From the NCBI GenBank assembly GCA_965235115.1, contig OZ249436.1:35342001-35406000 (forward strand): a stretch of DNA of 64,000 bases, in the 5' to 3' direction. Below are positions 1 through 64,000 of this stretch, piece by piece; the first letter of the stretch is position 1; every line of letters starts with the position of its first letter. A program made the position numbers and the translations under genes. Source of the DNA: Laetmonice hystrix. Lineage: Eukaryota. The notes beneath the pieces were generated by a model. It saw only the letters and a list, made by a program, of their open reading frames with translations, ran no database searches and had not been told where the DNA came from.

Positions 1-772
1 CTTAAGTGAAGGGGTTTCTTGGCAGTAGAAGTCAAGATAAAACCAGTGGGCAAGTTCTATCTGGAAGAATATGCGTATCAGGTCCTGGCGTTCTTCCTCG
101 GGTATGTTGATGATGAAGCGACTAGGAAAGAAAAAGCATCCCAATACTTGCTTAAACAGCACAAAGTATACAATATAAAGACAAAACTTAGTTAAAGATG
201 CTGTTAATTTAAATGAATACTGGACATGCTGTCGCGTTCACACCTAGGGTCACCTAGGGTCCCTGGACAGTCCTAGCTGCTGGGATTCTGTGATGATGTT
301 AGGCCTATAGTAGGCTTTTTTTCCCCTGGGTCTTGGGCCCAAAAAATAATACTGTGTATTATACCTGATAGCGTACTATACATGATCTTTTACAATAATA
401 TAATGCATGTGAAAATTCCGCAAATCTAGTAAAATGTAATACTGTTAAAAGATGTTCAGTTGAATCCACTTAAATATTTGCATTCTTTACTGGACTAAAA
501 TGATGATTACGGAAAAATATGTCATTATAATTACATACCTCAAAGTTAGTCTGGCCTTTGACAAATGATAAAGAACAGCTTCCCTAAAATAAAAGAAGCC
601 CTAGATCCCAGCCCTGGACTGGTAGATTTTCTCTAATATATAACTTTCATTACCTGCACAAGTCGTCAAAGACATAGGTCGGAATCTGGAAGCCGGACGG
701 TTGTGACTGGGATCCATTTGGGGTTAATGCTGAAGCTGAAGTCGAGATAGGTCTTGTAGGTGTGTGGCTCAT
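1..772 (-). CDS. DCP2: mRNA-decapping enzyme 2, N-terminal coding exons (772-654, 121-<1); gene continues off the window
   Basis: Manual splicing (GT-AG, phase 2) gives MSHTPTRP...[46 protein letters not shown], the Dcp2 Box A motif. The ATG-containing exon has an acceptor at 808-810, so a non-coding first exon lies further upstream (candidate donor at ~9849). Confidence 0.93.
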
Positions 773-2090
773 CTTGGGAATTTTAGAAGTTCTGTGATTC
801 TGCTAGACTGAAAATAAAAATATTTTGAACTAGAACATCTCTATTCTAAGGCCTACCTAACTTTCAGACTATCATGTGCCAAAATATTCATTGCCGGCAG
901 CAGCACAAGCTAAAGCTAGGTGTCGACTTGTCTTTAGACAGATTTCTATATTTGGGTTATTATAAACATTTTATTTTCTTAAAATTAATAAAAAAAAAAT
1001 TGTGATGCACCCTCTCCCAGACCAAATGTGTCCCATGGATGCAAACAGCCTCCAATTCAATGGGCTTACCAGCTAAAAGGTGCGACTTGCCGCATGGCAA
1101 CTCCTAATTTGACACCCTGGGGTACATTCTGACTGTATACCTGCGCGACTGGTGCAATCTTTTGAATCTAATACTTGCAGGTAACGCAGTGTTTTTTTGG
1201 CAGGAAGACGGTAACATTCTTGAACAGCTATTCTGCCAGAACGATCCCTTTACTTCTGGTGTGCGTGTGCACTTATTACAGTTGTGGACTTAGAAATGTT
1301 TCCTTCATTTTCCTGCCTGCAGGCGTTCAACACACACTATTGTGCCGGCATTACGGTCAGTCAGGTTGGGGGGGGGGGGGCACTCAGTCGTCGGGGGCTT
1401 TGCCATGGGCCTCAGTCGGGGGGGGGGGGGGTCAAGGGGGCTCAGTTGGGGCGGGGGGGCTTAGTGCCAATTTTGAGTTAACCCTCCTGATTTTGTCGTG
1501 ATGAGATCCTGGGGCCGGTTAAATATACTAATGGCAGTGTTCTCGCACTCTGATGTGACGACACAATGTTGACACCAGTGCTGAGATGAGCCCATCTCGC
1601 ACTCCCAGGGAAGTAGTCCTAATGACGACGCATATCACATGTAAACAAAAGCCTCATTGTGTGTCATCAAGTAGTGCCACACACAGATACTCTCACAAAA
1701 TCTGTATTTCTCACGATTTATTTTGCATATCATACAAAAATCTAATAAAGGCTATTAAAGTGACTTTGCAACGTCGAGAGTGAGGGACGGGTCAAGGAGT
1801 TTTGTTGTCACATCGTCTTTGCTGGCCTCCTACTGCAACAATGGCACTTGTCCAAAATTATTGTGACGTTACAGTATCTTAGTGATGACAATACAACTGT
1901 TCCGTCATAATAAGGTAGTCATTCTAATAGAAACCGCGCCCTGACGTAACAATGGCCCAGAAACCCTATGCGTAGTAATATATATTGCACAATGCTTAAC
2001 ACAATGATTAGCTTAGACTAAGTTAGAAAGGGCTGTTTTTCTCTTGTAATACTGGTTTAAATTGGTAGAAAATGGATATCATGCGAGAAA

Positions 2091-2236
2091 ATGCATATGG
2101 CATTGCTCCTCGTGCGAGATTTGCCTATCTCAGCACTTGTCAGGCCAGTTCAGGCCTCGCCTAAAGGCTCGGCCTGAACTGGCCTGACGCGTGCTGAGAT
2201 AGGCCCATCTCGCACTCGGAGCGATGCCATATGCAT
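2091..2236. mobile_element. Palindromic (foldback) MITE-like repeat
   Basis: atgcatatggcattgctc...tcaggccagttcaggcc / ggcctgaactggcctgac...gagcgatgccatatgcat form a near-perfect hairpin around gcctaaaggct. A partial copy (gtgctgagat..cccatctcgcactc) lies at ~1578-1605. Confidence 0.75.
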
Positions 2237-2400
2237 ATGCGGTTGTAAAATGGTTGTAAAATGGCCGCCACTGGATAGACGGCAAGCCCGAGGGTGAGCG
2301 AGGGGGTCTCCCGAAAATGGTCGGATTATATTAGCCTACAATGATTATCTTGGATATATACCTTGCTTGAATACCCTGGATCCACTAGGAACGTTTTGTC

Positions 2401-4272
2401 ATGAGCAAAGCTTCACGAAGAAGCCTGAGATCGAACAATAATTTGTCTGACATCAATCTTTTCCAACTGGGCGACAATTGGAGTAGAGTACAGGCAGTTG
2501 CTACGGTCAACAAAACCATTGTTGCTACGCCCGTGACAACCCAAGCGAGTCGGCCCGCCGCAGGTATGTTTCCTACGCACGTGACAACCCAAGCGAGTCG
2601 GCCTGTCGGTATGTTTAATGCCAACGTACACCCGCAATGCATGAACTCTATATACGACACCAGTTTTCCCAGTCTTCACCCACTCTCAAATACAAGTACC
2701 ACAGTTACTACAGCTGTATCAACTCTCTCCTTGTCAACTCTCCCGAACCCTACCAGATCACAAATGCCAGACATTAGGGTGACAAGTCAACTTGGGGGTC
2801 AACACCTAAATCAGCATAACATAATCCCGCCGTCGCAGCCTGAAAGCCTCACAATGCTCCCCACTAGCCAATCCTCTTATCCACTGAGTCAGGCACTCCA
2901 AGTCAAACCACCTTTCACAACTAAGGTCGACCCTGTTTATTGCAAAGAGGATAGACTTGAAAACATGATGTTAAACATGTCAAGTGTTCTCTGCCAGAGA
3001 CTTGACCAACTACAACAAACAAACACCCTAGCAATTGCAACAGCAAATCAAAATATATCTCAACTCCAACAATTTGTAAGTGGGATAAAGTCTGATGTCG
3101 ATGGTGTGCAAACCCTTAGCTTGAACAACAAACAAGAGATTGAGGATCTTAAGACCTCTATCACCAAAATAGAAAACCAAGTATTGTCAACTGAAAAACT
3201 CGCATTAGAAGCATCTAGAGCATATAACGACCTAACTTCCAACCAACTGCGTCAACCTGTAAGCTCCCACACTCCATCTCAGGATGTTGCCCATAACACT
3301 GACAGGAACCTCAGGCTGATCATCCGTGGGATACCTGAAGAGGAGAACGAGGATCTAGACAAGGAGATCTCTGATCTCTTCAATTGTCTAAAACTACCAT
3401 ATCACCACACTGAAACTGATGGTTTTCGACGTCTAGGTACACAGCCAACCGATGAGAAACTAGCAGAGATCAAATCACGAACCCCTCCAGGAGAAATACA
3501 ATATGGCAGACCAATAATGCTATCACTAGCTGCACTGCGACAAAAGATCATCATTTTTTCTCAACAACACCGCTTGAAGGGTCATCCCAAATATGGAAAT
3601 GTTAGAATCTTAGAGGACTTTAATGAAGCAGACATGATGAAATATCGAGAAGCCCGTCAAATTTGCGCGGCTGCTCGAAAGTGTACGCCCAATGTAAAAC
3701 TCCGTGGAACTGCAGTTCAAATTGACGGAAAAATCATCGAGGCAAAAGACTTTACCTATGGTCTGCCCTACCACATCACGCCAGAGTCAGCAGCCACCGT
3801 ACCAACTCCAGATGGCACTGCATTCCAAGGGCACGCCAGTCCCCTCAGTAACCTCTACAGTTGTGACCTTGAGAGCGATGGTGAAAAGGGGACCTCAGTC
3901 GAACATCTATACGTCCTAAGAATGGCACACTTGTGTAATGCCGAACCCTCGCTGATACAACAGATCAGAGTTGCAGAAAACCCCTACATCATCAAAAGAC
4001 TTGGTAAAAAAATCACTAAAACTGATGAATGGACCAAAAAGTCAACCGAGGTCCTACGTGACTACGTCCAATTAAAATTCCTGAAACACTCATTCCTCAT
4101 GGATAAACTCCAATCCTATGAAGGTGATTATTTCTATGAGGCGACTAAAGAAGAACCATTTGGTTGTGGGTTCCTCCTCCAAGATGCAGCACACATAACC
4201 ATTGACAAGATTAGCATGGGAAATGAAATGGGGAACATCCTGAAGGAGATCAGAGACAAATACAGACGTTGA
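2401..4272 (+). CDS. LINE ORF1p: S/T/P/Q-rich N-terminus, coiled coil, L1-ORF1-like RRM/CTD region, C-terminal NADAR (YbiA-like) domain
   Basis: 623 aa. Heptad-rich segment (~2950-3240), then RNLRLIIRGIPEEENEDL...RRLG...RPIML (ORF1 RRM-like). From ~3814: F.G..SPLSNLY, SVEH, NP...KRLGKKI, W, KF, FYEAT...FGCG, GNEMGNILKEIR, the NADAR motifs in order. Confidence 0.85.
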   Translation: MSKASRRSLRSNNNLSDINLFQLGDNWSRVQAVATVNKTIVATPVTTQASRPAAGMFPTHVTTQASRPVGMFNANVHPQCMNSIYDTSFPSLHPLSNTSTTVTTAVSTLSLSTLPNPTRSQMPDIRVTSQLGGQHLNQHNIIPPSQPESLTMLPTSQSSYPLSQALQVKPPFTTKVDPVYCKEDRLENMMLNMSSVLCQRLDQLQQTNTLAIATANQNISQLQQFVSGIKSDVDGVQTLSLNNKQEIEDLKTSITKIENQVLSTEKLALEASRAYNDLTSNQLRQPVSSHTPSQDVAHNTDRNLRLIIRGIPEEENEDLDKEISDLFNCLKLPYHHTETDGFRRLGTQPTDEKLAEIKSRTPPGEIQYGRPIMLSLAALRQKIIIFSQQHRLKGHPKYGNVRILEDFNEADMMKYREARQICAAARKCTPNVKLRGTAVQIDGKIIEAKDFTYGLPYHITPESAATVPTPDGTAFQGHASPLSNLYSCDLESDGEKGTSVEHLYVLRMAHLCNAEPSLIQQIRVAENPYIIKRLGKKITKTDEWTKKSTEVLRDYVQLKFLKHSFLMDKLQSYEGDYFYEATKEEPFGCGFLLQDAAHITIDKISMGNEMGNILKEIRDKYRR

Positions 4273-4703
4273 GAAATCTAATAGAATTTATCCTCGAAAC
4301 TATTGACTGTTTTAAAAGCTTCGTTTGGCCTACTGCTACTGATTATGATACCTGACCTATTTATATGATTTCACATATGAAAATTACCTGGTCTGACATG
4401 CTGGTATTGACTCTGAAGGTGAAGACATATGGGGACCTGCGGTGACGAAATCCGCCCAGGCCCTCTGCCGATTTGTTGCCGTATTGTCGAATCACTATCA
4501 TGGATTTCCTATTGCTGGGTCTTTAATTGTGTAAACTATGGAGTGATACCATTCCTGGGTTAGTCGATCGGTGGGTTCCCCTCACCCACACCTCTGGTTT
4601 ATTTTTAGGGCTGTACCACGCTCAAAGCGCTGCCCCTAGCACATTCTGCATTTAGAGGCACCGCCTAGATAGCACACCCTCATCTTTATTAAAATCTACC
4701 CAT

Positions 4704-7568
4704 ATGCAGTCACAAGTAAACTGCTCAAATATTACCTCCAAGGGGTTCCTCGCGATACACCTCAATTGTCAGAGCCTATGCAACAAGCCTGATTTGATCA
4801 AGCTGCACGTACTTAAAGATAAACCTGATATCTTTTGCATGAGCGAGACGTGGTTAAAACCTCTTTACCCAAACAATATGTTTCTCATAAACAATTATAA
4901 TCTTGAACGATTAGACAGAGCATGGCTTCCTCAAAGACAACACCACCCGAAAAGAGGTGGTGGCGTAGGTATCTATGTAAAGTCAGAACTAAATTACTCT
5001 ACTCAAGAATTCCAACATTTATGTCTTAGTTCCGCGGATATTGAAATATTATGGATTTGCATCCACCAACCCAATCAAAGAAAACTTGTTATTGGTACTC
5101 TATATCGACCACCCGAAGGATCAGTTTCATCTTTCTGTGACACCTTAAAAGATATGGTTGATCAAGTAACGCTCAACAGCAATGCTGAGGTGTTTCTTAT
5201 AGGTGATTACAACATAGACTACCTTAAGTTAAATCATCCCTATCGCAAAGAACTGAAATCGCTGGAGGCATTAACAGGCATGAATCAATTAATATCTGAC
5301 ATCACCCGCCATTCAAGTACGACGACATGTATTGATCTGATTCTATCAAATTCGGAAAACGTGGCTAAGTCAGGGGTATTACACTGGAATATTAGTGATC
5401 ACGAACCCATCTTCTTTGTTAGGAAAAAGGCCAGAGTCACTTATACAAGAGTTAACACTAAAGGGCGATCTTACCTAAATTATGATAGGAATCAATTTAT
5501 TAGGGACGTGAAAACCAGCAACTGGAGGGAATTTGATATGGAAACTAACCCTAATAAATCTTGGGAAATAATGAAAGATATATTTGTAAGGGCAATTGAT
5601 AAACAATGTCCGTTGAAACAAATACGTGTAAAAAATAGAAACGATCCCTGGATTACGAAGGAAATAATTGAATTAATTCATGAAAAGGATGAAGCAAGGA
5701 AGAGAGCAAAAAAATCGAATAAGGGCGAAGATTGGACTAAGGCCAAAGCACTAAAACACAAAGTTAACAATACTCTGAAAAATGCTAAACGCGATTTCAT
5801 CCTGAATTCACTGCAGGACAGGAATGACGTAAAAAAGTTTTGGGAGTCATTAAACTCAATATTACCCAAATCAGAGAGCCGGCAGGTAATAAATTTAGTT
5901 GATAATAACAACGAACAAATCCCCGCCGAGAAAAGCGCTGAGTGTATAAACAAGTATTTTGTAGAAATAGGTAATAAGTTAGCTGCGCAATTTGTTGATG
6001 AATGGGTTCCCAACTTTCCTCCAACAGATTTTAGCATGGAGGACTTCGGCACGGATGTAAAGACTGTGAAAGACCTATGCAGAACTATTGACGAAACCAA
6101 AGCCTCAGCCATTGGCAGTTTGTCCTCCCGTATTCTTAAGCATGCCTTCTTGGCCCTACCTGAAAAGTTAACCCACTGCTTCAACTTGTCTCTCACATCT
6201 GGGATCTTCCCAAACGATTGGAAGGTGGCAAAGGTGGTCCCCTTGTTCAAAGGTGGAACCAGAACTAGTGTTACCAACTATAGACCTATATCTCTACTCC
6301 CACTCCCGGGGAAACTGTTAGAAAAGGTTGTTCACGTAAGACTTCTCGACTATGTTGAAAGAAACAAGTTACTTAGTCCTGACCAAGGTGGCTTTCGGCC
6401 GGGTCACTCAACGATTGAAACCATTGGTGAACTAACCGACGACATAGCAGAGAACTCCAACTTATTAAAAGACACTCTTGTTACTTATATAGATTTCAAA
6501 AAGGCTTTTGATACTGTGGACCATGCAATACTACTAAGCAAACTCTCAAGAATTGGAATCAAAGGTAACACACTAAAATGGTTGCGCTCCTACCTTGACA
6601 ATAGACAACAGTTCACCGTAGCCAACAACGTCACTTCTGAAATTCGACCGATTACCTGTGGGGTGCCTCAGGGTTCAATCCTTGGACCTTTCTTATTTCT
6701 TATTCACATAAATGACTTAGGTAATGACCTGCACTCTTCCAAACAGAAATTATATGCCGATGACACCGCCCTGCAAGTCGCTCACAGTAACCCTGATACA
6801 TTAGGTGCAAATATGCAAGCTGACTTGGATATCTTGAGTAGATGGTGCTCTCTAAATAGACTAACCATCAATACTGATAAAACTAAATGTATGTACTTCC
6901 CTGCAAAAAAGAAGGACCGAGACTTTACTCCCCCTCAAATTACCCTAAACAATATCCCACTTGAATACGTGAAGCAGTACAAATATCTTGGAGTGTATCT
7001 TGATACTAAACTAAACTTCCAAACCCACCTTAATCAAGTCTACAAATTAGCCTCACACAAGATCTTTTTGTTAAGCAAAATAAGGAATCTATTAACTGAA
7101 CATGCAGCCATAACTATATATCGTTCCAAAATACTACCATATTTCGATTATGGTGATGTACTATATCATAGTGCCTCGGTTAATAATGCTGATCGACTAC
7201 AAAAGTTACAAAACCGTGCACTCAGAGTATGCCTTAAAGTTGAACCTAGAACACCTGTCTTAAATATCCACCAACTTGCCGGATTACCGTTCTTAAAACA
7301 CAGAAGAACTATGCATATACGATGCCTAGCCTATAAGAGAGCACGAAATGATAAATATACTGTGACAAAAGCTAGAGTAACCAGAGGCGGAACAGCAACC
7401 CAACTTAACTACTGGCTAGCTAGAAATAACATGATTGCCAACTCCCTCCACAACACATGTGCGAAGGAGTGGAACTTCCTGGATCCAACCCTTAGAAATA
7501 GCCCAACACTCTCTAGATTTAAAGAAGCCCAAAAAAGATGGTTGAAATCAAATATCCCTATTACCTAA
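4704..7568 (+). CDS. LINE ORF2p: AP-like endonuclease plus reverse transcriptase
   Basis: 954 aa, uninterrupted. APE motifs HLNCQSL, CMSETWL, GGGVGIY, YRPP, GDYN, SDH. RT motifs NYRPISLL, QGGFRPG, DFKKAFD, GVPQGSILGP, YADD, YKYLG. Confidence 0.97.
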   Translation: MQSQVNCSNITSKGFLAIHLNCQSLCNKPDLIKLHVLKDKPDIFCMSETWLKPLYPNNMFLINNYNLERLDRAWLPQRQHHPKRGGGVGIYVKSELNYSTQEFQHLCLSSADIEILWICIHQPNQRKLVIGTLYRPPEGSVSSFCDTLKDMVDQVTLNSNAEVFLIGDYNIDYLKLNHPYRKELKSLEALTGMNQLISDITRHSSTTTCIDLILSNSENVAKSGVLHWNISDHEPIFFVRKKARVTYTRVNTKGRSYLNYDRNQFIRDVKTSNWREFDMETNPNKSWEIMKDIFVRAIDKQCPLKQIRVKNRNDPWITKEIIELIHEKDEARKRAKKSNKGEDWTKAKALKHKVNNTLKNAKRDFILNSLQDRNDVKKFWESLNSILPKSESRQVINLVDNNNEQIPAEKSAECINKYFVEIGNKLAAQFVDEWVPNFPPTDFSMEDFGTDVKTVKDLCRTIDETKASAIGSLSSRILKHAFLALPEKLTHCFNLSLTSGIFPNDWKVAKVVPLFKGGTRTSVTNYRPISLLPLPGKLLEKVVHVRLLDYVERNKLLSPDQGGFRPGHSTIETIGELTDDIAENSNLLKDTLVTYIDFKKAFDTVDHAILLSKLSRIGIKGNTLKWLRSYLDNRQQFTVANNVTSEIRPITCGVPQGSILGPFLFLIHINDLGNDLHSSKQKLYADDTALQVAHSNPDTLGANMQADLDILSRWCSLNRLTINTDKTKCMYFPAKKKDRDFTPPQITLNNIPLEYVKQYKYLGVYLDTKLNFQTHLNQVYKLASHKIFLLSKIRNLLTEHAAITIYRSKILPYFDYGDVLYHSASVNNADRLQKLQNRALRVCLKVEPRTPVLNIHQLAGLPFLKHRRTMHIRCLAYKRARNDKYTVTKARVTRGGTATQLNYWLARNNMIANSLHNTCAKEWNFLDPTLRNSPTLSRFKEAQKRWLKSNIPIT

Positions 7569-7681
7569 GGAGATGACTAAACCGTATTCCTAGGCCAAAT
7601 ATACGAATATAATGTATATACATGTATATGTGTATTTTTATGTGTGTATTTTTTTATATTTGTTAGCCTCAAAAGGTCACT

Positions 7682-8250
7682 TGCCAGGTCTGGTCCGTTT
7701 GGACATCCCCTGCGCATCGGTGCCCATACCCTGCACTGTCAACATTCCACTCGGTTCTCTACATACTGTATATTATATATGTATAGATTGTGTGAATATT
7801 TACGTGTGTACCTTGGATATTTGTTTGCCTCCCACAGTCACTTGTGCTTTTTATGATATCCGTGCCAGGTCTGGTCCGTTTGGACATCCCCTGTGCATCG
7901 GTGTCCATACTCTGCACTGTCAACATTCCACTCGGTTCTCTACATACGTTTCCCGTGGCTGTTGAAATTTGGTTCTGATACATTACGTTGTGTCTGATAC
8001 ACTACGTTGTGTCTCTATGAAAGTTTGCATGGTTATAATACTGAAACGCAATACCTGTACTTGACACATGTCATGTAAGAGTTTAAACTAGAATCACTGT
8101 ATGTATAGATAGTGTGAATATTTACGTGTGTACCTTGGATATTTGTTTGCCTCCCACAGTCACTTGTGCTTTTTATGATATCCGTGCCAGGTCTGGTCCG
8201 TTTGGACATCCCCTGCGCATCGGTGTCCATACTCTGCACTATCAACACTC
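7682..8250 (+). repeat. Internally repeated modules in the LINE 3' UTR
   Basis: Unit A (tgccaggtctggtccgtttggacatcccctg...tgcact) occurs 3 times (~7682, ~7863, ~8185). Unit B (tgtgaatatttacgtgtgtaccttgg...gatatccg) occurs twice (~7790, ~8113). Confidence 0.92.
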
Positions 8251-9280
8251 TAGCTCTCAGTTCTCTAGACTGGAAGAAAAGTTCTCTACTTGTGTCCTGT
8301 GGTTGTTGAAACTTGTTCTGATACTTACGTTTTCAGCAATTTTCTGAATCTTTTACTTAAATTCATATGGTTACTGGAACTCAATACCTATACTTTACAC
8401 CCTGTCTTGCAAGGGTTTAACAAAGTCTTATCTGTGTACGTCTATGCATTATGTAATATTGCCACTTGTGTTATGCCCTTACAGTAGTGTGTTAAAGTGA
8501 CCGTGTACCCAATGCCCCCTGGGGAACTGGAAGAACCCTCCCAAGGGAAGTTTTCCCAGGTTAAATAAAAGATTTAAAAAAAAAATATATATTCCCGAAA
8601 TACATCAGACATTCGGTCATGACCGACGCTCATCGACATTATTCGACATTTCTTGCAGTTACGTTGGTCATTTTGTCCGGCAAACACTCACTGCCTGTGT
8701 GTAGCGAAATCCTGAATGTCACTGGGTCTTGATTTTAAGACCAAAATCAATGACATTCTGAACTTCAGATAGTTGTAGGCTCAGCAGAGCTTTGCCATAG
8801 GTTTTCTGTTTGTGACAGCTACCGTCATGATAGTGAAAATATGTAAATAGTAACTGGTTAAAGAAATTGTCATTTATGTGATGGTTGATTGTGATGTCTG
8901 ATGTGGATCAAAAATGTCTGACGTTCAGCTGCTCATCGTCAGACAAAATGTCTTGACGTCTCTCAAAACTTTTCGAGAACACTGTAATGGTCGATAAATA
9001 ATGACGTCGATATTTTAATGTAGACATCAATGCGTTGCTAAGTCATTGTTGCCAAGAAGCTTTCTATTTTATGTTAATTATCAACTTCTTTATTATCGAC
9101 CTTTAGTGAAACCGACCCCTGGGCTGTTAAACTTTTCAACCTCATGTCTGGAACCTGGGTATGTCCCGCAGGCCGCTATTTTTTTTTTTTTGGGGGGGGG
9201 GGGGCCTTAAGCCCTCGACTCCAGAGATCGGCAGGGCTCTCAACGCCGGGGAGCAAAGTCAAAGATGTCGGATGTCGGTG

Positions 9281-9454
9281 CAGGCCTCGAATTACACGAT
9301 GGCATTTGCCATTGTGCCTTTTCCATGTACCGTATCGTAAATTTGCGCTGTGCCCTGGAAAAATCTTACGTTGATTCTTATGTATCGACGGCAGTTTTTG
9401 CCGTGGCCTGTGCCCCTTTCAACTTATACTATTATAGTTATAATTCGAGGCCTG
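9281..9454. mobile_element. Short MITE-like element
   Basis: 14-bp terminal inverted repeats caggcctcgaatta / taattcgaggcctg. No clear TSD. Confidence 0.6.
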
Positions 9455-9849
9455 TCGCCAGTGTTGGTGCTAGGGGCGGAATCCTGCTATTCAACCAGCC
9501 ACTGGTTAAATAAAGTAACCTAGCCCTCTTATTTAACCAGCCGCTGGTTACATAAGAACCCTGAATATAATATTTAGCCAGTGGCTTGTCAAATAGCCTC
9601 TGCCGCAGAACAGCCCTTCGAGAATCTTTCCGGCAAAATAACCACTCGTCCACTGCCACACTGGCACTGCCCTGGCCCACTCATCTTCTTATGCACGAAT
9701 TTTTATGCACTGTCACTGTGTGACTCTGTGGGCAGTGAGTAGTGACAGTGTGGCACTGCACCGCCCCACTGGCCAGGCACTACGTAATAACCCGCAACAA
9801 ACGAGTGCTTGGATTGTCTCCCAAGTAAGGCAACAGTTACGATACTTAC

Positions 9850-10230
9850 CGCTTACACCAAACATTATTTGATGAACATATCGCCGATCATGAGATTAGA
9901 TGTAGCTAACACTCGCGCTCCCTCTGATTTTGAGGAAATAACTGGCGCCACCTGGTGAGTATGAGTCAAACCATGAAATATTTAGGTATAACCAAGTAAA
10001 TATATTTAAAGAATATTATTAAACAGAACTTCGGTGCTTTTCATTGAGTGGGGATAGCATTTTAAAAAAGATAAACCTATATATCAAGAGATTTCTTACA
10101 TTAGAATCATTTCTCAACATGCCATAATTATGATGTGACATGCACATTTAGTAAGTTACAAAAAGTCATCGCGATACCTAAGATGGCGTCACCCAGGAAG
10201 GATCAACGTGCAGCAACGTGTGTTCATCGG
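9850..10230. promoter_or_regulatory. Putative bidirectional promoter for DCP2 and NGRN
   Basis: Outward-facing donor sites (minus-strand GTAAGT at ~9844-9849, plus-strand GTAAAT at ~10230), a CTCF-like ggcgccacctggtg (9944-9957) and a YY1-like aagatggcg (~10180). Inferred. Confidence 0.45.
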
Positions 10231-10538
10231 TAAATTGCTGAATATTAAATCTTTAAAAAGAGTAGAAGAGTATGAACGTTCTGAAATTATTCTAAATATA
10301 AGTAGTTTTAAGTTTCACTCAACTTCAGATCCTGTCGTCACCTCTTCTAATTAATAAACAAGCCTAACACTTGATGGCGAGCGATATTGAGTGAAAGTTC
10401 TCTTGTAAACCTTGTCTTTGCCCTTCATAATCATGGCTTATAATTCTTGGTCACATGACCAAACTTCTCCTGGTCAAATAGCTTCTGAGTGCCTATTTGA
10501 CCAGCGACTGTTTAAATAAGGGAGTACGAGTTTGACTA

Positions 10539-10622
10539 CAGAGCCGAATTCTTTGGCTAGACTAACTACTGACACAAACTTAGCCAAGACTTAGGCGAGC
10601 TAGCCAAAGAATTCGGCTCTGT
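10539..10622. repeat. Short hairpin inverted repeat (MITE remnant)
   Basis: cagagccgaattctttggctag ... ctagccaaagaattcggctctg, perfect 22-bp arms. Confidence 0.75.
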
Positions 10623-11309
10623 GCTCTGTACAGAGCCGAAGGTCGCCGTTCAGAATTTCCGAGCGTACCCGGACAAATCCTCTGTTTTCCATAAAAAGCC
10701 CTCCCTTGTCTCTATATGTTGATGAAATATTGATAAATAAACTCAAAATAACTTATCTCTCATATCTGCAAGCTGGAAAAGCACGATGCGACACAATAAA
10801 GACAGTCACATCTCTCGAACCGAGAGATTTCAATGCTTGTTGACTGTCGGAGAGATGCATGCTGGGATATCAAAGGCAACGTGGCGGCCGGTAAAACGCC
10901 GTTAAACGGGTGAACTAGACATGAATTTGACATTGTATTATTAGAAACACTGCTTCAGGACCCTGCACACCTACTGTCGAGGTAAATGGATGCCGGTGAG
11001 TTGATCAGTGCAAGCAGTGGTGTGTGGTATGACCTGCCAGGAATATAATTCGGCTGTCTGTAAGCCTTGCTGGCCCGGCGGCAAGGCTTACTACTTAGGC
11101 TATAGGCGAGCAAGCCAAGAAAAGAGTCCAGCCAAAAAACTCCTTGACAAGGCAGTTGAAATACATTTTCTTGTAGACAAACATAATTTGTGTACATGGT
11201 TCCTAAGACTATTATACAGTTTGTTTACCTTTTCTGTATTTCAGGACCTTGAAAAGTTTACAGCCTGGTTAGTGAAGAAGAAACCGTAAAGAAGATCCAG
11301 TAACAGATT

Positions 11310-14300
11310 ATGCTGTCAGCCAAGATGACTCATCTTGTGCATCAAGGAATTTCATCTTATAGGAATATTCTCTCTAGGCTTTGCGGATCTTTTCCCCAAT
11401 TAGGTTTGTTTGTCACATTTAAGTTTACTGTAAATATGTTTAAAACAGTTCTCACTAAAATTTATTAAAACAGTATCTTACATGGATAAGTTGTTTACAT
11501 GAAATCCTACTCTGTGAAGATTGTTGTTCTCCTAGCTGTTGATATCAAATGTAAGCATAGAGCTTGACCGTAGTTTTGCTATGCATGAAAGTTGTCAAAT
11601 GAAAGTACTTTACTGAAATGAACCAATGATGTAGGGTTATCGTGGTAAATCATAGCAATGTCATTCAGCTTTAATTCTGACTGCTACTCTTAAAATTAAG
11701 AGCCTAATAAAAAGATGGGCGGGGCATATAGATGCTTGACTTTATCTACATACACACGGTATTAAAGATAGATCAGCAACAATTTCAAATTTGTGATGCA
11801 CTCTTTTAATTGGTTTGATTTTTCACCTTTATGTTTTATTGTACTTTCAAGGTATAGCAAGAGGTGCATCTTATCAGAGAAGACGTGAATCAAGCAAAGA
11901 TTCCAAGAAGCACCATGAACAGATTAATGAAGCTGAAGAAGTAGAGGATTTTTTCAATCAGTTGGGTCCATCATATGTGGAAGATTTTGTTTCGTGAGTA
12001 TGCAGTAGGAGCAACTTCAGAACAACTTCATGCAAACATCTTAGAGTGTTTTTCATTCTATTAAAATAATTTGGATGTAGTTATCAGATAAAGGGAAGTT
12101 CATTTTAATCTTTTTTCCATATTAGTACCAAAAAAACCTTGGATAAATGGTAGTGTGTTCAAAATATTAGATTTAAAGGGCTAGTGATATACTAGTTTGT
12201 TACTGTAATAAGAAACTTAAAGTTATAGCAAAAATTCCTCATATACTTGCCTTTGAACCTCAGGGACACCATATTAAAAATTCAGGGTCGAAAAATAAGT
12301 AAAAATATGTTAAAAGAGGAATGGCAAAATATGTCTCCGTTGGCTTCCTTGCTAATTCCGCTGCCATGCTCTCTGATCTATAAATAGATTACCGCTTGTT
12401 CCCAGCCTGTGCTGGCTTGAAAAAATAGCGAACAGGCAGTAGGGTAACTTGAAAACCTAACATAACACGGGGGGGGGGGCAGTCCCATGAGAGGCTGTAC
12501 AATTAGCACACAGACAGTGAGGGGTCGAGGGGTTTGGCCTGGTGGTGCAGTGCATGCGCGTTGATAGGTGACTGCAGCCTGCAGGGCTGGCCCTGGGCCT
12601 GGCATGGAGCGCCCACTGAGGCTTTAGTCAAATCCATGCGGCACTTATGGTGGACGTACTGATCTCAGCAATTCCTAGCAACTCCTCATCACTATTGGTG
12701 GTTTTCTGTCTTGGTTTTAACAAATATGGCAGTAAGCTGGCAACACTTCTCTGGAATTCCTATTTGTTACCATCTGAGTCGCTCAATGACGCCATAGATC
12801 TTCGATTGTATGGAGGGATTAGTTCCTCAAAAACTGGAGAGCAGTCGTGCTGTGATTTGTCGCACGGTGACGTCAAATTAGCAGACACTACATATATGGC
12901 AGCATCCACATGCTGAGCAGGCTCTGGCACAAAAATGCTTACAAAATGTATCTTAAATATTTGAGCACCAATTGTGTTCAGTCTTTTCTATCTTGCTTAA
13001 AATTTCACGGCCTGTGTGCCTGGCCATGTACCCACTGGGGGAAGCCTTTTCTTTTAAAAAGGTATATGGCACACATAAATGCATTTTTGTTGAATGATGC
13101 ATTTGTTTGTTCAATTCAGGAAAGAAGTGAAAAGGCAGAAGACGCTCAAGTTCAAAATTATCCAAAAGAAATACTTCAGAGAAAAGCCCGAAGCAAACCT
13201 TCTTACTTGGGATGCAAAGGAACAAATTCGATACCTACATCAGGAATTTCCAGAAGAATGGACCATTGAACGTCTTGCAGAAAGTTTCCCAATCAGCATT
13301 GCTGGTGTTAGGAGATTACTAAAATCAATGTGGTACCCAATGACCTTGGCTGAAGTAGTGAAGCACGACACCCGTGTTCAGAAACAGTGGAAGCTGCTAA
13401 AATCAGAGAGTCATCAAGATGGGGGCCCAGTTCTAACACGCTACCAGAACCTTCTCCAGGGGGGCAAGTTAAAAAATGCAGCTGGTGTTGCATTCCTACC
13501 TGCCCCAGCCAGACGAGACCTACTTATGGATGGAAGCAGCCCAATGTCCCTTGCCGACAGGACAGAGCCTGGACCATTCGAAAAAATAGTAAAAGATTAC
13601 TGTGAGAAAAAGCAGCAAGAGAAGGACAGATATGAAAAACAGGCGGAATTAGTCGACGAGAAACTGGTGAAATTGAAGGAAGATAGTCTAAGGGTTCTCT
13701 GTGATGTCACTAAAAATGTCCAGGCTCGAAGACTGAATCCAGGCTTAGAAGATCCTATTGCTTCTCAACAAGTACCGGTAGGTCAGGCAAGATTGAAGGC
13801 CAATAAGGAGACGCATAAGCCAAGAAACCTCCATCAGAGTATGTTGGACGCTGTACCTTCCTCTCAGAGCCTCACCTTTGGGGAAGGCAGTGCCATCTTG
13901 GAGGGACTTGACGACATATCAGGATTCTCTGAGGCACCAGTCCCTGCAGGTCCAATGACACCCAGTGACGGTCACCAACCACCAAGTCCAAGGAAAGGAC
14001 TTAGGAGGAAGGCGTTGTCAGCTTCAATTTCCAGTGAAACCCTTCAGATGCATGGGACTGGCAAATTACTCCCAGAGTCCCATGATGACCCAGATATCTC
14101 CAGTGAAGACACCAGAGGTTTCGCTATTGTGGACAAAGGGGACGACTATGAATGTACCCTGCCTCAGACGACCACGCCGAGGATGCGGCGTCACCCAGAG
14201 GGGGAGGAATCCCGTATCTGGGAGGAGCTTCGTTACGACACCCCAGTTGATTACAGTGATGACCCTGAGGCATATCTCTACAGTGAGCAGAGGGGTTATC

Positions 14301-14437
14301 AGCATCCCCTAGGCAAGAAAGATAGAGAGCTAGATAAGGTGAAGATACCCCATCAACAAAAGGCTCAAGGTCGGCTTTATAAAAAGGGAAATTCCTTTTA
14401 TGATGAAGATGGTAACCTACTTTACAGAGTCCCATAA
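11310..14437 (+). CDS. NGRN: Neugrin (mitochondrial ribosome assembly factor); coding exons 11310-11403, 11852-11993, 13120-14437
   Basis: Neugrin motif LTWDAKEQIRYLHQEFPEEWTIERLAESF..S...VRRLLKS and conserved C-terminus FYDEDGNLLYRVP. N-terminus MLSAKMTHLVHQGISSYRNILSRL resembles a mitochondrial presequence. Splice phases are consistent. Confidence 0.88.
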
Positions 14438-17186
14438 GTGGCCCCTGATGAAGAAACTTTAGATACAATCTATAAAATACTGTATAAAGACCAAAAATGT
14501 AGCCAAACCCCCAAAACAACCAATCTGTCATAATTATGTAAACACGTGGATATAAGTGTTTGGTGTGATTTGGGTGGAGTTTCAGTCAGGTTAAAATATT
14601 TTATTGGTGGTTATTAAAAATCGAAAACTAAACATAGGTTTTTAGCATCTTTATTGCTTACTCTTGATGATAAACGGTAAACGGTACAATAAATAGTGGC
14701 AAACATTTAGTCTGGCACTTTGACACATTTATTTATTCTTTTCTGGCACTTTTAGAAGTTCATCTGGGGTCTGAAGGATTGTTTTCGCCACTCTGTCTTA
14801 TTGTAAGTAAACACTCGAATTGGACTGCATTAGATCACAATGAGGTAATATCTGTTGTCATATGGATGCATTATACTGAATGGTGGTACAGTACAGCTTA
14901 GAAATTGTGACCACCCATTATAATTTAGGAGAATTTCCAACTGCATTTTGGGAAGAGTTATGGGATTTTTTCTATTTTGATGGGGGAATATCATGATATC
15001 GTGGCCCAACCTGATCCCATTACACTATTACATGCATGTAGATTTTCCAAGCTGATGAAAATTCCAGAACCGCTACTGAACTGATTCATCAATGTGTAAA
15101 CTCCTTTGTATACTACCAGCACTCTGACACAGACACTTACTAGTATACAGGTGACGTATTTTGTAGGGACAACAAACCGAGATACATTTATAAATAGGCC
15201 CTGGACAGTATAAGCCGATGAACCGTGACCCATCTAATGTCCATCAGGGCCGTAAATCAGGGGGGGGGGCTAGGGGCCCCCCCCAATATTTTCAGTGTTG
15301 CCTAATAATTATCCTCCTTTACCAGGGAGAACCTTGGATCTGTTCGTCGAGCCCCCTCAATAATTTGATGGAAATTACGGGCCTGCCCATGCCCATAAAC
15401 ATTATCATGCTGTTTCCCTCCAAATGATGTCACTGCATAACCTCTATATAATCTGGCTTTTAGAAATGGCAAGAGTTAGACACCTGAAATTGAAACATCA
15501 CCGGTATCTGCCAAGTATATAATTCACCAAGGCACGACCAATACCATTAATAAACTCAGTAATGTTCCTACTTAAAACAAGCAGTCACAGACATGCCATG
15601 CAAATGGAGAGTTTCCTTTTTGTAAACTCATCTAAGTGTAAATTTATCCATTAGGGGAAAAATGAATTCATCTGAAGGACTAGAATAACTGTTGTGGAGT
15701 CAAAATACCAGATGGAACAAGCATAACATTCATCTGCAAAGAATTCTGCACAAGCACCTCATGTTGTATTGCTGTACAATGGTTGTGTCAAACCCTAGAC
15801 TTCGCCAAATGTTAACAAAAATTGCTCCGTACAACTGTTGCTGTAGCCTTATTTCTAAGCTACTTGTCTTATATCTCCTTGGCCGAACAATGCCAGTCTA
15901 GCCAATAGTAACATAATAGGCTAAGCCATATAATATGATGTTAATATGACACAGAAGAACGTCTGAATTAGCCAAGGATGCTAACTTCGAATGTGCTCAT
16001 GGACAGTATGATCTGTAGTCAGCACCGTTAGTCTATGCAAGTGTATGAAGACAGAAACGTCGTAAGGTACATGTGAGTTTTAAGGCAAGTAACTGCATAG
16101 TAGTAGTATGAGCAAGTAGATCAATACAGAAGAATGGAAGCTCCAAGTCTGCATGAATCTCATGACATGACAAGTCTGAGAGGACACCTACCAGCATGCC
16201 GACTACATTTAGGGCATGAGAAAACAATTCACAGAAACACATTACTACAAAACCTTTCTTCCTCTCTTGAATTTTGTAAGAATGCGGTGCATTCTTTGCC
16301 CTAGTACACGTACCGTGGAGGTAGTTGCCTAAGTAAATACAATGTAGTGTAAATTACAGCCTCTCATTGTGCTAACTTTGCAATACATGTACAGACATAT
16401 AATAAATCCTACATTCATTACTTCCCACAAAGTACAGGACCGTAAAATGTTCCCTACTAAACCTGCATTTAGTATTGGGTATACATGTATTAAATGCCAA
16501 TAAATACACAGCATGGAGAATACCATCCAAATCTAAATGGACCAAAGCAATGAAACCTGTCTCGTGTTCACACACAACATAACATGAATTGACATTCCTA
16601 GTAGCATTTCTTAAATCGGTTGTAAAAAAGAAAAGTAGCAAAGTTTCCCAGACAGGATCACTGCAGTTTCTGGATATTTTTATCAGGTAGTTGACTGACA
16701 CCCAAGGCATGGAACCTTTAAAAGAATTCTAGGTTTTACAGAAATGAGCATCATGATAAAATAACCCAAATTTGAGTTGGACAATGGGCAACACCACTTC
16801 TTATCACTGCTATACGACCAGTATTCTAAAATTACTACTGGCTTTATTTGATAAGCCCATTCACTATCACTATCTGCAAAATAGAAAAAGACGTGGAATG
16901 ATACAAATCGGAAAAATTAGAAGAAAAAACTCCCAATAATGGGCAACCACTTGACATCTATCACAATAGTTTTACTGTACACCACAACTATAATACTGGC
17001 CTGTGTATAAGGAATACTAAATTAATGATACCCAATATTCATCATTTCCAGACTAATTTTGTAGCAGCATTAAAAAAACATGTTGGAACAGGTGTTTTTA
17101 AGTAGTAAATGCTGACTTTAAAGCAATGCTCTAGACTTGCCTCCATGAATCACTTAATCTTCTCCATTCTAGAATACATATGTCGC

Positions 17187-17560
17187 TAAGGTCTTCCAGA
17201 CTTCGTCCATGGTCTGTACATAAAGTCTCTTCTCCTGAGTGCATGGTATGTCAGTAAGGTCTTCCAGACTTCGTCCATGGTCTGTACATAAAGTCTCTTC
17301 TCCTGAGTGCATGGTATGTCAGTAAGGTCTTCCAGACTTCGTCCATGGTCTGTACATAAAGTCTCTTCTCCTGAGTGCATGGTATGTCAGTAAGGTCTTC
17401 CAGACTTTGTCCATGGTCTGTACATAGTAAGGTAAGGTCTTCCAGACTTTGTCCATGGTCTGTACATAGTAAGGTAAGGTCTTCCAGACTTTGTCCATGG
17501 TCTGTACATAAAGTCTCTTATCCTGAGTGCATGGTATGGCAGTTAGGTCTTCCTGACCTT
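17187..17560. repeat. Minisatellite, ~68-bp unit with shorter variants, just past the PIGO stop
   Basis: Tandem taaggtcttccagactt(c/t)gtccatggtctgtacata(aagtctcttctcctgagtgcatggtatgtcag), about 6 copies. Confidence 0.95.
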
Positions 17561-17645
17561 TAATTTCTAGATTGTATGTGGTCTGTGCAGATCAGCCTCA
17601 AACTCAAAAAACAAAGGTCTTGGGAGTCACCAGTTTATGACCAGT

Positions 17646-20600
17646 TCATACTTGTAACTTCTCCAGTTTGTTCACCCATGAGGCTATTGCTGCATTGACA
17701 CGTAGAATGAATAAATACATTAAAAGTATGAGAAATGAGAGCAACAGCCAGGTTACACCTTCAAAGACGAAGCGAGGAGCAAAGATTTTCCAAACCATCA
17801 GGTGGCGGCGGTGTAGGGCTGCAGCAGCCATTGTTCCGATCAACTGAAAGGAAACAGGTGAAAACCTTCAGGGTACTCCAACAAGTTTGAGATGATAAAG
17901 TAATACTACAAAGGCCAAAGAAGCAACCAGTCTGAGTAGGCAGGAGTGTCATACATTTTTGAGTATTTATTCCATCTAGCAATACCAAAGATTATAGATA
18001 TCTCAAATAAAGTTAAATTTTAAATCATATTAAATACTGATATCGTATACTGCTCCGTGAATTGTTATGCAAAAAGCTTGAAAATGTAATAGTTCTTTAA
18101 TGGCTACTTTTACATGGAGCCTTTGCTTTTCAAAATTTGGCTAACAGGCAAAAATCTTCGCCACAATCCTTCATGATGCAGCACTATAACTATCATACTA
18201 CATGTATTTGAAGGGCTCTACATAGGGAACTTTTTATACCACTATACTACTGAATATTCTTCAGTCAACTTACCTTGATTGCATGATAGAGCATAAAGCC
18301 AACCATCAGCCTGAAAAGGCTGCTGCAAAGGAGTTGCTTGTTTTCATGCAATACATATTCTCCACGTTTTTGTCCAATGTTTTCAGTATCCTGTGAATAA
18401 TCACTACATTTACTGTAGACACACAGAATACTCTCTCTGACCATAGGCCAAAACAGCAGCAGGGGTAAACCTACCACTGCCAGTATGGGACCGGCAAATG
18501 TATTCAGTGTAATTAAGACAACTGGGATAATGTAATTCTCAAAGTCTCCATGAAAGCCGGTATATGCTGCTTCCCAGCGAATGGTAGTCACGGTGGTTTG
18601 GTGACCAGTTGAAAAGAAGAAGTGAGATCCAACAAGCCCCCATAAAACGATGCTGCACCATGGCACTCCAATACGGTCTGTTCAAGCAACAAAACATAAT
18701 TTGTTTTATAACTTTAAAGTTAATGATGGCAAGTTAATAAACATAATAGCAAGTTAAACAACAAATACAAGTATATATAGATGCTCTAAAAAGATATTAT
18801 CACAAAAAAGGTACAAATGGTTGAAAGTCATCCAACACACCTTGTTCTTGAACAGATATGTATGCTGCATGAATCTCCAGTACCAGGCCCATTAGTGCCA
18901 TCTGTATCATCATGGCAGGGGCCACCCCGTCTCCTAGCAACAGCGCCAATCCCACAGCCACCAGGGTTGTCACGACAATAACACTTGAGGAGAAGACAGT
19001 AGCTAAACCATACACAACTGGGACCTTGCTTTCATTGTCTTTTCCTGTACCACCTCCAGGTCGAAGATGACTCTTCCAGTGAAGTTTAAGATGATTATAG
19101 AATCGAGGTATTGGATTGTTGTCTCCACATTTTGGCAACAAAAGCTCGGGCTTTTTGGACTGGAAATAACTATAGATACAGAGTGGATTCACAGTCACTA
19201 TAAGTATAGAGAAACTAACAAGAGCTAAGACTATGCGGGGCAGGGAGACAACCTGCCAAGCTGGCAGAGTATCGAGAATCTTCTCCGGCAGTCCCAGCAG
19301 GGCCCAGTAGAGGCACATGCAGACTATGCTGGCTGGGACAGCATACAGTGTCACGAACACTGCTGGTGAGAATCCATTCAGGTTGCCATGGTGTCGCATC
19401 CATTTGTGAACAATTACTGGGATTGCCACCATACTGATAACGGAGAGAAAGTATCGTAGATTTTTATACCCTGCCAGATCATTAGTTAAGGTTGCCAGGG
19501 GTTGCAGGAAACTTGATAAGTCACAGGTCCACTGCTCTTCTCGACATGCCCTAAAAATATATACTACCCTGACACCAACATTGAGCAGAATCATACCAAC
19601 TAGAAGGATCCCTCTATGAGAGGTTAGGACTCTTCCGATATCAAATGCCACTTTCTTGCCGCTTTTGGATGAAGACCAAGAAGATGCTCTAACTTCAGTG
19701 GGATGACTTTTGGCAAGGTCTCGGCTGATCTGATAGAAAATTATACAGCATACTGATGGGATTAGAAAGGCAACAACAGAATCTTCAAACACCACGAAAC
19801 TGTTGGAGAACATTGCTGCAGCATACATCAGCATACACAGTGATGTGACATTACTGGACAGGAATGAACTATAATCATAAACAGGGTCTTCATTCTCATC
19901 TGTTTCTCCAACTGTGCTCCCTGAATCTCCTGATGTCAGCTTCTGGTTTTGTTGGAAAGATGTTGTAAGCACCCTGGCAACAATGTGGGTTGATATACCG
20001 ATGGCGGGCATCCCAAGGCTGATAGAAGCGATCAGTCCAGTGGTTCCTAACCCTACCATGTAGAGAAAGGCAAAGAACAGGACTACCCAGCCTGAACCTA
20101 CCACTGCAGCATAGACCCTGACACAACATGCATCCCAGTTGGAGTCTGCTACCACAACCACATACGCCATCACGATTACCGACACCAAGGTGGCCAGAAA
20201 ACCAAGCAGCATACATGGATGGTCAAACTTAGCCCAGATGCTCTGGCACATACGCCTGGCATCGGTGAGAAATCGCAAGTACTCGTCTCTAAGTCTTTCC
20301 AGGTTTTCCTCAAGATGCCGCTCATCACCCTCTATTTGCAACAAGGTGAGCATTTCTTGTAACTGTGTCTCACAACGACGGAAGAGGAAGTCCAGCTCTG
20401 CAAGCTCTATGTATGGGAATTCATCCGATATCGCACTGTAAGCTTGTAGGTACTCATGCACCTGATGAGCATTCAGACGGAGTGCCTTTACTGCATGATA
20501 TGTCTATCAAAAAGAAAAAAAGGGGAATCTTAGGTGTTAATGTCTGGCATAAACATGCTAAAATTACATATAAACTGTAAAGTGTCTAGACTTCCATTTG

Positions 20601-23356
20601 CCTGTTCCCAACTACCATGCTCAAATATCTCCCTGGTACAGTGATAGAAGCTGTACTCATTGACTGGTTGTTGAGCTGGCTTTGACTTGAACAGCCAGTG
20701 AGCTTCATGGGTTCATCGCCCAAAGAATTTCATTGGCTGTTAAATGCCAGGTAAACGATTTTGTCAACAAGTTACAACCAACCATAAGACATTTGCTTCA
20801 TATTCTACAACAGGCAACTGGAATGTAGAATTTTTTTTTTAAATTCTTCTATGGGTATACCCCGGTACATTTATTGATTATGTAAGGCCTTATCTAACGG
20901 AACAGCCCATGTCTGCATTTTGAATTCATTGAAATGAGAGATACTCAGTGATTACTTTAACACTCCGTGATATAGAATTATTATGTCATATGGTGACACT
21001 AACCTGCTTCACTTTGTTGTTGTCACTCTTCCACCATGGACAGTAAGTAAACAGGTCAGTGATGAGACTACCCAGATTAGCCATTGGGATGGGCAGCCCC
21101 AGAAGCAGCGACAATGTTGGCACCAAATCTACTTGAGCCACAGCCTTATGACGACCCTGGCAAAAGATTAAAGAAGCTACAATTTGATGTTTGTGACACT
21201 TTGGATATCAATAACCAATTTTGATGATTCCAATTTAAAACAACATTTCAAGAAGGCACAGGAATGTCAACAGAGAGAAAAATATAAAAAATTGCAAAAA
21301 ACTCTTGGGCAAATTTTGACACCTTGCTGCCCTTTGGCACATCATATTTACTGGAAAATAATCTAGATTGAAAAACTTGTGCTAAGGTGATTGTAATGGC
21401 TGCCGCAGGCTATACGATTCTAGTTGTGAGCTCCCTCAGACTATACTTTCAGGTTCCTAGTGATCGCATAGGGCATGCACACCAAGTTTACCTTTTGTGG
21501 TGGCATGGCAGTGATTCGAGATGGACTGTGTACAAACAGGGCTGCCTCAAGCTCATCTGGACTATCTCCACCGTGATCCCCTGACCGTGTCATTCCATGG
21601 TCTCCCATTACTATCAACACCGTATCCTGCTTTAACTCTTTCACAACAGATCTGCATAAAAGAAGAAAAAAGTGTAAAATGCATCATCAACATTGGATCA
21701 TTAAACAGTATTGCAATGTGCATTGTGAATATTGATATATAACAGAAAGGTTATTCATAACCATTAAATACATGTACTATAGTCAGAGGGTCAGAGCTTC
21801 TGGCAAGTCAATGCGTCTGGTGGTTAGTCAGAGTGTCTGGTGGGGTTGGTCAGATTGTTCGGGCCTGTTGGCTAGCCTGTCAGAAGTGACCTCGGCAATC
21901 ACGATTGAATATGCTGCCTGATTTTTTGAACATGGACCATAATTTAGCTCAAGTATGTTAGTTTGAGGTTCTTATATCATCAGTGAGGCTGCGAATAAGT
22001 TGAAATGGATGACACTGGGTGACAAGCCACAGGACTAGTGCACTAGTCTCAAGAAAATTTCTGCTAGTCCCAACACATTTATGAATGTATATGATGTTAA
22101 TTGAATTTATTGATGACTCTGCATGTAGTAGGCCTTTATAAAGAGCTGAAAAGTACCATCATGTCATGGATTTCTCTTATAAGTTGCATTCATTTATTCA
22201 AAGTACAGTTCCGGGTACAATTTTCATCAAAACGGCTCTAAAAGGTTAGTCGCCCCACTGGTGAGTACCTATTGGAAGTCTCGACGTCGGGAGCACTCGC
22301 CTAGGCGAGCAGGCGAGTGGATCTCCTGACTCCTGCAACAGCCATGCTCAGCTGGCGTTGACTGACATCAGCCTGTGCCCAGGTGAGCCCTTGCTCAGTC
22401 ACTTGGCCACGGGGACTGTGGAAGAGGACTGGGGAAGCCGTGATGGACACTTGACTTATACCCCAGAGGCAATGACTCATGTCGCAGATGCATTGAGCAT
22501 AGGACACTTTAACCAACCCCCATAATTTACTCTAATAAAGTTACATAATTTTATCAAGTCATATCTATCCATATACATCCAAAACAAAATACCTCAGAAC
22601 CTTGTCCATCTGGGTAAGTTTTTCAGCCATGGCTGGGTGATTAGGACCATATCTGTGGCCGCAATGATCAACGCCGAGAAAATGGGCTATGAGCACATCC
22701 CAATCTTTACGTTTGAGTTCAGGCACTAAATGAGCTATTACACCATTATCTACAGTATGAAGATCTTTAACATTTAAGGAGGGATAGGCAAATGTTTTTT
22801 TAAAGCGATCTGGAAATAGACCGGTCCATGTATCATCCCCCATAAATGTTATGGAATTGTTTGCTATGATCAGCTGATCAATTATGTTATCTTCGCTTAT
22901 TTCAGAACTAGCAAAATTTGAGCCCGCATCAACAAATGTTGGCAGACTACCCGTAGTAAGTCCCTTCAGTCTTTGTAGGGTGGTGGTTGGAGGATCGGCA
23001 AAGAACTGGTATAATCGACTCTGATCTGGTTTCTTCCTCAGCAGTTCCCGAATTATTTTCAGTTTGTTCTGATATGGCAGTTCATTTGCTGTCCTAACTG
23101 ATGAATTAAACACTGCAAAATCGTATCGTAATGCATCGATTATAATGATGACAGCCCGCTTAAACCGACGGTGCATCCAACATCCGTCGTGGTCGCCATG
23201 CTTGTCACTTTTCATAGTGAAGTTGACATCACAACGCGCTATTTCTTCGACTACAAGTCGTTTTAGAAGGAACCCTTTCGTGAAGAGGAGCAGTCCTCCT
23301 GCGGTTAACACTGCAAACCACAGCAGAATGATAAAATATCGCTTTTCTGGCTTCAT
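17646..23356 (-). CDS. PIGO: GPI ethanolamine phosphate transferase 3; exons 23356-22593, 21651-21492, 21156-21004, 20503-18841, 18677-18274, 17843-17646
   Basis: FTKGFLL, IIDALRYDF, ADPPTTTLQRLKGLTTGSLPTF, HFLGVDHCGH, GDHGMT..GDHGGDS, QVDLVPTLSLLLGLPIP, FFSTGHQ, RRHLMVWKIFAPRFVFE. Splice phases checked. Confidence 0.95.
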
Positions 23357-23870
23357 CCTAGCTGTTAAGTGCTGAAAAAATCACAAAAGCCACCTCCCTA
23401 CGACACCCCACCCGTCCAAGGAGGTTGACATGTTTACAGTCTGCATCATTCATTGAGCTCAATTTCGATTGGCTAAAAATGAAAGAAACCTCTTGCACCA
23501 TCTGGCGGCGAAACCGGATAACAATGTTCACGGACCTAACGACTTCGATACTGACTGCGGCTTCGTGATGTATGTTCTGTGGTACTGGGGACCCTGTATT
23601 GTCCAAACTAGTACAGAATATCGTACTTATTAGTTCTCTGCGCGTAGCCGTAACGTTAGGCCATAGCCTTTACGTCTATGGTTAGGCTAACTTAGGGGAG
23701 TCCGAAGTTGATCGCGCCGTCGCCTCAGTGCCAGTGGCGCCATCTGCTGACAATCAAGGCCCTCGTAAGAGATGTGTGCGCATGCGCTACGACCTTCACC
23801 CTCCAGTCGATTGATAGACTGTGGCAGTGACGAGACGTAGGCTTTTGTAACAAAAGTCAAGATCGTCAAA
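23357..23870. promoter_or_regulatory. Putative bidirectional promoter region between PIGO and ETFA
   Basis: Start codons diverge about 0.5 kb apart (23356 and 23871). CpG-richer, with a CTCF-like ggcgccatctgctg (23736-23749) and an NRF1-like tgcgcatgcgc (~23777). Confidence 0.6.
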
Positions 23871-26800
23871 ATGTTTCGTACAAGGCAATTTTCCAAGTGT
23901 TTGACACGATTGGTGAGTACCCGCATTTTGAGTTTTATTGATCCAGTAATGATGTATGTCGATCAACGCACGCTGGGCCTCTGCTGTCACTAAGTAACCG
24001 CTAACACACACAGTCACAGTCGCCTTCAGTGGCTTCACACGTCACACACTACACACTAACTAAGTAGGGCCTATAACACAGTCTACTGAGTCTGAGCAAC
24101 GAGACTAGACAGACCGGAGGTCCAGCTCTCCCTGCCGGCAACATCTGAGAGAAATATGTACCTTATCAGGGGTAATCAATCTAACCAGGCCGCTGACCAC
24201 AGCACAGGCCAGTTCAGCACCACATACCCTGCAGTGCTGGGGCGGCACCCTGGCCTTTGTACCCAGACCTGTTTTCAGACCAGAATAAAAATTTCCACAT
24301 CCCCCATCAGACCCCTGACACAGTTAGAGATGGAGCTTGCCTTTTTCAGATAATCCAGCCTTTATTCCAGTGGTTTTTGTGTCATATATATTAAATCCTG
24401 ACGTCAGCAACCTGGTTCAGATACTATATGACACCATAATCTAGCAGGAGATGGCTTAGTCAAGGGTTGTTAAGGGCAACTGGACGGGTGTTGGGCCACT
24501 TTTTGGCAAAGTAAGTAAATAGGTCAAGTTTTCCTTTCAAGATAACCTAAGTTTGTACCATGAAGCGATCAGTTTACGTCATATAATCGGGATCAGAATG
24601 GAGGAACAGGTAATTGCTTAACTCACTGCATTGGTAAATAAGACGTAAACAGATCGAAACACAGAGCAATTGTTCATTGATTTGAGAGTGCCTCACTACA
24701 GGAGCTAACAAGGCGTGGGGGGGGGGGGGAGGGCATAACAGAACTTCATGGCACTGCATCCTTCAAGGCCACATCACCAGTACTGATGCAGCACTAGGGC
24801 CTAATAATAAAATAGTAATCCCTAATAGTACACGAATCAGCAAGGATTGCAGGATCCACGAGGTGGTCAGATCTGCTTTTATTGCCATGGAGTCCAGATT
24901 CAGAATGAGATGCTCCCATGTAATTCTGCTTACAAGTGTAGAGGTCGTAACCTGAGCCTTGCCTGGTCCCTCCCAACCCCTCCTCACCCCTTTACTGGCG
25001 TTAGTTGGTAATCGTCTGTGACTAATTTGAAGACAAGCTCGGGTCTGGAGCCCCCAAAGAGGCCCAGCCGAGCTGGACCTCCGGTCTGTCTAGTCTCGTT
25101 GGTCTGAGTACTCACAGTCACAGTGACAGTAGATCTAGACAGTCACCCATAAAAGTTACGAAAAGAAGAGGCCGTGTTTTTACTTGGTCAGATTTTCCAA
25201 CAAAATGTCAAGTCAGATTTTCATGAAATTTGAAAATGTTGTGAGGAGGATCTAATAATACTATGCCTATCATATCTGAGTGATAGACTAACGTGTTAGT
25301 TTTGCATTGATTTTATATTTTAACCCATTAAGGACGGGTGATGCCTTGAGGCATTCCCAGGCGGGGGCCGGATGATGCCCTGAGGCATTCCCGGGCGGGG
25401 GCCGGATGATGCCTTGAGGCATCATTTGACTTACGTCAGAGCCCATTGTGTATAGAGCGACAGCGCAGTGCTGTGACGTAACGTCACAATTGAGTGCTAG
25501 CTGCGCTGGACCTAGACCAACTCTAGACTCAATTCCCTACTTTTGTCTAAAACATGGATCATTTTTCTGGATATGACAGTGATTGGAAGCATGGAAGGCA
25601 ATCCGTTATCACATGTGGCCGCCCAGAATGGCCCGTCCTTACGGCACATTCACGCAATAGTTACGTCGTCACTAGTGCACGTCTCGGCCACAAGGGGCCC
25701 GTCTCGAAAGGGTTAAAATTCATCGGATTTTAAGTTTTAATTATTGGCTTGCTAAAAATTTTACTGTTCAATTTACTTCAAATCATTGTGAAACATCTTT
25801 GCAGTACTAGTTCTAGTATAACTGTATTATGTATAGCCTATAGTATAGGTGCATGAAATAAATGTCATTTTTAGGGTGTCTAATCACTTAAAATTTGGCG
25901 CTTTGCCCTCTGAAGGCTGAACAAGCCACCCATGGACCCAATCTGGGGTTAAGGCAACCCCAAAACCCCTGGCCTTGGAGTTGGATCTATTCTGACCAAA
26001 ATCTGACCACTCCAACCCCCCACCCCTGTAAAGCTTTCAGTGGAGCTTTATAATGGACCATAACGCTTCGATATACCCCCCCCCCCCCCGACCCCCTTAG
26101 CATTACGTAATGTATGGACGGCCTAAACCAGGGTTATTTTACCACGGCCAAGCAAGGTTTAGAACTTTACTCTGGACCAAACTGGTTTAAAACCTTTTGC
26201 CAGCTCCTTGAAACTGGCCACAAGGTACTGGGAATACGGCTAAAGTGTATGCGTAGGTAAGTGTAATTGGTATTGTGATCAGTGATGTGTATTATTGTGT
26301 CTTATTCAATATGAACAGTGGGTGGTCCAGAGTTTGTCCAGAGGCAGACAAGCAGCCTGCATACATTACAGACCTGTGACCATGTACCAGCATGGGTCAG
26401 AGTCAGAGATAAGGCATTGTTGACTGTACATCATGGTCCAAACCAGTTGTGTCCAGTATGGGAAGGACACAGCCTGGTAGCTTGAAAAGATGATACATCA
26501 TACCATATGATAATAGCACTCCACAATACAGGAGTTTCCCAAACACGTTAGGCACCACCAGTGCTAAAGCCCACTTTCGCAGTCACACACACCGTTGTGA
26601 TCTTTCTGAGTATACATGATCGTCAGGTATAGATAAGCCTTGGATGCCAGTGAAACAAGTTCCCCTTTGGTACTCTTGTTTCATGGCACATCTCGTTCTG
26701 CCAAATACTTTAGTAATTTTTTCACTGCCACCGATCCATGCCCTGCTGAACTGGAAGAAGCAGTGACTGCAGATGGCTTGGTGCACATGTATAGTGACTG

Positions 26801-29800
26801 GTGCCACCTAGCGGCCTTTGTACCGTATATATATTTCTCTGTCACCCCATGACACTAAATTGTGAAGAAATTTGATCATTTCCAGAGGCCTAAATCTCAA
26901 AATCTCTACTTGGACAATCAGATGATCATTTCTACTTGTCTGGGCACTAAGCTTAGTTGACCACAGCACATGAAGTTGGAAAAGTGAAAAATGGGACTTG
27001 TCCAGTGGGCAAGGCTACACCTGTTATGACTTGTCCAAATGTAATCTCAACTTGCCCTGGACTGCCAGACGGGCGATTTGAGCCAGCCTGAAATTCTTGC
27101 TTGAAATACATGTACTGGTAATTAGTAGAGATTATAGCCTTTTTTGGCTGTTGAATGGCAGCTGTCCAGCATGCATGATGTGAAATTACTGATTCCCACG
27201 GGCAAGCAGACCATCCTTGATCGAGATAATGTTTTTCATTTATATACTTGTATATGAAAATCCCAATCTAATTTCAGGTATCAGCATCTCAGCGATTGCA
27301 GAGCACTCTTGTTATAGCAGAGCACAACAATCAAGCATTGAACCCCATCACACTTAATGCCATCACAGCAGCCACTAAACTTGGTGGAGATGTCACATGT
27401 CTGGTAGCTGGGTCACAGTGTACTAAGGTAGGTAGATCACATCAATCAGGATCGTCTTTTTTTTTTTCTTTTTTTTTTTTAATTTTTATTATGTGAACTT
27501 GGTAAAAATTACTATTCCTTTTAAAGGAAAGGAAAAAGTATATTAGTGTCCATACAATTTGGAATATACTTACATTTTTTGAGCGCCACTCTACAGTGTA
27601 AATTTATACCTTATTAAGTCATTTCTGTTACTGTAGGTGGCCGAGGAAGTCACAAAGATTGGAGGTATTGGAAAGGTTCTGGTGGCTGATAATGAAGCTT
27701 TCATGGGTTTCCTACCAGAAGCTATGACACCTCTAGTACTTGAAGCACAGAAACAGTTCAAGTTTACCCATATCCTAGGTGGTGCAACTGCAATGGCAAA
27801 AGTAAGTCTTGATACATGTCTTTGTTCTGGCTTTTTGAATTTTCCTTCAATCATGTTGAGATGAGACGACTTAACATTCAGAATGTTAATGAAGAAGTCT
27901 TTGTAAGCAAAAGCTTAACATTGTTCGCCCTAGCACTTTTGAAATTGACCCCGTACCATCTAAAATTGAAGTATAAATACATTTGAATTTAGTGTCCCTG
28001 TTCCATAACAGCTAACACTAACAATAGTTGCTTCTAAATTAGCACCATTGTAACAGATCATTGTGGGGAAAGAAGTATTGCTGGGAACTTAAAAATCAAT
28101 AGTAAAAATTCACTAGATTTGTTCCTACTAAGACTATAAGTTAAACCGGTATGTTGTTTACAAAATTGCATTTCTTTGGATTACTTTCAGAGCCTGCTAC
28201 CAAGGGTAGCTGCAAAGTTGGATGTATCACCAATTTCTGACATAATTGACATCAAAGATACAGAAACCTTTGTGAGAACTATTTATGCTGGTATGTAAAA
28301 CTTGTTTGGTGGTCGTTATGTACAGTGCTACAAGTATTGTAGGGTTTACAGCCATTTAATGTATAAATTTATAACATAACCCTCCCAAACCTAGAATATG
28401 CAGTGCGAGAGCACTCGTATATGGTACTCGCCTTTCCTGACAAGGCCTGCAACATACGTAGTTTAGGATAATTAATTGACCTGATTGTATTTATGTATTC
28501 AATGTCCAAATGAGTCTTATGGTAGGCTAGCAGAAGTTATATACCACACCCGGTGTCATTAGGGTGAGTTATCTTCTGGATTAGCTTTACCTTAGAACTG
28601 GATAACCACACTGCAAGCTGGAAGTGAGGCTTTGACTAAACTTTTCTAACACCAATTACTCCACGTAGCAAAGACATAGACTCTCTATCCTCATACAATT
28701 TTTACCATGTATCAAAGAAAGCATGTTTGAGTAAAATTTCAACCATGTTGGATAAGTGCAGATAGTATGCCGATTTGTAATGTTTATGTTATATCGTCAC
28801 CATTGAAGTGTAATGCGGGAAAGCATTTGTTGTGATGTCTTAACCAAGTAAAGTAACCTTTAGTGAACTACGCTAGGCCAAAGTCACGATCTGACAATTT
28901 AGAACTCCTCCATTAACTCACAGTCAAGAGTTGTTGAAGTGACAACAAGAGCTTGGCTGCTAGTCTGAACAGCGAGGTTTGTTTCTACATATTGAGGCAC
29001 TATAATAAGTACATGATGTAGTATCTATTTGTCTGAAACAATAAAAAGTGCTGGGAAAACGTAGTGGCATAACAGGAATAAGTACCCATGATGTTTACTG
29101 CCCTTGGTGCCGTTATTGCTGTCAACACTAGCACTCAGGCTTTGCCCTCATGCTAAGTGTAGACAGCGACAATGGCACTTTGATTGCTAAACATCATGGG
29201 TTAATCCCTAATAAACGTAATGGTAATTGTTCTCTGAAGTAGGCTGATGAACTGCCTTTGATTGGTACAGGTAATGCAGTGATGACACTGAAGTCCCTGG
29301 ACCCAGTTAAAGTTGTGAGTGTCAGAGGAACAGCTTTTGAAGCAGCGCCAGCTGAAGGAGGAAGTGCTGCATCTGAATCAAGTATGACTATGTTTGCCTT
29401 TTTAAGTTTTATCAATATAACAATGTGGTAGGCATGCTCTAGCCAACCTCAGTTTCTGCTAGACTCAGGCTTCAGGCTAGTGGCAAACGTTATGATCTGC
29501 TGTAACATTTACCCTGAATCCTTCTAAGACCAGATACATGTACCCATAATAGCAGGACACCCGACACAATGTTGAGAAAATTGGTAGCACACAACCCCTC
29601 AAATTGCAACATTTAGCCGATTCAGCAGGTATTCTTTTGTAAAGAGTAAGCATACTACTGATATCTATAATTTCTATTCCTAAAACCAGCTCTTCCCCAT
29701 AGCAGACCCATATTCATTCTAGATCACTCTTATGGTATGGCCTGATCAATATATCAAACATGGAAAAAGGAATCAAACACTTGCCACTCTTCAACTGTGG

Positions 29801-30863
29801 TTTTTTAAAATAACGTGGTTAAGGACATGAGAATAGTTTTTAAATGAGAGGTTTCTCAGTTTGCTAAGATTAATATGACTGATTGATATGTACTTTCAGT
29901 GTCAGCAGATATTTCAAACAGCACTTCAGAATTTATTAGCCAAGAGCTGAGCAAGAGTGACCGTCCAGAGTTGACCAGTGCCAACATTGTAATATCAGGT
30001 GGTCGTGGTTTGAAAAATGGTGAAAACTTCCAACTACTTTACGACCTTGCTGCCAAAATGAATGCAGCAGTGGGAGCATCTCGAGCTGCAGTTGATGCTG
30101 GATTTGTTCCTAATGACATGCAAGTTGGTCAGACTGGAAAAATTGTGGCCCCGGTAATCTATCAGTTACTTGAATGATAGATAATTTAGACTTAAATTTA
30201 ACTTAAAAGGATTTAAACTTGTGAAAGGAATACCGGTAATGAGATCTTTGAAGCAACTTAAGTCCATGAATGGATCTGCCTAATGACTCTTACTGTATTA
30301 GCCATGAGAAATGTCCAAAGTCTGTATCCATCTCTCAGAGGAATCAATGTTTTCAGACTATTTAGACTCAGAGTGCAAACAGGGAATGTTGCAAACAATG
30401 AATACTTTCAGGACCTGTACATGGCAGTTGGAATTTCTGGTGCCATTCAACATCTAGCAGGCATGAAGGACTCAAAGATTATTGTGGCTATCAACAAAGA
30501 CCCTGAGGCACCCATCTTCCAAGTAGCCGACTATGGACTTGTTTCAGACCTTTTTAAGGTAGGTTGGGACATTGTATAAAACTGAAAAATGATTTGGCAG
30601 GCTGCATCATTGGCCCAGCATGAGCATTTCAATAATAGCCACTTAAATTTTAGGACTTGTTTCTGGCATCCAAATGATTCTCCAACTTCTTAAAAGTAAA
30701 TTTCCAAGATAGTTTTTGCCCTGCTGATCGATAGTATGGTAACGTGATGATAGTAACTTTCAACCTGATCAAAAAAATGTGCCATGCAAACTGTAGCGAA
30801 TTGATTTTTCTGTCTGAATTGCAGAGTGTTCCAGAGATGACCGAGATGCTAAACAACTCATGA
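23871..30863 (+). CDS. ETFA: Electron transfer flavoprotein alpha subunit; exons 23871-23912, 27278-27427, 27637-27801, 28191-28290, 29271-29381, 29900-30153, 30412-30558, 30825-30863
   Basis: [107 protein letters not shown]. Presequence-like exon 1 [14 protein letters not shown]. Confidence 0.96.
24097..25101. mobile_element. Non-autonomous DNA transposon (P-element-like) in ETFA intron 1
   Basis: Perfect ~32-bp TIRs caacgagactagacagaccggaggtccagctc / gagctggacctccggtctgtctagtctcgttg and a 7-bp TSD gtctgag (24090-24096, 25102-25108). Superfamily inferred only from the CA..TG ends and TSD length. Confidence 0.85.
25324..25712. mobile_element. piggyBac-like MITE in ETFA intron 1
   Basis: TTAA on both sides, CCC...GGG termini (cccattaaggacggg / cccgtctcgaaaggg, imperfect), and an internal tandem repeat containing gatgcc.tgaggcat three times. 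Confidence 0.7.
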
Positions 30864-31667
30864 GAAACATAGTTAAACATGCCGTCTCCTGCTAACAGTT
30901 TACGAGTGTGAAAACAAAGTTTTATGGAAGCAAGAATGAGGATGGGTTTGAATAGTATGTTCATCAAGGAGTTGTGTTTCTACACAAAAGTATACTAACA
31001 GTTCATCTGACCATTAAAGACGTGGCTCCCCTATAACGTGATAATTAGTTGTATCGCAGCTACCCAAAATGTCTGAGGTTTGTGTAAGTAGATAATGATT
31101 GATCAGCAGCTCTTGAAAATTTCCAGGAGGATAACAGTCATCAAAGTCCTAGCATGATCTTACTGTATGTTTGCATGGGAAAAAATCTATATGGCTGTCG
31201 GTAGTGTTATTGTTACATATGGTGGGGCTGTGCACTTAAGAGAAACAAGCAGCTTCAACAGTGTTTAACAATTTGACTTGCTTGGTTTGATTCATGTAAA
31301 TAAACATTGATTGTCCGTATAAGAAGTCGTATATATGTACGGGTATATTGTAAATGCATGTAAATCCCCATAACATGTAGCTTGACATAATCATAATGGC
31401 TTGTCTTTGCCGTTTTGTGAATAGACCTACATGTGTGTGAATGAAATAAAATATCATCAGTTCCTTTGGGAAAAAGAGATATCTGTTCTAGTTCTTATGA
31501 ATGACGTAATAATTTTTTTTTTGGTCATTACAGCAACGGCCAGACTTGATTGAAAAGTACATCAGCTTAGTTACAGGTTATAGATTACAAATAGGACACA
31601 GCTACCGGGCATACCAGGAAATAACCTGTAAGAACTGACCCGTGTATTTGCCCGGAAAGAATAGTTA

Positions 31668-31845
31668 AGGCCAACAAAAGAAAATTCCCGGTTTCTGGTA
31701 TGGGCGCGCGTCACTTCTGTTCAGAAGTAGCCCATCAGTGTTGGTTTTTTTTTCATTGCCCTAGCTGGCATGAATGTGTGAATTGTGGTGCCACCTAGCG
31801 GTGTCACCGCACCGCAGAAACCGGGAATACTTTTTTGTGGGGCCA
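31668..31845. mobile_element. Short MITE-like inverted-repeat element
   Basis: ggccaacaaaagaaaattcccggtttctg ... cagaaaccgggaatacttttttgtggggcc, imperfect arms. Confidence 0.55.
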
Positions 31846-34800
31846 AACCATCTTTTTTTTTAAATAGATAAAATCATCAGGCAAAACCTCTGTCCCTCCC
31901 CCGCCTAAGGGAATAGTAGCCCTTTAGTGGGCTAGGATTGCCCGATTTCGGGGGAGGGGGGATTTTCGAGACTCTGGGCAATGTTGACTTGGGTAATCAA
32001 TAAAAAGGTTTGTGTAAAAGCAGCCTGAAACTCCCCCCCCCCCCCCCCCACTGAGTAGTCACCATGTTGATAGTTACCATGCAGAATGCACTGAATCTTT
32101 CCAAATTTGGCTGATTTTAGGTGACAGTATATTTGGCTTCTGATCGACATACTTAAAAGTCAAGGTATAGGCCTAAGTTTTGGGCTTTGACCTTTTCCAA
32201 ATAGCCATGGGTTTGAATTTAATATGTCACGGTCACCTTCAATTTAAAGGTCATTCCATGACCACATATTAGGAGCAACTAAAGTCCCCGAGGGGCCTTT
32301 CTATTATGGAATAGCATAGAGTCTACCGCTTTACCCATTAATATTAGAGCATTAAAGGTGCTATTCGTGAACAAAAATTCAATTTTTTTATTTTTAATTT
32401 TGTTGACGTTTATGTGATCCCACCTATCATGGAAATAGATTCACAACAAAGGAAATCAAATTTTTTCATGGATAACGGCACAAATGGGGCTCTCTCAGAA
32501 GGCCTGTGGAAACCCTGACACGCCCCACCATAGGAAATGGCTGTATCTCGGTGCGCACCGAGATAGGTTTCAAATGCTGCACACAAACTAATAGAAGGTT
32601 TATCAGGCCAATGGTATCGGTAGGAATTTTTTCTAGTACTATGTGCACAATGTATGATAGCTGGGCGGCTATCTGCAAAAATCGTTCATTTTGTGATACA
32701 AGCACCAAATTTTGCACAACCATGCATCTTATGACTCTTGTGAAAAAAAACACGTTAGCCACCTGAAAATCCAATATGGCGGCCATGAACGCAGGGGTCA
32801 AAGGTCAAAGGTCACCAAAAATTAGCAATTCCTACATCTTTCCCCGTAATTCTAGGCTCATTGAAGATATAGATCTGCAACCTGGTATATCAATAGAGGT
32901 CACATGGGGCGTTTTAAAAAACTCCATTTTGTTGACCTTTGACCCCAAGGTCAAGGTCATTTGAACCAAAACATCCTTTAAAAAGGTCAAAATTCAGCCC
33001 TTTTATGAGAAAATTAAATGTATTTAATAAAATTGAAGGATGTTTTCTGGAAGTTTTTTGACATAAAGATTAGTAGAGGTCCTTTACATTGCTATGATAT
33101 CAAGTTTGGCCATCTATACTTGGTAACTATGGAAAAATCGACTTAGCAACCAAAGGTACTCAATAGCTCAAAAAGCTCTAAATTCCACGTCGCATGGCCA
33201 TTTTCCATACTTGCCAAGGCCACTGGGAGTCACGGATGGTTCTGAGTAAACAAACATGGATTATGTAAACCAATATGGTACTCTTAGACAGAATTATCTA
33301 GTTTCTCTCCACAAATATAGTCTCTCTGTTGTTGGTTACCATGGCAACCATGTGGCATGTACCAAATATTTCACAATTAGGCTGAACATGGGACATTTGA
33401 TCATAATAACTGAACAGATAAGTGCAACAATCATTGGCGTTGCCTTACAAGCACAAAATTGTGGTCAGGTGTGCTTCTATTAACTCTTTTTAAGAAAAAC
33501 ATGTTAGCCACCTAAAATTTCAAAATAGCGGCCATGAACTCAGGGGTCAAAGGTCAAAGGTCACCAAAAATTAGGGGTTCTGAAAAAATGAACCTTTTTT
33601 CCTGTCATTCAGGACTCATTGAAGATATAGATCTGCAACTTGGTAAATCAAGAGAGGCTAGAGGGGGACTTTCAAAAACTTCAATTGGTTGACCTTTGAC
33701 CCCAAGGTCAAGGTCATTTGAACCAAAACTTTCTTTAAAAAAGGTCAAAATTTGGCCGTGGCATGAGAACATTGCATGTATTTAAAAAATTAAGATCGTA
33801 ATCTGGAAGTTTTTTCTACTGTGAAGATGAGTACAGGTCCTTTAAGGTGCATGTCAGCAAGTTTGGTCATCAGTACCTGGTAACTATGGAAAATCCCCCT
33901 AGCAACCAAAGTATTCAATAGCGCAAAAAAGCTCTGAAGTCCCATTATCAAAAATGCCCATTTTTCCATATATTTGCCAAGGTCCCTGAGGGTCAAGGGT
34001 GTTGTTAGGTAATCAAAAATAGATTATATAAACCGATACAGTAACCTTATCGAAAGTTATCCAGTTTTTTACTCAATATTTAGTATCCCTGGTCCTGGTT
34101 ACTATGGCAACCAAGTGGAATATAACAAATCTTTCATAATTAGGCTGAACCTGGAAGCTGATCGCCATATAACTGAACTTAAAAGGCCGAGGTCAACTCC
34201 ATATCGTCAAGGTGATATAATTTCTGTGCTCTAGATCGAAAAAAAACCAGAGAAAAATGAGAAATACGATTTGAAATACCAAATTCTTTATTTAGTGTAG
34301 GTTTTTAAGTGAATGGCTGAGCTAGTGAAAGTCCTTACTTAGAATCTTTTTTTAAATGTGCTGCCATGGATACCAGCTCATAAACAAAGGTTTCCAGTGC
34401 TATCTGCCTCATTAATGAATAATTTAATATAGATTTCCGGTGCAAGTGTTGCACTTCATGAACTTCAACATGGGCCATTGGTAGCATTAATGGGCCCTGG
34501 ACCTTATGCGAGAGATGTATAGTTATAGATTCTGTAAATGTCTGATAAATGATTGTTTCTTGGAGCTTAGTGACTGAAAACAAATTCTTTCCATGGCAAG
34601 CATCAGTGAACTGATATGTGATTCAAGAAAAATATCACATAACCCTCCAAACTATGTTATCTATAACACCAACACATGTTGTAACCTGTTCCAGGCTTCT
34701 TAAATATATCCTTAAGGGAATTTTAAAGATGGCCATCCGAGCAAGCGTTCTGTTGTCATTTTGCACTGTATTTTGTTTGCTGAACATCTTATTTTTTTAA

Positions 34801-34905
34801 ATTTAGTGGTGAATGTAGACTATGCTGATTTAGTGATCAGTACATTGGAGGGAATGAAGAATCATTACTGATATTGAATTATGCTTGCAGTCTTCCATAC
34901 TTTAG

Positions 34906-36340
34906 TCAATTAAAACATGTGCAGCTGCACAGCGCTGTGCAGCTGAGGCCATAGCGGTAACATTTGCACCTCCCATGGCATTCACTCTTGCATCCACACT
35001 TTGTTAGTTGTTGGCAACAGATGGCAAGAGGAGGAAGATCAGTCCAGTGGATCTCCCAAGTTCCAGATTTGTTGACCCATCCCCAGTCAGCAGGACTCGG
35101 TGTTGCTGGTCGACAAACGGCCCACTGACCCCATATAAATCCTGCTTGATAAGCTGACCGTTTGGTGTGTTGGAGAAGAGCATCTTGTGTCGGTGGTATG
35201 GCGTCATAGGACCTTTGTTTTCTGGCGAACAGGTCCAGGCGTGCCTCATTTACACATGTAGCTTTGCTGGATCTGTCATACAATGTTATGACAAACCTCT
35301 CAAGTATCTGAAGGTCATCTTCTGTGACAGACGGTGGGTACTGACTTAAGCGATGGAAGACACTTGTTGCTTCTACACTAACATCCCATGTCAGCCACGC
35401 CGACTTCTTACCCTTTCCACGGAAAGCAGACGTCACATCGCAGCCGGTGAAGGCATGGAAGAACAAAAGTCCATGTACCTTTTCCTTGCCAATGGCAGCA
35501 TTGATATCATGAATTGCAATCCATCTTTGACTGGTACCCTGACTGAACAACATCCATATTTTGTTCAGTCCAAACTGCTGAAGAGAGGAAAAAGCTGCAG
35601 TCGCTAAGACGACAACATCTGTGTCATTTGCTTTGATCACAATCGATGTATGTCCCTCCAGTGCAGCATGTTTGGCATGGACAAACATGCGCGTGTCCGC
35701 TTCTTCATGGTCACATGGAGCCAAGTCTTGTTTGTTTATGACCTGATTACTCATGACATCATTTCCTTTGGTAACAATGATGAGATGTTGAGTTTGTATC
35801 TCAGTGATCTTCTTTGCCAAGAAGTTGAACAGTTCTGTCTTGTTGTCATCGTTCCGTAGAAAGCCTTGCCAGTTTCTTGGTGTTTTGCTTGTTCCAGTGA
35901 CCCTTCTCCTGGTTCCATGTCCCTCTTTGCTCTTGTTGCAGACTTCAAGCTATTTGTCAGGTACAAATCAAATATCACATCTGTTCTCTTGTATTTGGCC
36001 GAAAATGCTTCGATCCTACGGATGATGTCATCTTTTGCATAATCATCAAATGACTTTGGTGTGTTCGGTGACATGGAGTTCACCAATGCTGTACCATCAA
36101 TGATTATAACATCGGCATCTGGCTTGCAAGCTGATGTAGTCACTTTCGATTCCAGAATGTCAACCAGTTGTGATTTCTGACAGTAATGGAGCTTGCCAGT
36201 GTCGCTCAAAACTGGTGGAAAAGCCTGATTCTCATGCTTGAAGAACTCATTAAGGTTGCACTCCCTGCTTTGACATGTCATGAGATAAACAGCTGTGAGA
36301 AAAGATGATAGTCACTCTTCAGTTTCTGCTGTTGGCGATC
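34906..36340 (-). pseudogene. C-terminal part of the Academ protein (XPG/FEN-like nuclease + Cys-rich zinc finger), frameshifted and 5'-truncated
   Basis: CDHEEADTRMFVHA, DTDVVVL, FFHAFTGCDVTSAFRGKGKKSAW, PPTQDALLQHTKRSAYQ, CGCKSECHGRCKC...CTALCSC. Upstream frame has FFKHENQAFPPVLS, IIDG, DVIFDLY. Frameshifts near ~35915 and ~36278. Confidence 0.85.
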
Positions 36341-36344
36341 AATT

Positions 36345-38950
36345 ATGTAGATGGTTTTGGAAAGTTTGACGAGGTTTGTGACAGTGTGGACGTGGAAAGT
36401 GAGTATTGGTTTTTTCCTCATCCCTTCTATCGAGCTAGATGGCTGTACGTGCATCAGGTGATGCTTTCGAGGTTGGTTTCAACCATAACGAGGGAGGATC
36501 TCCCACTGACGGAGCCGGCAGGCTCAGTGCCCTTGGCCATGTTGTCGGCGGTCAGGCCACTCAAGGTGACGTAGAGCGTGACCGTGACAGCAATTCACGG
36601 CTGATAGAGCTGTTGGCCATGGAGGCTAAGAGGAAGGTAGATTTCGATGAGGAGGAGCCGGAGCCTTCTGAGGCCCGGTTCAAGTCAGCCAGCGGGAGGA
36701 GGGCGCTTCGGCGTCGAGTCTGGTCGACAGTGATTATAAAATGTTCGACCCCCTGGTGGAGGACGAAGTTGGGGCTACACTGACGGCTGGTCAGAGTGCT
36801 TTTGTTGAGAAATATTTCTCAACGTATATTGCTAATGACGTTGTCATGGACAAAGTGTTGGCAGATTGCCCCAAGCCGGGTTTGAAGTTACTGGAACCAC
36901 CCAAGTTGGATCCAGCATTGGTTTCGCTGCTGAATGCAGAGTGCGTCAGGCCAATGAAATTTGCTGACAAGGCTTATGCGAGGGTGCAAACCAAGGCTGC
37001 TGATGTGTTGGGGCCGCTTGGGGCACGTGGCGGAGATGCTGAGGCTGGCGGAGAAGTCAGTCATGCTGGTGGGACAGATTTTTGTCTATGCCACACACCA
37101 GCGTAGGCACGGGGTGCTGTCGAGATGGCTCAAGGACCCCGCTTCAGTGTCTGAGACATTGAAGGAAGGTGAAACGGAGCTTCTGGCAGGTCTGCAGAAG
37201 GGTTGGCTTTTTGGAGAGGAGTTCAAGAAGTTGCTGCTCCTAAAAGCTAAAGGCTCTAAAGAGCTGAAAGAGATCAAACAAGAGTTGGGCAGGCCAGAGG
37301 TTAGACCTAGGACCCAGCAGCCCTTTCGGCAAAATGCCCCGAGGGGCGGAAGAGGCATGGCAAGGGGCTTTGTGGCCAGAATACGGGGCAGAGGTGCCGC
37401 AACTAGCGCCAGAGGTGGCAGAGGAGCTGCTTACTCCAGGGGCTACAGCAGACCTGGAGGAGCCAAGACCAGGTGGGTCCGGGCGGTCTTCGCCACTAGA
37501 GCTAAGAACGGGGTTAATTACAGAAAACCCGGGTGTAAAGGTGATACATTGGTTGAAGGAAAAGGAGGGGGGGCGATTGGTTTGGTAAGGTTTCCCCCTT
37601 CGGACCAGGTACACAAGGAGGTGTTGGGTCTGGGGCTCAGGAGGAGCGAAGAAGGAATTGTGAGGGTGGGTCAGAGGGTCGCCCTCTTCCAGGACAACTG
37701 GAGGAAGATCACCTTGGATCGCCAGGTGTTAGCAGTAGTTGCGAGAATGGAAGTGGATTTCTTGGAGGAGCCAGTCCAATGCCAATGGGCAGAGCCGAAT
37801 TGGCCGAGCTTCTCAAGGATGGAACAGGAGACCCTCCAGGGGGAAGGGTGAAAGGGGCTATCAGAAGGGTAGCACCAGTGAGGGGCCAGTTTTTGAGTCA
37901 TGTCTTTCTCAGGCCAAAGAAGGATGGCAGCTTCAGACCAGTGTTCAATTTGAAGAAGCTAAATGCGTTTGTCAGGTACGAACACTTCAAGATGGAAGGC
38001 ATGTCGATGCTGGGGGATTTGCTGTGGAAGAACGATTGGATGATAAAGATAGACCTCAAAGACGCGTACTATTGTGTTCCAATCGCCGAGAGGCACAAAA
38101 AGTTCTTCCGCTTCAAATGGAAAGGGGAGCTGTACGAGTATCAGGTCCTCCCCTTTGGCCTGGCTTCGGCTCCAAGGTCTTCCACGAAACTCCTGAGGCC
38201 AGTTGTAGGCCTACTGAGGCGAATGGGGCTGAGATTGCTAATCTTTCTGGACGACATGTTTGTTTGCAATCAGGAGGAAACAGCACTCAGGCAGGACAGG
38301 ACACAGTAATTTGGGTGCTGCAGTCCTTGGGGTTTGTTCTGAACTGGGAAAAATCCCAGTTGACCCCGACAAAGAATCTGGAGTTCTTGGGTCTGGGAGT
38401 CGACTCAATAAAGATGTGGCTGACGCTTCCAGTAGAGAAATTGGAAGCGATCAAGCAACACTGTGGCCGGTTGTTGAGCGACAAGGCAGCCACAGCAAGA
38501 GAAATTTCTCAGCTAGTTAGGAAAATGACGAGCACGATAAAGGCGATTCTCCCAGCGCTGCTTCACTACCGCCATCTGCAGATGGAGAAAACAAAAGCGC
38601 TCCTGCAGGGAGGCCAGAGCTACGAGACACAGATCTCGCTGTCATAGGAGGCTCTGGAGGAGCTGTCATGGTGGAGAGAGTCACTGGATTCAGTGAACGG
38701 CAGGCGGCTGTTGGTGCTGAGCCCCGACCTGGTAATAACCACGGACGCATCGGGGTTAGGTTGGGGAGCGGTTTGTCAGGGAGTTACAACCCAAGGAGTT
38801 TGGAGCAAAGAGGAGATGACCAAACACATAAACCTGCTCGAATTGAGAGCAGCACGGTTTGCGATCATGGCCTTTGCAAAAAATCGGAAAGATATTCATG
38901 TCCACTTGAGATCCGACAACAGAACAACGGTGGCCTGGTCTCGCGTCACG
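36345..38950 (+). mobile_element. DIRS-type (tyrosine-recombinase) retrotransposon fragment: degenerate gag-like ORF, RT and start of RNase H; no recombinase gene seen
   Basis: FLSHVFLRPKKDGSFRPVFNLKKLN, HFKME, KIDLKDAYY, LPFGLASAP, IFLDD, LGFVLNWEKS, FLG; RNase H ITTDASGLGWG, HINLLEL, SDN. Several frameshifts and stops; GC-richer than the flanks; cut off at the Academ right arm. Confidence 0.9.
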
Positions 38951-41616
38951 ATAATTCAATATCAGTAATGATTCTTCATTCCCTCCAATGTACTGATCAC
39001 TAAATCAGCATAGTCTACATTCACCACTAAATTTAAAAAAATAAGATGTTCAGCAAACAAAATACAGTGCAAAATGACAACAGAACGCTTGCTCGGATGG
39101 CCATCTTTAAAATTCCCGCAATTTTGAATATAGCTCAGGATTATGAATTTATCCTTATTAAGTCACTCCTTAAGGATATATTTAAGAAGCCTGGAACAGG
39201 TTACAACATGTGTTGGTGTTATAGATAACATAGTTTGGAGGGTTATGTGATATTTTTCTTGAATCACGTATCAGTTCACTGATGCTTGCCATGGAAAGAA
39301 TTTGTTTTCAGTCACTAAGCTCCAAGAAACAATCATTTATCAGACATTTTCAGAATCTATAACTATACATCTCTCGCATAAGGTCCAGGGCCCATTAATG
39401 CTACCAATGGCCCATGTTGAAGTTCATGAAGTGCAACACTTGCACCGGAAATCTATATTAAATTATTCATTAATGAGGCAGATAGCACTGGAAACCTTTG
39501 TTTATGAGCTGGTATCCATGGCAGCACATTAAAAAAAAGATTCTAAGTAAGGACTTTCACTAGCTCAGCCATTCACTTAAAAACCTACACTAAATAAAGA
39601 ATTTGGTATTTCAAATCGTATTTCTCATTTTTCTCTGGTTTTTTTTCGATCTAGAGCACAGAAATTATATCACCTTGACGATATGGAGTTGACCTCGGCC
39701 TTTTAAGTTCAGTTATATGGCGATCAGCTTCCAGGTTCAGCCTAATTATGAAAGATTTGTTATATTCCACTTGGTTGCCATAGTAACCAGGACCAGGGAT
39801 ACTAAATATTGAGTAAAAAACTGGATAACTTTCGATAAGGTTACTGTATCGGTTTATATAATCTATTTTTGATTACCTAACAACACCCTTGACCCTCAGG
39901 GACCTTGGCAAATATATGGAAAAATGGGCATTTTTGAAAATGGGACTTCAGAGCTTTTTTGCGCTATTGAATACTTTGGTTGCTAGGGGGATTTTCCATA
40001 GTTACCAGGTACTGATGACCAAACTTGCTGACATGCACCTTAAAGGACCTGTACTCATCTTCACAGTAGAAAAAACTTCCAGATTACGATCTTAATTTTT
40101 TAAATACATGCAATGTTCTCATGCCACGGCCAAATTTTGACCTTTTTTAAAGAAAGTTTTGGTTCAAATGACCTTGACCTTGGGGTCAAAGGTCAACCAA
40201 TTGAAGTTTTTTGAAAGTCCCCCTCTAGCCTCTCTTGATTTACCAAGTTGCAGATCTATATCTTCAATGAGTCCTGAATGACAGGAAAAAAGGTTCATTT
40301 TTTGAGAACCCCTAATTTTTGGTGACCTTTGAACTTTGACCCCTGAGTTCATGGCCGCCATATTGGACTTTTAGGTGGCTAACGCGTTTTTCTTAACAAG
40401 GGACATCAGAATTACCCCTGTGCAAAATCTGTTGCTTGTATCACAAAGTGAACGATTCGGCCCATGTTTTACAGATAGCCGCCCAGCTATGATAGGAGAA
40501 ATGCCATTCTGTGCGAGACGAATAGCACCTTTAAAGGATCAAAAATCAATTTAGGTTGGAAATCTGGACACATCATAGGCCTATAGGCCCTAGGGGGCCT
40601 AAGAATATTGCTAGATGTATGACAATAACACATAATTTAAAATTGTGCCAAAGTAATACTTGATATTAGTTTGCTTAAGTTAGGGACTTGTCTAGGCCTA
40701 TGTTGTGTGTAGTGCACATTGAAACTGATGTATTATAGGAAATTGTGGGATTGGGTCGGGCGGTACCAAAGTCAGTAGAGGCGGGCTTTGGCGGTACCCA
40801 GTTCAGGTCCATGGTTCGGTTGGTAGCCGCTCGGGGGAAACAGTAGCGAAGTCTTTACGCGCCGTCTAGTGTGAAGTAAATGCACTAGATTTTACATTGC
40901 CTCAAAGATGTTTACTCAACTTCGGCGTTTTTACGTGTTGATATTCTACGTATAAAGAAGGTTTATTATGAGTACGGACTCTGGCATTAAATATAAAGAA
41001 AACAATTTTATAGCGGAATGAATTGTGATTTGAAATTAGCCAAATAAGCAAACCAGCTTTTCGGCGGCAAAATCTAGGACATCATCTGTTGAGGAGGTCA
41101 GCAGTGGCAGCTTCCTGCAAGGAATGCTGCACGAGGGGTCCGTGAGGTACGGTAAGGACGATGTTTAATTCTGGATATCATAATGTTTCCCCGAGGAAGT
41201 GCATTCTGTCATCTACCGTATACAATATAACGTACATAAAATAAAGATCGACACTACAGCACAGTTGTTGACAACAGTGATGACCGATGCTAGTTGCAGG
41301 CTCAGGTTGCAAAGCCTACCGTCACCGTGGCGTAGCCTACTCCGTAACGTTAGCGGTTAGGGCCGTGCCCAGGCCAGAGATTGGTCAGATTGGTCATTGG
41401 GGGTGTTATTGGTGCGGGGGTGGGGGGGGGGGGGTGGGTTAAGGTTAAGTGTCAGTGGACTCCAAGTGTTAGTTAGGACCTAACAAACCTATAAAACCGG
41501 GTGGGGGTGGGGGTGGGGGTGGGGGTGGGGGTTACACTTAGACTGTTAGAGACACCCCCCCCCCCCCACCCCACCCCTACTGGGCCCTAGTTGAAGTTCA
41601 GTTTCTAAACCATGTA

Positions 41617-41818
41617 AACGGTGTCTTCCAGGGGTGCGTTTCTGTAAGGAAAGATGTCTTTGCGCAAAGAGTCTTTCAAAAGACCCCTTTTCGGGACCAG
41701 TGTTAAAGAATAGAGTGTTATAGAAACACCACGTCGCCGCAAAGACTCTTTGCGAGGGTCTCAAAGAGTCGTTTGCCAGTTTTGGGCTTTATAGAAACGC
41801 ACCCCTGAAACACCGTTT
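41617..41818. mobile_element. Palindromic MITE-like element
   Basis: taaacggtgt..caggggtgcgtttct ... agaaacgcacccctg..acaccgttta inverted arms. Confidence 0.65.
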
Positions 41819-42514
41819 AGTTGTCGAGTGACGTTTGCCCAGCGATTTTTGCGAAGAGGTCCGTTATCGCAACTTTGCGGCCTTCGTTTTGGTACTAAAC
41901 TTCTTCCAAGAAGCGTGAAATTGATATTTTCCAAGAGCAGAGGTGATAGAATGGCTATTCTGACCTTGATTATAATTATTGGACAAATATAACGTCCACA
42001 CGGTCCAGTTGATTACGAGCAAGTCGGGTCCGTATGTTCCGTAAGCCATCTGCGGTGCACCGAGTGGTCTGGATAGATGGCCGCACTCCCAACTTTGAGG
42101 TGGGACTGAGGAGGTTAAATAATGCGGTGATCTACGTATTGGGTATATGCGGAGAATGTATTGCTGGCAGTGAACCATATACCACCGCAAGCCATGTGGC
42201 CTGCAACATTGTGTCTCAACTCTGCAAACATCAGCAACGTCCATGTGTAAAAAGTGTCAGAGAGTCTAGAATGAGGAGTCAACCTAAACTAATGGCATGA
42301 TGTATTTGTAAATTGTTATGATTAAGTCTTGTCTTTATGGATGGATTACCAAGGAACCAAATGCACATTTACATAAACATATTTAGGAACATATATGTAC
42401 ATGCATGCATATGTTACCTTGTTTGTATTTCAGACTCACTGTGGATTATAAGCACGTCAACTGACTGTGCTGTGGCATATTGCGGTACAACACCTGGACC
42501 ACTGGGTCACCAGA

Positions 42515-45500
42515 ATGTCTGTGCCAGAAGAAATAAAGAAGAAGATTCGCAGTGTATTAATTTCAAATCCCAAAGGAGTGGAAACTTTCAGATTCTTAGG
42601 AGACTTCCGAAATTTGCTAGGAGAGAAATTATACTACAAGAAATATGGATTCAGTTCACTGGGTGACTTTCTGCGGGCAATACCAGATGTAGTCAGGTAG
42701 AGTATTGCCATCAATACCCTCAGACCCTGATATTGTGTATGAATATACAATACATGTACATGGTTCCCACGGGTCCGGGAAACCGGGGAAAATCAGGAAA
42801 TTTTTTAGGAATTTTGTAAATATGTGCTCATGTCCAGAAAAGGTCAGTAATTTGATGAACGTATTCAAATTCTAGGTGTCTGATTCACAGTTGGGGTACC
42901 GCAGTGCAGCAAACAGGTTTCACCAACTTGGTGGTCAGACTGGACCAGTAAGTCCAGATACTTAGTGGTCCACCTCAAATTTTGGTGGTCCAACCTAACA
43001 ACGTAAGAGACCATTTTAAAAAAAATAAATAAATGGCTCTTAAATCCTTGGTACTTTTCAATGTAATTGATCTCTAGCATCCGTAAGACCTCCCTTGCCT
43101 CCCTCTTCTTCTCTCCCTCCTCCAACTGAAACCCATCTTTGAAAGTGGGTCAGCACCACTTGTGCTCCCCCCTCCCAGCTGGGTCCTTGGTCGCCAAAGT
43201 GGGCGAGTGTGACAGACGTTTTTGTCGACCACTCCAAGACTTGGGCGAGTGGGCGACTGTCCGTTTGCAGCACTTGTACCGTACTTTTATCATCGTCAAT
43301 ATCACATGCTAAGATAAAATGAAAGGAGACCCAGACATGGTCCTTGAAAAAAATCTTAAAGGCCTTGGAAAAGTCTGGGAATTTTGAAAAACTGATAGTG
43401 TGGGAACCATGACTATATGTAACCAGGTTTGTTCATGGTAACTAACTTCTAGATGAGTAGTATAACAGTTTTTCAACAAGGTGTTAACAACTTGTAACAA
43501 TCCTCGATTGTTACTCAGCGTTGTATACATAAATGTCATGATAGGATATAACATTGAAATGTAATCTGCACTCTTGGCATCTTTGTACTCATTTACAACT
43601 TCTGGAATCTCCCCAGCAGACCAATCCTGAATACGCCCCTGAATGTTATGTTTGAGGCACATTGTACCAATAGTCCTGTATCATGTAGAGATAGCAAGGA
43701 GGTTGGCTACAAATGTACATGAAACGCTTATTGAATTGTATATTTCCATGTTGTTGTAGGGTGGAGTATGATAACAAGACCAAGACCCATAAATTGTATG
43801 GTGTGACAGACTCGAGTCTTTATTTACCATCTGCTTTGAAAAAAGGGACTAGAAGGCCACAAGGTAAATATATTGCAACCCCATACCTAGCCATAGAGTG
43901 TGAATGTAAAACGTAAATTGCTTGATCAATGCCTTTTGATTTGCCCTGGTTGTGTGTTCCATATAGGCATCTACATGTATTTGAATTTCAAGATTTTTTG
44001 AAGGCAGAACAGGAATCCATTGCTCCGTTATGTCATGTTACGGGAGTAAAACCTTTTAACGAAGTAGAACAACTTAGCCATGTGGCAGATGCCTCTCCAG
44101 GCTCGAAATTGAGGAAGGAAAATCCAGCGTTGGGAGTTAAGTCTCCAGTGTGTGATTATTGATGTACTGTATCATATATGCAACTTTTCCTAGCTCTACC
44201 TTCTTATATATAAGTTTATAAATTCCTTATCTCCTGACCTAGTCAGACAGAGAATGAGGAGTGATTCCTTTTGTTTGATCTGTTGATTATGGGTCCATTA
44301 GCTTGGTCTGCATTCAGCCACTCTAGGACTGCACTTACCTTTACAGAGATTTTCAAATTTCCAGGCCTAATGTGTTTGTCATTGTTACATTAGCTTCCAG
44401 TAACCCTTGTCGAGGCAGAGTCACACCAACTGGTGTAAGTAAAGACATGGAGAAGAGTGACCAGTACAGAGAATGGGAGGAACAGATGAAACCAAACCTT
44501 GCAGGACAGTATGCTCTCTGCTTTCCCAAACAACCTGAGTACACACGAGAGGTAATATCGCAAGTATGAATCTTGATTAAAATCTGTAGTGTAAAAATCG
44601 CATAGAATATTATGGAAACAAAAATCTTGTACATTGTGCTTTTTTTCAGAGTGTTGTAGCTGACTTCTCTCAGATCGGTGAGATTGCAGAAATCAGTTTC
44701 ACGCAAAGGTAAGATTCCCCTCTAAAAGTTTATTTCGCAGTCCTCCAGAGAACGTAGGAAGTAACCCGTACCCTTTTCACACTAAACCCCAGAAAGCAGT
44801 TCAAATTCTAGAATTTGTACCAATCAAACTATAGATCCAATGTGCATTGGAAGTGATTCAGTGCACATTAGGTCCAAATTGTCTGTAGTATAGTGTGAAA
44901 AGATGTGTTTTGATATGCCTATATAACTTAAAGGAAAATATGAGTGTTCAAAGCGCCACCTAGTGAGCCATGTTGGTACCACGGGGGAAATATGAGTATT
45001 CAAAGCGCCGCATAGTGAGCTTTAACAGAAAAATGTTTGGCTTATATGCAGTCAACTAGTTTGATCTGGAAATCAGTAGTATTTTTTAAACGATGAACCA
45101 AACTGTGTGCCAGAACCTGTCTACTCCATTGAATGCTATAGTTAAGACCCGTGTTTTACCAAGGCACTGACTGTTTGGCAGGCTGTAACTTTTTTTTGAT
45201 TCGGTGACCTCCAATTTATTTTGTTTTAAACTATTAGTCCTGATCCACTTTATTTTGTCACCGAGTTTCAGGAGAAAATTGGTGGTCATTTTTAACTATT
45301 AGTCAAAAAATCCTGTTTTTCCCATTGAAACCTATAGTAAAGGCCCATTTTTTACGGAGGCCTGTATAAAAAAATCTAATTCGGTGACATATGATTTTTT
45401 TTGTTTCTTTGTACTCCTGAGGACAAAGGCTATGCCCCATAAAAATATTTTGAAAATTCTAGTGGTGGATTCGAACACTCACATTTCCCTTTAAAGGTAA

Positions 45501-48500
45501 TCGATCACCCTACGGCCGCTGAGTTTTGTCCCCATCTCCTACGAATCCACGTATTTCAAGCTTACCTGATCTTGAATCTATCCCACTGGACTAATAAAAC
45601 ATTCTGTCGTATCCATAACATTGTTGTGCTAGGTCTCTTGTTGATTATGAGCCATAATGAGGCGATACATCCCATGTTTTTTCATCTCAATGGATTGAGA
45701 CTGCGTTAGCATTGTTAGGACGGTTGTTACTAAGCAACGGGATTAGTGTGCAGACTTTATGATAAGGCTCTATGATAATGCATTGAAGACCTTTCAAAAG
45801 CTTTGACTGCTCTGGGCCAAATAATCTAGGAACTTTTTTAAAATTCAAACATGTAGGCCTATGTATTTTAAGATATTGTGATGGGAATTTATTATGTAAT
45901 TTCATAATGAACAATGTATGGGAGGGCTGCTCTAGGCATTTGAGAAAGGGGGGGGGAAAGGCGCATGCCGCAGGAGACATTGAAAGATCGTCGATTAAAT
46001 ATTGTGTCTATTTCATAAGAACCAGAGAGTTTGGGTTACGCAAATTTACAGAGGCCTGGACCAGTCTTTAGACCTATACAACAATTTTCTGGGGTTTCTA
46101 CAGCCCTGTATACGGAGTGAACTGGTATAGTAGCTGTGATTCTGGTTATGGCTTTTTTGTATGAGGATTCCATTTGTCTATGCATGACTTGCATTTGTAG
46201 ATATATCTTTGTAGGTATATATTTGTGCGCTTCAATACCAAGATGGAGGCTTTGAATGCAATGGAGATCTTCCATGATGAGTATGACATCATCATTCCAA
46301 TAGAAAAGAAGAACCCCAAACATGTCCTCAAACAAAAAGATGCATACAGTAACTTACGTCAGCTCCAAAGGCGAAATCCTGATCAAACGGCAGGAGTGCT
46401 GGACGTGCCAGGTAGAAATTTACTCTTGCTTTATACCAACTGAAGATGCACACATACTTCTCAGAGACCTAATGGCTCTGGCGAGTCTAGTTTTTTTCTT
46501 ATATGATTGTCTGAATAACTGTTCTGACTAAAAACGCATCATATAAATGTCACGAAAAGTTTACTTTTCCAGTAAATAATAATAATATAGAGTTTAAAAC
46601 AAGTACATGTAATTGCATTGCTTACCCTAACAAATGATGTTGATGGATGAAGTAAACTTGGTCTGCAGAAATAAAATAGAACATGGTGAAAACAAATCGG
46701 TGATTATCTGTAAAAAAAAATTGCTTTCACTGTTTTACTGTGTTTACATTGACAGATGACCTGGTTCCAATTTATGTTGGTGGTTTACCAGTTGGAGTAA
46801 CTCCAGTAAGTACTGGTATATTAAGTTTATTGTCTCGAACCTATAGTCTATTATGTTTTAATAAATGCCAGTGGTCAAATAAACATCCTGCCCCATGTAT
46901 GACTCTGAAAGATTGAAATACATGTATAATCTACCTGGTAGCTCTATGTAATGCCCCCATATACACACGGAGACAGGTGATAGCTGAAGGGAATGGTCTG
47001 CTGTCGTGATAATCATGCCGAAAGTACCTGGGGTACCGTATATAGATGTGTCTTATCAAGGTGAACACTCCAAGATTACAGGGTTATTTGTTGTTCCCAA
47101 GTGTGTTTCTACCTGCAATATGTTTTTGATCTAAATCATCAAGCTATATTAGTAAATCAATGAAAGAAATAGTGCCTTTCATTGTGTCATTAGTTTCACT
47201 TCTTTCTCCTTTTCAGGGAGAGGTCTTGTCATGCTTACAAGATGTACATATCTATGCAAGTCGGCACCTTGACAAGGATAACAAAAGGTGAGCCAACATA
47301 AACAGGACAGTTGTACCACCACAGTAGTGAATTATGTTAGCAGATGGCAGAGTGAGATAGCTCAATAGGATTTTACTGAATTTAATTGAAGATTGGACAG
47401 CATTGGGTGAACAAAAAGGAGACAGAGTTGGGTATGCAGGTAGTATAAGTGTATTTTTATGTTATAAATCCCTTCAATTTCATAAAGTTTTTTTTACAGG
47501 TCATTATGCAAGCAATTTTTAAAAAGCCCTTGAAAATTCCTGCTAATATAAATAAAGCACTGACAGGGGCGTAGATTGTCTTGTAACCCCTTCCAGGCAG
47601 ATAACATATACGCAGGCATTTAACCTTCCATTCTAGCCAAGGACGTATACGCAAAAATCTGCATGAAAATACATGTATTTACAGAAATAATCCCACCAGG
47701 GGGTCAGAAAAGTAAACATGAATCCCTCTGGCATGTGGTTAATTGTCTGTGGTACCATGAAAGGAATTATAGGTAGTGGTCTGTAGACACACAGGTAAGA
47801 TACCGGTAACCAGTGGATAATCTCTCTCACCTACTCTGAATTTTTTTATGTTTTTTTTTTTTTTGCAGGTTCATGTTTCTTGAAGTTAGAAAAGGGGATG
47901 CTGATGCGGTGATCACAAGTCTTCACCACAAGAGGATACGGGATAAGCAGATCGTGTGCCAACTGGGACATAACTTCCACACCCAGAGCAAACCGTCGGC
48001 TGGAAACATAGCTCTACAGGAGAAACTTTATGCTGGACAACCACGTGCACTTACTGATCTAGGTTATGAGGATAGCAGCAGTTCAACAGACAGTCTCCAA
48101 GGGGAGAGCTCAAATGAATGTACTGAGTACGAGACAGGACAAAAACTTGAGGCTTCAGGGGGACATGAGGCAAAGGTCTTTGATACCCCGATGGACGGTG
48201 TGATAAGTTCAATAGATATCGAGGGCATGCCAGATCTTGAGCCGATTGACATGAGTGACTATAGCCCGCCACCCATAGAACCACGGCTGAACATTAGGCA
48301 ACAAACTGCAGCGAAAAAGACACGAAATGGGAATGTCAGATTGAAACAAAATGGCTGTCCAAACATGTATGAAAGGACAGAAGAAATGGAATGCCAAACA
48401 CCTTCTGAACATCATCTGACAGATTATACAGATGAGATGAGCAGTCTGGAATCATCGGTCTCGCAACGTTGGTCATCAATGAAGTCTCTCTCCTCACAGG

Positions 48501-51500
48501 AAAGTGATGCACGTAGAGTTGTGTATCATAGTGAATCACTTACTGAGGGTGAAATCCATGAAAATTGGAATAATCCAGATAGTCCAAAGTGGGTCAGAGT
48601 GAGCAACTTTGAATATGGTACAACCTGGGTAAGTATTTCAAAATGTATACCAAAGCTGGGAAACTAACAATTCTATTTCCTCTGATTGCTTCTGGCCTAA
48701 TATATATCAGAGGGCATGAAAATATATCCATGTTCAAATTATTGTTTCATAAAACCACTTGTTGCTTTGCAGCAAGATCTTTATAATATCTTTGAAGGCT
48801 TCGGTGTCCTTAGAGTGAATATGCTCAACAACGTCCCCCCAAAGAGGTAAGTCAGAAGGGGAAATACATTTTCACCATCATGTGTCTGGGCGATGAGTAA
48901 CGAGTAAGATTTTCTTATCCCTGTTAACAATAATCAGATTAAGAAAATTTCGGATATGCCAAATCAGTTTTTACTGTGTCTAGTTGCTTTTTGTAAATAG
49001 GTTATGTACCTGATGACTGTTCTCATATATCCGTGAAAGAACAAATTTATATGAATATCATTTGTTTAAAGCTAAGATTTGTATCTTAGAAGTGTGGCAG
49101 TTGTGCGCGTGAAAAACTTAGAGTGTGCGTGTGCCCTGCTGGACCTGCATATGGCTGAGCTTGGGGGACGGATGCTCCTCGTGACCTGGAATACACCCTC
49201 GGCTCGTGCTGAGATAGAGTACGGGCCTAGGGAAAACCTTACCTGCAAGGTCAATGTTGACAAGGAAGAAGGTCAGTCGAATGACTGCTTTGTTATGTGG
49301 TTTTAGGGTGTCCACGATCCAAAGACATTATCCAAAGACATCAATAGCTGTCTCTTGATAATCATGGGTGTTCTGATTTCCTCCACCAGTAAAACTGACT
49401 AATTCAAGATGGCCTGGTGCTTGTGGAAATCAAATCCAGCTTTCCATTGTGTATTATGTGTACAACAGCGTGCCGCTGACATACCATATTTATGTCGATG
49501 CATGACGAGGCCAGTAGACAGGCAGTTAACATAGAGAAAAGGCAGCAAGTCAGAAATCTTGTGATACTTGATGACCTCCTGTTGACTTTCAGACATGCCC
49601 GTGAGACAGGTGTTCAGGAGTTCAGGTGAGTGGCATGCTAAAGCTCAGAATATGTTCAGCCTTTTAGGATTTGCCACCTGTGATGCCAATTTCAACTTTG
49701 ACTACAGTACAGAGTTCTAGAGTAATTTATTTTATACATGGAGTTATTTGCACAATGTATTTGTGTCTTATGTGATTGACAAGGAGGCATAAAAGTTGGT
49801 AGTTTTACCTTTAATTCAAATCACAAGGGATGGCATAAAGAATAAATGAGAGAGTTTTGGTAGCACATAGATTGAGTTCTTTACCATCATTATTTGGGCA
49901 TTATTTGAACTGATTCAGATCCATTGACTATCAGAAAGAATGTGAGCCTGTTGGAGGACAGTGATGAGGAGAGTGTCGAGGATCTCGTCCCCAGCAAAAC
50001 ATGTGAAGAAAAAAGTACTGGTAAGTCCCAGTGCTCCTAACCATGATCAGCTAGATGACTACTGCTTTGATGGCATTTCAGTCAAAAACCTTTTGTTGTC
50101 AGCTAAGGGAGGCCATAATGTGACATGTTACAGTCCAGGACACTGCTGATATGATGTTGCTGAAGCTGGTAAAGCGGGCAAACTCTGCATGCTGCCTGGG
50201 ATGTCGACCTTGGTGTCCTGCAGACCTTGACTCGTGCGTGGTGGAGATGGTCCTCACCTACGTCATCAGTAATTCTTACATCTGGGCACAGATCAAATCA
50301 AAATCCACAGTAAGTTATCAGTGTTTTGCAAAAAGCAGTAGTGATGTTTCTGCTGTTCACCCATATTTTCCCAGTGTTCTGTCCAAAAGTAAAGTTAGTA
50401 GATTATTCTCCAGTCAGACCTTGTTTATGAGTGTATTCAGATTGCAATGTACAGGGTTAAAAAAACATGGATTAATGAGATCTGACTGTATATTTTGAAA
50501 CTAATTCTCCAGGAATCAGAGCTACAATGGCTGGTAAATACGTGCTATGAGTTAGCGGATGGGTCAGTGCTTCAACCGTATGATCCCGGGAGCCCATCGT
50601 GTGCAGCACAGTATGATGGAGCATGGTACAGGTGAGTAGGGTTTTATTTACGGTATTAAAAACCTAAGTACCTGCTTGGTGGAGTACTGTATTAGATATA
50701 CAGAGTTAGTTCCATGTTTAGTGCTCTCTTGGTAGGGAGGTACAGACTCGAGGTTTGTTGTAAATAACATACATGTACCGGTACCTGTATGTGATCCAGG
50801 CCTCGAATGTCGAACCCAGACGCCCGGGAGAACCAAAATTTCTGTCTACCAAACCTTACCTGTCAAAAATGTGATCCCAGAGGTGCCCGGCTGGGCTACT
50901 GACCAGGGCTTAGCCTTACGATAGTGTGTGTATCAGCGTAAATACCCTGACATTCTAGCAAAATACGTGGGGGGGGGGGGGAGTTCGAGAGGGAGTGGCC
51001 CTGGCTTGTAAGCAAAGGGCACAAAATACGCCCATACCTTTGAAGGTGGGTGAACAGTATGCACATGGGGATACAGACGGTTGTACTTTATGCCCTCCCA
51101 TTTAATATTATCTAAAGCTCTGACTGACCCTGTGTCTGGAGGGTCATTCAGTTAGCTTGGAGACGCACTGAAGCTGCCTTCTACGTGCTTATAGCGTATT
51201 AATTGTATCACAGTGCAGCAAAAATAATGGGCAACCACACATAATCTCGGGCTACCACCAAACTATGAATCAGAGTGATCAGAGCCCAGTGGGCTACCAT
51301 GCTTTGGCAAGATTTTTCGAGGTCTAAGTCAGGAACTTCCTAACTGATATTCTGTGTGTTAAATGTTTAATGGTCACCCGAGTGACACTTAGTTCATTTG
51401 GTGATTATTTCAGAGGCTGGGTACAGTCAATCCACAAGGGCAAGGCATCGGTGTTCTTTCTGGACTATGGTAACATTGAGCAAGTAGAAGTTACATCACT

Positions 51501-52341
51501 GAGGGGCTTGCCCCGAAAGTACTGGCGTTATCGTCCCCAAGCCTGGCCAGTCAGTGTTATATGTACGTATTCTGTGTCTTGTTATCTGCTTCAATGGCAA
51601 GGAAGTTCAGATTTCATACAGCCTTAAGATACAGGTACTGGTAGTATAAATATATGTAAGAGAATGACTGTAAAGCTTGCTTTTTAGCAACAGCGCAGTG
51701 TCTCATTGAAACAAAAATGTTATAGTATTTAATCATAAAGTTGATTTCATTGAGCCAGTAATGATTGTTCTACTTTGTGCTCCTTCAGCTTCCATTTTTG
51801 AAGATTTACATTCTATGGAGACACAGAAAGTCGTTGGAAGGGTCCTGAACTATGATCAGGAGGTAAGTCATTTGGCTAAATGCTAATTTATACAACACTG
51901 GCTGTGTTATCATATTGGTCATTCCCTGAGGTCAGGGAACTCGCAAGAAAGTGAGAAAATGTTTCATACCTTTTTGCACGTTGAAACCAATATGGCACTA
52001 AGAGTGCACCATTGCACTGCAGCTAGCAATTTTAAGCTTATATTCTGCATTTTTTCTTTAAAATTGTGGCCACTGTCTGTACTCTTAAGCGATTCTTGAA
52101 AAACTTCAGTATTGCATTGTCAGATGAAAGGAAAATATAGGGGGGGGTCTTACCCGAGTGCAGGTTTGAGAGATAGGTAGCTAGACCCCTGAGAAAAATT
52201 AAAAATAAATTACTTCACAAATATTAAAGCCGATTGCTTGAAACCACCCCATGAAAGTGACGTCACAACATTGACTTACAGGATGGAATCGTTCACATGC
52301 GCATCACAGGAGTGAGTATACATCTTTACTCTCCAATGTAG
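42515..52341 (+). CDS. LOTUS (OST-HTH) + three RRM + Tudor domain protein, about 17 coding exons (first 42515-42696; last coding exon uncertain, stop at 52341 or ~52529)
   Basis: LOTUS: IRSVLISNPKGV...F..DFRNLLGEKLYYKKYGFSSLGDFLRAIPDVV. RRM1: ALCFPKQP..FSQIGEI..RYIFVRF. RRM2: PIYVGGLPVGVT..RFMFLEV. RRM3: WVRVSNFEYGTT..LYNIFEGFG..VAVVRV. Tudor: CAAQYDGAWYRGWV..VFFLDYGNIEQV..LRGLP..YWRYRPQA. Exons join in consistent phase. Confidence 0.82.
44932..45490. mobile_element. Kolobok-like MITE in an intron of the LOTUS/Tudor gene
   Basis: TTAA + AGGAAAATATGAGTGTTC ... GAACACTCACATTTCCCT + TTAA. Confidence 0.75.
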
Positions 52342-55300
52342 TTGACAAGTGGTTGGTTGGTTTTCTGGTGCTCCAATCATTCTGGCAAAATAGGAACAAA
52401 ATCTGACCTGAGTCACAGTCACAAATATTGTTCAGTAATTTGTTATGCAGAGCATACACAAGTTATATTTACTTATTCATTTTATTTACCTTTTTCTTTC
52501 TGAATGTTACATTTATGCTCCAGACGTAGCTCACCTTGGATTTACTAGGTAAGGTGGACATAGCAAGTCCAAATGATAGTGATTGTATTGTGCAAAATAC
52601 CAGGATTGCCTCTTCTCGGGCATGGTGTTTGTGGAATGCTGTGTATTATGCTAAAGAAATTGCTCTTCTATTTTGTAAATGGGTGTCAATTAATAACAAG
52701 ATACCATTTCTTTAGCTGAAGTTGATAAACTTCAGGCTTTACTTCACTGTAACTGCACTTCCAATTCCCCTGCCTACTTTCTGAAAGACTAGCAATACCT
52801 GTGGAAAATCCTGGGCTATTGCTAGTTGTTTTGAATCCCGCACATTTTCTGAAACCTTAGTCATACCGGCTGCACTTATTTGCCCACCCCTGTGTGCCCC
52901 CCCCCCCCCCCCAGTCAGTACTGATATGCAATGTAGACAGCGACCTTAGAAAAATCGAAAATTTTGTAACGCTATAGGTCTATGTTGTGTATGAGAGAAA
53001 GCTAGTAATTTGACCATCGTTTTCTTTATGTGTATATTTGTGATCACTCACATAAGGCGACACATTGGGAAGATTGAGAAACCGAGAGGTCTGCCAAATG
53101 GATGACAACAGTGATCAAGGGGGATGTATCAAGCAATATATCACAACAAATCAACTGCTTAGCGAATAGAACGCATTCATTCACACCACCACAGTAGACA
53201 GCGTTTTCTCTGAAGTGTATCGGTCAAAATGTATGAAACTTCTTGCAATGATCGGGTACGGTCTGAGGATGATGCACGTCAAATAGATTTTGAATGTCAT
53301 TCATAATGGCTGCTTGGCAGCCATCTTGAAACGATCACGATTTCGTTCTAATTTGGTGCAAATTGACACACAGAAAATCAGATTGACCTTTCGTTTCACG
53401 CTATTTTCCATGACCTGGAGTGACCTGGAAAGGTCAATCAAGGTCACGCATACGTGTACGTATGTCCGTAACTGGTCATTTCTCAGAAGTGTATTGGTCA
53501 ATTTCTTTGAAACGTTACACAGTCATCAGGCACCGTCTGAAAGTATCTGGGTTACGCCTGATGCCTGTTCATCTTTCACCCTTAGAAGGTCCATCGGGAT
53601 GCATCTTTTAAGTGCCTTCTACCTTCACACCTATTATGCCATAACTACTCTTTGTGATGGATAGAAAGTCATTTATAAATATAGTTTTATTGATTTCCTC
53701 AAACTTAAGTCACCTTCCAATGCATAGGGACAGTCATATCCATATGTTTGAGAGGGAGTAGGTCTTGTTGGGGGCTGTTAAGATCTTGTTATATTATAGA
53801 TAACATGGAGGTAGTTGGGGCTTAGAGCACTAAGGTGGAGGGAATGTATTAAAATTGTCATAAATATGTTATTATCCATAGTATATAGGCAGTGAGATTA
53901 TGTGAAATGTTGTTATTTTAATTGTACACCTTCGGTTAACATTCCTCAACCTTTGCGCTAATAGACACCTGGGCATAAATATGGGCAAATGATTTTCAGT
54001 GACAATGGATTTTTTTTTTTTATGTCGATAACGGCAGTTCAAATTTTTTCATTATCTGACTTCGTAAACCAGGCTAAATTTCTGAGATTGGTCAGTACGT
54101 GTCTGTGTTCCAGCTTCAAAAAAGGGTCCCTTTCTGACTTATAACAAGACATAGAAAGGTACATTGTATACTGTTTCCTCACTGGCCGGAAAGAGTTAAC
54201 CTACCTTCCTTGACTGCTCTATGTAAACCCTTGTCCTTGTATGTTTATTATGTCTTGATTGCAAGGTCCTGTGTCACTCAGTTTATCATAGAGAGAGAGA
54301 GTATTTTAACAGTGAAAGGGTCTGTAAGAAAGGGGTGGTGGTAGTGGTGGTGGATTGGTGGTTTACATCCTATCGGTGCTGGCTATCTTCAGGGTGGCAA
54401 TACTCCTTCTTCTTCACCTCACCCACACCCTTTTTGATAAGTGGAAGGGGTTCTTTTTATAATATAAATATATAAATAAATTAAAAATTAAAAAAGGCAA
54501 GTCGTGGCAAAACTGCTGAAGTTGAAAAAGAAACTAACGATTTGTATGAATCGGTGTAAAAAGCTCTTAAACTGAAATATCTGCCTCGGAATGTTGTTAA
54601 GCAGGCGGGTGCCTATGCAGGGCAGACTGTCTGTGTTCGGACCCACTGCGATACAAAAACGCTCGAAACTTTGTTATAAATTATCGAAAATGATTGAAAA
54701 TTTGCCTATTATTATGTGAACATTATTATTACCCGGCCAAACATGTATTCACGTTATCATGTATCTTACCCTGTAACACTGCATCAACGCAGCGTTACAT
54801 GCCCTACCTTTGATAACCAAGTTAGATACTAGTAGGCATGTGCAGATCAGTGTAGATCTAGACCCTATGTCTGTGCTATAATTGAAACTGTTTGATGCTT
54901 AGACTGATAGAAGGATCTTTTCCAGAAAAACTAATTTAAAATTACAGGTTATTCAGTTTTTATATCACCAGCACTTTGCCCTTTTGATAAAATACATTTG
55001 TTTATAAAGAATGTTATTATGTTTGAGAATTTCTATTTAAGAATTTGATATTATTATATGTAAACACCAAAAACAAACCCAAAAAAACTATGGTGTTGTC
55101 GTCCCTTTAACTTGGGGTAGATAACAATGACCCTTGTGTTTTCAGTTTCCTGGTATCGGAGCCGGTGGCGATGCTGGGCCTCGCCGTTTCTGACGGCACA
55201 AAGAATTCACAAGTTTCCAACTTTACAAACCAGCTGAGATGTGACGTGGCGACTAGAATTGACCGTATTTGGGGTCTTTGTGTTAATTTCACGGTGCTGA

Positions 55301-57799
55301 CGCCAGAAAGTTGTTCTGTTTACCGCAAAGTAGTGGTTTCAGTTTTGGATACTTAACAGGGGTACACACATACCTCAATATTCGCAACTTCAGCTGATTC
55401 GCTAATCAGATAACAGAGAGTTTCAGGCATAACTGAATGACTTAAAGTGAAGGTAAACCTCAGAAAAACTCTAAAATCGGCATGCTTAAAACACCTTTAT
55501 ATGATATTTCGAGTCCATAAGAATAGAGTCCTGCCACTAATTAATTCATTTTGGGTATAATGTTCTTGTGGAATTTGCTGTTAAAATCTGATAGTTCTTA
55601 TTAAATTGTAAAAGACGATCGTCTTTTACTCGGATTTGTTTTAGTTTTCTCGTCATAGGTCACAGAAAAACGATATTTGTGCCTAATTTAGGGTATGAGA
55701 TGACTATATTATCTGTGGTATGTTGGCCAGCAATCAGATGATCATATGAGAGGTCAAACATTTGTCAATACTTTCTGCACGTTATCCTGTTTTACCTTCC
55801 CTGTAATTCTACATACTAAAAGAGTTTTTTTGTGCCTTACGCCTTATACAATATTGCTTACTGTGTAAGACATTTATTTTTGCAATCTTTGGTCTGGAAC
55901 ATACAAATAAGGCAAAGGACAATATATTTGAATAAAGTATGGAGATATCATAGGCCAGGAAAACCGTCTGCAAAGCTCCTTTTCATCTCAGAAATTTTAT
56001 TTTCAAAACTTTTATCTCTAATGTAGAAATAACAACCATTCTTATTCAAGTAAACAGATAAATGGAGCTCAGATATGATTGGTACCAAGACAGGTTTTAA
56101 AATTCCCCGGTTGCCACAGGTCGCTTGTCGGTATATTGGATTATTTCTGTGAGAAATCGCCTTTGCTCTAACTGCTACATTCAGGGATAATAAAAAATCT
56201 AAGAAATCTATGGAATTTCATATTGACAAAATGCAGGTTTGAAAATCCAGGGACATGAGAATTATGACCCAACAGTAATGGATTTTTTATCAAACGCCGG
56301 CGTACGAAACCTGTACCGGAAAAAGATACTCCGACCCCTATCTCATTGACAGTAATGTACACGTACATGGTCTCAAACGGCCCTAGTAGTAGATTTTGTA
56401 TGCGCCGGTATTTTCGATATCCGTAGGGTTTTTGACGTATGTTGCCGAGTGTGAGAAGAGAGTGACCTGTTGAGGGAGATGTTGATGTTGGACGAGTCGT
56501 GTTAAGGAAACGCGGCTTTTTGTTCAATGCTCTTTTTCTTTTGGTTAAAATATTTGCGTCTAATTCAGGCACCTGTCCTGAGCCATTGTAAAATGGCTTA
56601 TAGAGGATTAATTTGACGCTCTGGGTGGATGTTCGACTGAGATGAGTGATAGAGTGTGTTCTGAGTAAACGGCTTTTTTTTATTCAACGAAGCGCACAAA
56701 TGCCAGTGGTATTAGTGCCGTGGTAAATGTTTTTCTCCATAAATAACCAAAGGACCGAGTTGTTTCACATAATTATTGTGCAAGTCTTTTTGCAATGCAA
56801 AGAGAATATAAACTAGAGGCTATAAACTATCCATATAGATGTTGCACATGCTTATAGGTCAAATATCTTCGCAGTGCTAGGACAAATTCTACTGTGAACA
56901 TCCCTATTTTCTTTTGATAGATGCTTAAGTTCGTCATAGTTTTCAAACTGCGTTTCCTGGATTGTTCTGGATAGTTTCCGTGATGACCGGAATGTAATAC
57001 GTATTGTGAGTAGGCAAGTAGCCGACTTTTCACCGGAATACGTCATCGTAATCAGGTGACCACTCTACAGGCAGGGTTTATGTAATGAAGACGCTCTTGG
57101 CAGAGATCAGTAAAGAGTAGCGCTGACGCAACATGTAATTTTTATTTGCTGCGTGGCTCACATCCACTGCTGTTTCTTTACAAAAGTGCACAAACAGTAC
57201 CTGTATTGATGATCATAGTGTATTAACAATCTTTAGATTGCTTTTCCAACATCTTTTTATTTGACAGGGTCGTCGTCAGTTGATTTCATCCTGCTGTAGA
57301 GATACCTAGTGCACCGAGTATAATAATGTTTGTGTTACGATAGTACAGAAGGTGATACCTCGCGGTGATAATCAGTGTATTGACGTCCTGTCGTTTTTTA
57401 AGGTAATAAACAGTGAAATGTCATTTTGTATTGTATACCGCAGAATGTAAGGCATAGGCTTGGTTGCGGATGGGGAGCGCAAAAGTAGACGTTTGGGAAG
57501 GTTTGGTTCACACCTAACTGAAAGTGGTGGCATGAAATATGTACAGGCCTGAAAAAGTACTCCACAGTGTATATTAAATATAAAAATGCTACTCCCCAGT
57601 ATCTATTTTATATTAATTTTTCACTCAGCAGTACATTTTATTGGTACTGCCCAGTACATTTTTCCTATTAAATCGACACTCCCTTATTAACTGCACTTCC
57701 CGCAGTACATATTTTATAGGAATCGTGTACCACCCCCCGTCCCAAACAGAGCAGGCCCCCGTGGGTAGGTCTCCATAAAAAGCCTATAGGCTAGTTTGT

Positions 57800-58480
57800 G
57801 AAATCGTTACTACCCCCGGTTACTCAGCAGTCCTCAGTACATATTTTATATGAGATAGGGTAACTCAGCAGGCCCCGCAGTACATATTTTATATGAAATA
57901 GTTACTACCCCCGGTAACTCAGCAGTCCCCGCAGTACATATTTTATAAGGAATAGTTACTACCCCCGGTAACTCAGCAGTCCTCGCAGTACATATTTTAT
58001 ATGAAATAGTTACTACCCCCGGTAACTCAGCAGTCCTCGCAGTACATATTTTATATGAAAGAGTTACTACCCCCGGTAACTCAGCAGGCCCCGTAGTACA
58101 TATTTTATAAGGAATAGTTACTACCCCCCGGTAACTCAGCAGTCCCTGCAGTACATATTTTATATGAAATAGTTACTACCCCCGGTAACTCAGCAGTCCT
58201 CGCAGTACATATTTTATATGAAAGAGTTACTACCCCCGGTAACTCAGCAGGCCCCGTAGTACATATTTTATAAGGAATAGTTACTACCCCCAGTAACTCA
58301 GCAGTCCTCGCAGTAGTTACTACCCCCGGTAATTCGGCAGTCCTCGCAGTAGTTACTACCCGCGGTAACTGAGGAGGCCCCGCAGTAGTTACTACCCCCG
58401 GTAACTGAGGAGGCCCCGCAGTATAGTTACTACCCGCGGTAACTCGGCAGGCCCCGCAGTACATATTTTATATGAAAAAG
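57800..58480. repeat. Minisatellite, ~54-bp unit (with shortened copies) upstream of the chitinase
   Basis: Tandem atagttactacccccggtaactcagcagtcc.cgcagtacatattttatatgaa. Degenerate copies extend left to ~57590. Confidence 0.95.
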
Positions 58481-59483
58481 TTACACCTCCCAAAACGCAG
58501 CCGTCCTCGGAGTACATAATTTATATGGAATATAAATATGGATAGGCGGCTCTTTTGAACAAATCACCAGTGTCCCTTTTTAGTTGAAATGAAGACTGCC
58601 TGAGAATATACATGTTGTTGGTTAGATGAGAATAGGATGAAGCCTGGACTTTACTATTGTATAGGCGCCGTGCATTCTAAAGATATAGCTGTGCAAACTG
58701 GTCTTTAAAAAAGGACTTTGCAAGTTCAAGCACGGTGAGGGTGGAGGGAGGCGCACGTTTTTGTGAGCATAATAGGAAATAGGTTACATGTATGTTAACT
58801 GTATGAAAAAGACGACATTCGAAGGAGCGCCATTGATTGCCTTCCATACAATTGTTGGCTCAGGCTATAGTATGTCGATTTGAAGTATAGATTTCCTCCG
58901 GAAATGGATCACTTTCTAAACAATAGAGGAAGACACGCAGAGGTAGGCTTACAAATTGCATTTTTCGCTGACCCGGCAACATTGAAAACGTTCTTGCTCA
59001 GGCTTACCGCTCCTGAACTACCACTGACTGGGGGTGTCCTCGCAGCTCTCAGGCACGGCAGTATAGTATAGGATTCCATATATCAGCACTGGCGGATGTT
59101 ATTTTTACCAAGAAAATGCTGGATCCGTGATGTAGAGAGTAGGTTAAAATGGAATAACCCACAGTCATATCCACACCGACGTAAATTCTTTAAGCACCTC
59201 GCGCAAAATAGTTCAGTAGAATCTGTTTGTAGTATATAGTCTACATGTATGTCTATGGCCCCACCTAGCTGTCAGCTATCGCTCGATACGGACCGAGTGC
59301 TAATCAACCACAGGTCAGTCTGACACAATCGTGTACGAATGCACCGGTTAATTCTCACATTTTATTTTTTATAGCTGCAGATCTGGATCTATTTAAGTAT
59401 TTATCGTTGCGAGAACCTAGCTTACATCAAGACGGCACTGAAGTTTGTACCAAATGCAGGATTGACCCGTTCGTCGCTCCGTT

Positions 59484-62400
59484 ATGGCATCTGCAATCCT
59501 GAAGTTGTGTTTGGTGGTGTTTCTTGGACAAGTCGCTTGTGAAGGTTTGGTTCAGAAAATCTTGTATTGATACGCACAGACATATCCCTAGATCTATACG
59601 TTAATGTAGGTACATACACACATTGTGGGCCTATATCAAAAGATCGCAGACAAGAACTATTATAAAACATCCTCATAGATCTATGTGATTACCCCATAAC
59701 TCTTCCTTTGATCGTGTAGAATATGTCCGTGTGTGTTATTACGTGAACTGGGCCCAGTACCGGCCGGCAGCGATCAGGTTCTTGCCTGAAGACATCGATG
59801 TCGACATGTGTACGCATATCAACTACGCCTTCGCTCGCATGGAGGGCAACAGTCTCGCCACCTGGGAATGGAACGACGAGCAATTGTATGTTATAATACG
59901 GATATTCTTCGGATCTTACTGAGAGATTTGTGTATTTTCATTTTTCATAAATTTTGGGGCCTAAGCACAAATCGCAAGAGATCGCCGAATTTGTTAGTCA
60001 TTTTGTACTGACTCCTTCCAGGTACAGGCGAGTTACAGAACTGAAGAAGACGAAACCCAGTTTGAAGGTGCTGCTCTCAGTAGGAGGTTGGGCCTTTGGC
60101 ACTCAGAACATGACACTCATGCTTGCCACCAAAGAGAACAGAACAGAGTTTGTAACAACGTCGATTACCTTTCTGAAAAAACACAGGTTTGATGGTCTCG
60201 ATATGGATTTCGAATATCCCGGACTCCGTGGAAGCCCACCCGAGGATAAGCAGAGGTTTTCAGCTCTTTGTCGGGTAAGGAATCACTTCATGGAGGTCTG
60301 AGAACGGGAGAACATGGTCTTTGATGAAGGGTCGCAGTAACCTGGTATATTTTAATGTGAACCGGTCGCTGTCAACGTAAATAGCCCAATCGCCACCCCT
60401 CCTCCATGCTTATGACTCTGATATACATTATCTCTGCCTATATCGCCGGTAGGCCGTTATCAATAGGCCTCAGAAAATGGCGTGGCGGTCTGCCACTTCG
60501 TGACAGTTTGTAAAAAAAAGTATTTGCCTAATAACTAAATCTGTCTATCACTATCTAGAACAATGCCATACCGTGACTGCAACAGTTTGTAAAGAATGTA
60601 CATGTATTTGCATAATAATTGAATTTGTTTATCCCGGTCTGGAACAATGCCGGACCAGTCTGCTGAGGGTACGGAAAAACGGACGGACTGACGTCAAAAC
60701 TGTGCTATTAATTATACCATTATTTATAATAGGCCTATACCGATCAACATGATATATATATAATAACGTCCCCCATCTATACATTCTCTGCTTTTCCTGC
60801 ATCTCTGGGCCGTTTTCTTTCCTCCGTAACTCATTTTCAGTGCACTTCTCATGAGGACCCACGTAATGCATGTAAATGAATGCTCGTTGTATGTAGGAAC
60901 TGCGCGAAGCGTTCGATAAGGAGGGATTGTTAGTAACGGCTGCAGTAACCGGGAAAAGGGGAGACGTCGAGAAAGCCTATGAGCCGGAGGAAATCGGGAA
61001 GTAGGTGGATTAACGTCTTGTGCAGGATTCATGGGTTTCTGTTTTTATTCATTTATTGAGCCAGGGGCATCAGGCCAGAACGGGGTGGGTGGGGGACTTG
61101 GTCTAGGTCCTAAGGGCAGCCATGGCCTTGAAATATACACTGTAGGCTACCTCCTGTCATTGACAAACCCAAAGGGGTTGCGCAAATGCCCCATCCACCC
61201 TCCACTCCCTGTACCAATCATTATTACCAGCCCGTCGTTAACGAGGAGTTTTGGGCGTTTTCTGAAGTTACCTTTACCTGTTTCTGTGAAGGGCCTTGCA
61301 TTACATCATTATCATGGCGTATGACATGAACACTCACTACGACTCCTATGCTGGCCACAATGCACCCCTGTATGCCCGGGCTGATGAGGAGGGCTACAGG
61401 AAATACCATAACGTGGTAAGGTTGTTGTGTCCACCTCACCATAGGCCCAGGGGGACCATAACATGCAAAGCTTAGACCTTCAGTTGGATTAGAGCATGCA
61501 CTACACTAAATCCGTGGTTACAATAACCCGAATATAAAGGGGACTGATCCAATATAGGGGGTGTTGCCTATTTCAAACATTTGTTTCAATTTGTTATACT
61601 TTTAGATCTAATGTATAGTGAGATTATAGGGCCCACACCATGCTGTTGCTGTTGCAATAGCCCTTATATAGGCCTACCAATTTGCCTATGCATGTGGATT
61701 CTAGCATTATGTCTCTGCTAGATTTAGGGCATGTATAGGACTACTGTATAGGCTAAATGATGCTGCATCGCTAATGGTGTACACCGTTCAGGACTGGGCG
61801 GCAAACTACTGGGTGAAGGGAGGCGTCCCAAGAAACAAGCTGGTGATTGGGATGCCCACGTACGGCCGAGCCTACCAACTATCGGGCACCAACACGGAGC
61901 CAGGTGCGCCTATCGACGGGCCAGCCACCCCCGGCCCGTACACCCGAGACCCGGGAATCTGGGCGTATTTTGAGGTAAGGGGCGCCATACGTGGCTCCGG
62001 TGAGTTCTCCCGCCAAAATTCTCTGGTAGCTACGATACTTTTACGTTAGAACATTATCCTTGGCAGATGTGTTTCTGCTTTTTTCTCTCTTTACTAGATC
62101 TGCGAATTGATTGGAAATGGAACTTTAACTACGAGAGTCTTTGACAAAGAACTTCAAGTTCCGTATGCTTACGGTAACGTTGGTGAGAAGATGGAATGGG
62201 TTGGCTACGATGACTTGGAAAGTTGTGTATGCAAGGTAAGAAGCGCGCCTGAAAAGAAAGTTTGCATGCACATTGTGTGCACGTAATGTCTCTTCATGCA
62301 CCTGACGTATAAAATCACACATACAACGCACAAGCACAATAGACGAATCGTTACATGTAATTGATTGTATGCACACCGTGTGATATTTTTACTATTATTA

Positions 62401-62938
62401 TTTCGTTTACAGATTCATTGGTTGAAAGAGATGGAGTTTCTTGGAGTTATGACGTGGGAACTCGGTCTAGATGATTTCAAGGGCGAGTTTTGTGGCGGGA
62501 AGAAATATCCTCTCCATGCATGCATGCGAGACCAACTCGAATCGTATGTGGTCTTACATGGTTTTTGTGTGTGCAGAATCACCCCGGCTAATCAGTGATA
62601 AATAACAGTTGAAACCAGTATAGACCATTCGGGAAGGACAGCAAGTTGTATAATAATGATTTTATATGTAAATTGACTGGATAAGATCTAATGATACATC
62701 ATTTATCTTTATATGGAGATGAGTTTTAGTAAGGCAACAATAAGATGTAGTCTGTATTTTATTATTTTATTTATATGGACACGTATAGCAAAACGTCCAG
62801 ATGTTGATGCACGGGAGAATGGTTGGGTCGATCACTGTATCCGTGCATTACTATATACATGTATATTTAAACTAATGGTGTGGGTCGACCTCTGGTTTCA
62901 GGGACGATATCCCTGACGTCAGGCACTGTAACCGGTAG
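59484..62938 (+). CDS. Secreted GH18 chitinase; exons 59484-59544, 59720-59885, 60022-60274, 60897-61000, 61292-61415, 61792-61974, 62098-62235, 62413-62543, 62902-62938
   Basis: Signal-peptide-like [48 protein letters not shown], intact catalytic [44 protein letters not shown]. Confidence 0.93.
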
Positions 62939-64000
62939 GGAGACCTCGAGATGTATCTTGTCGGCAGCTGTATGTCACAGTCCTTGCATATAGTCACCAG
63001 ACAGACGGGTGTGACTGTACCTCCAACCATCAGTGGCATCAATTATAACATTCTGGAAACTGGAAAATAAATAATGCAATAAATCATATTTACTAAAAGC
63101 CAATTATATTATTTACCCCCCCCCCCCTCCCCGCCAATCTCAGTCATGTTTAAAACTATAAATTTACCCCTATTGATACCCCCCCCCCCTAGTTTTAAGC
63201 CGCCGCAACCAGCTCCTCGTTGGTTCGACCTGTGCAGATGCCCCCCCCCCCTCTCGCGCTCAGTGCTCCATACTGGGACATTAAAGGCCGAGTGTCGACA
63301 GTGTTACACGTTAAAGTTAGGAATTACGGCCGCGTATCACCATATCATTCAAGCAAGGTGATCGATAAAACCGTCACATCCAAGCAACATTGTTTCATTG
63401 TTCGTTTATCTCGATCGTGTCGACTTGCACCTGTTCATTCTCAATTTTTTAAAGAAGAATATGTTCTGAGAGTATTTAGGAAGTCCTCGCGAATCAATCG
63501 GTACTATCACTATCACACGCCAGCAAGGTTCACCTGGGAGTGTGCTGAGAGACTGCATTCAGAATACCGAGGTAAGCCGACAGGTGCTATATGCCCATGT
63601 ATAACAGGTTACATTATTTGGGTTGACCCAGCTTCCAAGTCCTTATTAAGATCAAGTTCATTAAAGAGGTCTACGAGAACATGGTAGACCTACAATATAT
63701 CAAAACTAGTAGGCCCTGTTGGAGTTTGCGAATAACTTTAGGATATGGCTTCTTCTGATGACAGAATTGAAATTTGTTCGTCTGCAATGGTGTCTGCAGT
63801 CCTTGGCTTGTTCCTGGTCGTGTCTCTTGGACTAGTAGGTTGTACAGGTATTGTGGCCTACATACCAAGATCTATAGATAAGGGCCTGGAAAAGATGGGA
63901 AGAAAGGTGGAGTAATAGGTGTTGTATGCATGAAGAGGTGCATGCATGGTAGCATTGTAATTAGGCTACATTCGCATTTCCTTGAATCCCAACAATAGAA

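Follow-up and report, generated by a model that had tools for sequence, protein, structure and literature searches.

The first open reading frame (ORF1) of a LINE retrotransposon in Laetmonice hystrix ends in a true NADAR domain, fused in a single frame to an RNA-binding protein of the L1 type. The element lies in the 64,000-nucleotide stretch of DNA that was analysed (the window). In the active site of the domain the pair of glutamates at the ribose is near-invariant, and the residues that bind the ADP half of the substrate are eroded.

The identity of the domain follows from both profiles and structure. The Pfam NADAR model (PF08719) matches residues 479-620 of ORF1 with an E-value of 2.5e-13 and 51 bits, against a cut-off of 35.1. 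TIGR02464 (riboflavin-intermediate N-glycosidase) reaches an E-value of 2.8e-13, its 50.4-55 bits lying below the equivalog cut-off of 73.7 bits. With phmmer, ORF1 is linked to a Phytophthora NADAR of known structure (PDB 8BAU) at an E-value of 7.6e-6, and the profile of the family matches the same structure at 2.2e-30. An AlphaFold2 model of residues 299-623, based on an alignment of 104 sequences, is of high confidence (pLDDT 96.1, pTM 0.89) and aligns to 8BAU over 162 residues (Z 19.4, rmsd 2.4; Foldseek E-value 8.2e-9) and to E. coli YbiA (2B3W) with a Z of 14.7. By these alignments it has the YbiA fold (five core helices with two small sheets), and viral NADARs match it as well. A preliminary description, made from the letters of the sequence, had read a NADAR domain at the end of a LINE ORF1 protein, and this reading is confirmed: all motifs that it quoted are found in ORF1, and profile and structure agree with them. 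The fold begins slightly upstream of the start given there (about residue 460, nucleotide 3778).

There is a close likeness to the YbiA-family NADARs (Phytophthora nicotianae 8BAU and E. coli 2B3W), which share with the window domain the fold and the equivalents of E43, W89, E125, K75 and G78. These proteins are standalone, whereas the NADAR in the window is attached to an RNA-binding protein. The mark of the subfamily, a catalytic Glu on the last strand (E125; PMC11543638), is present as E580. The DarT1-NADAR toxin-antitoxin systems (BC4488 family, 8BAT) belong to the same superfamily and are a model for the erasure of guanine ADP-ribose, but here the structural match is weaker (Z 7.6). In the BC4488 family the residue equivalent to E125 is an Asp and a DarT1 is linked, whereas the window has Glu580 and, as neighbour, an APE-RT ORF2 with no linked toxin; the domain is therefore not placed among the DarT1-associated antitoxins. 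Coordinates of all features are given in Table 1.

Table 1. Features of the NADAR-bearing LINE in the window, with the basis on which each was assigned
Feature	Position	Strand	Basis
LINE, CR1-group-like, full-length	2246..8585	+	Identity to L021; 5'-truncated copies with common 3' end
Candidate internal promoter element, motif AAAATGGCC	2258..2266	+	Recurrence near 5' end across loci
ORF1, 623 aa: Ser/Thr/Pro-rich N-terminus, coiled coil, RRM, CTD, NADAR	2401..4272	+	Single open frame
Coiled coil, about aa 186-280 (limits approximate)	2956..3240	+	Family profile against 2YKO and many coiled coils
RRM, L1-type (type II), aa 301-406	3301..3618	+	Model residues 3-108 against 2W7A, Z 9.5
CTD (L1-type) and linker, aa 407-459	3619..3777	+	Model residues 1-161 against 2YKP, Z 9.2
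NADAR/YbiA domain, aa 460-623	3778..4272	+	PF08719 at aa 479-620; 8BAU Z 19.4
Glu501, E43 equivalent (distal ribose), kept	3901..3903	+	E in 155/159 rows
Met508 at K50 position, Lys not kept	3922..3924	+	K 71, R 31, M 31 of 159 rows
Trp544, W89 equivalent, kept	4030..4032	+	W in 153/159 rows
Glu580, catalytic E125 equivalent, kept	4138..4140	+	E in 156/159 rows
ORF2, 954 aa: APE endonuclease aa 21-233, RT aa 523-765	4704..7568	+	ORF and domain matches
3' UTR, internal duplications of about 320 bp, A-tail	7569..8585	+	Sequence; copy alignment

The part of ORF1 that precedes the NADAR domain can be classified too. The family profile matches the L1 ORF1p structure 2YKO at an E-value of 7.6e-13, and the first half of the model aligns with human L1 ORF1p structures at Z 9.0-9.5; the Pfam model Transposase_22, run on the single ORF1 sequence, gave no score. 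From the fold and profile matches it follows that ORF1 is a type II protein (coiled coil, RRM and CTD) with a terminal NADAR. The coiled coil and RRM-like region named in the preliminary description are thus borne out, both by the 2YKO profile match and by the alignments of the model to 2W7A and 2YKP. Type II ORF1 proteins (L1-type, transposase-22; 2YKO; PMC4120745) have the identical three domains in identical order, and the window protein differs from them by the extra domain at its C-terminus. According to PMC4120745, this type of ORF1 occurs in the CR1 and L2 lineages.

The LINE is complete and both of its ORFs are intact. A second full copy on another contig (L021), likewise with both frames open, is 99.57% identical over 6341 columns. 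A DNA search of the genome, in which 40 of the 70 candidates were scored, yielded these two full copies and several 5'-truncated ones that are 99-100% identical and have a common 3' end. Such a pattern is that of recent target-primed insertion, and the window LINE is young and recently active. In the two copies inspected no clear target-site duplication was seen. Near the 5' end, AA[ACG]ATGGC[CG] was found 125-194 nt upstream of the first ORF1 ATG at 7 of the 11 loci checked; the window's own version of this motif, AAAATGGCC, we take to resemble a YY1 site. The 3' UTR holds an AATAAA at 8564-8569. In the 431-nt spacer between the two ORFs there is no esterase remnant.

LINEs of the Tx1/L1 group have an ORF2 of about 1250 aa with a CCHC finger at its C-terminus, and those of the CR1 group (CR1, L2, Crack, Daphne, Kiri) an ORF2 of about 950 aa with APE and RT, without RNase H or CCHC. 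The ORF2 in the window agrees with the latter, having APE and RT in 954 aa, and departs from the former both in length and in showing no CCHC pattern at its C-terminus. Among 120 listed relatives of this ORF2 none has a zf-RVT. Because the finger is lacking in this ORF2 and zf-RVT in the relatives, we assign the element to the CR1 group and not to Tx1; judged from these ORF2 features it appears CR1-group-like, the RT trees containing only unnamed copies. Its RT part is 24% identical to that of a Tx1-like element in the same genome (L048). An SGNH esterase ORF, which is a CR1/L2 trait (PMC4120745), is present in relatives of the window LINE.

The fusion is widespread in the genome, which was searched as a 627-Mb assembly. 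Profile searches were needed, since a word search with a single sequence gave only 2 relatives. With the window domain 561 candidates were obtained and with the Pfam NADAR model 741, neither figure being a copy number. In each case 150 were scored, at 27-100% identity for the window domain and all above 107 bits for the Pfam model, and many of the Pfam matches sit in open frames of 420-480 aa. Flanks were examined for 28 of the 150 places scored with the window domain. At the first 20, which stand near the top of the list, a downstream RT on the same strand was present in 16 and none was found within the examined stretch in the remaining 4. Seven more divergent places consist of five with CR1-like ORF2s, the Tx1-like L048 (ORF2 of 1239 aa with a weak zf-RVT match) and a Gypsy element (L043). 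Another place, L041, is a Gypsy Pol in the order protease, NADAR, RT, RNase H, integrase. The fusion that the preliminary description saw in one copy hence recurs in other CR1-like LINEs and in one Tx1-like LINE. Beyond this genome, an RRM-CTD-NADAR profile finds 1094 clusters at E <= 1e-30, which may include NADAR-only proteins; in 128 of the best 160 proteins the match is continuous from RRM through NADAR. The related clusters in the Atlas are eukaryotic and the commonest phylum is Annelida (the phylum being known for just 3 members of each cluster). One of the proteins, from Haliotis rufescens (P0017), carries 7 NADARs.

A branch with 98% SH-aLRT support divides a quick tree of 37 domains (164 columns, few outgroups, no true root). 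On one side of it are the NADARs of the CR1 group and three domains of protein P0065. On the other side are the Tx1-like L048, two Gypsy domains, and the phage, plasmid and Haliotis domains. As the NADAR of the Gypsy Pol L041 lies between protease and RT and on a separate branch, the data suggest a separate capture by Gypsy, and with it repeated capture of NADAR by elements that have an RNA intermediate. L048 shares the CTD and linker with the CR1-group ORF1, yet its NADAR falls outside the CR1-group branch of this quick tree. Three relatives (L026-L028) are 52-53% identical to the window in NADAR against 37% in RT; swapping of ORF1 and ORF2 was considered for them, and the trees are too poorly resolved to show recombination.

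Selection on the domain was analysed at codon level. Between the window and an older copy (L022), 84 NADAR codons contain 8 synonymous and 7 non-synonymous differences (dN/dS 0.22, Fisher p 0.005), and five within-family pairs pooled give a p of 7e-5 for purifying selection. Two pairs run contrary, in that purifying selection is not evident for L029 against L034 (dN/dS 0.82) and for L037 against L036 (0 synonymous, 2 non-synonymous). Between families the synonymous sites are saturated (pS 0.76-0.91) and pN of NADAR is 0.26-0.40, which is lower than that of RRM-CTD in 11 of 12 pairs, several of the RRM-CTD stretches being short. P0284, a full-length relative found in a different assembly, likewise has Met at the K50 position; it is 79% identical to the window in NADAR and in CTD, 74% in the RRM, 61% in the coiled coil and 49% in the N-terminus. 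Overall, the codon comparisons indicate that the NADAR domain is under purifying selection. One might argue that it is a neutral passenger, captured once and now decaying, given that the window copy scores 51 bits whereas the best 150 of the 741 genome matches all score far higher. This explanation is largely refuted by the selection data; the continuous RRM-CTD-NADAR match and the residues that stay invariant across families only 30-50% identical speak against it as well, and we regard it as highly improbable.

The active site was compared residue by residue, using the phmmer alignment to 8BAU with a two-residue offset, which agrees with the structural alignment. Counts refer to 159 rows (the window, 12 loci and 146 database domains, including repeats from two multi-NADAR proteins) that had been selected for their likeness to a profile built from the very families under study; another 22 proteins, in which the domain is incomplete, were left out. 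In the Phytophthora NADAR, E43 and E125 contact the distal ribose, and the ADP half is contacted by K50, R79, W89, R93, D130, W133 and Y84, where K50 touches the pyrophosphate and adenine (PMC11543638). Both glutamates are kept in the window. The contacts R79, W89, R93, D130 and W133 have become K, W, S, E and F, that is one identical, three conservative and one lost; Y84 is replaced by Thr. The changes from Lys to Met and from D..W to E..F, which the preliminary description had raised as caveats, are correct in the alignment to 8BAU. A K or R occurs at position 508 in 102 of the 159 rows, and the window copy has neither. Among the 17 CR1-group rows of this genome E501, W544 and E580 are invariant, and position 508 is K in 7, M in 6, C in 2, R in 1 and L in 1. 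The nearest relatives of the window (L024 and L029) carry Lys inside an otherwise mostly Met branch, so this position toggles. L044, L047 and the Tx1-like L048 are further relatives of the Lys type. Arg507 is unlikely to stand in for the Lys: the Phytophthora NADAR has an Arg there in addition to its Lys, and among the 31 Met-type rows an Arg occurs there in just 9. In the E. coli C7 NADAR, loss of the K50 or E125 equivalent abolishes activity (K95A kills the enzyme), and a Lys-to-Arg change at the K50 equivalent is tolerated in vitro (PMC11543638). The ADP contacts are changed in the window, whereas all 10 NADARs from phages and plasmids that were compared, chosen as matches of L048, keep K50, R79 and D130. 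Both Gypsy domains (L041, L043) lack the E125 Glu and have His and Tyr instead.

NADARs strip guanine marks from RNA and DNA (PMC11833690; PMC11543638). Their substrates are marks on guanine-N2, and for some families also on cytidine, that are made by writers of the ScARP, pierisin and DarT1 type (PMC11543638; PMC12945103); all families tested hydrolyse guanine-ADP-ribose, and a sponge NADAR is active (PMC12945103). In this genome, models of writers (Scabin-like, DarT and ART; PF22596, PF14487, PF01129) gave 0 matches, and the controls were equally silent. A further writer, CARP-1, comes from clams. It is listed among the guanine-N2 writers in a table of PMC12945103. The preliminary description had suggested an eraser or reader that may counter PARP or ART marking by the host of the element's RNA, its cDNA or the nick at the insertion site. 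As an eraser, the domain would act on PARP marks at the ends of RNA and cDNA or at the nick. PARP genes are present in the host (14 exon matches over the cut-off among 29 candidates), and PARPs mark nucleic-acid ends (table in PMC12945103). However, the NADARs tested are inactive on ADP-ribose at 5'- and 3'-phosphate ends of both RNA and DNA (PMC11833690) and on guanine-N1 marks made by PARP15 (bioRxiv 10.64898/2026.03.31.715305). Because of this poor fit to the known specificity we rate the PARP version as very unlikely.

The reading that we favour, tentatively and with slightly less than even confidence, is that the family encodes an RNA-tethered glycosidase for base-linked ADP-ribose, weakened or shifted in the window family. 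By analogy with L1 ORF1p, the protein presumably trimerises and coats its own RNA. With a trimer, the RNA would bear three NADAR sites, which would later come close to single-stranded cDNA; since the protein would coat the RNA, the site would be held there and close to the nascent cDNA. It could then free the nucleic acid of the element from ADP-ribose attached to bases (of the guanine-N2 or cytosine type) or from a closely related ribosyl adduct. Removal would keep translation and reverse transcription unblocked and would counter an ADP-ribosyltransferase of the host or of microbes. The kept acids suggest chemistry at the ribosyl-nitrogen bond. The lost ADP contacts suggest one of two things: tethering through RRM and CTD, which may make contacts to the ADP half dispensable, takes their place, or the substrate is now a different one. 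With Met for K50, the window family is probably weaker or shifted in specificity. The fold, the near-invariant E501, W544 and E580, the purifying selection and the known activity of NADARs on guanine marks speak for this reading. The Met508 and the changed ADP contacts count against it, as do the two pairs in which purifying selection is not evident and the missing Glu of the Gypsy domains.

Two alternatives take the same residues differently. The domain may be non-catalytic: it could serve as a reader that recognises nucleic acid carrying ADP-ribose or another modification, or it could prolong the RRM-CTD as a rigid part for RNA binding or structure. The essential Lys is lost, further ADP contacts are eroded, position 508 varies among K, R, M, L and C, and the pTM of the RRM-CTD-NADAR model would suggest a packed unit. 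However, in a reader one would expect the ADP contacts to persist and the catalytic acid to be gone, and the opposite is found; we consider a non-catalytic role rather unlikely. Alternatively, the domain may be catalytic on another N-glycosidic substrate. Candidates are damaged nucleotides (sanitising as by YbiA), ribosyl or phosphoribosyl adducts, and the RNA of the element during its processing. In accordance with this, the ribose-site residues are kept and those of the ADP site lost, E. coli YbiA cleaves intermediates of the riboflavin pathway, and orphan NADARs may have targets in the cell other than guanine-ADP-ribose (PMC11543638). RNA processing has already been suggested as the role of a retrotransposon NADAR (PMC12477816). 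Nonetheless, the activity of all tested families on guanine-ADP-ribose (PMC12945103) and the fact that K or R is still the commonest state at the K50 position weigh against it, and such a substrate seems unlikely to us.

A pairing of NADAR with ORF1 has been noted once in print. According to PMC12477816, several families of Tx1 LINEs in Crassostrea gigas carry a YbiA-family NADAR in ORF1, and Ectocarpus Gypsy elements (lineage IV) carry one in Pol. The novelty assumed in the preliminary description thus does not extend to NADAR in a LINE ORF1 as such; new are the CR1-group context with its type II ORF1, the scale, and the residue pattern with its remodelled ADP pocket. The oyster elements are Tx1, whereas the window element is CR1-group-like with a shorter ORF2; L048 is the Tx1-like parallel to them in this genome. 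For Ectocarpus the domain is placed in Pol, and in the Gypsy element found here it stands between protease and RT. In its accessible passages that paper does not go into the architecture of ORF1, the active-site residues, selection or the scale of the phenomenon. The term NADAR has 0 occurrences in the accessible text of PMC4120745, which covers 448 Jockey-superfamily elements, and likewise 0 in that of PMC13343379, where ORF1 domains of the CR1 group are named. In literature outside subscription journals, Repbase and Dfam, no report of NADAR, YbiA or DUF1768 in retroelements was found other than PMC12477816. RNA viruses of animals embed NADARs and macrodomains in their polyproteins (PMC9503650). 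This resembles the window LINE in that a parasite with an RNA intermediate carries an ADP-ribose-processing domain; the viral domain, whose role is itself a proposal, sits in a polyprotein and that of the window in ORF1 of a non-LTR retrotransposon. Retrotransposon terms do not occur in the accessible part of that paper.

NADARs are listed across many invertebrate phyla (PMC11125620) and the role of animal NADARs is still open (PMC12945103, PMC11125620). Moreover, in the NADAR literature surveyed no endogenous pathway of guanine-N2 or cytidine ADP-ribosylation acting on retroelements is described. It is conceivable, if doubtful, that a defence of marine invertebrates against retrotransposons ADP-ribosylates bases of element RNA or cDNA, and that LINEs (CR1-group and Tx1) and Gypsy elements repeatedly captured NADAR erasers in response. 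The CR1-group version would be tethered to RNA with a remodelled ADP pocket, and the whole would be a eukaryotic counterpart of DarT-NADAR.

The accessory domains known from LINE ORF1 proteins form a short list, which is extended here by a module of the enzyme type. The finding also means that many 'host' NADAR matches in invertebrate genomes are transposon-borne. The domains are small and can be assayed on existing modified oligos, their natural Lys, Arg and Met variants offering a direct handle. One genome has hundreds of NADAR candidates; the domain is under selection, and the copies sampled belong to retrotransposons of three kinds. This indicates a pressure that is both strong and specific. 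The fusion is real and common, and it hints at an undescribed host defence.

In two Gypsy-type Pol sequences (loci L041 and L043, same genome) the NADAR domain is placed between protease and RT, and His or Tyr occupies the position of E125 (Phytophthora numbering; Glu580 in the window element). The segment between protease and NADAR in L041, which by eye resembles a dUTPase, has no Pfam match. In a Tx1-like LINE (L048), ORF1 ends in CTD, linker and NADAR just as it does in the CR1-like families; the L048 NADAR has a near-canonical active site and scores 136 bits.

Between the family of loci L026-L028 and the window element, the NADAR domains are 52-53% identical whereas the RT is only 37% identical. 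ORF1 may have been exchanged between lineages, an event that the trees do not resolve. Many NADAR-LINEs carry a separate SGNH/GDSL esterase ORF of 225-258 aa, with GDS..., G.N and DG.H motifs, between ORF1 and ORF2, resulting in a three-ORF layout. Esterase sequence was found in 10 of the 28 NADAR loci examined; the window LINE is without it.

The motif AA(A/C)ATGGC(C/G), which resembles the YY1 site at the human L1 start, is common to the window (2258-2266) and the 5' ends of six other NADAR loci (L027, L031, L035-L037 and L040), 125-194 nt upstream of ORF1. An imperfect, MITE-like palindrome of 146 bp (86%; window 2091-2236) lies immediately upstream of the window LINE. The 3' UTR contains, within 7682-8420, internal duplications of about 320 bp and 85 bp, seen in both full copies of this LINE.

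Elsewhere in the window, the RT match of the broken ORFs, which are DIRS/Ngaro-like by appearance, covers aa 46-172 of ORF 37779-38306. The two minus-strand ORFs show no Pfam match; they look similar to an Academ-type DNA transposon protein. The transferase-like host gene is presumably PIGO.

Coordinates of features in the window and in other NADAR-bearing loci of the same genome
Feature	Location	Strand	Match
Gypsy-type Pol with NADAR	L041:3515-8494		
Gypsy-type Pol with NADAR	L043:2-1075		
Tx1-like LINE	L048:3-662 and 1201-4917		
SGNH/GDSL esterase ORF	L028:3593-4285		
SGNH/GDSL esterase ORF	L029:3719-4393		
SGNH/GDSL esterase ORF	L030:4706-5395		
SGNH/GDSL esterase ORF	L035:3425-4198		
SGNH/GDSL esterase ORF	L045:990-1670		
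Overlapping broken ORFs with RT match	window 36439-39003	+	PF00078
Two ORFs, cysteine-rich tail at end	window 34906-36281	-	
Host gene, Neugrin-family exon	window 13094-14437	+	
Host gene, GPI ethanolamine-phosphate transferase-like, exons	window 18800-23356	-	phosphodiesterase

Outside this genome, two database proteins contain several NADAR domains: P0017 of Haliotis rufescens (4240 aa, seven domains) and P0065 (2914 aa, three domains). Because five P0017 repeats have Met at the K50 position (Met508 in the window element) and the P0065 domains cluster with the NADARs of CR1-group LINEs, these multi-NADAR proteins may be element-derived.
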